Translations under genes and position numbers: made by a program
In this document: piece by piece, positions 1 through 47,567 of the stretch
Layout of the letters: every line of letters starts with the position of its first letter
Position numbering within the stretch: position 1 is the stretch's first letter
The notes under the pieces: model-generated
The model's database searches: none
What the model saw: the letters and a program-made list of their open reading frames with translations, nothing else
Told to the model about the DNA's origin: nothing
Source of the DNA: Chromera velia
Lineage: Eukaryota
Direction of reading: 5' to 3'
Length of the DNA stretch: 47,567 nt
Assembly: GCA_018398765.1 (NCBI GenBank)
Contig: JAHBMJ010000450.1
Span: 1 to 47,567, forward strand

Positions 1-904
1 TGCGGGGGGATGGGGCGCTCGTCGAGGGGGGGGTGCAAACGGCACCTCAGGCTCTTCTCCGAGATGGGGAAGCTCTGGTGGTGCGGGCCGAAGCAGTTCC
101 CGAGATTTCGGTGAGACGGGAGAAGGAGGGGGTCATGGGGGATCCGGGTGGGGTGGTACAGGAAGGGGGGGAGGGGGGCAAAGTTCGGACTGGGGGGCCC
201 CAACAAGCCGCGGGGGGTCTGATTGGGGGGCTCCAGGAGGTGGTGGACAGAGCTCGGATTGGGGGGCTCCAGCAGGGGGAAGCAGTGAAAAGAAGGGGGG
301 GGGGACGGGATCCGGTTGGGGTCAAATGGGGACAGGAGGGGGAGGGGGCTCTTCCTCTTCCTCGAGCTCCGCAGCTGGGAATGGGTGGGGGAAGTCCTGA
401 TTATTCTCGTTTCTTTCCCCGGCATCTTTTTTCTGTTCTTTAGACCGACGTGGGATTCAATTGACGAGAGAATGTCTGTGGCCCCCCTCCGAGTGCGTTT
501 CCCAAGAATCTGTTGCGGCAGTCTCAGCCTGCAAAAAGATCGAGGTGCTTCTTTCCTTGCATCTATACATTTTAGAGAAGCATTGGTGGTGTCCCTTCTT
601 CCGATACCCTCTTGATGCATATGCTTTGCTCTATAAACAGTCTTCTTCTGTTTTCTTTGCCCTCCATTACCCTCCATTTTTGAAATTTGAATGAAGTGAG
701 ATCAACTTTGAAGTCCGAACCTTCGAACGAGCTGTACTAGGATCTGTATTGCATGTTTGACACACATTTTGCTAGAGATTTTGACTACGTATTTATAGTT
801 TATTTAAATTTCTGTGAATCGATCCATGCAGTTCTAGATTTAGTTTAATGCGCCCAGTAATGCGCCTTAGTCTAAAACTTGGTATTATATAGTGGGAAGA
901 CATG

Positions 905-1138
905 GACCTCCTTGAATCTAAGTACCACTTGAAATTCTAAGCCGCATTTTTGGATAAGCTTGAAAGTCCGCGCCGCAGGCACAGATCATTTACGGTGTCT
1001 TGAAAGCCAAAGCTACATATCTGGACAGTGTCTTGACCATCTACACCGCAGGCGTGGACGGTCTCTTGAAAAACGATGCCGCAGATAAAGATCATCTTGA
1101 TTATATTTTTTTAAGTGGCACTTAGGTTCAGGGAGGTT
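905..1138. mobile_element. 234-bp MITE with ~30-bp terminal inverted repeats and 8-bp TSD (MULE- or hAT-like)
   Basis: Left GACCTCCTTGAATCTAAGTACCACTTGAAA matches the reverse complement of the right end, AACCTCCCTGAACCTAAGTGCCACTTAAAA. Flanks are AAGACATG (897-904) and AAGACATA (1139-1146). Internal GCCGCAG and TCTTGA repeats. Confidence 0.8.
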
Positions 1139-1680
1139 AAGACATAGAGAGCTCATAGGTGGTTAAGGTCAATACTAGATTGAACTAACTGCTTCTTCAT
1201 CAAAGTTTGTTCAAATATGTTGAAACTATATGCAATAATATTCAAAAAATTTTAATTAAACGAAAAATACTAGGTTAAATATCAAAATGAATTATTAATC
1301 AAATTAAATATTTGTATTAATCATCGATCTCAATGCACCTGAGATTAAAAAGTTTAATGTAAAGTTTTACATCGCACGACATACAAAGTTTTAGCTAGAG
1401 TTTTAGATATTCCGAGTTACGTTAACTTATGTATAATACAAAAAATGTATACAACTGCTAGAGACTGCTGATATAAAGATTAAATTATTTCGTAGTAAAT
1501 TCGTACCGCAAAGTTGTGCCACAATCTAGGCCACAATCATTAACTGGTGCTAACCACTGCTAGAACTTATTCGTTGCCGCCAAACGGTAGACCCTAGAAA
1601 TAAGATCATGACAATCACTAAGACGAATCTTAGACAATCATAAAGAGAACTCCCTTTTACCTATCCCCCCCCTTCATCGC

Positions 1681-3026
1681 TAGTGACCATGTTTGATTTA
1701 ATTTGATTTGAGGTAGGGCTTAAGTTCAAATCAAATATCCAGTTAGGGAGGACCTAGTGTTTAAAGACCTATCAAATACGATCAAATATTTGATCAATAT
1801 GACTTTCAACCTCAAATATGAAGGTCCTGAAAATTTTTTTGCAAGTACCGATCCGTCACGCATGCTGATTTAAATGAAAAAACCTAAATCTTGATGGTTT
1901 GCTCTCAAAAAAAAAACGTTTTGAGCTGTACTGAAATTGATGTTCCACCTCTTTTTACTTTATGCAGAGGTAAACCGATCAGCTGAATGTTTTCCCGAAC
2001 AGCTGTGTTGACTTTTCTGGTGCTGGAACATCTTTTACGGCCCCCTTTTTAAGCGTCTGCAGAGACTTCTGCTTCCAACACTGAAGAACGAGATTATTCT
2101 GTCAATCAAAGATAGGTTGAGAAAAGCAGCGACCCAACGAGTGTCGATCACCCTCGACATGTGTGTGATTGCAGCATGCCCCTGACCCCGAGCGTCGAAA
2201 GGCTGCGACCACATTCCCTGTCGGTGTAGAGCAGTTCTAGAAAGGCAAGGGAAAAGGTAACGGGGGGGCTGCTGACAGTGCTGGAGGGGGGGCCGCTCCT
2301 GCAAGGCCCAGTGGGAGGACTAATTTGAAACCAAAGGAGGCGGCCGCAGACGCAAATGCTGAGAAGGCTGGGGGGAAACTTCCCCCTCCTGAGAAAGTCA
2401 TCACTCCGGGTGAGGAAGGCTACCGACCTCTCTATATTCACCTCCAATACAAGGGGCTTGTTGTCGGCCCTGGCACGGCATAGAGGGTAGCCGAACTTAC
2501 CAACTCTGGATGCTTAGCTGCCCAGAAATAGGACGGTTCCAACACCAACAGCAATAGCAAACGTGTGCGCGGTTCTCCGTCTCACCCCGTTGTCATCTCT
2601 CCGCAACCGAATAGAAGCCCAGGAGCACCCACTCCTGGAAAGCCGAAAAGCTAGAGAAAAAGCTCTCAGCAGCTCCCACCACCGATCGATTCGATTCATA
2701 TTGAAGAAAGTGATCATAAAGAAGAGGAAAAGGAAGTGCCATAAAGCTGAGTGATTGTCACCTCAATTTTGGTACGTGCTCTAACTTTATCGTATCAACA
2801 AAAAGTCATATGCAATTTCAAATCTATCAATTTTACGTTCTTAATCTCTATTAGTACTAGAGTGAGTCTCAGTGACTAGTGTATATACACTGCCACACAG
2901 GCATATTTTTTTTATGGAACTGATAAGTTATAATTATATATATATTTTCTTAAATTTTTGAAACACACATCAGAAATGTTCTGATAACTATTGTCATGAG
3001 AAAAATCAAATCAAACATGGTCACTA
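1681..3026. mobile_element. Non-autonomous hAT-type DNA transposon (1346 bp) with internal cargo
   Basis: TIR TAGTGACCATGTTTGATTT at both ends. Perfect 8-bp TSD TTCATCGC (1673-1680, 3027-3034). Subterminal TCAAAT/ATTTGA repeats. No transposase ORF. Confidence 0.9.
2035..2717 (-). pseudogene. Possible degenerate APE-endonuclease fragment of a LINE, inside the hAT element
   Basis: Broken frames give ITFFNMN..., AFQE, FAIAV, ICVCG and THMSRVID in the order of APE motifs (WNV, QE, GVAI, GDFN, SRID). Similarity is weak and interrupted by stops and frameshifts. Confidence 0.3.
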
Positions 3027-3034
3027 TTCATCGC

Positions 3035-6000
3035 TCCGTCAGATCCACTCCTGTCTCAGACGAGGAGCTTCTCCCCTTGGCTGCAGCAGCTGGTCAATTG
3101 GCTGAACAGCTATGGCCTGGACTTGTGAAAATGGCTTGCGAAGCTGAAAACTGAAAACATTAATCTCTCTTCTTTTCTATCTGCTCCCTCCCTCCCCACT
3201 GTCTGCTCCCAACTCATGTGAACAACCGGTGCCCTTGTCTTTCTGTGAACAGAAAAAGTTACTGCTGAAGGAATGCGAAACCACGTTGGCCAGCCCAACA
3301 AAAGAAATCAAGCGGAAGGATTTGGATGGTCAACAGGGCAGGAAAAAAGTGAGACAAAAGAAAAAGGCCGAATGGTTTGATAATGAATGCAAGGAAGCAG
3401 CGACACTTTGGAGGGAAGCAAGGAAGGCGTTGAACAAACTTGTGCAATCATATGAGAATGAGGGGAGAAGTGGGAGCAGCAGAGCGAACGTGGTTGCTTT
3501 AAGACAGACAGTTGAGAGGCAGGCCTGCAGATGTCAGCGATTGCACAACAGGAAAAGAAAGGCGTACGAAAAGCTCTGTGCAGAAAAGGTTGCACGTGAG
3601 TTGTCCTCTAACCCTTCAAAAGTCTGGTCATTGAGAAGAAAGCTGCAAAGAAGCAATAGAGAGAAAGCCCTTCCTGGTTCCCAGCCTTCAGTAAAAGACT
3701 TTTCCTGTCACTGGGCTTCCATGCATCTTCGCTGACTCTCCCTCTGGTAGAGAATCTGCACAAGAAAGTGCTCCCCCTTTCCCTCCTTTGCAGCTAGCCC
3801 CACCCGTTTTTAACTCTTCTTTGCACCCTGGCGTTTTTTTGTGACTGCATACCCACTCTCATCAGGTTCCCTCTTGCATTCACTCTCCCCCTTTGCCCCC
3901 ACCAATCCCTCCGTCTCACCCTTATTTTTGTATAGAAGAAATAAGGAAAGTCCTCCGGTCCACAAAGGAAGAAAAGGCTGCAGGGTTGTCCAGACTCGCC
4001 CCCAACCACCTCTCCCTCTGCTTTCAATATTCACCTCTTTCTCGTGCTTTGTTATTTATCCATTTAAACTTAATTCACTTGACATCTGCTTGGCGAGATG
4101 AATGGAATGTAATTAAATTCTGTCCGGTTCGAAAGGGGCCTCCTTCCCCCGACCCTGGTGAATGACGTCCGATTCATGTTGTCTCACTCTTACCAAAACT
4201 CTTTTCTTCACTCCTCTCTGCCTGTCTTACATCGCAAGTGAAGATTGACCATAGGCAGTTGAGTTTTCAGCAAGGGGTAGGAACAAGAGAAGCCATTGGA
4301 GCACTTACTACGCTGATGCAAAAGGCAAAGAAACAAAAGAAGCCCTTGTTAGCATACTTTGTAGACTTTAACAAAGCCTTTGACTCCCTGCCCAGGGATG
4401 TTTTGTTTAAAGTTTTGCTAAAGTAAGGGGTGAGTGCAATCGATGTCAAAATGATTTGGGCAATGTATACAAATATGTATGGAAGCATCACTGGTAGCCC
4501 TTTTATGTTCAAGGAAGAGAAAGGGGTGAAACAAGCGGATCTTCTCTCCCCTCTTCTCTTCTTAATTTTCATCAATGATCTGCATGAAAGAGTGAAGGCT
4601 TCCGGTCGTGCAGAGGTTCTGCTCAGTGGGGTTAAGTGCGATAGCCTTGGTTATGCTGATGACCTTGTCCTCATTGCTGAGAGTGTGCATGACCTGCAGG
4701 TCAGCTTAAATGAATTGAATTCTTTCTGTGAAGAGAGGGGGCTCACTGTTAATTTAAAAAAGACGAAAATCATACGTCTATCCGACTCTTACCCTACAAT
4801 TGAAAGCAGGCTTATGTTTGGGGGAAAAGAAGTCGAGAGAGTGGGGTCGTATAAGTATTTGGGTGTTCTTTTATTCGGGAGACTTATTAAGGGAGGTAAT
4901 AGAAGAGAGGCTTAGCATAGCGAGTAGACAGATGGGTCATACAAAGAGCGTAGCACTCTTTTTAGGTCGCCTGCCCCCCGCAGCAAAAATTTTGTGTTTA
5001 TGTGCTTTCTGATTGCCTGTTGCTCTATACGCGTTTGACTGTCTGCCTGTTCGCAAGTCAGATATGGATGCATTAGATATCCTTCAATTGCGCTTTGTCT
5101 GTTGGGCTTTGAATCTGTCTCTCTCTTCTTTCCATGTACCTACTTTGTATGCTGTCGGTCTACTTCCTACACGTATGCATATGTCGATGAGACTTGCTGG
5201 GTATTTGACTAACTTAAAACATATTGACCTCAAGATGCCCGCGGGTGCCTGGTTGGCTTTAATGAATGGTGATTGTCCTTCCTCTATGATGCATACACAA
5301 AAATTGATTGGGTCGACCAGATTGGAAGAATTTGTGACTGTCAATCTAACCATCAGAAGAAGAAAGAAAGCCACCAAGGTTGGCCGTCTCCTTCTCTTAA
5401 GAGCAGTGATCAACCGGGAAGTTGATGAATGGATTGATGGTTGTCTAGAAAGGGCCGCTTCACGGGGGGCGGTTTTGCAGTTTGGCAGAGGCGTCAGACC
5501 GAATGTGTTCCAAACGTCTTATCCTACTGCCCAACGTTCGTCTCTCCTCTTCCTTTCCTCTACTTTTCCTTCATCCCCTTCGTCCCCCCGTTTTGTTTCC
5601 CTCCCTCGCGCTGCGATCTGGTCCTCAGGCCTTTTTTCAGCCTTGCTGTATATGTTGCTTGGTGGTCGCCCCCATGCATCGTACAGAGGGCTGGAAGACG
5701 CGGTTTGCTCTGCATGCAGGGGCAAAGCAGACGATCTACTGCACCGACTGACTGAATGCACAGAAACAAGAGCAGATCGAGAGGCTCTGAATGCAATTGT
5801 AACCGAAATTGAAGCCAAATTAGACAGAGCCCCAAAAAGAGAGAGAAAGTGGTTACTATCAAAAGACTCCACCTCTCTAAAACACGCCACGCAAAGCGAA
5901 TTGTTGGCACGAATGAAGGTCACCCTGGCACTTAGACACTCACCCATACCGGCCCTGCGACTCTTGCAAAACATCTGTCTGCGCCCTCCATCGTAAGGCC

Positions 6001-6280
6001 TGCGATTCGATGCATGTGATGGTTACTTACCTCTCTTCCCGTCTCACCTTTTGAATGTTCTTTTTCCATCTCTCACGTACATCTCCCGTCCCCCCTCTCC
6101 ACCGGTCTTCCTGTCTGCCTCTACTGCCTGAGAGTCTCTGTTGCAGTTGTCGCACTCCTCCCACAGAAGGGAAACGACATCAGTAATTTAGAAAGCATCT
6201 TCTAGATGCAGGGTGTTTAGAGTTGCGAGAATGAAGCCCCCTCCCGTTATATGATGTAGGTCTGGCAAAGGGGCAATAAA
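3035..6280 (+). mobile_element. Decayed non-LTR retrotransposon (LINE) ORF2: linker, reverse transcriptase and C-terminal CCHC
   Basis: Motifs in order: EWFDNEC, EEIRKVLRSTKEEKAAG, RPI, QLSFQQGVGT, FVDFNKAFDS, GVKQADLLSPLLF, GYADD, LTVNLKKTK, YKYLGV, then CSAC...HRLTEC. Multiple stops and frameshifts. AATAAA near 6275. The 5' part probably continues left of the hAT insertion (~1650-1680). Confidence 0.93.
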
Positions 6281-7154
6281 GCATTGTCCTAGACTCATGC
6301 ACTGCATGATGGCCTATAGACCGATTAATATATGATAATGTCAATCATGATGATGACTCGGAGGATGATGAATCATCTATATTGGCATCTCTAGCTAAAT
6401 CAGACTAGGTCCATCATTCTAGCATCATATAGATGAATAGATCCTTTAATCCTTATATAGGCTATGATCTATTTACAACTAAATTTAAAGAGTATCACTC
6501 GGAGCTACACTGCAAAGATGAATAATGATCTACATCATATTCAATCTTATAAGTTAGTGGCTTCATGCGTATGCAGACATATTAAAACCTAGATTAAAAC
6601 GTATTCAGTGCTAGACTCGGATTCAGTGTTGCAAAACAACTGCAGGACACCAGAGCAATACACGTAGCCCAGTTGAACCAATGAGAAAACGCGATGCACC
6701 CGCCAGTGCTGCCATACAAGTCCTTACATTCGATGAAAGCACACCACTGAGGGAACCTCCAAACTACTCATGCATGCAACCGACGTTCCTTTCCGAAGAA
6801 CGATCCATGCCAGGAGCACAACTTTCGCACACTGTGTCCAAGTGCATCGGAAACCCTCAACAAACCGCATACAGTACAGGTACAACAGAATGCGCAGCAA
6901 GGTCATCATGCCAACATGACCGCCCCCAGAACCATTTGATACAATATGAAAGGAAAAAAAGAAGAACGCGTGAGCCCAGAGACAAAGCCAATTCGGCAAG
7001 AAATGCATGCATGGAGACAAGTTCAAAGAAAGAAAAGGAGGACCCCACCGACGCAATTAACGGAGCATGCCGATCGTGTGCACAGAGCTAAAAGACCCAC
7101 AACATGTAAAAGAATTCATTCAGGAAAAAAGAGACATAGCTCTAAAGCTTCGTT

Positions 7155-7285
7155 GTTCTTTCTTTCTTTCTTTCTTTTTTTCTTTCTTTCTTTTTTTCTT
7201 TCGTTCTTTCTTTCTTTCTTTCGTTCGTTCGTTCTGTCTTTCTTTCTTTCTTTCCTTCTTTCTTTCTTTCTTTCTTTCTTTCGTT
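7155..7285. repeat. (TTTC)n microsatellite
   Basis: Direct reading. Confidence 0.9.
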
Positions 7286-7396
7286 TGTTGTGTCAGCCAG
7301 TGGCAACTTAAAACCACGGCACGAAGGGACTGTCGTAACCTGCCGCAATCGTGGGGAGGGAATATCCACAGGTGGAGCCGGGTTACTGCATCTCCT

Positions 7397-10300
7397 TTAG
7401 ACCCTCGCGTGTCCGACATTTCCCTGCGGACCCCTCTTCTCTGGGTGGATGGAGACGTACTTGCGGATCTGGAAGTGCAGCTCTCGAGACCTAGACTCGT
7501 ACACCACCCGGAGGACCCATCCCAGCAAAAGGATCGTCAGCATGAAGTAAAGAAGCCAGCTCAGCCACCAAGGAGGAGTGCGAGTTGTGTAACAGGTCCC
7601 ATGCCCGAAGAAGTGGTTGATCTGCATCCAGTCGCATACACGGTGTACGCTCGGTGTGCAATAAAATTACGCTAGGCCTGCGGCACTGCGGGACAACCAC
7701 GTCTCTATACTCCTCAGCAATCAGAGGCACTCATCTTTGCAATGTCCGCATGCCGCTCGAAGTCCACTCCTGTACTTTCCACACGTCCTTTCCTTGCCGT
7801 CCTGCTTCCCCAACGCCATGGAAGTCGATTCCAAAAAATTGTGAGACTGGTTTCTCTTCCTCGTGTACTTCCTCTGTCTGTGACTCCTCTGACGGCCACG
7901 ACGGACTGCTCTAATGCCAAAAATCGGTTTCCATTCGCATGTCCATTATCTTTTGAAAGGATGAAATTCGAACGAACTCTCCGGCTTATTTTCTTTCATT
8001 CTTGGAATCGATGAATCTGGACGCGAATTCTGAAGCGAGAAAATGAAGATGCATGAAGGGCGCCCTCCTTCCGTGAACACGACAGAGAGACACGCACCAG
8101 GGAGCCCAAGGCGGGGACCGACGAGTGAGCGGATGCATGAAATGACTGGCAAAGTGAGATGACAGCGGATAGATGAATGGCGAAGTGAAAGACCAACTTG
8201 CGGATTGACTGACAGACAGTTACACCACTTGACTGTCTGCACTGCTGCTGCGTATGTATTTAAGTTTGTCTGTATGTATTTGTGACTGGCTGACGGGCTG
8301 ACTGGCTGGCTGACTGACTGACTGATTGATTGACTGACTGACTGACTGACTGACTGCTTGCCTGCCTGCCTGCCTGACCGACTGACTGACTGACTGACTG
8401 ACTGGCGGACGGACGGACGGACGGACTGACTGCCTGACTGACTGACTGACTCACCTTGAAGGTCTGGCTGAAGTCCAGGTAGATGTCCCTCCACCTGTTG
8501 TCGTTCCTGATCGACGCCTCACAGTCTCTCACATGGGCCTCTGTCTCCGCGTCCATGCACTGCCAAGTCTTCTGCAGTTTCACCTGCAAGAACAAATTCA
8601 TTCTCTTTCTCTTTTTCTCCCAGAGACTGTTTATTTCTGCATGCCGTCCATGCACGTCTGTCTGTCTGTTTTCTTTCTACACGCCTAGTCCCCTTCGCAT
8701 GCCCCTCTACACCTCTCCATCCATCCATGGTATCTCTAAGATCAACATGTAGGCATGACATGGTGTCGTCGCAATGATTTGTACTTTCTTCCTTTCAATT
8801 TCACGTGCGACAGGGAATCAAAGCAAACCAGCAGTACGCAAGCAGATGGACGGAATGGCGGGCACATGCGTAGGCTGGCAGGAAGGCAGACAGTCTCTTA
8901 GGCTTGCGTTGGGAATATGTAATAGCAGGCGGGCAGTAGGCAGTTTGGGACAAAGTCGAGACAACAGGCGGGATCCAGTTTTTGCTTCCTTTCTGAATTT
9001 TGCTGTTCGAGCCTCCCTTTTGTTCTTGTGAATAAAACATGGCTGCCTCTATCGACACCCTTTTTCTGGTGACTCGGCTACAAAAACAGACGCAGAGATC
9101 GTTGAACTCGGTCATGGTCGCTCAGTAAGTCAGTCAGTCAGTCAGTCAGTCGGTCGGTCGGTCGGTTGGTCGGTAAGTCAGTCAGTCAGTAACAGAGCCA
9201 CTCATGCACTCACAGACTTATCCACTCACTCACTCACGTGGGCGATTTGCTGAGCGCTGAGATGGGTGAAGGAGTCGGACTCGTCATACCATGACGCAAA
9301 GGGCACGGCTCGCGTCTCACGGTGCGTTACCTGCACACATGCATACGTTGACATTCATCCTTCCGTCCGTCGGTCCGTCTGTACATAAAATGGATGGATT
9401 CATTCCAACACTCTATCTGGCGCTACAGGGGTCGAACACACAAGGGAAATGGGACATTCAAATCAACAATCATGCAGACGGAGAATGAAAGGAAAATCAG
9501 GACGCGCGAAAGATCCCTCTCTCCCCACCTCCCTCTCTCCCTCCCTGCAGGGCTGCCGATGGACCCTCAGTCCTTTTTTTCATTCACTCACGTGACCCTG
9601 CGCTTCTCAGGTGCATCCCTCCTTTTTCCCTCTCCTCCGTCATTCCTTCACGTCATTTGTTCACTACGAAATAACCAAAATCATAGAAAGGAGGAGAGAG
9701 ACTGACAGAAAGACATGCACTGCGAGCGAGACGGACAGAAAGACAATCACACAACTGTTCATTCCATTGGTTGTCTTTTTTATTTGAAAGACAATCCCAC
9801 CGGCAGACATCGGCAGACCAGATAGCAAATCGATGCAGGAAGGAAGGAAGGAAGGAAAAAGGAAAAATTGAGGGAGTGAGTGAGGGAAGGAGGAAGTGAC
9901 CACACGTTCGGTTCTGGATCTCGTGACGGTCCGCGTATTTCCCCGACTGTCGGTTTCCGTTTCTGTCCAGGTGTACGTTTCCCTGCACGCATCGAAAAGA
10001 TCTCCCTCAACTCGGCAGACAGACACTGCGGTCGATCCAGATCTTCTCAATATGTCTTGTCCATCCAAGCAGTTCTCGCTGTTGTACAGAATAGACTGAG
10101 TGATCCAAACACCGGCCTCTCGCTCGTATTCGTCTAACTTTTCTACAGCGCGGGTCGTCGACCCTTTTCTTTCATTTTTTCTTTCTTCGCTGGCGGACGC
10201 ACTAACCAGTACGCAGACTTTTCTTCTGTAATTTCGAGAGAAGAGCTGTTGAGATGTCATGTCTATGCAGATCATGAGAACAAACACAATGATCGACGGA

Positions 10301-10957
10301 CCAGTGCCAACACTCGACGTGATTCTCAATCGAAGGAGACGTCAGTCTGATGTTATTCAGTCTCCGTGCCATCTCTTTCGCAGGCGACAGATTCTTCAGA
10401 GCCTCGCCCACGCGGCTGTACGCAAAAGCCTCAACCAGGTAGAGGATGTAGAGAACCACAGCAATCCCGAGTACCACAAACTCCAAGACGTCCAGGAATC
10501 CGTCCGCCAGAGCGAAACGGAAGAAAAAGAATCCCAGACCCCCCCAAATCAAAGTAGACAACAAAAGATTGACATAGTGAAAATGGTTCGGCCGATGCCA
10601 CTTAGGTTGCCGCAAGTCATCTTCGTCCACAAAACCCAAAAGCGCCTGGGGATTCTCTATGGGTCTGGTAAAGGCTTGCTGAGCCTGCAGCTGGACTGGA
10701 GACGGGTTGCCGTAATCAGCGCTCGCAGCATAAGCGGGATTGATCCCTGCTTGCGCGGCCACGGGAGCTGAGGGGGGCTGCACGAACACATATTCATCAG
10801 GAAGGTCTTCTTTGTCATCGACCACCACTCCCGGGTCGGTGAGAAACTCTCCTGTGTCCCCCCTGAGGAGTGTGGACTTTCGCACCCAGCCTCCTGGGGG
10901 GGCGGAGGGCGGTGCTGATACTCCGGAGGGGGCTGTTGAGGATTCCGCAGGCGCCAT
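7397..10957 (-). CDS. TMEM151-family multi-pass membrane protein; 5 exons (10957-10302, 9982-9901, 9330-9238, 8583-8455, 7621-7397)
   Basis: Frame-consistent GT-AG joins. Two N-terminal TM helices ending YLVEAF, then PSIENHVECWHWE, RTERVVTHRETRAVPFASWYDES, VKLQKTW...NRWRDIYLDF, and PPWWLSWLLYFMLTILLLGWVLR...IRKYV. These match TMEM151 family blocks. Confidence 0.82.
8282..8454 (-). repeat. (GTCA)n/(GGCA)n/(GTCC)n compound microsatellite starting at an intron donor
   Basis: Minus strand reads AAG|GTGAGTCAGTCAGTCAG... Confidence 0.9.
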
Positions 10958-11296
10958 GTGGCCGTCTCCTCTCGTTCTCAGGCTGAATCAGGTGGCACTG
11001 AGCGAAAGGCCGGGAGGGAAGATTGATTCCGTTACACTGAGAGGTGCAATTATTGATACATGCAACTATATTAATATATTAATATAAGCCGCTCATGCAG
11101 CAAGCGACAGCAGATGACAGCTGATGACAGGAGATGGCAGAAGTTGAAAGGGCGGTGGAGACGCGACTCGCGACAAGCCGAGTCCGCTGGCCGACAGCTG
11201 GCCCCCGACCGAATGCATGTGCACGTGCCCAAGCTCGCCGGATTATATATATACGAGCCTGGCCTGTCAAAAAAAGGAGCCGGTGGAGACTGCCAG

Positions 11297-11405
11297 GCTC
11301 ATCAAATATCCCTGGCCCGTTAAACAATAGCCCGGCCCGTCAAATATCTGTGGCCCGTCAAATATTCCTGGCCCGTCAAACATTTATGGCCCATCAAATA
11401 TCCCC
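11297..11405. repeat. ~18-bp tandem repeat (TGGCCCGTCAAATAT...) x5-6 upstream of the TMEM151-like gene
   Basis: GGCCC cores at 11313, 11334, 11352, 11370 and 11388. Confidence 0.85.
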
Positions 11406-12523
11406 AGCCGGATAATTTGAATTCCAAGGCACTCACCCTTTTCGCGGGCGCAGGTCATATGGCGCCGCGCGCAAGGCACTCACCCGTAGCGTTTGGTTAA
11501 TTTTTCGCTTGCGGGACCATTTTTGGCGGTAGCTTTCCGGGGCCCCCGCGCCCCCCCGCGCGCCCCCGCGCCCCCCACGCGTGTATCTAAAAAAAGGCAT
11601 GCAGGCGCGTGTGGCTAAAAAAAAAAGGCTCGCCGTATTAAGTATAGTAGATAGAGAGGGCCGTGCCCCGGCATGAAAGGTTTTGGGAAACAATTAATCC
11701 TCAATCAACCCCCCGGCCCCCCCCTCCGCGCACGTGCATGCAGGAACCAAGACGAGACATGCAAGACGAAACGTAACGAAACGAGGAAGGTCAGCACAGA
11801 AGGGCAAGATATCCAAATCTCCGAACGTTTATAACTTTCTTTAAACACGGAAAAACTTCAAACAACGCCTCGGAACGTAATCAGTACGTTTAGTTTGAGT
11901 GACAACATTAGATAAAACCTCCTAGTAACTTGTAGATACTCGTAGATCAATAATCATTTATAACATTGGTGCTCCAAATAGCAGGTTTAGAGTTCCAAAC
12001 AGATTTTAGAGATCTTTACACAACTTTAAACCATGTCTATCATATGGGTATGCAGTTTGATTCTTGCATTTTTTATTTTCAGACATTTTTTCAATCTCTC
12101 ATTTAGTATTAAATCGAATATGATCAAATTTTACTCTTATTCAATCCACAATCTCTTTTTAGAATTAGAAAATCAACAATGCATAGACTGCCAGGACTTA
12201 GACTCTACCGGCTGGGTTAATTCAATCAATCAATTAATTCACTATCATCATTCTCATAAAAAATAACATTCTAGATCAAATCTAGACCTACACATATCTA
12301 AAAGCAAAAAAATTAAAGCTTAAAGAGAAGTCAGAGAACAAAAGATTTAACAGATAAATTAACTTTTAACCCATGTTTCAGGATTATTTATGTTACTCTG
12401 CAAACCACATAATTGTTTATTTGCATATTTATATAATTGTATGAAGTCTGATACAAACGGAGAATGTTCGTATGCACAGAGCTGTCCCTTTATTCAATAG
12501 CGACTCTTTGAAGAGCACTTCGA

Positions 12524-14624
12524 TCAGTGAAACCGGGTGTATCCCCCCTGTCGACTGCTGTGGAGTCCCCTATTTTCGTTCCCGTCCGCATTTCTCTGTC
12601 GTGGGGAGACAGGGCCGCCCGGGGACCCCCGGCCTCCCATGGCATACCTGGACTTCGAGGGAGCCTTCTGCTTCATCCTCTTCCGCTCCTTCAACCATGA
12701 GAGCGTCTGAATCAGTTCCGACTGGTCCCCGTGCATTGCTTCGTCTGCTCCCCTGTTCGAGAACGGGTTGTCGTCCACGGATGCCCACTTCTTGTACTGC
12801 TGGTAGACGTACTCAAGAGACTCCTTGGCCTCCAGAAGCTGCACACAATCGTGCATGGGTGTACAGAGGCAGGTGCTTTCAGACAGGCGGGAGCGGAAGA
12901 CTCAGTCCAAAGCGCGAGAGAGCAGTGGCATCGGCATCACCATGTGTGCTTGCTTTCTTGTTTGTACCACACACGTGCTTGTTTGTTCATTTGTGTGGGG
13001 CCACTTTCAACGCCTTTTTACCACCGACACATATGCCATCGTTTCCCCTGACTTTGTCCGCGTGTTGTGCGTATATCTGTGTGTTTTGTACGTGTGTGAG
13101 TCTGCGTCTGTGTGTGTCTGTGTGTTTTGCGATCCTGGCGAGCGCGAGTCGTTTAGCGAGAAACGAATACGTTTTCTTAGTGTTGTGTATATAGAATGCG
13201 TTCAAAAGGAAACGAAAATGGATCGTCAACAAGTCTGGGATCAATATAACAAGGATAAAGCAGAAGGCGGGCCCTGCACACCAAATAGGGTGAAGAGATC
13301 GGGACAGGGGTCGTTTGATGATGCAGGGTGGTTTTTGCAATGTGTCGATTCATTAACTCGATGATCTGCAGAATGACTCACGTCGTCATTCCCACAGCCC
13401 TCCGCGTAATAGTTGTGGAGGAAGGCTTTCTTCTTCATCAGCTGTTCAAACTGCATTTTCAGGACCTCGAGCGGCTGCAAACAGCACACGGTCATAGCAT
13501 CAAAAAGTGCTTCATTTTGCCAAAGGCATACACCAGATCATGCAAAGACACCATCACGCATCGTCTCAACAGCAACACACAGCACATCACGGTGTGACCG
13601 TATCAATGACATTTTGCACCAGGAAAAAATGTGGACTCACAGGCACACTCCGAAAATTCAGTAGATTGAACAACAGAAAAGGTAGTACGCATCTGAGCGG
13701 CTTCTTCATGCATGGATGCGTCTCTTTGCACCTAGTGGAGATTTCTTGCGGACCAACCTGTGTGATGGCAGTTGTGTTTGCAGCGTAGGTGAGCGATGCG
13801 TCGACCATGTATTTGTGATTTCCGCTATACCTAGGGGGAGGAGGGATGTCGCAGATCGAAGTAGTGCAGCACCCAGGGATCCAGTCAGGGAAGTGGTCGT
13901 CGAAGTAGGGATGGTGCTGGCTGCCGTAGATGATCTTGTCGATCTCAGAGGGGGAGACGGCCTTGCCACGAAAGCACATGAACAGTCCCAGATACCGAGC
14001 GGTACGCCAGTGCTTCTGCACAATGAGGAGGCATATCAAGGGCAGTCAAGAAGAGGGTGCACGGTCCATGGCCCATCCCTTACCTGTTTCTTCTCTGACT
14101 GTCAAAGAAGGAGGAAAATACGCAATAACTCTTGACGCTTGAAAGATGTGGAGTTGCCTGATCTTGCAAGCTGATTACTCATGGGTTTTCTAGAAGGATT
14201 TGTGGCCTCTTTGTCTATCTGTGGGGCGCATCGAAAAAAAATCGCGCTGTGTCTAAAATGGGAGACTACCGGCCTGCCTGAATGCAAGGCAGAGCAAGGA
14301 ATAAAAGACTGGCCGCTGACATGATCCGTCCAAAATGACGTGCTGCGCTTTCTACCTGAGAGGAGTGCAGTCTCTACGCCGTCAGGTAAAGCCATTTTCA
14401 GCTGATGAAAGGCCCGAGTTGCCACCTAGTCGAAAGAGAAATAGAACGTCCCTTTCCTTTGCACTTCCATGCGAGAAACACCAAATATCTGACCTTATTC
14501 AACCACTTTTCCGTAGGATTGCAGGTCAGCATGCAGTTCTGCTGAGTCCACGCTTCCTGCACATTCACTCATGTACGAAAACTGTGTCTGCGCTCTCCTC
14601 CAAGACACATAAGCACACATAAGC

Positions 14625-14677
<53 letters not shown>

Positions 14678-17009
14678 GAGAGAGAGGAAAATGGATGGTG
14701 GAAGGCCGGATGGAAGGGAGAAAGAGGGAGGATGTCCAAAATGCTTTATCGGTCTTTGCATTCATATTTCCTAGAGAAAATATAGGGCACACCCCCCCTC
14801 CAAGACAAATTTGAAAGGCGCTGACCTGCACAAGTGGCTGAATATCCACCTTTCCGTACTTCTGGCTGTCTGTCCTGAGGGGGGCCCCTCCGGTGACGAG
14901 GAACTTGAGGTTCTGGAAGGGGACCAGGTTGGTGTTCATCTTTCGGAAGTCTGCATCCAGAGCTCCTGGAAACCTGCAAGGAGAATTAACAAAGGGAATG
15001 TAAAAATGTCCTGACAACATGGGGAAAATACTTTTCTGTTCCTCTCCCACTGACACTTGACCCACCTTAGGTTTGCAGTGAGCCCGGACATCATCATGCC
15101 AATGACAGCGTCACAGTGGGAGTACTCAGGGATCTCAATCTTCTTCGCCTTCCTGACCATCTCTTGGAGTGCCAGGTTGTCGAACATAAAGCACTGCAGG
15201 CAATCAAGAACAACAGGGGTAGAAAAAGGACACGGTTGGCAACCTATCCGGACATCCAAAAGAAGTTGCAGATAAGACAGACAAAGGAGACAAGAGGACA
15301 AAATCAGCAATCGTTTTTTGATTCGACATCTCAGCGTGGCGTTCACGAAAACACGTCAGGTAACCGAAGACATGCATGTTGAAGGTCTTCTCGTGCCTAC
15401 CTGTTGCGCGTACTCCTGCATGAACCAGGCATTCAGGGTAGCGTTGTAGGGTTCGACGTTGAGGGAGGAAGAATTTGGGTGTGTCATGAGACTGAAGGTC
15501 TGAATGATGGGGCCCGTCAGAGTCATGTCTGTCGACTTCAGGTGTTCATCAAAAGCCTCCAGGATCAAACTCGAAAGCCCCGACCCTGCACCTCCCGCCA
15601 TCCCGTGAAGGATCTGTGTCGCCTGCCACGAATCCATTCGCTCCACCTCTCGACGTGCAAGATCGCATACGGCCTTGGCAAGCGGCGGGCCGACGGTGTG
15701 GAAGGCTTTCGCCCAGCAGTTGCCTGTGGACTTGTCGTTATGCACGACATTCATGGGAGCCAAAAGGCGGTAGATGTCTTGCTGCCTCAAGCCGTCGATG
15801 AACTTTGCGTCTGTGTCGGCGAGAATCGCCCGGGGAACGTACCTGCATAGCGCGGAAAAGGTGTGAGGAGAAGGGAAGGAACACAAAAAACGGGGAATGG
15901 CTGAGCAGAGAGGGGGGGATAGGAGAGTGAAGAGAGAAGGGGAGGGGCAGAGGCAGGGACGAAGCATGGAACCAAGAGGGCGTACGGCAGGAAGATATTA
16001 GCAGGGAGGAAGGCAACAGTGAAGCAAAAAGGGAGATGTGTTTGGTTTGGAAAACGAAATCTGCGGGAGAGAGAATGGGCACGCCGACTGACTTGCCCTC
16101 CGAAGACTCATTGAAGTACGTCTCGACACACTGGAGATACACGTTTGAAGAGTGGTGGGGCATCCCTTCCTGGTTCGGGATAAATCTGCCAATTTCAGCT
16201 TTGGCACCTGCCGCTTGTTGTTCACGATTGTACAGAATGTAATGCTCTTCCGCCACGTCCCTCCAGAACTCCATCCCAAAGTTGATTCCAGGGCGCCCCA
16301 ACTGCATGAACAAAACACAATTTAATTTAAGAAAATACGGTCAGGCATGATCTGCAAGCTCGTAGTCGCCTGTGGTCTGGTCGAAGAATCGGACGGACCT
16401 GTACGGTTAGAATTTCTCGGTTGTGGGAGGAATATGGAACCGAGTGAGTGCCAAGCACGGTCTTGTCCTTCAAATCCTCTCTTTGCGTCGGGTGAATTCT
16501 GCAGCTGTACGTGCTCTGTCCTTTATGGCTCTTGTCCCCCTCTGCTCTATCCAGGAACTTTTTGCGGGACACACGCTGTTCAGCGTCACCTGCAGCGTTC
16601 TTGACATCACCTGTCACGAGGTTTTGCTCCAAAACAACTTCTGCTGATGTGTGCCAGGTGTCGCCGCCCGTCATGGGGCTTCCATCCGGAATGGCCGGCT
16701 TGGGAGCATTCACCACTCCTGTGTTTGCCTGATCTGCCAGTATGTCGTAAGCGTCCATGTGCCGCTGGCCCCGACTCAGCAATTCTGCAACAACACACAA
16801 CGACAGTTGAGGGTTGGGGTATGCAACCGTTGTTTTCTTTGCTGACTACATATAACTAACTGCAAGCGTTCCAGATGCAGCGAAGGAAACTTACTCGAGT
16901 CGTCAATGGCAAACGCCTCTTCGCCTTGTTTGACTTCATTTCTCTTCGCATGAGCAGCTTCCACGTTCGAAAAGTGCTGGAACGCACGGTCCTCATGTGG
17001 GTCGTCCAT
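12524..17009 (-). CDS. Highly divergent beta-tubulin-like protein, ~720 aa; exons 17009-16895, 16784-16399, 16301-16093, 15842-15401, 15193-15066, 14973-14826, 14556-14494, (14098-14084), 14015-13758, 13474-13382, 12838-12524
   Basis: Tubulin motifs across frame-consistent exons: REILTVQLG, FWRDVAEEH, KYVPRAILAD, GNCWAKA, HGMAGGAGSG, VEPYNATL, FDNLAL, LRFPGALDADFRKMNTNLVPF (Lys at the alpha-E254 position, so beta-like), RYL..FRG, FPDWIP..CDIPP, NTTAI, KKAFLHNYYAEG. No stops or frameshifts. An acceptor just upstream of the ATG suggests a further 5' exon. Confidence 0.9.
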
Positions 17010-17329
17010 GGGATCTGCAACACACAAGATTTGCGTCACTTCGCAATGTAAACAAGTTCCCACAAGGCAACAGTCCGCAGACTCAATACTACTGACTGGC
17101 AATGGTTGAAAAGAAGGTCTTCTAACAATTCGGGCTTTGCGTTCTTTCCCTTTTCTCACGTTTGCTTTCGCCGAGGCTCCTTCTGTTGCTCACTGATCTT
17201 CAAGAAAATCAGAAAAGGACAGCCTGCTGCATGTGCTCGAGCCTCAAGACTCTTGCAAGGAAATTTTGGCCAGACCTCTGCGTATTCACACGTATTTGCT
17301 TAGAAAGACGGATGATCCATTTCGCAAGC

Positions 17330-18060
17330 AATGGAAGCATCGTATTGGTATTGCGGACGTCTTGATCTAGCTATGTATATATATATATATGTCAGTCAGA
17401 CTGCACCGATCATGCATGCAATGAATTGGTGGCGCATGATGCAATGCATGTACGTTTTGCGTAAAAGCGCGCGCGATTTCGTGCGCGTGTCAGATTCACG
17501 CGCGCGCGGTCCTGCGCGTGAAAAAAAAGTCAAAATTGATTAATTAATGCATGCCCGGCGCACAGACGCACCCCGACCAAACTATTTCATATATAAACTA
17601 TAAACTATGCGTCGAACACACGTATACGCGTGCTGCGCTGCCATTCATGCAACACTACAACACCTTGCAAACTCGGGCATGCAACACTGCAGCAACAGTC
17701 ACTGCAGCAACACATGCATGCACTATTTTATTTCGAGATGTATTCAGTGACTATTCAAATGTATATGAATACGTGTCAATCATGTGTTGATATACTGGCT
17801 ATCAATTCTCGATCACGTTCGATCCTTCTGCCACGGACTGAAACCCATACTTTGAATATCGATAGTAATATATATATCGAATGCTGCAGCATTCTGCAGC
17901 ACGTGAAAATCGACCCAGTTTTGAATCATAGTAAAGAACCGCAAATAGATTAGTAGACGGGCCGCTCGACCTCTGTGCCGGCCCTTCATTTCAATCTTCT
18001 TTTGCTATAGCAGCACCATTGCTGCATTCCTCCTGTAATCGCTTTGATCAGCATCGTTTG
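17330..18060. promoter_or_regulatory. Divergent intergenic region between the tubulin-like and secreted-protein genes, with TGCATGCA palindromes
   Basis: Head-to-head starts at 17009 (-) and 18065 (+). TGCATGCA at 17413 and 17715. CGCGCG-rich patch at 17467-17520. Confidence 0.5.
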
Positions 18061-18064
18061 AACC

Positions 18065-19481
18065 ATGATGCGGATCCTTGCTGTCTTTGCTGGCGTTGCC
18101 ACAGCAGCCGCTCTAAAGCATGGAAGTCAGCACCAGATTGTACCGATGGGTCTTCCTGGCGCCCCGCCGATGGGAATGGGAATGGCCCCAGGATTGGCAG
18201 GCGCACCTGCTGGGGCTCCGACAGGAGGCGTTCCAGGTGAGAAGAAAACGGAACTGGTTGGTGCGATCGCAAACCCAATTGAGATTCCGAAGAAACGGTT
18301 GGCTTGTTTTGCAGGAATGGGGCCTGGGATGAGCCCTCAGCAGCTGCAAGCGCTTACGGGCACTACAGCTGGAGATGAGGAGGCTGACAAAGCGCGCGAG
18401 GAGGCAGAGGCAAAGATTGCATCCGACGAGATCAACGAAAGGTTCGACTGGTCTTCAAAGTTGTGACTCGATCGTTTTAAAGCCCTGTTTTTGGAGCCAC
18501 TCAAGAGCGCTCTGCAGAGTGACAGAGCTCGAGGAAGCCAAGCAGCACCGCATTGCCCGCGAACAAGCTCAAAAGGACCTCATCAAGAAGCTCATCCCCG
18601 CTACAGCCAAAGATAACGCTGCCGGTGCGAAGGAGCTTGGCGAGGTAAGCCCGGGGCAACGAGATTGACTCTCTCGATTCCAAGCGGGGTGCAAAAAATC
18701 AGCTCATCCCTCATTTTTTGCAGCTGATTGATGTGATGAGCATCTTGGCCACCCTCGAGGAACGCAAGAGAACCGGGAATCAGGCGCTCAGCAACGAACT
18801 ACTGGACATCGCTTCACTCCAGAGAGAGGTACGGGACCGATGGGTGTTGTAAATCAAAAGGCAGAGAGAGCTTGCCTGGTACACTACCGCGACTTGCTTC
18901 TGCAGAATCTTGAAGAGGCCAAGCGGGAGTCCAAAGCGCTCCGTACTATGCTGGTGTCCAACCCAAGTCAGCAACTGGTTGACAAATGTGGCACGTGAAT
19001 CATTTTGTTGTCGAGGACTCGCCATAGTCTTTGCGAAATGTGACTGCAGAGTACTTTGACTTCGCCTTCAACCTTGGGAAGTCCACTTCGTCTATCAGCC
19101 CTTCCGTAGCGATGGATCCGACTGTAAGCTCATGAACACCCTCTGGAATTCTTCCCTCTGTCAATGCGCACTTTGCTATGCAAAATCCACCTCTTGTCCT
19201 TCCAGGTTCAAGACGAGCTTGAAACGCTGCGGAAAGCGCCCATCATCATCTATGCCCCCATCAGTGCGGGCGCGGCCATCTCGCCTTCTTCACTCCTGCA
19301 ACTCGACTCTGCAAAGCTGGAGCCTCTGAACGAGGCAAACACAGCGTTCATGCTCGGTAAGCAAGCCTCAACTCTCGTCACCGCGAGCCCATTCGACTTC
19401 AATCCCGATTCGAACCTGAATGCTGTCAGACACAGAGTCCCCCACTCCTCCGCCCCCTCCACAGCCCCTTCCTCCTTTTGA
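18065..19481 (+). CDS. Secreted coiled-coil protein of unknown function; 7 exons (18065-18236, 18315-18441, 18518-18644, 18724-18828, 18906-18966, 19050-19123, 19206-19481)
   Basis: Signal peptide MMRILAVFAGVATAAAL, a G/P/M-rich segment and E/K/A-rich heptads. Six short GT-AG introns keep the frame. Confidence 0.8.
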
Positions 19482-19748
19482 AGGAGCCAGTACCGCTGGT
19501 CAGTGGCGGAAATTTTGCAAAAGTCCTTTCCGTGCCGAAGAGGTTCACGATGCAAGACGCCTGTAATGTTCTCTGCATGCAGTTGATGCAGACCAAGAGG
19601 AGTCTTGAAAAGGAGTCTTTTTGGGGAGAGCTTTTTGAGTGGTTACGAATCAAAATGGAATGAACGGGACTATGATAGTCTATTAACTAAACTGTTGAAT
19701 GCATAATTCGTGACTGACTAACAATTAATTAGTTTTCAGCAATTGAAG

Positions 19749-20288
19749 ACCAGGTTTGATTCAATAGGTTGAAAGTGTGAATTTCAAATTGATTTGATTT
19801 GAGTTGAAGACCAGATTTATAACCAGAGTTGAGATTATACATTTTCAGTTACCTAGATTAGACTTCATAGGTTCCCTATCATATGCGAACGATCATCAAC
19901 AACAATTCATAATTTTTATTTATATAACAATTAACAGCCATACAGGTATGAACCCGTCGAACCGGAATAGGAAGTGGGTAGAAACCTAATTGAAATCATC
20001 CAGCTTTGTCCCCAAACCGGGCTAACCAGCTCTTAACATTATTGCTAGCATTATTGGCAATAGGAGTATATATAGGACTTGTCATAGGAGCTTCAAGCTT
20101 GAAAGTCAAACTTGAATTTGACTTATAAATTTAGTGTAGATTTGCTAGCGGTATCAGAACATGCAAGCCCCATAAGACTTGCAGTCTAAGTTCCACATAT
20201 GATTTGAGATATTTAAACGTTGAGCGGCTTAAGCTTAATCGTAAATCAAATCCTAGATCAAAATTATCATTATCAAATCAAACCTGGT
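19749..20288. mobile_element. Degenerate TIR element related to the 1681-3026 family
   Basis: ACCAGGTTTGATTCAATA pairs with TATCAAATCAAACCTGGT. Same TTTGAT subterminal motifs. No TSD found. Confidence 0.45.
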
Positions 20289-20914
20289 TATAGTAGCCTT
20301 ATGATGCTAGGCGTTCCAGACACTTACTGGCAGGCACATATCATGGCCTTACGATCGTGAAAACGACTGTCTGTTCAATACTTCACTTCAATACCAGCAT
20401 TTTTCCTATATTTTCATCAACTTTGACTACATGCGCTTGCATTGATTGTGCATGCATGCATGCATCGAATTGTAAACAGCTAATTCCGGTCACGAATCTG
20501 GTGTAACCGGTTGGGAACATATTACTTAGTAATTCCATCTTGCACGCTCGCTCTAGCTGCTCGTAGCTGCGTGCGCCACCCTGTACGCCCGGCCAAACCT
20601 TGCTATACCTTCGTCACCTTAGTACGAGCTCCAGTTAGAGTGTTAATGCTGCGTTATAGATGCCATTAGGTGTTCAGTGCACTTAGTTGATCTAAGTAAC
20701 TATATATATGATGATGACGTTCATATAATAAAAATTCTAGTAAAAATTAAAAATTTTAAGTTACTTCTCCAAGTATACTCTGGGCTAGACTCCGGGAACC
20801 ACTTACTAGTTTACTGCATAAGAGTTGTTTAACTACTAAGTTACTACTCTTACAGGTTTACTCCTTTCCCTGCCGTTTACGTGGGCTCTATGCTCTAAAC
20901 TAGGGATAATTTCT

Positions 20915-21257
20915 AGGGTAATTTTCAAAAAAAAAAAAAAGTCATTTTCACTTTTTTGTTTTTTTTTCTTTGTGATGTCAAACTAAAAAATATGTTGTTT
21001 AAGTGTTGTTGGTGTGTTGCACGAATCAACAAATGTTGTTTAAGTGTTGTTATACTATTGTTTCTTTATTATAATGATAAATGAATGTTGTTGTACTATT
21101 ATAGTAGTAGTACAACTGTTGTTTTTGTGTTGCAAGGTGTTGCATATGCTTGTCGTATCTTGATGGAGGTCATCATCGAAAAGCTAAAAAAAAAAAAAAA
21201 ATTTGCCCTACAGACCATATATTTTTCTTTTAGTTTTTTTTTTTTGAAAATTACCCT
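20915..21257. mobile_element. ~340-bp MITE (Tourist/Harbinger- or MULE-like)
   Basis: TIR AGGGTAATTTTC(A)n / (T)nGAAAATTACCCT. Internal TGTTGTTTAAGTGTTGTT direct repeats. Flanks CTA/TTA if the TIR starts at GGG. Confidence 0.75.
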
Positions 21258-21441
21258 TAGACTCTAAAAGATAAAACGGTGACAGTATCCTATGGCACCA
21301 ATATAAATCACTTATCACTTATGGTATCAAAGTGAAATGTTAAGTAGGCGTGTGTCATGCACTATGCCAGTTAGACTTTTAAATACTTTTGAACCTGTCA
21401 TACCGTCGATGATAGCGAGACATACATCGCTTCTCAGAAAG

Positions 21442-22544
21442 TCACCTTTCATATGCCATGACGTCGGACTGGTTCTCCGAAGAGTCAAGGGTCCACGCTT
21501 GATCACCCCCACCATCGGAAGCTCCCGCGGAGCCTGCCGGTAGTGGGCGGAGAACAGAGTCACTTTCCGTTTCCGCAAGAACATCGCTGCTATCTGCCCT
21601 GTCGAGATTTCTCCTACCACCTCGGGACACTGTTGGTGACCCTGCAGCTTGTGCGGCCTCTTGGACTGAGCTGTAACGGCCCCGTCGATTCGACTCTGGT
21701 TTTCCTGTTCTCTGCTGCCGGCTGATACTCATCGAAGTCATCTCGACATTGCCTCCTGACGCACCTGATGGTCTTCGCACCTGATCTGACGACTGTTCGG
21801 CCGTCGACGAAATCGGTCGAAGTCCCACCGCCCCAGGTGCATCTGGCAACAAACCTTGACCTCTCTTTCCTCTCAGTCTCTCATCCCGATCGTCTTCGGC
21901 CCCAGAAGGGTCCCTTCCTGATCTGTTTCCTGCAGAAGGGCTTCCGCGCGTTCCTGAGAGAAAGGGGGCACGGAGATCGCTCCTTGACCCTTCGTCGGCC
22001 TCATTTGCACCACGACGCTCTCGGTCATTCTGACCAGAGAACAGCGCAGAGCTTGCCGGGTTGGGATCCACAAATCTTGGGACGTGCCTCTGCTCAGTCC
22101 GGAAAGCAGTTGAAGAGTCCCCTTCCCAAGTACGCAACCAAGTCATGGTGCTTTGGAAAGCGAGTCTGCACATGGCCCATGCACGTCTGATCAATCAATC
22201 CCGCCAGATGGAGAAAGTGAAGGAAAACCAGAACAGGCACAGAACAAAGCAATGGCTGACTGCAGGTGGCAAATGTACTAAAACTATCCCAAAACAGGAT
22301 GGACCCATGCATCAATTTTACAGCAGAACAAATCGGCGCCCCCTGACCAACCTTCTCTGATAGATCGAGAGCCCCACAATTTGGAGAACCACAAAGCAAT
22401 ACAGAATCAGAAGTGTCATCAGGACGACGTCCGACGGATAGCTGCAATGAGAAGAGGGCATGCACAAAAAAGTCTCGAAAATGAATCGATGTCCAATTTT
22501 GCCGTGACACGAAGATTGCCGAACGAACGGGGGGNNNNNNNNNN

Positions 22545-22604
<60 letters not shown>

Positions 22605-23963
22605 AGCTTCCTTCTCTCTTGAGGCCGCGCAACTCACAGTCTTGCCAAGATGATCAGTAGGAGGTCCACAAGTCCTGCCGTAATGAAGATGCCGATGTTC
22701 AGTGCAGAAGACCTGCAGGGGGTTTACGGACAGGGGACTCAAGAGAAGAGAAAGGAAAAAACAAAAAAACAAGAAAAAGGCAAAGGACTACACGTCTCAT
22801 CCACAATACAGGGGAGCGTCAACAATTGCAAAAAGAACACAGAAGGCAGAGCAGAGCAGAGATCCAGATTACTGAAGATGAAAAGTCAAGCGAATAAAAA
22901 AATCACAGACTGAAGATGCCGAGCGACAAACCAAAAGCGAAGCCCTGTCAAAAAAAGCGCGAATGCATTGGGGACAGAAAGGCACGGGGATTCAAGATTT
23001 GCGTTTCTTGACGGAAGGGGAGAGCTGTAACCCACCATGGCGTACAGAGTTCCTGCCCATCATCATCGTATTCGTCCTCATCATTTGCCACCCGGCCTGC
23101 ACGATCGAGAACAAAACCAAAAGAAAAATGTGAAAACAGCGTATTGCCGTCTCTTTTTGTTCCGTCTCTCGTCTCGGCTTTCCTCGTCACGAATGTCCAG
23201 GCCATTCTATGCTTCACTAGGACTGAACGCATCCATGACCGCACTCGCATGGCCCGACCTAGTTCCCCCAGTGTGTGCAGTAGCTGCTCCTGCAAGACCT
23301 CCACAGTCTCCTCCGAGCCCTCACCGGCAGCCTCCTGCCCGACAATTCTCCCTTGCCCTGCAGGTGAGTCAACCAGAAGGGAAGATAAGGAGAAGAAAAT
23401 AGAAGCATTCTTCACCGTTCGAACAGAAGAATTTTCCCACAAGAGGTCGCTTACTCAGTGACAAGCAGACTGACTGACTGACTGACTGACCAGTTTTGCA
23501 AATCGTGCAGAGAATCGGATCGGGTCGAGACTGCCCAAGAAGTCGCGAACGGAGGGTCGTCAGCCTCAGGTTGCTTGCCCACTGTTGCCTGCATGGACCG
23601 TGCAGAAAACACAAAAAAAGAGCAAGTGAGTATCAGGAGACTGATCCACATGATTTGCGTACAAATCCAAACTGTTGCCACGTTCTTTGCTGACCAGCAT
23701 GATCGGTGCGTTACCGCATAGCACTGAGTGCAGCAATTGGCCAGTGGTTCTGTAGACCCGTCTTCCAAACAAATGAAGCACGCTGTGGACGCCCCACCTC
23801 CCGCTTCAAGGTCGCCCTCCACCTGTTGCTGCTGCTGCTGCTGCATTTCCACTCCTCTCCCGCTTCCACTTGAGCTTGAGCTGCCCGAACGCTGCGTTCG
23901 GGGAGCTCCCACATTTCTACCCGAGGCAGGAAGCATGGGAGCATTGATATCTGCCTGTGACAT
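21442..23963 (-). CDS. MARCH-like RING-CH (C4HC3) membrane protein, putative E3 ubiquitin ligase; exons 23963-23695, 23588-23491, 23357-23259, 23096-23036, 22712-22638, 22441-22352, 22186-21442
   Basis: CFICLE...NCCTQCYAVTHRSCWQQW...CTICK, then two TM helices (ALNIGIFITAGLVDLLLIILA; VVLMTLLILYCFVVLQIVGLSIY) and a long disordered tail. All splice phases fit. The start codon is the first in-frame ATG. Confidence 0.8.
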
Positions 23964-24500
23964 GTCCTGAACGGTTGAGGAGGCACAAGGTATCAGAGGG
24001 GGTGCTGACGCAGACGAATCCGCCTCGCTTGATATTGGATCCTCAGACGGCCGCCTCAGATTCGGCAAAAACTTGTGTTGAAGAAGCCCAGCGGACACGA
24101 TGCTGTAGACCGTTGTGGTGAAGACTCGATCTGCCTAGCTGGAGAAAGGTCTCTGCATGGGCAGAAGTTTGTGTGGGCTAACGGCCGGCCAGTGAGACGC
24201 CATGAATTAATCGCCTCCCCCGCGGCAGCGCACCTTCGATCCGGCGCCCCCCCGCCCCCGGCGCCCCCCCAATGTGAACAAACAGCATATTGTTGATGAC
24301 TTGTTTAGTTTTTTTTTTTTTTTTTTTTTNNNNNNNNNNNNNNNNNNNNTTTTTTTTTTTTTTTTTGCATATATGGTCTTCGACACGTTTAATGTACGTT
24401 TATGCTACTTTATGCATGCCTATCACTACCTGTCACTACTTGTCACGCCATGTGGTACCTTTAAATCTGGTCTATGCCTTTCGGTTCCGCGGCTTCTAAT

Positions 24501-25360
24501 TACCCCCAGGGTGGTGGTTAGGAAGCCATTTTTGAAATGGGAAGATGCCGGTGAGCCGAAAGCCTACCGGAGAAGTTTCCGGTAGGCGCCGTAGGCGCCG
24601 CCAAGAAACTGCTGGTAGGCACCGAAGGCACTGCCCAGACACTGCTGATAGGCGCCAAAGCGCTGCCTGCATGGACCTTGCCGATGGGCGCCGAAGGCCG
24701 GTGCCACTTGCATAGACCTTATCGGAGGCATAACGTGACATGTGTATGGACGCATGCGTACATGTACATCGTTCATTGATTATCGGTGTTTATGCATAAG
24801 TACCAATAAGTCCAGTCTCTTATGTTTTTCAATGTCTTCTCATGTTTTTTCCATCAACTTGGCAGTCTGCACCAAAGGCTCCGGAGCCGAGACCAGAGCC
24901 AAAATAAAGATAGTGTTCTACCCAGCCTTTCTTTGCAACTTGTAGAGGGAGGGACTAAGCCATCTCCTTCTGTTAGAATCTGTCTCTGTCCATGCCTGCT
25001 AGCGTAAGGGAAACGTGGCCAGATGTAGTAAGATGTTTCAATGGAGGATAAATAACTTCAAATTTCTTTTTTAGAAAAAATTCTAAAAAAAGATACTTTA
25101 AAATGATTTTAATATATCATTTTATAATATAATATTTAGTTACTACTACTCTACTAGAACCATATCATTATTTTTATAAACTTCTTTTTCACTGCATATA
25201 TGTATAATAATATAAATACTTATAAATATTATTTTTTGGGGAAAATTCGGTATGAAGCGGTTTTTGAGTGGGAAACTGCCGGTGGTTTGTTTTTTTCGTG
25301 GGAAAAGGCCGGTAAGTAGTATAAAAGAGCCTACAAAATCTGACTAACACCCGGGGGGTA
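24501..25360. mobile_element. Non-autonomous hAT-type DNA transposon (860 bp)
   Basis: Termini TACCCCCAGGGTG...CACCCGGGGGGTA. Perfect 8-bp TSD CTTCTAAT (24493-24500, 25361-25368). Subterminal TAGGCGCCG repeats at 24580-24705. Confidence 0.88.
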
Positions 25361-25795
25361 CTTCTAATACTATTTAATACTATTAATCGAGTTAGTTCAC
25401 TAAAAAGTACTCGAAAGTGAATTTGATAGCAGAAACCATGACATATGTGTCCATCTTTAAATATGAACTAGACTTTAATTCACTATGAAGAGCTCAAGAC
25501 TACACATCATTACTCATAATATAAAATCTTTCCATAATTTTCTTTACTAGTTCAAGCCCGCACAAGTATGATGGAGTACGATAGAGTACAGGTTTAGGCC
25601 GCTTAGTAAGCCGCTTTAATAATCAAACGATACTAAATGGTCCAAAGTAGTCCGGAGCCAACGCCTTCATGCAGCAGCGTCAGTATGATTCGGACTGTAT
25701 AACGTATTAAAACTGTTTGCTAGAATCGTTACCGATCGTTACTTTCCACGGCTTTTACTAGCTATCACTATTCAACAAAAAGACAATAAAACTAT

Positions 25796-26319
25796 TGCTA
25801 TGAGATAAGATCATGCATGAATCGAGCGTGGAATCTTAATCTTAGAAAGGGGCGAATGCTATGCGCTACTTAAGCACAGCTAGAAAGAAAATAGAAATTA
25901 AATGAATTGATTGTGATTTAAAGTAACACTGAGCAAAAGAGAATTGTGCGCATCACTCGCCTTCATGACCTAATGGTTAGCATATAACACTAACAAGCAA
26001 GAGGTTATAAGTTCAAGCCTCGCTACCTCCTTTTTAAGAATCAAAGAAAGAAGATGCAGGACGTTAACGTCTTGTATCATACAGATGTTGGCGTGTTACA
26101 CTTCGATCCAAATCATATGAAAAACTTCCGAAAGACTTTCTGGAAGACTACAATGAAATCAGATCGATCACCGAATCACAAGAAAGCTCCATGCTCCTGA
26201 CATTGATCGAGTCTGTCACTAGGGATCGATCTGAACCACTCCGGCAACATCAAGCCCTGAAGACCCTTGAACCTCTGCAAGCACTCACCAGCGCCAACCC
26301 CTCTAAGTAGACCTTAACA
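25796..26319 (+). repeat. 5' LTR (524 bp)
   Basis: Colinear and ~95% identical to 33306-33757 plus 35285-35356. Confidence 0.95.
25959..26035 (+). ncRNA. tRNA-derived Pol III unit inside the 5' LTR (not a functional tRNA)
   Basis: A box TGACCTAATGG starts at position 8, CT-AAC-AA loop at 32-38, B box GTTCAAGC at 53, TTTTT right after position 72. Acceptor and anticodon stems do not pair. Confidence 0.72.
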
Positions 26320-26714
26320 CGTGGTGATGCCTAGCTCGAGATCAACAAGATCAAAGAGCTGAGCGAACGGAGACCAACCTTCTCTGCTGAACAACAACTA
26401 TTCTACAAGCAATGCAGACCACCTTCTTCATCCAGAGAAGGTTCACCCAGAGGAAACCAGAACGCTATGATCCTCTACATGTATACTACAGAAGCCCACA
26501 CCTGCGAGCCATCAACTCAAACCTCAACTTGTACGCCCTTAACTTGGCTGTCCCTTTGGTGTCCTATACCTGTAAGGAGAAGAAGCAGGACCACATCGCA
26601 AAGCGCTACTAAAATTTCTGACAGAACCCCACTTTCTGTCCTCTGCCATAAATCGACATCAGACAGGACCATACCGTGAAGCGCTGCTAAAATTTCTGAC
26701 TGTACCACCTTTTC

Positions 26715-27160
26715 CTGCCCTTTTTACAAATCTCATGCATTCTACCTAACAGTGAATTTGACTTCTCTTCGTTTCTCTGTGAACGGCGAAGCCCTGCTCT
26801 TTTTGTGAATTTTACGCATTCTACCTGATAGTGAATTTGACTTCTCCTCGTTTCTCTGTGAACAGCGAAGCTCTGCCCTTTTTGCGAATTTCACGCATTC
26901 TACCTGACAGTGAATTTGACTTCTCCTCATTTCTCTATAAATGGTGAAGCCCTGCTCTTTTTGCGAATTTCACGCATTCTACCTGACAGTGAATTTAACT
27001 TCTCTTCGTTTCTCTGTGAACGGCGAAGCCCTGCCCTTTTTGCGAATTTTACGCATTCTACCTAACAGTGAATTTGACCTCTCTTCGTTTCTCTATGAAC
27101 GGCAAAGCCCTGCCCTTTTTATGAATTTCACGCATTCTATTTGACAGTAAATTTGACTTA
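26715..27160 (+). repeat. 79-bp tandem repeat, ~5.5 copies, in the retroelement leader
   Basis: GCATTCTA starts at 26737, 26816, 26895, 26974, 27053 and 27132. Confidence 0.95.
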
Positions 27161-28210
27161 TCTTTATCCTTCTGCGAAAGGCAAAACACATTACGAACTA
27201 ACATTACGAAGCGTTCGTGCGTTTTGTGACTTGGACTTTCCCGTTAAGCAAAAAGAAAATTCGACTACTTCCATCCCTGTGTGATTTACTTTTTTCGCTT
27301 GCCGTCTTTATATATACAAGCAGTCTACCTGCACATACAAGACAAATACAAGTAACTCTTTCTTCATTCGAATTTGGATTGCTTCTCTTTCTTTCCTTTT
27401 GCGAAGGAGATCTTTCTGCAAATCAGGCTATCTTTCCTCTCAGCAAGTTCAGAATTTCACTCTGCTGCACAAATCTTTCCTTCACAGCTAAACAAACCCT
27501 TTTGTTTTTCTTTGAATTCAGATTCTCTCTTCTCTTTTTGCTCTTCAACGGAACTCTACCTCTCTCACTTCATCAAGTTATTTTTTCTCTCTGTAAGTTT
27601 ATAATTTTCAACTTCCTTTACTTATATCAGCAGCGAACAGAAATCAGCAGCGAAACAGAAAACTCTATCTAACCGAAATACAAAAATAATCCCCTAAACG
27701 CATCTGACGCGAAAAAGAACGACTAACCAGGCAAACCCCGAAGAAATCACAACCAGAACGAGAAAGATCCTTTGAGCAATTTTGCCTGGAGAACTTCTAG
27801 AATTGTACACAAAAGAAAGGGAAGAATGGGCGAGACTCATCGTGAACGAAATTTTGTAGAGGTCCACAGAATTCATTGAGGACCAGCAAAATCTGAGAAT
27901 CTTCCTTTTAGATCAGTATTCATACACAGTCGTCGCTCATAATCGCCAGTCAGATGAAGTCATCAAAGCACTGAATCTTGACGTCACACGTTAGCTGAGA
28001 TTTATCAACAGTAACCGCCAACTTCTCCCTATATATATTCCTTCCCTCGCTCGCTACATTTGGGTAGACTGAAGGCTTTTCTGTCAAAAAAAAAAAAGGG
28101 AAAGAGAACCAAATATGACTCCAAAGCCTCAGGCCAAGAAAAAACTGACAGCCTGACAAAAAGCACTAGAAAAGAACAAGAAGAAAAACAACGCTAACAA
28201 ATTCCTTGAA

Positions 28211-29601
28211 ATGGACGAGTCTCTTCAGCATATGGAAAAATCTAAGCAAGTAATTAAGGAGCCATTGAAAAAGAAGGAAAAGGGCAAATCTTCTAATAAT
28301 AAAAATCGGAACAACAAAAAAAAGGAAACGGAAAAGGAGGTAGAGAGCCAAGACGAACAAATGGAAAAAAACGAAATACAAGAGAATGAGAAAGGGAAAG
28401 AAAGCAATAAGAAAAAAAAAAATAGAGAAGAGAGTGAAGGAGAATCAGATGAAGAAATGACAGATCAACAGACCAATAAAGCGCAGAAGAAGTCGTCAGC
28501 CAATTCCATGCAAGTACAGAAATGAGATTCGTCTGACAGTGTCCTGAAGGCATTAGCAAAAGAAGGAGTCACATTCAAACCAACAAAAGAAGGAGAATTT
28601 GAATTGATGTTTAACACAGACAAACTACATGTAAAGGAAACGACAGCAGACAGCTCAGCTTTGGTACCCTCACACCTTCCCTCTTTCATACAAAGAGCTG
28701 CTCTGCTACCGACTCCTCCACTGCTACCAACCCCAAACCACTTGTTCAACCCCCCAATTAAAGCAAACATCAATGCATATTCAGGAGAAAGAAAGGACAC
28801 ACGGAATTTTTGGAGAGCTTTCGATATGGACGCTACTGCCTTTCAATGGAATATCACCCAAATCCTGTTCTATTTCCGAAAATCACTGAAAGGAAATGCA
28901 CTCGACTGGTTTACAGACATATTCGACGAAAAAATGAGCAAAATTCAAACCATCACTGACCTGAAAAACACATTCTTCTCGAAGTTTGGACTCAAAAAAC
29001 CGCACGTAGAGAGAGTAGAGGCCAGCTCAGACAACTTGCAGCAAAGAGAAGAAGAAACAATCCAAGAGTATGCAGACAGGTACACTTTCCTTTGTCGACA
29101 AGCAAATTCGTCAATCGAGGATGAAAGACCGATGAAAAAATTTTGGAGAGGACTGTTCGATAAAATTGTAAAGTCGATTCTCACACAAAAGCAATACACC
29201 TCATTCGACGAATTAGTGGGGGCAGCAGAACTGATTTCACATAACTGTTACAGTGGAGCAACTGAGAGATCCAAAAAGTTTTTAGCAGTCGAAGAAACAA
29301 ATGGCGAAATGATAAAAGGAGACAGACTCACCGAGAGCCAGAAGGAAGAGCCCGCACCCTTTACAGAACGACGCATCTCCTTGTAGATCAACACGGTCCT
29401 GCAGCAGTGTTCGCACAAGCAACTTGTAAAAGATGCGGAGGCTTGACCCCTCACATAAGTGACCAGTGCCCTTTGCCACCAGACTGCGAATGCGCATATT
29501 GTGGCAACAAACGACATGAAAGACCAGCATGTAGAAGACTAAAAAAGGACTTGAAAGTAAATCGATTTACGCTTTTCAGTCTCAGAAAAAACAGACCTTA
29601 A
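28211..29601 (+). pseudogene. gag: Ty3/gypsy gag: K/E-rich N-terminus, capsid domain and two zinc knuckles
   Basis: YSGE...LKGNALDWF...LKNTFFSKF...LQQREEETIQEYADRY...FWRGL, then CKRCGGLTPHISDQC and CAYCGNKRHERPAC. In-frame TGA at 28523 and a frameshift near 29390. Confidence 0.88.
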
Positions 29602-29779
29602 CATGAAAAAAAAAATGTACAGAAGGAAGGCCGAAAAGAGCAAGGAACACTGAAGACCACGGAGAGAAACAGAAAAAGGGGAGAGAAGAAAGGGAGAGAA
29701 AAGGAAGAAAAACAATAAGAAAGACTAAACGAAAGCAGTCATACACATCCATTTGAACTGACAAAGAGTAGAACTCTTT

Positions 29780-29850
29780 GTCTCTTCGGTTACAGTATGG
29801 TCACACCTGCAATGATAGACAGCAGACGTGCGGTGAATCATGGTACACGA
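29780..29850 (+). pseudogene. Possible aspartic protease remnant
   Basis: PAMIDSRRAVNH follows the zinc knuckles. DSR is one G>A change from the catalytic DSG. Confidence 0.4.
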
Positions 29851-30139
29851 ACACGTCTAGTAGCAGCTGACAACAGGAAACCCGTCCTTGAAGGCGATTC
29901 CTTCACCTCTCTGAATCAAAGGCGAGGAGGGAAACAAACTTGAGAACGAAAGACTCGTTTCTTTTTTTTGAACGAAAGACTCGTTTCTTTTTTTGTTTGA
30001 TTTACAGAGAATCAGGAAAAGTGAATTTTATATCTCTTTTTCGATGAGACGCGACTTAAAGTTTTTGTTTGACTTGCATACGCTTGAAATGTACACATTC
30101 TTCAAGACTAGACAGACTTGTGAAAAGAAAAAAAAAATC

Positions 30140-30300
30140 TGTTCACAAAGTGAGAGAAGTGGTCAAAAAAAAAAAAGAGAGAGAGAGAGAGAGACAGAAG
30201 GTGCAATACTCCCTCACTTATGAAAGATCCCTAAACGAATTGTGGTTGATCAAAGTTGAAGACTACGACTGCCCTACATTCATTCGATAATTTGAGGCAG
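30140..30300 (+). pseudogene. Chromodomain remnant
   Basis: KVREVVKKK...QKVQYSLTYERSLNELWLIKVEDYDCPTFIR*FE resembles chromodomain VEKIL..R...KVEYLVKW...TWEPEENLDCPELI.EFE. Confidence 0.55.
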
Positions 30301-33300
30301 ATCAAAGTATGAAAAAGGGAGCCGCTATTCTTAAAGAGCAAGAAAGGAAACTCAGCAGTCAAAGAAAGAAAACAGATTAAAAAGAGAAAATCACGGCGCA
30401 GGAAGGGGAAGACGAAACAAAAGCAACACACTGTGACACAAAAGAGAGACTAGCAGAGCCGAGTTCAACGCTGGCACTGCATCCAAAACATACAAGGAAC
30501 AGAATGGGGAACACCCACCTCAGAAGGAGCTGGCAGCCCCAATCATAGGAGGCCAGTTCATGTTGACCAAGGCGGTGTGCTTCCAGTACTCTCACTTCCG
30601 GGGTTGCCGTGGGGAAGGCAGACGTAAACAGGAACTGAAGAGCTTGGAACTGAAAACCTGTAGACATGGAGAGATGAAATCGTCATCGACTACGTTCTCA
30701 ACGACAATCACATCGACAGTGGGAGATCAAGAGTCAGAGTGAGCACCGTCAACAACCAGAAATGGAAAACGTGCAGGCACTGGAGGTGCACAAAAGTCAT
30801 GCATAAGTCAAAAACCACCCAAACAGAGAGAAAAGATAGACAAGATAAACACTTACAAACGAATGATCAAATGAATAAAGAATGGACGGGTACATACATG
30901 TACATACCTGATTGATTCGGATCAGAATAACCAACTAAACTAAATAAAGGGCATGAAAGATGCGAGGCAAGATAAGTGTGTTGACAAAAAGACCAACTGA
31001 ATGACCCCCTAAGAACTGAAAAGGGATGAATAGAAACAAAACACCCATATACACATACTCACACATCTTTATCCTCATTCATCCACTCACCCGCACCTAC
31101 ATACACACGAACCCTCCCTGGAGCAACACCGCATACCGATCGGTGACTGATGAATAAAAGCAGATAACATAGACCTGCCGGGCGCACATAACCCACAGCC
31201 TCTGACCCTGACGCCTTCGTGGCGAGAAGACGCATGCGCATGCGCATATAAGGTCCCCCAGGGGGTAAGTTGGCCACTTACACCACCAGGACCTCCCAGG
31301 GAGAGGTAAGGTCACCCACTTAATCGCTCCTACTGGGCCTCTGTTCCCTAGTACATCATCATCGACCTATACACACACACATACACATACACACATACCC
31401 CACACACACAAACACTAAACCGAGCTTCGCGCCCAAGCTTATTCAAAAAAAAAAAACCGCCCAAGAAGTAAAACCTAGTGTTGGGCCTCCGACCCCAACA
31501 GTAATCTGAAGATGAGCCCGATGAGAAGAGGTGACTACACTCATTTTCAACTAAAAGTTAGAGAGGAAAAAGCATGAAAGGAAGCTAAATACCATACTAA
31601 AGAAGAGAAGCAAGTCAACAAACAGCAAAAGGTTCCTTACGAAATCACCCGCTCACATATGCACACTGAAATAGATATCTTTCAGAGCAGATGGGATGGA
31701 GGGGGGAGCCAGACAAACGAAATAAGACGACTGGCAGGCAAATGAAATCATAGGAGAAAATCAATTCAGCGAAATTGAACGAAATAGTGAATGGTGCAGA
31801 GACAAGTAAATCAAAGCCAGACAGCAAGAACACGGGAAGACAGTCTGTCAAGAAAGCACAAAGCCGACAAGCTCTTCCAAACAAAATAGAGGCAGAGAAG
31901 TGCAAAACGCGAACTCGCAGCAAACTTGACATCGAACAGCTGAGTCACTACCTTGCATAAATGGACTGACTCCTTTCCTCAAGCCGCTCTCTGTCGTGTG
32001 CCAAAGATCCCCCTACAGGAGGAAAGACGAGATAAAGAAGAAGGTCGTTGACGAGAGCCACAAGGAGGCAACATCGAGACAAAAAGGAGCACGAAGAACG
32101 CCACCGCCCCGCGCGCAAGGGCATGAGTAGACGACCAAGACCGAAAAGATGGAGATAAACGAGATGAACACCACCTAAGAGATCAAAGCGATGATTTAGA
32201 AGTATGCAGCAGTGATGAAAAGTCGCCGGGAGGAAGAGGAGGACAAGGAAGTGGACAAAACCGATATCGAAGCGGACGAGGCTCATGGAGACGGAAAGAG
32301 ACATCGGGTTCCAGAGGGGCAAGGACAACAAGGACAGGGGCAACATGGACGTAGGCATCGTGATCCTTGCCGTGGATGTAGGCATAGTGATCTTTGCATC
32401 AGAACACGAATGCGGAGAAGGACAAGACGGAGGTGAGGTGGATGTGGCGATGTAGAAGAGGTTGGAGATGGAGGAGGATCGCCTTGCATCTGAACATAAA
32501 CACGGAGAAGGACGAGATGGAGGCAAGGTGGATGTGGCGATGTAGAAGAGGTTGGAGAACAAGGACATGGAGAGCATCTGCAAGCACAGGGACAAGAGAG
32601 ACTGACATGAACAACATGAAGCACAAAATCAATATGAAGCTCTTGAAGGACGAGAACAAAGAGGCCACAGAGCACTCGCTCTGACCGGGAAGATGAGGGC
32701 CTCGAGAGACAGTGGCCAGCCAGAGAGTCGCTACGAAAGTGAGGTCGAGGTTCCAAGCAGGGACCAGACGAAACGATTGCAGAATAGGAACAAAGTCGTA
32801 AAGGAGACGGAAGAACAACACCGCTTTGAACTAAGGGGGACTTATGGAGAAGAGAGAACTGACGCTCCAAGGGAGAGTCGCCAGGGATGCGTCAAGAGTG
32901 ATAAAGATGTTGCGGTTGAATCGGAGCATCGAAGGAGGGATCGATCGTGCCATGTACGTGCTTCACGGAAATTTTTTCATCGAAATGTTCTGATCGAAAA
33001 TGAGAAACACGCCTCGGCCAAAAAATACGTGTTGCATCGTATGTGTTGCATTGCATGACATGTTGCACTCATGCACAGCTATATGGGCCCATTTGCATGA
33101 AAGACCCCGGCGCTTTCCGCAGGGGCCATCCGATTTTGCGCGCGCGAACTGAAGGACGTGCTGGCATGCCGGGCCTTTTTGACAACCCCGCGGCGCCCGC
33201 GCGCCGCGCACGCGAGATCTCGAGGGGCCGTCAGTACGCCAGAAAACCATATGCAAAGGCACGGATAGGCACGGAAAGGCACAAAAAAATATAGAAAGGG

Positions 33301-33468
33301 GCGAATGCTATGAGATAAGATCATGCATGAATCGAGCATAGAATCTCGATCTTAGAAAGGGGCGAATGCTATACGCTACTTAAGCACAGCTAGAAAAAAA
33401 ATAGAAATTAAATGAATTGATTGTGGTTTAAAGTAACACTGAGCAAAAGAGAATCGTGCGCATCACTC

Positions 33469-33545
33469 ACCTTCATGACCTAATGGTTAGCATATAACAC
33501 TAATAAGCAAGAGGTCATAAGTTCAAGCCTCGCTACCTCCTTTTT
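33469..33545 (+). ncRNA. tRNA-derived Pol III unit inside the 3' LTR
   Basis: Second copy with the same A box, B box and T5. The loop reads CTAATAA. Confidence 0.7.
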
Positions 33546-33757
33546 AAGAATCAAAGAAAGAAGATGCAGGACGTTAACGTCTTGTATCATATAGATATTG
33601 ACGTGTCACACTTCGATCGAAATCATATGAAAGACTTCCGAAAGACTTTCTGGAAGACTACAATGAAATCAAATCGATCACCGAATCACAAGAAAGCCCC
33701 ATGCTCCTGACATTGATCGAGTCTGTCACTAAGGATCGACCTGAACCACTCTGGCGA

Positions 33758-34616
33758 TATACAGTACGGTTAGGAGTTACTACCGGGCCCCTTGGGGAGG
33801 CGGCGAGTTACCGTCACTTTGGTAACCATGGGGCGGTGACTTAGAGGCCCAAGGGCCCCTACCACTACCATGGCAGTTCGGGCCAAGACCCCGGCAAAGG
33901 ATACAAAAAAAGCGCGACGCATGGATTGAAAAAAAATCCGTCTCCTTCAAATCCGTTTCAACTTTCGAAAATCAATTTTTAAACGAAGGTCAACCTTACT
34001 TGTGGTCAAAATTATGGAATCGTTTCTCTTCTGTCCCCTGTCAGAGCAGACGGACAATTGACGAAGGCTGTAGTTCGGCAGTGATCAGTGCTTTCTCACT
34101 GTAGGAGTGGTGGTGGTGGAGCTGCAGGAGGCTCCCGAGGAGGGAGGGGGGGCGCTGGAGCTGCAGGGGTCTCCCAAGGAGGGAGGGGGGGTGGTGGAGC
34201 TACAGGGGTCTCCCGAGGAGGGAGAGGAGGTAGTGGGGCTGCAGGGGTCTCCCGAGGAGGGAGGGGGGGCGTTTGAGCTGCAGGGGCGCTTGAGGCGAAG
34301 TGGGTTGTTCTCTTTCTCTCTCTCTCTCTCACACACACACACATATACACACACATGGTGACACACACACATACACACATACACACACACACACACACAC
34401 ATACACACATAAACACACGAAAAGAGACTCTCTCAGCTTCGTTAGTCTCCATCTCTATTCCTCTTGCTCAAGCTGACTGGAAGGGAGCCTTCCGTCTACA
34501 CGTCCAGGCCTCATTCTCCCTTGCTCACATCTTGATTTTGTCTTTGTTTGTGTATGTCTGTGAGGGCCGGGTTGACGACCATCCTCGCTCTCTGTCACTC
34601 ATACACACACACGCAT

Positions 34617-34657
<41 letters not shown>

Positions 34658-35276
34658 TACACACGAAGAGAGACAATCTTTTTTCTTTTGTTCCTCTCTT
34701 CGTTCTTCTTTTTTTTGTTCTGTGTTTCCCTCCCGGCTGGAAGAGGCAAACCATGCGTTCATTTAGGGTTGACCGGCGGAAGTCTGGGTGGGGAGGTAGC
34801 GATACACCTCCCCCCTAGTCACCCCCCTAGGTCGTATTTTCGTTGGAGTCCGCTGGATCAATCAATCAGTACGTCACTGGCAGGCCTCACTAAGTGAGCT
34901 CGCATTCATGATATGTTTCATCGCACAGTTGAATAATTGGCAAAGTATTACAGCATCATAATTATAACATAATATCATCATTTATAGTGATAGAGTAATA
35001 TCTCTGATATTATAATTATTATCTCAGATCTAAGAGTTTAGCAAGATTGATAGAACAATGGTGTTTACTCTGTAGCCTTTGTTGATTGTAGATTTGATGG
35101 TAAAACCAGATAAAACAGGTTTAAAGATCACTAGTATTAGGAAAAATATGTAATACTACTACTACCATGGTCATGGGACTAAAAACTACTACCGTAACCG
35201 TGAAATTGGTAACCCGGGCAGCCTAGCGGCCATCCGGTAACCATCCTACTATCGTTACTCCTAACCGTACTGTGTA
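33758..35276. mobile_element. Non-autonomous hAT-type DNA transposon (1519 bp) nested in the 3' LTR, carrying gene-like cargo
   Basis: TIR TA(T/C)ACAGTACGGTTAGGAGT. 8-bp TSD TCTGGCGA/TCCGGCGA, which is single-copy in the 5' LTR. Confidence 0.93.
34110..34290. repeat. 39-bp GC-rich tandem repeat (~4.5 copies) with 13-aa periodic coding potential
   Basis: GGAGCTGCAGGGGTCTCCCGAGGAGGGAGGGGGGG units. Minus strand reads PPLPPRETPAAP repeats. Confidence 0.85.
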
Positions 35277-37100
35277 TCCGGCGACATCAAGCCCTGAAGA
35301 CCCTTGAACCTCTACAAGCACTCACCAGCACCAACCCCTCTAAGTAGACCTTAACACTATTATAAACTATTATAAAAGACAAAAATTTATGGTTTCATAT
35401 ATTGAAATTAAAAAAATGAATTATACCCTAATCTAAACTATAGTGTCAACGTATATATTAAACTCTTTGTGGTTGATATCAACTGAGGGTTGCGTTTTTC
35501 TTTTAATTTTTTTTTTAATTTTTCTACGTTTTAGCATGTAAGTTCAGTGTCTATAATCAAACTTTATTCACAATTCGACCTTTCCAATCATCTCCATATC
35601 CGTCCACAAAGAAATCAAAATAAATAAACAGTTTCTCATGGCCCCAGACTAAACCCATAGAGACATATGGATTCATGCACAGCTATGCATCAATGAGATG
35701 TGAAACATGCACAGTCTCTCCCGCACTTGAACGTTCTTATGCGATGATAGGAATGGCATCCAGGCGATCCAATGAGATCCGTTGCTGCCTGTACATTAAA
35801 GACAAAAAAGTGAGAGACTTGCATGCGTGTATGTTTTTCCGTTTCGTGATTCTTTTTCTACCCCTCGGCGTTCCCATCTGCATGATGTCTTTCTTTCTGG
35901 GTTTTCTTCTTCCATCGATCGAAAGAAAAAGAAAACATCTATTTCAATGGCAGGCATCCAGACTCCCAGAAGGTGCTCCGGGTCTGTCGTAGTTTTCTGT
36001 CTGAGGAGAGAGAGAGGGGGGGGGGCGGGGGAGGGAGAGATTCCAGAGATCAAAATTCCGCAACAACATTCACCCTGTCACCTGAGTGACAGAAGCTTGC
36101 ACCCCTTTCCGCTCGCCGAACCTTTCATTGGAATGCTCCCCTCCCCCCCCCCCAAAGAATAGGAGTTGATGTTGTCGCTGACACACAGCAACTTGAGGGA
36201 AGTACGGTTCCACTACATGGACCTGTGTCTCGATGCATCTCCCCCACATGGTCAGCTTCACAGATCTGAACCCTGAAGGGGGACAGTCATTTCTTGTGCT
36301 TTCGTCGGTTTCTTTGTGAACAAAAAGTCGAATAATTGTTTGTTGGGTGTCCGCATCATTTAAATTGAGTCATGATTGAGAGTAGTGCAAAAGCAAACAA
36401 AACGAGCGTTCTCCGAGTGCTCCATCATGTTCTCACTCACGTGAGTCGAGTCGAAAATCAATGATCGAAAAATGATGATCACCAAATCAAACAATCACTC
36501 AGTGAATCCACCATTCAATTCTGTGTGTATTCCCCCAGCATGCAGCCATCTGATTTTTCATCGCGCGTGCACACTTCACTGCAAAGTTTTGATCCCCGTT
36601 TCGTTTCCCTTCCCTTTCCCGTTCCCTTTCCCTCTCTCCCGGTCTCTCATGCCCTCACGTGCACAGGCTTTTTCGTTTTTCAAAAAGACAAAAGGCAGAC
36701 ACCAGACAGTCAACTTGCCTGGCAATGCGGGATTGTTTGTTGAACATCTCGCAGCTCCGGCTCATTTCTCTCGCCGAGGCGTTGTCAATCGATTGGTCAT
36801 GCAAATCAATACTGTCAGTTTTCTCTTCTCTGTCATAAAGCGGAATGAGACGAAGCGAGGCAAGGCAAGACGAGGACCAGCCAAGAACGAAAGGACCGAC
36901 CAGACTGACTTACAGTTATTCTGGTGCAGGACTAAAACACAAACAGTCACAGCATGGGTAGCTGGACGAAGGAGGAATCGAAATGCCCTTCGTTCCTCGA
37001 AAAACTTTTTATCTATTCCCTCTATTCCCACTTCTTACAAAGTTGACTGCCGCCCCACTCTCCTAGCTGCCTCCCCACCCCCCACACCCCACTTTTGATT

Positions 37101-40100
37101 TCAGAAGTCCGCAGTCCAATCCTGCAAGCAATGAAGGGAGAGCAGAAAGTCACACATGGGACGAGGAATGCTGTCTGTACGTTTGCTTATGCTTTCTCCC
37201 CTCTTGTCTGGCTCTTCGTGAGGAAATTAATGATGTGTTGACATATGCATCCACTGAAATGCATCAGGACACAGTCACTCTGGGTACTTGGAAGCGCATA
37301 ACAGGCACAGTGAATTATCAAACGATGGCGGCGCATGTGATCAAGGTATGACACAGAACTCCAAACTGAAGCCTTCGTTGACAGTGGGCACCGGCTTTTA
37401 CTGCAGCGACTTCAATTGGGGAACAACGACAACGTTCTGAATAATTCAGGAAGAAAGTTCAAATGGTTCTGGTTCTATCTGTCAGTCTCCGCATTCATTT
37501 CATAGATCCGCATTTATATCCACGGTTTCGCTAGTTGATGCCTGACTTTTCTTCGTTGTAGACTTGGGCTCAATTGACTCTAGTTTAGTTTCCTTTCCTT
37601 TCCTTTCCTGTGCTGCTGCCGCACTGTCTGACTGACTGACGGACTGACTGACATCTTCTGGAGCCCTCAGTTCGGCAGCCTGCAGGTAGGCAGGGAAGAC
37701 GAAAGAGGAAAATGGAAAGATAAAGGAACGCCGCAATTTGTTCTTTCTTTGTTGCAGATGGAGTATGACGGGAACATCGGCACAGCTCAGACTATGTATG
37801 CTCTCCTCGCTTCGGCCTGGGATTCTCAGCTTCCCTTCTCTCTCCCTCTCCTTTTTTCTCTTTTTCCTTCCCTTTCTCCCTAGCTCCTTCTCTCCGTCTC
37901 TCGGTCTTTTCCTTCTTACTTTCTGTTTGATGTGTCTGCTTGCCTCTCTGCCTGTCTTGATTTCTTCGCGTGTTAGTAGAAGATCTACGTTTCACCCCCT
38001 CCCAACCCTCTCTGTTTCCCGATCTCTCTTGCAAGGATCGATTGTCTGACTGACTGACTGACCCTCTTGAGGTCCTGCATGATCTGTCCCTTGGAGGCGA
38101 TCCTGGGCTCTCCCTGTCCCTTTGCCGTCTCATCCACTGACGGCACGAAGGGGGGGGAGATGGACCTCGAGAGGATCGCCTGCCAGTTCACAGGCCTGCA
38201 GGCGCAAAGCGAGAGAGAGAGAGAAAGACCGACGAAAAATAGACGGCAATACAAAGGCCAAGCGGCAATGGAAAGACGGAAAAAAGAAGCCCGCGCCGCT
38301 AAACGAAAACACGCACACATTTGAAACAAAGAGAAAAACTCCGCTCTGCTAGATGACATAAAAACGCGGCAAGATTGCAACATATCAAGAGAACTTTAAG
38401 ACGAAAGATTCATTTCTGCGTTGACAAACTCGGTCTTTCCTCGGTGGTACAATCAGCTCAGCAAACTTGCTGAGTCGCTTACTCCTTCCCTTACTCCTAC
38501 CCTCCATCTCTCACTCCCTTTCTCACTCATTGCCTCCTCCCTGACTCCTTCACTCCCTCTCTCTTGCTCCCTCCTTCATTTCGTAACTCCCTCCTCACTC
38601 ACTCACTCATTCACTCCCTCACTCACTCAAAGAAAGGCTGCGCCTTGACTTCCTCCGCGCTGTTCAGTCGCACAGCGGGACTCTTTTCCAGAAGTCTGCA
38701 TGCACGAATCCAGCAGAAGGGACGGGCACATCCAGGAGGTGAGAGAGGAACAAGCTTTTTGAACACACAGAACAAGTGCGCTTCCAATGCCAAAGTGAGG
38801 AGAGTCGAACTCGTTGAGAGAAGCGGGAAGCAACAAAGAAAAGGGAAAGATTGCTGCTTCAATGAGAGAAGTTGAACAGAAATCCTTGTCTATCCTGAGG
38901 AGGCCCTCAAAGCTGGTCAGGAAAAAATGAGAGAAGAAAAACAAAGAGCAGAGCAGCGCCTCGACACTTTGAGAATACGAAGAGAAACTGGGACACCCGA
39001 CAGAACGTTCTGCAAGCACACAGAAGACATCCATTTGAACGACTACTTGGCACGTAAAATGCCCTCTACCTGCCTGCCTTCCTGCCTGCCTGCCTGCTCA
39101 CCTGGACATGACTGCTTTGGCAGGCTCATCCAGGACATGCGCAGGAAAATCGAGTGGTTTGTAGAGAATTTCCTTGAACAGATCCAAGTGCCCCTCGCAT
39201 TTGTATCCGAAGGGGAGGGGCCCACACACAAACTCGTAGATGCACACCCCGAGGGCCCACCAGTCGACACCCTTACCGTACCCCTTTCCCATGATCACCT
39301 GCGGGCGTCAGAGAAAACGCACACACAGAAGAGCCCGTCAAAGTTGAACGACAAGAGATTGAGGTCGGTACCTCTCTTCTTTTAAGAGACTTCTCAAGAG
39401 TTCTGGTTGTATGCGAAGGAGTGCAGTTTGCGAAAGTAGTTTTGTCTTACTGAAAAAAAGGCGTTGCCTGTCTCCATGCTATGATATCTCTGTTCCGGAT
39501 CGTAAGTTTCTTTTGCAGCTGTCCGCCTTTCTCAATTCGGCAATTATTAATAGCTCAATTATTTCTGCGTACCTCCGGAGCCAGGTATTCTGGTGTTCCG
39601 ACAAGAGTGTACGTTCGTGCCGTTCGCTTGCAGGTTCCGAAATCTGCAGACAACCCAGAGTCACCCTCTTTGCCAAAGGAAGCAATCGCACCGACACAGA
39701 ACAGACGTTCAAGAGAAGGATGGATGCACGAAAGTATTGCTCGAGAAGAGTAGGCACAGAAAAAGACATGACATGCAGAATCTCAATTGGAGGGCCACGA
39801 CGTGAAAACAGCAAAGCAACGCTCCCTTTCCACACACTTCGCTTGGCAATTCGCTTCGCTGACTGACTGATTCACTGACTGACTGACTGACCGACTAGTT
39901 TGACGAATCCCTCCCCATCCAGCATCACATTCTCGGGTTTCAGATCCTGCACACAGACAGCCGTGCAGCATCACAGTGAAGAGGGAAAGGGACGTCGGTA
40001 GACGCGCATGATTGCATGACAGGATGGCGGCATAGACAAATTGAAGCAAAATAATGCTTCCAAAGACCAGTCGCAGATGAGACCAACAGCGCAACATCAA

Positions 40101-42654
40101 AGAATAATTTTGTGCCGACAATCCGAACCGCTCAGGCACTGCACAGCCGATCATGTGAAATGAAAGTCCGAGACCTGTTCCAGACCATGCCTGCAAGCTT
40201 CTTCTGACTTCTGTTTCTTGAGGCTCTGCTGCAACGAGGCGACCCGTGAGCAGCGCAAATCCTTCACGAACAGGAAGAAAGCGAAGGAGGGAGCCCTTCC
40301 GACCTACCCTGTACAGATACCCGCTGTCATGGATGTACTCGAGACCCAGAGCCTGCAGGTGAGAGAGACAAGAAACACAGTCACACAAGTAGGCAATCCT
40401 CTCGGCAAGCTGTCCTCCTTCCCTCTGCATGATCTTGCGTGTTGTTTGTGAAGACGAAGAAGAGTGTGTGTGAGTGGCCAACACGCAGAAACGAAAGCAC
40501 AACCAACTCCAAAAAGAACATGGGGCAACGCGGCCATAAGCTGAAGTAAAGGCAACGTTTCTCTGTGCCTGGTGAATTTCGAATGGGGGGCAAAGCAGGA
40601 ACGAGCCAGGAATATGACCAATAGCGGATTCATTTCGAATTCTCACACTCACACTCACCCTCACACTCACACACAAACACAAACACTCTGGTAAAAAGAA
40701 AGAGTCAGAGCTGCCTGTCCCCGGGAAGAAACTCAAAACAACCTACAGGACGTCAATCAAATGCGGTGAAACAGTCGATGAGTCGAGAGAGGAGGGAAAC
40801 AACAACAAAGAAAACTGGAGGAAGAGTCAGGACCAACAATGGAGGCGGCAAAGAACCGCGACTGTTCCCCCGTTAAGTGTCCGATTTCCCGAATCGCCGA
40901 GAACAAATCTCCACCTTGGAGAAGTTCGGAGACGAAAAAGAGAAAATGCGCACCCCTCACTGTTGCCACCCCCGTCAACACACACGGATGCCAATTTTCC
41001 ATCAGGCGGTCACGTTCCAACAGCACCGCCTTCCTCGCTCCTCGATCCAGACCCTGTCTCTGTATTGTCTTTAGTGCCAACTGCACGCAGCAACGTTACA
41101 TTTCATTTCATTTGTTCTTCAAGAGGGAGGATCACCTTTCTTGTCCGTGCTAGCAATAGCCGCAGTGCATCCTTCACCCGTTGGAGGTCCTTCAGCCGAC
41201 CAGTCACCCGACCAAACGACCCATCAAACCACACTCAAACTGAAACTTGGTGAACCTTCACACATTACCGCGTCTGCACTCCGTTGTTAAACGCACTCAA
41301 TGCCCGACTTTTTCGTTCACATGAACATGCATGCACCTTCTCTTCCTGTCTGTCTTCCCTCTCTCCGTGCCTGCCTCCTTTCTTTCTCTCGCCAAGTACT
41401 CAGACGGTCTACACTCCCAGAGGGAGACCCAAGTGAATCAGTAGAAGAGCAAAAATATTTAATTCACGCCACTTGCCTGCATTTGCGATTTGCCCGTCTG
41501 GCTTTTGGAGGCCTCTGCTTTGCTCTTCACAGAGAAAACAGCCCCGTAGGAGCCCTCCCCGAGTTTGTTGTTGATCGCTAGGTCCTCCACCTTCAGGTCC
41601 TGAAGCTCTGTCCTCTCTCTGAACAGACTGTCTAGACCACTCAGCACCTCCTGAAGGCAGACAGACAGACAGACAGAGGAGGACAGGTGTGTGTCTCGAC
41701 TAAAGAGAAGACATGCAGAAACCCTGATTGACTGATTGACCTGAATATGGCTTCAACACGATGAAAACATGACGGCAGGCAATTGAAGCGGAAAAGCAAA
41801 GGCGGACAAGCAGACGCAGAGAGAGCGACCGACAAAAAGACAAATAAACACACACCGGAGCATGCCAAAATGCAAGCAAAGAAGCAAGCAACCAAGCCGA
41901 GTAATACAGACCAATCTCCCCTCAACCAACCTCAAAGTCCCTGTAGCCGAGCACCAGACACTGCAGAGAGGGAGGGAGGCAACAAAAAACATCTGTAGGC
42001 AGAGAAACCAATGGAACGATGTGCAGATGCGAAACAGTGAGAAGAAGAGAGAGCGATCTGCAAGAAGAAGACAGCAGCAGTCTTCAAGAAAAAGCAAGGA
42101 GCGACCAATGTCGCGTTGCGCCTTTTTCCCAGCAGCCACTCTCAACTGGCTTTGCCCCACATCACAGTTTACCGAGCAGCTGACCACTGTGTCTTCCTCC
42201 GCGGTGCAGGTCGCTGTGCGGAGTCTCGCGGTGTTCTTCTCCTGCAAACATGCAACCAAGGCCATGCGTACGCGCATACGCGTCCAGAAGAAGAACACAG
42301 ACACAGAAAACGAAGACTGGCAAAGATAACTCTTACTGCTCACACAAGAGAACAGAAGTGCAAGAGGACACCGACGAGGCCCGAAGAGAAGAAAATACAA
42401 ATTGCAGGACAGACTCGAGATGATGATGGATGCAGTGTCTGTGAAGGAAGAATGAGACTCTCCTCTGACCGACCTTGTTGAGCAACGGCCTCTCTCCGAA
42501 GTAATCAAACTTCCCCACGTATCTGAATTAAAGCAACACACACACACACACACACACACACAAAGTACACGCAAAGTGACCAGTTGGGGTATGCTGTAGT
42601 GGTTTCTCTACAGCCTCGTCTTCGGTCGATCACCTCTGTCACTGTTTCAAAGCC

Positions 42655-42695
<41 letters not shown>

Positions 42696-45600
42696 CTCTT
42701 CGCGAGGGAAGAAGGAGATGGAAGAAGTCAGCAAGATAGGAAGACGCTATAAAGCTAAGGGGCCAAACCTAAAATGCGGCACAGAAATTGAAAACGGAAC
42801 GGACCTTACATGCTTGCCTCCCTTGGACACCCTGACTCTGCCACTGTAAATGAAAAATAAGTCGTCTGCAACTTCGCCCTCCACCACGACGTTCTCCCCT
42901 TTCTGCAAAAAGAAAGAACAAAGGAAAACAAGCAATCAAGTAAGTACAAAGAAAGACAGCCCGTCAGGGATAAAGAAGAAAGACTCTCGAAGAAGAGTAA
43001 ACAGAACAGCGGGAAAGGACTGCATCCAACTGAAGCCAATCGGTCTCTCTCTGCCCTCCATTCACCAAATAGGAAGGAGGACACGCACCCGCCAGCTCAC
43101 CTCGTACTTTGCGTGAGCCACTTTCTCGACCATTTGAGTTCGCACCTGCAAAGATGATTCAAACGTTTTGTTTGTTTTTCTAAAAGGTTTCGGGGACTTT
43201 TATTTTGTGTGTGTCTTTTCAAAAGTCAGAAAATGCCGTTCCCTCTACAACGATGACCTGCAAGGATCAAACGAAAAGAAAAGGAAAGGAAACTTGATCT
43301 AGATGAGAACGATGGGAGAAAAGACGGGGGAATGGTCCTGAAAAGAAACGAATGAAAACAGATGACATTTTGAGCACATGATTGTTTCTTTATCTCTTCT
43401 TTTTCACGGGCGATCGATACGTAGAATACTAGAGATCCATCCTTCGAGTGAAGATCCATTCTTCACCTCATGTATGTGCGTACCTTTTTGATGATGGATG
43501 CGGACTTTTTGGTTCTCAAAAACAGAGGGAGACGGCTGAAGACCCTGTTCAACTGCACCGCTCTGACGACCTCGAGAAGTTTTTTCGGTTTCGGGTCGGG
43601 AAGGTCTTCTGTCATCACCCTGCAGGGAGGCAGGCAGGCAGGCAGGTCGTCCAGTAAGATCGAGTCATTTAAAGATTGCGTCAGAAAGAACAAAAGAGAG
43701 AGAGAGCAAAAGACACGGGGTAACTGACCAGGTTATTCAACGAAAGGCAGAGGAAGAAAGCGGCAAGCAGGAATGAACGGCTACGGGAAATTGGCGACCA
43801 AAGCAGAAAAGAGAGAAGCTCTAAGAACCCGGTGCAGTCCACTCAGCACACGGGAAAGATGAAATCAGTGGCCTCCTCTTGGCTGAAAACAAACACCCAA
43901 AAACAAAACGGAGGAGTCGAACAAACAGACGGACACACAGAGATGGCCGAATAAATTCAGGGGCGGACTCAATCAGTCGAGAGCTCTTCAAGACCGCCAC
44001 TTGCGCGCTCGTTGTGACGCGACACCCGTATGTCATGGGCTGCACCATGCAACATGCATGGGTTGGCATTGAGACACGTAGGTATAGAAGGTATAGAAGG
44101 AGAATTGACACTTGTACAGAGGGAGAAAGAGCAGGAATGACTGCCCCAACTTGCACAGCAGACCAAAGAAAGTGGAAGAGGGCAGTGATCGACTCTCGAA
44201 CAACAGGTAAGAGCGGGGGGGAAAATAAGAGAGCGTCCCAGAAGCCCAAATAGGGAAAATCATCTTGCACCTGGTGAAGTGAATTGCACTACGCAGCCGT
44301 CGAAACATGAGTGCCATAATACGCGAATCGACGAACCAGATCGCGAAGAAAAAACTCGGCCCCGTAAAGTTCCCCCGGCTCCATTTTCCTCTCACACCCC
44401 GTGTGTCCCCCCCTCCCTGAAGGTGACGGAAAACCACTTCCCGCTTTTCCTTTCACTTCCAATTCTTCCCCCTTCTCCTTCTTCTCCTCATCCTCCGGGG
44501 AAGAGGACGCGAGAGACGAGATGTCCGAAGTGTCCAATGCCCCCGCCGTCAATTGTTTCTGGAGTGCAATCAAGTTACCCATGCTCTTGCTGCGAGGACC
44601 GATACCCCCGCTGGGCCCCCCAGCCCCCGACTCCCCTTGCATGCGGAAGGAGGCTGCGAGCGGGTCCCCGTAGAGAAGCCGCGGAGTCTCCAGCGCCATT
44701 GTGGTCTGCAGGCAGTTTCGTTTTCAGGAAGGAAGAGGGGCAGGAATCACATGAAAAGACAGCAGCGAGAGAAGTCAAAGGAGGAGTGCTAACAGTCTAT
44801 TGACCGACAGGCTGTATGGCTTCTTTTTTTCTGCTGACGGACAAGCAGGCAGGCAGACACACAGGCAGCCAGCGAGGACACTAGAGTCAGTGAGGCAAAA
44901 AAAAGAGACACCAAGAAGGGCATGTAGGGACAGAGCCATCAATCAATCCAGGACTCACCCCTGGGTTGGGATTGTCCTCGTTGCTCTGTGCTCTGGAGAG
45001 TGGCAGGAGGTCCATGGAGAAACGGGTAGACCGTCGGAGCTGTTCGAAGCCCCCCGCAGGCATAGTCTTCATCAGTCCCTTCTGTTTCATCTCGTCCCTC
45101 CTTTGCCGCCCCCCCCTGGCTGATGAGGCCACCACAGACCCCACAGACTGCCTCCGTGCCCCTCCCCCGTCTCCATGAGGACCGGATGCTCCTGCAGCCT
45201 CTGACTGCTGAAGCGCCTCTAATACAAACGCTGGATGCATCGCTGGAAGGGTGGGTGCGTGAGGGGCATGCGCACCGACAGCCTCTGGTTGGTCTACCGC
45301 AGGGAGAGACACCCTCCGTCCCCTGTTGACTGCAGGAGGAGGGCCCTCCACTCCCACCAGCTCCCCCTCGCCCTCCATCAACAGTGCCATCGTTGGAGGG
45401 GCCCCGTTTTTGAAAATGTACTCTCCCGCACTCAGACTGCAGATCTCCCAGGCCTCTGCGATTGCACCCTGTTTGTGAGAGTCCATGAAATGCATCCAGT
45501 CAATGCCTGCACTTTCAACGACACTCTTCAACATTGCCCGACGGAACAGTTGAAACACTTTCGACTTTCCTTCGAGAACTTCTTTCTTGGAGATGACCAG

Positions 45601-47073
45601 ACATGTGGCCTTGTTTACAGCAAGAGCTGTAGAGGTCTGCAAGGTTTTGCTGGCAGGACTGCAGTTGCCCACAAACGCGCCTTCTGCCAGCACGGACTCC
45701 TTGGCACCGAGGACGGCGATTTTACCTGCACGCACGAACACGCGGGGGGGAAAGGGGTCCAATAGATTGAATGATCATAATGGTGGTCGTCCTTTGTGCC
45801 ATCATCATCATGATCATGATCATCATCGACCGTATGACCTTGCATCCGAACATTTAGCCTATTCGACATTTAGCCTATTCGAGCTTGACAGAGTCCTTTC
45901 CTCTTCTCTTACGCCTTTGCTTCCGCGGCTTTCTTCTCTCTAGCCCTTCTGATTCCAAGTCACCTTCCGAGCAAACTTTCGGTATGCGCACTTGCAGAAT
46001 TCCTGGTGATGTCACTTCTCGTGGACTATGCAAGACAGCAAAAGAAGGACAACAGGGCCTCCCTTCAGACTGTCAGGCTCCCTGTGCTCTTGGTCGACAA
46101 GTGAAATTCTTTCTTCTGCAACAACTTCCTTCCAAGACCGCCGCACGACGTGACCGACCGCTTGCCAGCAGCAACACCTCTGTTGCCACGTCACCCAAAA
46201 CGACGACTTCCTGTCTGGCCTTGAAACTCCGCCTCTCCATTTGCTGCATGAACCAAGGAAGGAAACACAAGAAGAACAAGAGATGCTTTTGCAGCCGGAG
46301 CTTTGTCAGGCGTTCGTTTGTGTGAATTCTGCAGAGGATAGAGCTTTATGAGAGAGAAACGCTTTTTGGTCCTGCATTGTCACGAAGTGGCCATGCCTCC
46401 TTACATGTTCGCTTTTCTTCCTTCGTTACAGAAGAATGTCTCTTGTCTCCTTGGTTGAAATGCTATGGATATGCAACGGATTAAGAGGGGGCTAAGAGGG
46501 CTGTCTGTCGCTTACCGAGAGCAACTGGGAGATTTGCTTCTCACTGACGGACTTCCCGATGACAGACCGAATCAACTCTGCATCCATTTAGTCAATCATT
46601 CATCCACTGAGTGATTCGAACTTTATTCTTTTTATTCTCGTTTCATTTTGACTCACAGACGGATGGATCCACCACATCGAAAAAGTATGACCAAAAATAG
46701 TTGACGTCATGAACACGTCTCGTCCTCTTTGGGCAAGATCTGCTTTGTGTCTTCTTCCCGTGGCAGCGTATCTTGAGTGTATGTTGTCCCTGGAAGAGTT
46801 CACCGACGACGTTCTTTTCCACAGCTTTCTTTTCTTAACAGCTTTTCCTGCTGAATACCGCTTGCTTCAACGTTTCTTCTGTTGAAATGCAGACCAAAGC
46901 CAAAATCAGTTCTTGAAAAGGGACCACCAGATGGACAAAACGAACAAAAACAAAAGGAATTCAATTAAATGAGCCAAATGATCAACCAGCCAACCGACCG
47001 ACCAACCAGTATCAGTCAATCTTCGATGGCTCGCGTTCTCTTTGTCTGCTCGTCTCAGGGCGTTTCGAAGAGC
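37101..47073 (-). CDS. PKG: cGMP-dependent protein kinase (apicomplexan-type PKG-like), ~22 exons seen, 5' end beyond the window
   Basis: At least three cNMP-binding domains, the last with DYFGERPLL...RTAT and ERTELQD. Kinase motifs LGEGSYGAV, LALK, VSELLQGGDLF, YRDLKPEN, DFGTCK, TYTLVGTPEYLAPE and GVDWWALG, then AGC tail PPFVP and a final 21-nt exon DWTADF* (37121-37101). Confidence 0.9.
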
Positions 47074-47451
47074 CTGCACGTACATTATTGAAATTGATTT
47101 CTCAGTTTGCCAAAACATTAAAAACTTTTCCGACAACTAATCCCTAACATTAAAAAGGCTCGATGAGGGAGCAGAAGAGACTGGGAGTCAAAGACAGACG
47201 AAAAACAGAAGAGAGTGCCGGTTTCACAAAGACGTAAGGCAGACAGGAAGCAAGGAACAAAGAAAGGATTGTGATGCTTACAAAAACAAAGATGTACAGA
47301 CAGAAAGAATCGAAAACAGATGAGAAGGTACACCAGGACATAGACAGGCACGAAGAAAAGGAAGAGAATTTCAAACGAAAACAGAGAACAATTGACAGGC
47401 AGACAGAGAGGCGGACAAAGAGGCCGGAAAGAGAAAGAGAGAGAGACAGCC

Positions 47452-47508
<57 letters not shown>

Positions 47509-47567
47509 CCGAAACACACACATACACGCACACGCAGAGGAACACGGAGAGAGAGAGAAGGGGGGGG

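What the first reader, a model, noticed from the sequence alone, without database searches (positions are those of the whole stretch)
12524..17009. Intact but remodelled beta-tubulin-like protein with a ~160-aa N-terminal extension
Seen: the tubulin start motif is internal (NREILTVQ) behind ~160 aa of unrelated sequence, yet the fold is uninterrupted across 10-11 exons. Known: alpha/beta tubulins are extremely conserved and begin MREI/MREC, a terminus needed for co-translational autoregulation in animals. Divergent beta-like tubulins are known mainly from ciliates and foraminifera. Inference: this may be a new tubulin subfamily for a specialised structure (conoid, pellicle or flagellar apparatus) or a lattice-capping role.
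Basis: partly seen in the sequence, partly recalled or inferred. Interest (0 to 1): 0.78.

Follow-up and report, generated by a model that had tools for sequence, protein, structure and literature searches.

The report
Undescribed beta-like tubulin family of Myzozoa
This intact, spliced gene of the alga Chromera velia encodes one member of a distinct family of beta-like tubulins shared with Vitrella, Perkinsus and dinoflagellates, which I did not find described in print; it is predicted to pair with alpha-tubulin but has altered growing-end and motor-binding surfaces, so it likely builds or caps a specialised microtubule array.

Summary
Transcript contigs join all nine coding introns into a 718-aa frame (17009 to 12524, minus strand), with the tubulin start at residue 160. 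The gene is Chromera velia Cvel_17526, labelled only 'tubulin beta chain'; the public model misses two exons.

The main result is a family, not the extension. The protein falls in a clade of 69 sequences (support 100) from Vitrella, Perkinsus, Oxyrrhis, Amoebophrya and core dinoflagellates, 35-40% identical to beta-tubulin and sister to canonical beta. A position outside alpha+beta is rejected (AU p=0.021). Members keep the phosphate-binding loop and beta K252. They change plus-end and H11/H12 residues, carry a 10-residue loop insert, and replace the acidic tail with a predicted folded hairpin-helix.

The long N-terminal extension is predicted disordered, is not conserved in sequence, and occurs only in Chromera, Vitrella and two unnamed deep-branching proteins.

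Binding to alpha-tubulin, location and capping are untested. Delta, epsilon and zeta were excluded only indirectly. Ten literature searches found no description.

The parts
17097..17319 (-). 5'-UTR exon (minimum extent); holds a 7-codon upstream ORF at 17232-17209
17015..17096 (-). 82-nt 5'-UTR intron, spliced in runs X2 and X3, retained in the X1 contig
16895..17014 (-). Coding exon 1, ATG at 17009; aa 1-38 of the N-terminal extension; absent from the public 650-aa model
16399..16784 (-). Coding exon 2: extension aa 39-160 (to 16420; second ATG at 16758 is the public start), then tubulin strand S1 (R161 at 16419)
   Evidence: predicted disordered
16093..16301 (-). Coding exon 3, aa 168-236: T1 loop (beta Q11 to R, C12 to P), H1, enlarged H1-S2 loop
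15401..15842 (-). Coding exon 4, aa 237-384: T2-T5 loops; T4 loop reads AGGAGSG (beta T143 to A)
15066..15193 (-). Coding exon 5, aa 385-426: H6-H7 (beta N204 and Y222 kept, N226 to D)
14826..14973 (-). Coding exon 6, aa 427-476: T7 loop, H8 with beta-type K252 (K438), M-loop
14494..14556 (-). Coding exon 7 (63 nt), aa 477-497: end of H9 and part of the family's H9-S8 insert; absent from the public model
13758..14015 (-). Coding exon 8, aa 498-583: S8, H10, S9, S10
13382..13474 (-). Coding exon 9, aa 584-614: H11
12524..12838 (-). Coding exon 10, aa 615-718: H12, family C-terminal module with an extra helix (about 12721-12668), basic low-complexity tail, TGA at 12526-12524; no acidic E-hook
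12428..12523 (-). 3'-UTR (minimum extent covered by contigs)

Best explanation
The gene is the spliced, intact Chromera member of a beta-lineage tubulin family shared by chromerids, perkinsids and dinoflagellates; its product is predicted to bind GTP and pair with alpha-tubulin through a beta-like minus face, and likely serves as a minor subunit of a specialised, non-axonemal microtubule array of flagellate cells. Shown: splicing, open frame, family membership, sister position to canonical beta, residue changes. Predicted by AlphaFold: tubulin fold, folded C-terminal module, disordered N-terminal extension. Inferred: (1) a beta duplicate in or before the myzozoan ancestor diverged, then stayed under its own constraint; (2) K252 and the H8/S9 contacts still seat on alpha's non-exchangeable GTP; (3) changed T1/T2/T3 and H11 residues alter how the next dimer adds, so the subunit slows, ends or anchors growth; (4) remodelled H11/H12 and loss of the acidic tail remove normal motor, MAP and glutamylation sites and offer a new docking surface; (5) the extension is a flexible tether or phospho-regulated linker added on the chromerid side. 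Candidate sites are flagellar roots, or the pseudoconoid and peduncle microtubule strand.
For: Splicing and frame. Family: Vitrella is the best non-self hit among 1.84 billion representatives (383 bits; next 306 for P0183; single-copy canonical betas about 230); named members; clade of 69 rows, support 100, 21 of 21 rows at 100 under LG+C20; internal order follows the expected species order. Beta affinity: identity 35% to beta, 27% to alpha; structure-aligned identity 35% beta, 28% alpha, 26% and 22% gamma; family+beta 98, AU p=0.021 against a place outside alpha+beta. K252 in 59 of 63 rows; G141, G142, G144, N99 in 63 of 63. Family consensus equals beta at 26 of 39 minus-face against 16 of 44 plus-face positions (p=0.008). 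0 of 63 have an acidic tail or EGEF; 55 of 63 have an 8-12 residue H9-S8 insert. The Amoebophrya model has pLDDT 91 with hairpin 469-481 and helix 489-500. Precedent: Tetrahymena BLT1/4 enter cortical and nuclear, not ciliary, microtubules (PMC3382179, passages).
Against: No binding or location data exist here. The surface lists are recalled, not taken from a call. The family is one lineage, and 8 of 56 unrelated divergent betas show a minus-plus gap over 0.2 (family mean 0.23). The Chromera protein alone is not significant (19 of 39 against 16 of 44, p=0.27). The outer-surface deficit (-0.15) is only about 1.2 SD from controls. Language-model features place two members nearest gamma and epsilon clusters. 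The first 30 residues score best to gamma (44.7 against 39-43 bits), and H11-H12 best to Asgard and alpha tubulins (36.6 and 32 against 28 for beta). Chromera's copy has the longest branch (1.0-1.2 against 0.4 for Vitrella) and lost T143, D177 and N226, so its GTP binding may be weaker.
Confidence: 0.55

Rival explanations
1. Dedicated end-cap or anchor: alpha plus this subunit forms a terminal dimer whose plus face cannot accept another alpha, so it ends or tethers microtubules rather than building them.
For: Fixed changes at N100 (C in 63 of 63), W101 (Y in 62 of 63), Q11 (K/R in 57 of 63), E69 (N in 51 of 63) and W397 (V in 44 of 63) with the minus face kept. The Perkinsus member appears once as a single peptide and is not listed in a whole-cell complexome where canonical beta is abundant, which would fit low stoichiometry.
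Against: Asymmetry lies within the range of other divergent betas. M-loop Y281/R282 are kept in 54 and 51 of 63, as expected for lattice contacts. Absence from a proteome has many causes.
Confidence: 0.2
2. Self-contained polymer or centriole-type structural tubulin: like gamma, delta or epsilon it works without alpha (monomer, homopolymer or basal-body part), and may be an old lineage that split before canonical beta took its present form.
For: Gamma/epsilon-like features; gamma-like first 30 residues and Asgard/alpha-like H11-H12; sister to, not inside, canonical beta with a 0.8 stem.
Against: Segment differences are 2-9 bits on 30-60 residues. The whole profile and M-loop/H9 rank beta first. 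K252 in place of a catalytic Glu argues against a self-activating homopolymer (established alpha/beta chemistry). Named members are only myzozoan, and long branches slide to the base.
Confidence: 0.15
3. The family is functional elsewhere, but the Chromera copy is decaying under relaxed selection, and its extensions are neutral accretions.
For: Longest branch in the family; only 40% match to the family consensus; changes in the GTP pocket; extensions share no significant similarity with Vitrella's (966 of 1000 shuffles score as high once the last 15 residues are removed).
Against: Open 718-aa frame over 10 exons, clean splicing, confident fold; 3 of 4 coding differences to the RNA strain are synonymous (too few to weigh much); Vitrella has extensions of like length and the same junction residues.
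Confidence: 0.1

Closest known systems
Canonical beta-tubulin (Tetrahymena 6u0h_B, Toxoplasma 7miz, yeast 4ffb_B)
   Same: Fold (TM 0.93; Z 50.8, rmsd 1.6 A over 409 residues; the model's alignment held 20 canonical betas, so this is partly circular), glycine-rich T4 loop, K252, best PDB sequence hits.
   Different: 35% identity; no MREI/MREC start; Q11, E69, N100, W397 changed; inserts in H1-S2, H4-S5, H9-S8 and S9-S10; folded module instead of the E-hook; 159-aa N-terminal and about 47-aa basic C-terminal additions in Chromera.
Tetrahymena beta-like tubulins BLT1-6 (PMC3382179, passages read)
   Same: Divergent beta paralogues in an alveolate with changed GTP site and interfaces, used in non-ciliary arrays. 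This is the best functional model.
   Different: BLT1 and BLT4 are 471 and 458 aa. No named ciliate protein is among the family hits. This family is one conserved orthologous group across a whole clade. No named BLT sequence was in my trees.
Retarian beta2-tubulin (bioRxiv 10.1101/064030, passages read)
   Same: Clade-wide divergent beta paralogue with new conserved surface sites.
   Different: Confined to Foraminifera, Radiolaria and Taxopodida, multi-copy, with a partner alpha2 and variable T7/H8. Here T7/H8 is conserved, and no partner alpha clade was seen among the hits (not searched for directly).
[quoted passage not shown]
   Same: Separate conserved classes at about this depth of divergence; no acidic E-hook in this family; N-terminal 30 residues resemble gamma.
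   Different: 22-26% identity to gamma against 35% to beta; beta-type H3, T7/H8 and S9; AU test rejects a place outside alpha+beta.

Membership tests
Tubulin superfamily | Tubulin GTPase and C-terminal domains with the tubulin fold | tested here: met
   PF00091 126 bits over cut-off 33; PF03953 26.0 bits, just under cut-off 26.6 on the model lacking one exon; fold
Tubulin superfamily | Signature [S/A/G]GGTG[S/A]G (as given in PMC10056924) | tested here: inconclusive
   Chromera reads AGGAGSG (one mismatch); 36 of 63 family rows match exactly; the three loop glycines are invariant
Beta-tubulin lineage | Groups with beta to the exclusion of alpha | tested here: met
   SH-aLRT 98 with Heimdall tubulins as outgroup; AU p=0.021; quick trees, no bootstrap
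Beta-tubulin lineage | Lys, not catalytic Glu, at H8 position 252/254 | tested here: met
   K438 in Chromera; K in 59 and N in 4 of 63 rows
Canonical beta-tubulin | MREI/MREC N-terminus | tested here: not met
   REI is internal at residue 161; 1 of 63 family rows starts MREI
Canonical beta-tubulin | High identity (over about 75%) to other betas | tested here: not met
   35% over 424 columns
Canonical beta-tubulin | Acidic unstructured C-terminal tail; EGEF axoneme motif | tested here: not met
   0 of 63 for both; folded module predicted
Canonical beta-tubulin | Heterodimer with alpha, GTP binding, polymerisation | not testable with these tools
   No complex prediction was available; only residue conservation
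Gamma-tubulin | Closer in sequence and structure to gamma than to alpha/beta | tested here: not met
   26% and 22% to gamma against 35% to beta; only the first 30 residues favour gamma
Delta/epsilon/zeta tubulins | Grouping with these clades | tested here: inconclusive
   No reference sequence obtained. Indirect only: AU test; the non-family hits under 50% identity showed alpha/beta-type motifs by eye
Ciliate BLTs / retarian beta2 | Grouping with these clades | tested here: inconclusive
   The family joins none of 100 beta-class rows, 57 of them 60% or less identical to canonical beta, but those rows are mostly unnamed, so I cannot say that BLT or beta2 was among them

The most novel reading that the evidence does not exclude
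A further tubulin class specific to Myzozoa: a beta-derived terminal subunit that docks on alpha-tubulin, blocks or redirects plus-end growth, and uses a folded C-terminal cap in place of the E-hook to anchor the open microtubule sheet of the pseudoconoid and peduncle; its loss in apicomplexans would mark the change to the closed conoid.
Probability: 0.15. Interest if true: 0.88.

Novelty: new variant of a known kind. Interest (0 to 1): 0.64.

Why it matters
Surveys recognise six eukaryotic tubulin classes (PMC4202323), and the passages I searched in four of them do not treat chromerid or dinoflagellate tubulins. A seventh conserved group (core members average 64% identity to each other, about 38% to beta) kept from Chromera to Symbiodiniaceae but not seen in the surveyed apicomplexans gives a direct handle on which microtubule structure the parasite lineage remodelled or lost. 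It is also a natural test of what a beta-type subunit does without an acidic tail. Chromera can now be transfected with tagged tubulin (PMC12407925), so location is testable at once. The corrected 718-aa model is needed for that.

Tried and rejected
Mis-annotation or fusion of an upstream gene: rejected, since single contigs join extension and domain. Pseudogene: rejected, open frame and clean splicing. Extension as a conserved domain: no Pfam hit, pLDDT under 50 for residues 1-109 of the 650-aa model (the first 47 residues of my model were not folded); similarity to Vitrella's 60 of 1000 shuffles, to P0183's 20-23 of 1000, uncorrected over six tests. Viral origin of intron-less members: 0 of 67 pattern matches confirmed in viral contigs. 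No whole genome is held, so copy number in Chromera was not checked. No run is on record as RNA, and contigs give no start site, level or stage. The complex prediction with alpha-tubulin was not available, so there is no result either way. The careful bootstrap tree did not finish; quick trees are cited. A structural search of the second model did not complete. Gamma/delta/epsilon sequences were sought in 10 contaminated genomes without success. Gene ids were not found in supplements: Woo 2015 (12 of 16 files searched), Farhat 2018 (10 files), Decelle 2022 (5 files). Earlier scan notes held nothing relevant. P0014 (great tit) scored high only because it holds a duplicated canonical beta.
Full report
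Gene structure. The locus is a minus-strand gene of 11 exons. Contigs of public runs skip ten GT..AG introns. Runs X1 and X2 join all 9 coding introns, X3 joins 8 of 9, and X5 gives only unspliced pieces. The two joints that link the extension to the tubulin domain stand in 4 of 4 runs of study P1. These runs are listed as 'RNA?' and come from one study; contigs show neither start site nor level. The joined frame is 718 aa from ATG 17009 to TGA 12524-12526, with NREILTVQ at residue 160. Stops lie upstream in frame whether or not the 82-nt 5'-UTR intron is removed. Mets before the domain are at 1, 48 and 76 only, so an extension of at least 84 residues is unavoidable.

Identity. Exon 4 matches UniRef A0A0G4FKT0, Chromera velia Cvel_17526, 'Tubulin beta chain', at 100%. 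That 650-aa model starts at Met48 and skips exon 14494-14556. Chromera also has two canonical alpha and three canonical beta genes (PMC12407925, passages), so this is an extra paralogue.

A family. A full-length search returned a set of 507-529 aa proteins scoring above ordinary single-copy betas. A profile of 19 of them gave 134 hits, of which 120 were listed; only the 7996 best word-sharing candidates were scored. Named members: Vitrella brassicaformis; Perkinsus marinus, olseni and chesapeaki; Oxyrrhis marina; Amoebophrya A25, A120 and AT5.2; Ansanella, Biecheleria, Gymnodinium smaydae, strain TGD, Effrenium, Durusdinium, Symbiodinium pilosum, Polarella and Prorocentrum cordatum. No named apicomplexan or ciliate is among them, but most rows are unnamed. 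Morrissette's survey finds one to three near-identical betas in apicomplexans (PMC10056924, passages). In an exhaustive search of 1.84 billion representatives (4883 hits, best 150 listed) the Vitrella protein is first at 383 bits and an unnamed 626-aa protein, P0183, second at 306.

Phylogeny. Of 324 classified proteins, 265 near-full cores were kept and cut to 183 at 85% identity. All 69 family rows form one clade at support 100. Under LG+C20 a 63-row quick tree gives family 100 and family+beta 98 against alpha, rooted on two Heimdallarchaeota tubulins. A 20-row tree rejects alpha+beta without the family (AU p=0.021) and does not reject the three long forms as a clade (p=0.17, which does not show one). 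The order inside is chromerids and P0183, an unnamed clade, Perkinsus, Oxyrrhis, Amoebophrya, core dinoflagellates, as expected for one vertically inherited gene. The family is sister to canonical beta on a long stem, which may be a long-branch effect. [quoted passage not shown] Structure-aligned identity is 35% to beta, 28% to alpha, 26% and 22% to gamma. Against this: Atlas features rank gamma and epsilon clusters first for two members (top 3 of 30 shown), and short segment profiles from 7-8 transcripts favour gamma for the first 30 residues and Asgard or alpha tubulins for H11-H12, while M-loop/H9 and the whole profile favour beta.

Anatomy (63 near-complete rows, sequential beta numbers). 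Kept: D67, N99, the T4 glycines, N204 (58), D249 (60), K252 (59), N256 (61), W344 (63), Y281 (54), R282 (51). Changed: Q11 to K/R (57), E69 to N (51), N100 to C (63), W101 to Y (62), R262 to N (43), F394 to Y/H (55), W397 to V (44), D417 to Y (53). An 8-12 residue H9-S8 insert occurs in 55. None has an acidic tail or EGEF; 58 have 30 or more residues after H12. AlphaFold folds that part of the Amoebophrya member as a hairpin plus helix (mean pLDDT 91) and gives the Chromera model a matching helix (586-603 of P0001). Chromera adds its own changes in the GTP pocket (C12P, T143A, D177S, N226D) and has the longest branch. With recalled surface lists, the family consensus equals beta at 26 of 39 minus-face and 16 of 44 plus-face sites (p=0.008), and at 21% of outer-surface sites against 41% overall. 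As a control, 8 of 56 other divergent betas have a gap over 0.2, and Chromera alone gives p=0.27. The asymmetry is therefore suggestive only.

The extension. Over 100 residues precede the domain in 4 of 69 rows: Chromera 160, Vitrella 169, P0183 115 and P0186 105 (a Vitrella-like row with a doubtful start); the median is 10. Chromera and Vitrella share only the last residues before REI, and similarity is not significant. It is predicted disordered. It is a feature of the deepest branches, not of the family. The loss of MREI matters little: autoregulation through that motif is known from animals (recalled), and 62 of 63 members lack it.

Mechanism. The most likely reading is an alpha-binding beta paralogue that enters a specialised, stable, non-axonemal array at low stoichiometry, with changed plus-end behaviour and a new outer surface. 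An axonemal role is less likely because apicomplexan microgametes keep flagella (PMC10056924). Structures shared by the carriers include flagellar roots and the pseudoconoid or peduncle strand (PMC5029502, passages). Tetrahymena BLTs are the working precedent (PMC3382179, passages). The only protein-level trace is one peptide of the Perkinsus member in a purification table, with no entry in the whole-cell complexome; one supplement was cut when stored (PMC13623125, supplements). All functional steps are inferred.

Novelty. Ten full-text searches found no description; I saw listings and abstract starts for these. Term searches in PMC4202323, PMC10056924, PMC9871819, bioRxiv 2024.01.08.573270 and bioRxiv 2026.02.15.705738 found no Chromera or dinoflagellate tubulin treatment (passages only; 'Chromera' was not a term). 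Their supplements and trees were not seen, nor 4 of 16 Woo 2015 files, and most subscription journals are outside the library, so a member may already sit unnamed in a published tree. Verdict: real, intact and transcribed; a member of an apparently undescribed myzozoan beta-like tubulin family; new variant of a known kind; interest 0.64.

Noticed in passing
window 16895-17014 and 14494-14556: The public model A0A0G4FKT0 / Cvel_17526 omits these two RNA-supported coding exons (68 aa in all).
   Followed up: yes
window 17992-19750 (+): Head-to-head spliced gene (7 GT..AG joints in run X2) with a signal-peptide-like start, a Pro/Gly/Met-rich part and a charged helical part; no Pfam hit for its first exon.
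   Followed up: partly
window 17015-17096 and 17209-17232: Alternatively retained 5'-UTR intron and a 7-codon upstream ORF in the same transcript; may regulate translation.
   Followed up: no
window 4427-5993 (+) and 28526-29598 (+): Retroelement remains: a reverse transcriptase piece (RVT_1) and a Ty3/gypsy-type gag.
   Followed up: partly
window 38600-45800 (-): Weak cNMP-binding and protein kinase domain hits, under Pfam cut-offs, possibly one large cyclic-nucleotide-regulated kinase gene.
   Followed up: no
window 23454-24134 (-) and 10205-10987 (-): A weak RING-like ORF, and a membrane-protein-like ORF with no Pfam hit.
   Followed up: no
L017, L054, L055, L057 (Myxococcota MAGs); L051, L053 (Methylococcaceae and Thiothrix MAGs); L016 (cyanobacterial MAG): Tandem intron-less alpha-like and beta-like tubulin pairs on contigs of bacterial MAGs, up to 413 kb long; the gammaproteobacterial pairs are 58-68% identical to eukaryotic tubulins. 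Whether the contigs are truly bacterial was not checked.
   Followed up: partly
L086:5962-7137 and L087:4941-5612; proteins P0118, P0124, P0155, P0215, P0218: A faster-evolving, intron-less subclade of the family in gene-dense contigs of unknown eukaryotes; some members lack part of the H6-H7 region.
   Followed up: partly
P0183 (626 aa) and P0186 (531 aa): Unnamed deep family members with long N-terminal additions. P0186 is close to the Vitrella protein; the source organism of P0183 would decide whether any apicomplexan-side parasite keeps the gene.
   Followed up: partly

What the first reader, a model, noticed from the sequence alone, without database searches (positions are those of the whole stretch)
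25959..26035. LTRs carry a tRNA-derived RNA polymerase III unit with its own terminator
Seen: both LTRs contain a 72-nt segment with canonical tRNA numbering (T8 and A box, C32-T33-AAC loop, G53-TTC B box) followed immediately by TTTTT. The T-stem 5' arm ATAAG becomes GCGAG, a perfect partner for CTCGC, if three transitions are reverted. Known: Cassandra elements carry 5S RNA in their LTRs, and I recall tRNA-bearing non-autonomous LTR elements from oomycetes. I know of none in alveolates, or in a large gag-coding element. Inference: the element may use a Pol III promoter for transcription, a small RNA, or a TFIIIC insulator against silencing.
Basis: partly seen in the sequence, partly recalled or inferred. 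Interest (0 to 1): 0.85.

Follow-up and report, generated by a model that had tools for sequence, protein, structure and literature searches.

The report
tRNA-gene relic in algal retrotransposon LTRs
Both end-repeats of a decayed, gag-bearing jumping gene in the alga Chromera velia contain the remains of a tRNA gene that has lost its cloverleaf but kept the RNA polymerase III promoter boxes and stop signal, which likely serve as a polymerase III landing site helping the element's own expression, a design so far described only in much smaller elements.

Summary
Both LTRs of an ~8-kb Gypsy-derived, gag-only element in Chromera velia (tubulin exon 100% identical) carry a 72-nt tRNA-derived unit followed by T5. 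It matches 20 of 20 invariant tRNA positions (1 of 43,000 LTR shuffles did). A sequence-only tRNA model ranks both copies first (27 bits, E~1e-7; next 4 bits). The cloverleaf is gone: 7-8 of 21 pairs, about chance; no structure-model, Rfam or ARAGORN hit. Sister LTRs carry the unit too, so it is not a one-copy SINE. The three-transition T-stem argument is weak. Pol III is unlikely to make the replicating RNA: T5 follows at once and 34 more T4+ runs lie inside. Likeliest reading (inferred, 0.45): a captured tRNA gene kept as a TFIIIC/Pol III site that yields an ~80-nt RNA and aids the Pol II LTR in cis. No expression or binding data. Closest known: Helenus/Cassandra TRIMs; new are the host, size and gag. 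The scan noted similar LTR modules before, in a fungal Copia LTR and a diatom-like TRIM. New variant of a known kind.

The parts
25792..25795 (.). Left target-site duplication CTAT (4 bp)
   Evidence: the same 4 letters follow the 3' LTR at 35357-35360
25796..26319 (+). 5' LTR, 524 bp, TG...CA
   Evidence: heterogeneous loose ends at 26319/26320 in many contigs mark the same boundary in sister copies
25959..26030 (+). tRNA-derived unit (tRNA positions 1-72; LTR positions 164-235); cloverleaf lost
   Evidence: sequence signal; no structure signal
25966..25976 (+). A box (positions 8-19), one departure: A at position 10
   Evidence: sequence; the Helenus motif TRGCY...YGG is from PMC10886601; G10 nearly invariant
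26010..26020 (+). B box (positions 52-62); most sister contigs read G at 26010, giving GGTTC
26031..26035 (+). T5, predicted Pol III terminator, directly after position 72; the only T4+ run on the + strand of the LTR; no CCA
26322..26339 (+). Primer-binding site starting TGG, 2 nt after the LTR; not complementary to the unit (longest match 4 nt)
26714..27164 (+). 79-nt tandem array (5.7 copies) in the 5' leader
28526..29386 (+). Longest stop-free piece of the broken gag (Retrotrans_gag PF03732, E 1.8e-10; Ty3_capsid weak)
   Evidence: gag relatives sit in RT-RNaseH-integrase polyproteins and other C. velia elements
29425..29532 (+). Two zinc-knuckle-like Cys/His motifs in another frame, read by eye; not called by Pfam
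   Evidence: translation; no hit
33293..33305 (+). Polypurine tract before the 3' LTR
33306..33757 (+). 3' LTR, left part
33469..33545 (+). Second copy of the tRNA-derived unit plus T5 (3 differences, none in the boxes)
33758..35276 (.). 1.5-kb insertion with ~20-nt terminal inverted repeats and an 8-bp target duplication (hAT-like by duplication length; label recalled)
35277..35356 (+). 3' LTR, right part (first 8 nt are the duplicated target), ends CA

Best explanation
The LTR of this gag-only, Gypsy-derived element family contains a tRNA-derived unit that has lost its cloverleaf but kept the A box, B box and a T5 run; it was likely captured as a tRNA gene and likely works as a TFIIIC/RNA polymerase III landing site that would make a short ~80-nt dead-end RNA and help keep the LTR open, while polymerase II likely makes the replicating RNA. 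Shown: tRNA ancestry of the sequence, loss of pairing, intact B box, near-intact A box, T5, and presence in both LTRs and in sister copies. Inferred: capture from a genomic tRNA gene (terminator right after position 72, no CCA, no SINE body or tail), fixation in both LTRs by reverse transcription, selection on the boxes, Pol II synthesis of the full RNA, and trans-mobilisation by a Gypsy partner. Untested: TFIIIC or Pol III binding, the short RNA, and any barrier effect.
For: Invariants are 20 of 20, while stems are at chance (8 and 7 of 21 pairs against 7.2 expected; 261 of 285 real tRNAs have 19 or more). Nine of the 21 pairs are purine-purine or pyrimidine-pyrimidine and need transversions or replaced arms, yet no invariant carries one. 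My arithmetic gives about 0.01-0.02 if neutral, before ascertainment bias. The sequence-only model scores 27 bits (E~1e-7), while the same alignment with structure gives no hit, although it scores full-length tRNAs in 10 held-out loci at up to 79 bits. Kojima reports the same pattern, boxes kept and tRNA function lost, for Helenus. Sister contigs differ from both window LTRs at 25985, 25988 and 26010, so they come from other copies that also carry the unit. The change at 26010 gives the canonical GGTTC and the one at 25985 gives a C27-G43 pair. Summed contig depth over the unit is about 67-100 times the unique flank in X1 and X2 (rough only, the tool warns it is no copy number). Pol III read-through is unlikely: T5 at once, then 34 T4+ runs (block-shuffle mean 18.7) and 18 T5+ runs (mean 5.8) before the 3' unit. 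Copies decay by transitions (24 of 25 LTR-LTR differences), as expected under methylation-type silencing (inferred). Precedent for tDNA barriers needing TFIIIC and Pol III: PMC2040200 (abstract).
Against: There is no functional evidence of any kind. Box conservation among copies is not significant: 0 of 20 box sites against 50 of 524 known variable LTR sites, Fisher p=0.13, from a partial variant list (40 rows shown, 68 not). Only 5 of the 20 invariants (G18, G19, G53, C56, C61) are vulnerable to C>T/G>A decay, and the unit was found because it kept them. The A box lacks G10 in both LTRs. A second HMM (nhmmer) ranked both copies first but weakly (6.0 and 4.4 bits, E 0.46 and 1.4). Single contigs at about flank depth lack or replace the unit (three joints). 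Depth over the LTR's 3' 200 nt is several times that over the unit, which may mean abundant related LTRs lack it. The position of the Pol II start relative to the unit is unknown.
Confidence: 0.45

Rival explanations
1. Neutral passenger: a tRNA gene or pseudogene was captured into the LTR once and now rides along without function.
For: Non-invariant positions still resemble tRNA. Only 5 invariants are sensitive to the dominant transition decay. The A box is imperfect, box conservation among copies gives p=0.13, and some copies have lost the unit.
Against: The stems are at chance level and need at least 9 transversions or replaced arms, while all 20 invariants, the exact spacing and the T5 persist. 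The majority sister letter at position 52 is the canonical one.
Confidence: 0.25
2. Trans-acting small RNA: the ~80-nt Pol III transcript is the functional product (an RNAi decoy, small-RNA precursor or an RNA that pairs with the element's own transcript), as with the Pol III miRNA cassettes in foamy-virus U3.
For: The A box - B box - terminator unit is self-contained. Precedent: PMC3993851 (passages). The predicted 3' end of the RNA (26023-26034) is complementary to 12 nt of the element's sense strand at 28332-28343, extending to 16 of 18 nt by eye. Block shuffles gave 70-94 of 3,000 for any 12-mer of the unit and 18-28 of 3,000 for a 3'-end 12-mer (found post hoc).
Against: There is no significant fold (z -1.0 and -1.5; 29 and 14 of 200 shuffles fold as well) and no hairpin of miRNA type. 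The 12-nt match lies in a low-complexity A/G-rich gag stretch far from the PBS. The PBS begins with TGG as for a host tRNA primer and matches the unit over only 4 nt.
Confidence: 0.15
3. Helenus/Cassandra mode: the unit is the promoter for the replicating RNA of a short TRIM that shares this LTR (start in the 5' unit, end at the 3' unit), and the long gag element got the LTR from it or is its parent.
For: The LTR anatomy and the 4-bp target duplication are as in Gypsy-dependent animal Helenus. Cassandra is said to start in the 5' LTR's 5S part and end in the 3' LTR's (citing its ref. 25, which I did not read).
Against: It needs read-through of T5. For this long copy it also needs passage through 34 T4+ runs. 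No TRIM derivative was seen, but the assay for it covered only the LTR and 100 nt beyond.
Confidence: 0.12
4. A SINE or tRNA pseudogene inserted into this copy only, or a chance match.
For: One contig skips 25890-26039 with a 5-nt repeat (AAGAA) at the ends. Rfam and ARAGORN see nothing.
Against: The unit is in both LTRs and in many sister contigs with their own letters. The skip starts 69 nt before tRNA position 1 and is at about single-copy depth. No SINE body or tail lies between head and T5. The window holds no other copy. Chance is excluded.
Confidence: 0.03

Closest known systems
Helenus (TRIMp3; Kojima 2024, PMC10886601; parts 1-4 of 6 read, supplements not read)
   Same: Non-autonomous LTR element with a tRNA-derived sequence in both LTRs, A/B boxes kept (YGG, GGTTC), tRNA function lost, PBS and PPT present, unit not complementary to the PBS, 4-bp target duplication as in Gypsy-dependent animal Helenus.
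   Different: Helenus are 311-1263 bp and non-coding, with LTRs up to 323 bp, from fungi, animals and one plant. This element is ~8 kb (without the insert) with 524-bp LTRs and a gag remnant, in an alveolate, with T5 directly after the unit. Kojima argues that Pol III processivity keeps such elements short and that autonomous partners would not share the LTR. He also notes that 'not a few' Repbase LTRs have tRNA-like parts and analysed only short ones, so long cases may exist undescribed.
Cassandra (plant TRIM with 5S-derived LTR unit; PMC7215508 passages; PMC10886601 introduction)
   Same: Pol III promoter and terminator inside each LTR.
   Different: 5S (type 1 promoter) rather than tRNA (type 2). 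Short and non-coding, with Pol III transcription reported. Here Pol III is unlikely to span the element.
TR-GAG / LARD non-autonomous LTR elements (definitions from PMC13570524 passages)
   Same: Longer than 4 kb, gag retained, no RT/RNase H/integrase found.
   Different: No tRNA-derived LTR unit is mentioned for them in the passages read; described from plants.
Foamy-virus U3 Pol III miRNA cassettes (PMC3993851 passages)
   Same: Self-terminating A/B-box Pol III unit inside the LTR of a Pol II-transcribed, gag-coding retroelement.
   Different: Those form hairpins processed to miRNAs and are not described as tRNA relics in the passages read. This unit has tRNA numbering and no significant fold.
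tDNA chromatin barriers (PMC2040200 abstract)
   Same: Proposed mode of action: TFIIIC plus Pol III on a tRNA-type promoter blocking the spread of silencing.
   Different: Those are intact host tRNA genes at centromeres. Nothing here has been tested.

Membership tests
Helenus (TRIMp3) | tRNA-derived sequence in both LTRs | tested here: met
Helenus (TRIMp3) | A box TRGCY...YGG and B box GGTTC conserved | tested here: inconclusive
   B box GGTTC in most sister contigs. A box has YGG but A for G at position 10. Conservation among copies p=0.13 on a partial list.
Helenus (TRIMp3) | PBS, PPT, 4-5-bp target duplication | tested here: met
Helenus (TRIMp3) | TRIM: short (up to ~1.3 kb) and non-coding | tested here: not met
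   ~8 kb with a gag remnant
Helenus (TRIMp3) | Element RNA made from the Pol III promoter (proposed by Kojima, shown only for Cassandra) | not testable with these tools
   sequence argues against it for this long form: T5 plus 34 T4+ runs
Functional tRNA gene | Invariant nucleotides at class-I spacing | tested here: met
   20 of 20
Functional tRNA gene | Cloverleaf pairing / covariance-model score | tested here: not met
   8 and 7 of 21 pairs. No hit in ARAGORN (also absent from the relaxed lists at -ps95 to -ps80, longer lists cut). No hit in Rfam at E<=10 on 131 nt or in my structured model.
tRNA-derived SINE insertion | Head followed by body and A/repeat tail, flanked by a target duplication, absent from sister LTRs | tested here: not met
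   T5 follows the head at once; unit present in both LTRs and in sister contigs. Whether a free SINE with this head exists elsewhere in the genome could not be tested.
TR-GAG / LARD | LTR element >4 kb with gag but no pol domains | tested here: met
   six-frame Pfam scan of 27600-33301 with stops as X: only Retrotrans_gag. Heavily decayed pol could be missed.
TR-GAG / LARD | gag-only structure shared by the whole family (not a one-copy deletion) | not tested
Gypsy/Ty3 lineage | Ty3-type gag; pol order RT-RNaseH-integrase | tested here: inconclusive
   gag is Retrotrans_gag/Ty3_capsid and its relatives sit in Gypsy-order polyproteins, but this copy has no pol to order

The most novel reading that the evidence does not exclude
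A multi-kilobase, gag-coding Gypsy-derived family in an alveolate keeps a working, self-terminating tRNA-type Pol III unit in its LTR under selection, and uses TFIIIC/Pol III occupancy or the ~80-nt RNA (whose 3' end can pair with the gag region) to resist silencing or regulate its own Pol II transcript. This would be the retrotransposon counterpart of foamy-virus LTR Pol III cassettes and a possible parent state of Helenus-type TRIMs.
Probability: 0.3. Interest if true: 0.75.

Novelty: new variant of a known kind. Interest (0 to 1): 0.5.

Why it matters
Small-RNA-derived LTRs (Cassandra, Helenus, Ajax) are explained as promoters for short elements that Pol III can copy whole. Here the same kind of module sits in an element far too long and T-rich for that, so, if it is under selection, it must do something else. 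That makes a second role (chromatin barrier or short RNA) directly testable and suggests a route by which TRIMp3 elements could arise from long gag-bearing parents. It also extends tRNA-bearing LTRs to alveolates: my searches found no such report, though one search listed only 30 of 101 papers and supplements were not read. In practice, such relics are invisible to ARAGORN and Rfam and need sequence-only models. If the unit is neutral, the finding is a modest annotation note.

Tried and rejected
Functional tRNA: rejected. Isotype assignment: not possible. The nearest of 266 virus-contig tRNAs matched 16 of 33 non-invariant core positions, within the permutation null. The best decay-tolerant match was an Arg(TCT) tRNA (L131, 27 of 33; null maximum 26 in 3,000), which tests tRNA-likeness rather than isotype, and no host tRNA set was available. 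Self-priming: unit versus PBS 4 nt; a 7-nt PBS complement just upstream of the unit is chance-level (my estimate about 0.4). A TRIM-type joint from the PBS back to the LTR start (table 5c) was rejected because its letters resemble the ordinary internal sequence after the PBS. Stable RNA fold: not significant. Avoidance of T runs in the internal region: the opposite was found. Sister elements in JGI metagenomes: none by gag (98 pattern stretches, 0 confirmed) or by an exact LTR motif (0). Expression: no RNA holder listed. The run guessed as RNA (X5) has no laid cover over the unit, which is no evidence either way; one X5 contig has a loose end that resembles the T5 region. My recollection that the Chromera genome paper reports RIP was not borne out (0 hits for 'RIP' in PMC4501334; searches empty), so the cause of the transition bias is inference only. 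The tRNA set came from pattern scans that include the variable-loop motif; I controlled for this by dropping 121 pattern hits and 19 low-scoring tRNAs out of 285. Model A2 used 77 of the 285, a few of them pattern hits. Look-ups of earlier notes by sequence and by place returned nothing.

Full report
Host and element. A tubulin-family exon in the window is 100% identical over 146 aa to a protein labelled Chromera velia, a free-living photosynthetic alveolate. The finding lies in an LTR element: 5' LTR 25796-26319 (524 bp, TG...CA), a TGG-starting primer-binding site 2 nt later, a polypurine tract at 33293-33305, and a 3' LTR in two pieces (33306-33757 and 35277-35356), all flanked by the 4-bp duplication CTAT. 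The 3' LTR is split by a 1.5-kb insertion with terminal inverted repeats and an 8-bp target duplication. The interior holds a broken gag (PF03732, E 1.8e-10). A six-frame Pfam scan with stops read as X found nothing else. Relatives of the gag are other C. velia retrotransposon proteins at 35-40% identity and Gypsy-order polyproteins. The LTRs differ at 25 sites, 24 of them transitions. This copy is a decayed, gag-only (TR-GAG/LARD-like) Gypsy derivative of about 8 kb. Whether the whole family is gag-only is untested.

Is the unit real? Numbering from G25959, both LTRs match all 20 textbook invariant or semi-invariant tRNA positions (list recalled) at class-I spacing. The best score elsewhere in the window is 18. 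A score of 20 was reached by 0 of 150 whole-window dinucleotide shuffles, 1 of 3,000 LTR shuffles and 0 of 40,000 more (analytic estimate 3e-6 per LTR). As a positive control, 226 of 285 real class-I tRNAs from virus contigs score 20. The signal does not rest on the boxes alone. With a matrix from 145 tRNAs that did not match my search patterns, the 47 non-invariant positions score 12.6 bits (0 of 50,000 background draws, 0 of 20,000 permutations), most strongly at positions 38-52 (p about 0.001). A sequence-only model from 77 tRNAs ranks the two copies first in the window at 27.7 and 27.3 bits (E about 1e-7), the next hit at 4 bits. A differently weighted HMM also ranked them first but weakly (6.0 and 4.4 bits). 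T5 follows position 72 directly and is the only T4+ run on the LTR's + strand.

It is not a tRNA. Only 8 and 7 of 21 cloverleaf pairs form, against 7.2 expected by chance and 19 or more in 261 of 285 real tRNAs. The same alignment with structure gives no hit at the unit, though it scores full-length tRNAs in held-out loci at up to 79 bits. ARAGORN and Rfam find nothing, and folding is not better than shuffles. All five T-stem pairs are purine-pyrimidine, but two are fixed by the B box and the other three fit by chance 1 time in 8. The D, anticodon and acceptor stems contain nine pairs that no transition can repair. The anticodon differs between the LTRs (AAC, AAT) and no isotype can be assigned.

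Is it a family trait? Contigs of coded organism A were laid on the 5' LTR (4 of the 8 listed runs). X1 and X2 also cover the unique flank, so they are probably not independent of the window's source. Over the unit, most depth carries letters found in neither window LTR at 25985 (12 contigs in X1), 25988 and 26010, so these are other copies that hold the unit. The majority letters give C27-G43, C48 and G52 (canonical GGTTC); position 30 changes without gaining a pair. Summed depth over the unit is 67-100 times the flank in X1 and X2 (the tool warns this is no copy number). Against this: three joints at about flank depth skip or replace the unit, and depth over the last 200 nt of the LTR is several times higher than over the unit, so related LTRs without it may be common. 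Only 40 variant rows were shown and 68 were not, so minor alleles in the T stem and A box are unknown. On that partial list plus the LTR-LTR differences, 0 of 20 box sites vary against 50 of 524 overall, p=0.13: inconclusive.

How it most likely works. The terminator at position 73 with no CCA and no SINE body suggests capture of a tRNA gene together with its terminator (inferred). Keeping every invariant while the stems reached chance level suggests selection on the promoter, the pattern Kojima describes for Helenus. The caveats are that only five invariants are exposed to C>T/G>A decay and that the unit was found because it kept them. Pol III is unlikely to make the replicating RNA: T5 comes at once and 34 T4+ runs (18 T5+) lie before the 3' unit, more than in block shuffles (18.7 and 5.8). 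So Pol II likely makes the long RNA, and the unit, if active, gives an ~80-nt product. I rank a cis role first (0.45): TFIIIC/Pol III occupancy keeping the LTR open in a genome where copies decay by transitions. The precedent is tDNA barriers (PMC2040200, abstract only). A neutral relic (0.25), a trans-acting short RNA (0.15) and a Helenus-type promoter for unseen short derivatives (0.12) follow. For the trans-acting option, the predicted RNA's last 12 nt are complementary to 28332-28343 in the gag region (block-shuffle rates 0.6-0.9% for a 3'-end match, 2-3% for any match). This is a post hoc lead only. The unit does not match the PBS.

Comparison. Helenus (PMC10886601; parts 1-4 of 6 and term look-ups; supplements not read) are TRIMs of 311-1263 bp with tRNA-derived LTRs from fungi, animals and Selaginella. 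The main text has no hit for alveolates or oomycetes. It argues that Pol III limits such elements to small size, and notes that 'not a few' Repbase LTRs hold tRNA-like parts, of which only short elements were analysed. Cassandra LTRs already carry Pol III promoters and terminators (PMC7215508, passages). TR-GAG and LARD definitions are from PMC13570524 (passages). Foamy-virus LTRs hold self-terminating Pol III miRNA units (PMC3993851, passages). PMC4501334 (passages) gives only general TE content for Chromera. The element works like a TRIMp3 LTR in anatomy but fails the size and non-coding criteria, so it is not filed as Helenus. Searches found no report from Chromera (one search listed 30 of 101 papers, none with the word Chromera). 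The scan's own notes record a tRNA-like module in a protein-coding fungal Copia LTR and in a diatom-like TRIM with terminator (unchecked), so the design seems to recur.

Verdict. A real, family-borne tRNA-gene relic in the LTR of a long gag-bearing element in a new host group; function untested. New variant of a known kind, interest 0.5.

Noticed in passing
window 25844-25862 and 33354-33372 versus 33293-33311: Each LTR contains, about 50 nt from its start, an exact 19-nt copy of the polypurine tract plus the LTR's first bases. The LTR looks like an older LTR extended by ~61 nt at its 5' end, with a possible second plus-strand priming site.
   Followed up: no
window 33758-35276: Non-autonomous DNA-transposon-like insertion (about 20-nt inverted ends, 8-bp target duplication) inside the 3' LTR, carrying a 39-nt tandem array and CA repeats.
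   Followed up: partly
window 28332-28349 versus 26017-26034: The gag-region sense strand is complementary to the 3' end of the predicted Pol III RNA over 12 nt exactly, 16 of 18 by eye. Shuffle rates are 0.6-3% depending on the test. Post hoc.
   Followed up: partly
window 25796-26319 versus 3' LTR: 24 of 25 LTR-LTR differences are transitions in varied contexts, including a CG/TA double change at 25837-25838; 26097-26098 shows the same against sister contigs. This suggests strong deamination of repeats in this host. No paper on the mechanism was found.
   Followed up: partly
P0001 versus window 28526-29383: The closest gag (75-77% identity) is filed under a Prorocentrum lima transcriptome, far closer than other Chromera gags (35-40%). 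This may be a chromerid contaminant in that culture or a horizontal transfer.
   Followed up: no
window 26125-26320: Summed contig depth over the LTR's last 200 nt is several times that over its 5' half, hinting at related LTR subfamilies that share only the 3' part.
   Followed up: no
window 25972-26045: One contig in each of X1 and X2 replaces 72 nt of the unit with 125 other letters: possibly a variant unit or an insertion.
   Followed up: no
window 26586-27164 and 32346-32558: 79-nt tandem array (5.7 copies, with a decayed upstream extension) in the leader, and 27-nt and 90-nt repeats within stop-free stretches near the 3' end that have no Pfam hit.
   Followed up: no
window about 14500-16350, minus strand: Divergent tubulin-family gene labelled beta-tubulin, 650 aa in the database, longer than usual tubulins.
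   Followed up: no
window 44890-45774, minus strand: Weak cyclic-nucleotide-binding domain hit (E 3.1e-5, below the curated cut-off).
   Followed up: no

Follow-up and report, generated by a model that had tools for sequence, protein, structure and literature searches.

Why do the two long terminal repeats (LTRs) of a retrotransposon in Chromera velia differ by almost nothing but transitions? C. velia is a free-living chromerid alga, kin to the malaria parasites, and the chromerids are the closest free-living relatives of the Apicomplexa. An earlier note on this DNA had read the near-pure transition divergence of its paired repeats as a possible mark of an undescribed repeat-targeted defence system, on the premise that the host was an apicomplexan poor in transposable elements (TEs) and in 5-methylcytosine (5mC). 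That premise was wrong, since the host is a chromerid alga in which TEs total ~30 Mb. Here we analyze the whole stretch of 47,567 nt (contig JAHBMJ010000450.1; hereafter the window), the features of which are collected in Table 1. The TE copies in the window have diverged almost only through C>T changes, on both strands, and four kinds of element are affected: LTR, LINE, MITE and TIR. The likely implication is a system, so far undescribed, that marks or mutates repeats.

Table 1. Features of the window and their coordinates
Feature	Coordinates	Strand	Remarks
High-copy MITE	905..1138	.	8-bp TSD
Single-copy AT-rich spacer	1139..1659	.	31% GC
Non-coding TIR-like element, very high copy	1660..3080	.	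inverted ends
LINE (RVT_1), 5′-truncated, broken, with adjoining repeat	3080..6330	+	C>T/G>A in 24/28 rows listed
Control: divergent beta-tubulin gene (host)	12527..16758	-	7 introns, 47.8% GC; fourfold sites 61.5% GC
5′ LTR	25796..26319	+	524 nt, TG..CA; gag-only, Ty3/gypsy-like element
LTR element, internal region	26320..33305	+	PBS-like start, broken gag (Retrotrans_gag), protease-like remnant, purine-rich PPT
79-bp tandem array, 5.7 copies	26714..27164	+	within LTR element
90-bp duplication	32394..32558	+	within LTR element; 8 transitions, 1 transversion
3′ LTR, first piece	33306..33757	+	ends in left TSD copy of nested TIR element
Nested non-autonomous TIR element	33758..35276	.	8-bp TSD; splits 3′ LTR
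3′ LTR, second piece	35277..35356	+	begins with right TSD copy of nested element
Control: cGMP-dependent kinase-like gene (host)	37581..47085	-	909/973 residues mapped; 18 introns, 47.5% GC; fourfold sites 60.9% GC

Paired repeats differ almost exclusively by transitions

Both LTRs are TG..CA-ended, and the element is bounded by a perfect CTAT target-site duplication (TSD). Across the 524 sites of the alignment, the LTRs differ at 24 or 25, a count that varies with the choice of TSD copy from the nested element; 23 or 24 of these differences are transitions, and the single transversion lies at 26109/33619. The manual count in the earlier note is thus confirmed, as is its remark that many of the transitions fall outside CpG (16/23 non-CpG). 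A 23:1 split is improbable under a transition/transversion ratio (Ts/Tv) of 2 (P = 0.0008). A 24:1 split sets an exact lower limit of 3.9 for the ratio, with p=0.07 against 5.16, the value given for mangrove LTRs (bioRxiv 10.1101/263830); the pair by itself is therefore compatible with a ratio of about 5. The transitions borne as T/A number 10 in the 5′ LTR (6 C>T, 4 G>A) and 14 in the 3′ LTR (11 G>A, 3 C>T), and at 25837-8 a CpG has become TpA via two hits. From 35300 onward, the 3′ LTR alleles match exactly a contig that extends into the unique flank. Within the internal region, a six-frame comparison returned no match to reverse transcriptase (RT) or integrase, and the gag frame contains in-frame TGA at 28154 and 28523, plus a DSR motif, lesions that the earlier note took to fit the pattern and that may derive from C>T/G>A changes. 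Compared with the column majority, the 79-bp array carries 30 transitions (13 C>T, 13 G>A, 4 T>C and 0 A>G) and 1 transversion.

The smaller elements tell the same story. As the earlier note had stated, all 5 TIR mismatches (30 nt) of the MITE, together with its only TSD mismatch, are transitions, and so is the sole TSD mismatch of the nested element. The sole mismatch in the terminal inverted repeats (20 nt) of the nested element is a transition as well, and both of its mismatches are C>T. The nested element, which is putatively hAT-like by TSD length only and in which no transposase match was found, furthermore has 3 family-polarised C>T changes and (CA)n tracts broken by TA.

Two older internal tandem repeats, both in multi-copy DNA, have ordinary ratios (33-bp repeat at 24581, 6 transitions to 8 transversions; 39-bp repeat at 34104, 9:6), and they count against the C>T pattern.

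The changes run from C to T on both strands

Direction was assigned by comparing the window letter with the other genomic copies of three families, the MITE, the TIR-like element and the LINE. Among 135 changes private to the window copies, 119 were C>T/G>A, 5 were reverse transitions and 11 were transversions, for a Ts/Tv of 11.3 (95% CI 6.1-23; p=0.005 against 5.16); in the TIR-like element, 10 of the 12 private changes among the rows listed were C>T/G>A. The strands were balanced, with 61 C>T to 58 G>A. Per site, 5.0% of C/G had changed, whereas T>C reached 0.20% and each type of transversion 0.11%, which places the C>T rate at ~25x that of T>C; even CpT sites changed at ~11x the T>C rate. 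In the LTR element, the window carried T/A where the family has C/G in 35/40 rows (best 40 of 2512). The other three runs gave C>T/G>A in 118-119 of 134 private changes. All runs stem from the genome that the window itself represents, with 0-1 differences per single-copy contig among those listed, and two of them resemble a single data set filed twice, so that the agreement between runs is technical rather than independent. An unpolarised spectrum (Ts/Tv 4.1-5.6 by places) was rejected as a ratio, being saturated and including microsatellite-borne contigs, and was kept for direction only; in it the other copies run the same way, at 1207 C>T/G>A places.

Could the changes have been made by RT error, by APOBEC-type editing of cDNA or by artefacts of assembly or library? 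Retroelements make up two of the families, and the window allele is absent from the contigs at many of the top rows, although contigs drop rare variants. Against this stand the strand symmetry, the presence of the changes in MITE and TIR elements and in LTR, TIR and TSD pairs that were identical at the outset, the common direction in the other copies, and the contigs from two studies, reaching unique flank, that match the window alleles with 0 differences. The traits looked for as signs of APOBEC (strand-biased G>A, a 5′ motif and confinement to retroelements) were absent from the window. We consider this explanation already largely refuted and hardly credible. Because the members of LTR, TIR and TSD pairs are alike at first, and because RT plays no part with DNA elements, the changes probably arise in the chromosome, after insertion.

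Sequence context separates the pattern from classical RIP

Pooling 69 changed sites (80 rows listed) revealed a graded preference for the 3′ base, CG at 2.05x, CA at 1.30x, CC at 0.64x and CT at 0.42x (chi-square p<1e-4), and no preference for the 5′ base (p=0.12). A reading of no context preference was discarded once sites were pooled; context varies between site sets, and the LTR element alone gives p=0.27. CpG-enriched C>T on both strands, as in 5mC decay, was found, with 23 CpG sites observed against 11.2 expected (p=0.0004; LTR element alone, p=0.14), and 46/69 changed sites are non-CpG, 27 of the 69 being CA. There was no CHG excess of the plant type (12 observed, 12.6 expected, 0.95x). 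A 3′ preference without a 5′ preference fits the target of a C5-methyltransferase, unlike that of AID/APOBEC.

Near-exclusive C:G>T:A change in repeats of any class, a trait of RIP, is what the window displays. The earlier suggestion of an undescribed repeat-targeted defence stands in part: a process with strong C>T polarity is at work in unrelated TE families, on both strands and mostly at non-CpG targets, and it may be aimed at repeats, whereas classical RIP is not supported. CpG is ahead of CpA rather than CpA dominating, CpA is not depleted in the LTR element (o/e 1.10-1.17), the composite RIP index is above 0 in just 2 of 47 1-kb windows (LTR -0.73, internal region -0.57), and only ~5% of cytosines are changed per copy. 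These same observations bear on a true RIP-like mutator, in which a DNMT-fold enzyme or a DNA deaminase, guided by homology or chromatin, would convert C directly to T and leave no lasting methyl mark. The steepness of the C>T excess, even at CpT, the second rank of CpA and the involvement of all TE classes would suit such an enzyme, as would a DNMT4-like protein reported in the sister genus Vitrella by one survey (PMC10538959) and the sporadic AID/APOBEC-like deaminases of algae (PMC5889660). The order of CpG and CpA, an index that is negative in 45/47 windows as well as in both parts of the element, the light load per copy, the lack of a 5′ motif, the apparent lack of clear one-strand tracts (runs test for strand intermixing, p=0.58 and 0.064 for 34 and 35 sites, with the 3′ LTR leaning toward G>A, 11:3), the ~30 Mb of TEs that persist, and the description of DNMT4/RID as confined to fungi all weigh against it, and we judge it improbable.

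Introns and spacers compared with the repeats

The earlier contrast between AT- and TA-rich spacers and GC-rich genes was borne out: spacers have 26-34% GC and a TpA o/e of ~1, whereas the introns have 47.5% GC and a TpA o/e of 0.37. The main rival explanation holds that C>T bias is extreme throughout the genome, with no repeat targeting: the repeats would simply register the bias, and the GC-richness of introns and codons would be upheld by GC-biased gene conversion or by selection. Single-copy spacers are AT-rich as well (31-34% GC, TpA o/e ~1), one changed TSD base sits in the unique flank, and the host introns are slightly CpG-poor (o/e 0.72), all of which favor a bias of this kind. In six in-phase host 4-mer tracts (two out-of-phase microsatellite tracts, at 38586 and 37626, being left out), C>T/G>A made up only 7/43 variant letters, which fits the sparing of host genes under a cytosine mark. 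In the same tracts, 32/43 letters, not independent events, pointed toward GC; GC-biased conversion would likewise yield GC-ward letters, and this second count supports the genome-wide bias and speaks against a cytosine mark. In other protists, genome GC is known to lie far from the mutational equilibrium. Here, however, the gap would be very wide, since the spectrum predicts an equilibrium of 4.4% GC against 47.5% in the 25 host introns (61% at fourfold sites). Furthermore, TA occurs in 11/84 units of (CA)n tracts in TEs but in 0/59 in host DNA (p=0.0028), and the low TpA of introns is opposite to what accumulated CA>TA and TG>TA would leave. We regard the genome-wide bias as unlikely, though a serious contender.

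Given the AT-richness of the single-copy spacers and the changed TSD base in unique flanking DNA, the boundary may lie between genic and non-genic rather than between repeated and unique DNA. Such a boundary, together with both strands and a weak context effect, is predicted if the uracil formed by spontaneous C>U deamination escapes repair in silent, non-transcribed chromatin owing to poor access for uracil excision, which would make any DNMT or other modifying enzyme unnecessary. The five-fold gradient from CG to CT is not predicted by this process by itself, and we think it quite improbable.

A proposed cytosine mark on the repeats

The reading we put first, at about even chances, is that the C>T decay of TEs stems from a mark on the cytosines of repeats. 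Repeat-rich silent DNA would bear this mark, likely 5-methylcytosine, both within and outside CG, and marked cytosines would deaminate slowly while gene bodies are likely spared. C>T changes would then build up gradually, and old repeats may over time become AT- and TpA-rich spacers, of which the single-copy spacer beside the MITE would be an end state.

Which enzyme might write such a mark? For Chromera, Table S1 of a phylogenetic survey (PMC12344493) lists DNMT2, a tRNA-type methyltransferase, four times and none of DNMT1/3/4/5/6, DIM2 or orphan types. The absence of a canonical DNMT from that listing counts against a methyl mark and would favor the genome-wide bias, but it is weak evidence because the same table has evident false zeros (e.g., all 0 for Phaeodactylum). 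Five PF00145 genes were counted for Chromera in the supplement to PMC5890265, and a candidate writer could be a DNMT2 paralogue, of which there are four, or a fifth PF00145 gene, unclassified, whose existence follows from the two surveys together. The DNA activity of DNMT2 is weak at best and disputed (PMC5699548). A search with a bacterial DNMT2 profile returned 6 proteins, none of them identifiable as coming from Chromera, a result with no bearing on whether such genes are present. A contrast between five DNMTs in Chromera and zero in Vitrella was rejected as evidence, given the DNMT4-like protein reported for Vitrella. We entertain tentatively, as a doubtful proposition, that a repeat-directed cytosine mutator without a canonical DNA methyltransferase (a DNMT2 paralogue acting on DNA, or an unclassified methylase or deaminase) tags and erodes every TE class. 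Literature searches naming Chromera found no report of such a C>T signature in chromerids, and a term search for Chromera had no hits in the main text of any of 10.1101/2024.10.28.620566, PMC5890265, PMC9998398, PMC12344493, PMC10538959 and PMC5889660.

If a cytosine mark drives the decay, a culturable alga whose classified methyltransferases are all DNMT2 would allow a test of the long-disputed question of whether DNMT2 methylates genomic DNA, and ancestral TE control in the apicomplexan lineage would become testable as well. A mutator free of canonical DNMTs, if true, would give the nearest free-living kin of Apicomplexa a defence akin to RIP and offer a clue to how the apicomplexan lineage shed its transposons; if instead the bias is genome-wide, the mutation spectrum of Chromera would be among the most one-sided known. 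Under either reading, LTR-derived ages in Chromera are inflated several-fold.

Comparison with known systems

In fungi, repeat-confined C>T erosion as strong as this (Ts/Tv ~11, 88% one-way) is textbook knowledge; in plants it is weaker. A precedent for a mark-driven decay comes from PMC8016269, according to which the mitotic mutations of Zymoseptoria tritici are tied to the cytosine methyltransferase Dim2 and, as in Chromera, are repeat-associated, overwhelmingly C>T and largely non-CG. There, >98% of C>T falls at CA and CG is spared, whereas in Chromera CG leads by enrichment (23/69) with CA at 27/69, and DIM2 is not among the Chromera entries in the part of PMC12344493 cited above. Neurospora RIP and the TpCpG hypermutation of Pucciniomycotina, as described in PMC3318451, share with Chromera both-strand C>T relative to the family and single-copy genes that look spared; Chromera differs in its lack of a single target motif and of any 5′ preference, in its negative RIP indices and low load per copy, and in that RID/DNMT4 is not listed for Chromera in that same table.

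The decay of methylated TEs in plants resembles Chromera in a gradual, CpG-led excess of transitions in TEs and LTR pairs, with Ts/Tv in wheat of 2.8 for TEs against 1.9 for introns (PMC2996936). Unlike plants, Chromera has a ratio of 11.3, no CHG excess and no listed homologues of MET1, CMT or DRM. A second precedent is Naegleria gruberi, a protist for which PMC12344493 describes repeat-confined 5mC in all four dinucleotides, the type of mark that the Chromera spectrum predicts; Naegleria differs in having DNMT1 and measured 5mC with no CpG preference, and the passages on it report no mutational signature. Finally, the hypermutation of Bigelowiella natans (bioRxiv 10.64898/2026.01.13.699255) differs in its T/A>C/G direction, its strict TpA motif and its measurement in mutation-accumulation lines, but, like that of Chromera, it is localised, consists of transitions only and strikes foreign (integrated viral) DNA in a non-fungal alga.

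Transition divergence between repeat copies

Over 524 sites, the two LTRs of the gag-only element show 24-25 differences, only one of them a transversion, as the earlier note had described, and the TIR and TSD mismatches that it named are every one a transition. For the LTR pair, a Ts/Tv of 2 gives p=0.0008, but one of 5.16 gives p=0.07. T or A alleles number 10 in the 5' LTR and 14 in the 3' LTR, with changes on both strands. Within the LTR element, transitions to transversions stand at 30:1 in a 79-bp tandem array, where 26/31 changes are C>T/G>A, and at 8:1 in a 90-bp duplication. Among other repeats the ratio is 2:1 for the 27-bp and 6:1 for the 18-bp type. Ordinary ratios occur in the 33-bp (6:8) and 39-bp (9:6) repeats, and we infer that their divergence is old, having arisen within the master element. 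At sites 26243 and 33520 the two LTRs are identical to each other and unlike their family. Some changes (33520, G>A) are therefore older than this insertion, and so a copy that carried mutations still transposed.

Features of the window and their attributes
Feature	Position (strand)	Observations
MITE	905-1138	
TIR-like element	1660-3080	Non-coding, inverted ends; repeat depth up to ~70,000 vs ~30 in flanks, highest in the left part; joints such as 2091-2874 suggest internal nesting
Broken LINE	3080-6330	
Intron-rich gene	7300-10990 (-)	Long (TGAC)n tracts in introns; resembles a CDC50/LEM3 flippase subunit (motif by eye); Pfam scan of raw ORFs, no match
Beta-tubulin-like gene	12527-16758 (-)	650 aa, long extensions; UniRef entry C. 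velia 'tubulin beta chain'; GTPase exon 30-38% identity at most to other tubulins
GC-/CpG-rich short islands	11290-11600, 17450-17650, 33100-33230	In spacers or near the 3' LTR; CpG o/e >1; 18-bp tandem, GCGC runs; possibly promoters or termini escaping decay
MITE-like element	20915-21257	AT-rich spacer; 24-nt inverted repeat perfect, arms without mismatches
Gag-only LTR element	25796-35356	TG..CA ends, CTAT TSD
Non-autonomous TIR element	33758-35276	8-bp TSD; splits the 3' LTR
Part of TIR element	34330-34663	Host-like microsatellites and 39-bp coding-like tandem repeat; suggests captured host sequence

Polarity and context of the changes

Contigs from four runs (X1-X4) were aligned to positions 24400-44300 and 1-7100. 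The runs represent the same genome as the window, because single-copy contigs differ at 0-1 positions, and are not independent samples. Over the TEs, contig coverage exceeds that of the flanks tens- to thousands-fold, which roughly indicates multi-copy families. With a 60% listing threshold, the resulting table gives the positions at which the window copy differs from its family. X1 has 135 such private places in the region 1-7100, which contains the MITE, TIR-like element and LINE. Of these, 119 are C>T/G>A (61 C>T, 58 G>A), the remainder being 5 reverse transitions and 11 transversions; X2-X4 give 118-119/134. In the LTR element this polarity is found in 35 of the best 40 of 2512 places, with 3 inside the nested TIR element. 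Ts/Tv of the private changes, 11.3 (95% CI 6.1-23), exceeds the ratios reported for wheat TEs (2.8, PMC2996936; p=9e-8) and mangrove LTRs (5.16, bioRxiv 10.1101/263830; p=0.005). Per site, C/G changed at 5.0%, A/T by T>C at 0.20% and each transversion type at 0.11%.

At many top-listed places none of the aligned contigs carries the window allele. An artefact is unlikely because contigs from two studies join window alleles, at the MITE end or the 3' LTR end, to unique flank with 0 differences; RT/APOBEC activity or artefact together we regard as highly improbable.

Sequence context was taken from the 69 polarised C>T changes among the 80 top-listed places. The following base departs from expectation (observed/expected: CG 23/11.2, CA 27/20.7, CC 10/15.6, CT 9/21.4; p<1e-4), no significant influence of the 5' base is seen (p=0.12), and there is no CHG enrichment; changes lie largely outside CpG (46/69), in keeping with the earlier observation. 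Context strength differs between the two sets (LTR element alone, p=0.27), and strand clustering is not clear (p=0.58, 0.064). The proposed RIP-like signature did not carry over to a composite RIP-style index, which is positive in 2/47 1-kb segments and negative over the LTR element, and a direct RIP-like mutator seems unlikely to us.

Repeats or non-genic DNA

The TE spectrum would lead to an equilibrium of 4.4% GC. Genes are GC-rich, as noted earlier: 25 host introns (8460 nt) have 47.5% GC and a TpA o/e of 0.37, while GC reaches 61% at fourfold sites. (CA)n tracts contain TA in 11/84 units within TEs vs 0/59 in host DNA (p=0.0028), and in six in-phase host 4-mer tracts (two out-of-phase tracts dropped) C>T/G>A makes up 7/43 variant letters, which are not independent. 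These observations count indirectly for targeting. Against it count the AT- and TA-rich spacers, also correctly described before, two of which have single-copy depth (32% GC, TpA o/e 0.99); one changed TSD base in unique flank; and the 32/43 4-mer variant letters toward GC, which GC-biased conversion would equally give. The boundary of decay may thus be genic versus non-genic, and a genome-wide mutation bias masked in genes is a possible, though less probable, explanation.

Proposed mechanism and candidate machinery

We consider the chances about even that a slowly deaminating cytosine mark on silent repeat chromatin drives the decay. In favour of such a mark are a gradient by 3' base unaccompanied by any 5' motif, the involvement of both strands and all TE classes, the low load per copy and the AT/TpA-rich spacers. 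Silent repeat chromatin would carry the putative mark, marked cytosines would slowly deaminate to give C>T on both strands, and AT/TpA-rich spacers would be the end state. Unrepaired uracil in silent chromatin appears improbable.

Five PF00145 genes were counted in Chromera (PMC5890265, supplementary file 3); the phylogenetic Table S1 of PMC12344493 assigns 4 to DNMT2 and has no entry under DNMT1/3/4/5/6, DIM2 or orphan, a soft absence because it wrongly gives zeros for well-studied species. On DNA, DNMT2 shows weak activity, which is itself disputed (PMC5699548). Another survey records a DNMT4-like protein in Vitrella (PMC10538959). A 1072-aa protein, P0016, combines OTU (PF02338) and C5 methyltransferase domains and has no relation to the window.

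Comparison with known systems

The host is a chromerid alga, since two window exons are 100% identical to Chromera velia CCMP2878 UniRef proteins. TEs occupy ~30 Mb in this species vs 1.5 Mb in Vitrella, and the word 'mutation' is absent from the main text of the genome paper (PMC4501334). The C>T TE signature is real and strong, in an unexpected lineage. It is apparently unreported to date: a search of mostly open-access literature for Chromera together with RIP, DNA methyltransferases or cytosine methylation found no report among the papers listed.

The pattern acts like methylation decay. It also resembles RIP in action, but does not show the CpA motif by which membership is judged (PMC3318451). 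A Bigelowiella preprint describes a non-fungal parallel, but with the opposite direction of mutation (bioRxiv 10.64898/2026.01.13.699255). For the mark itself, all-context 5mC on Naegleria repeats is a precedent (PMC12344493), as is, for C>T, the Dim2-driven mitotic change in Zymoseptoria, where, unlike in Chromera, >98% falls at CA (PMC8016269).
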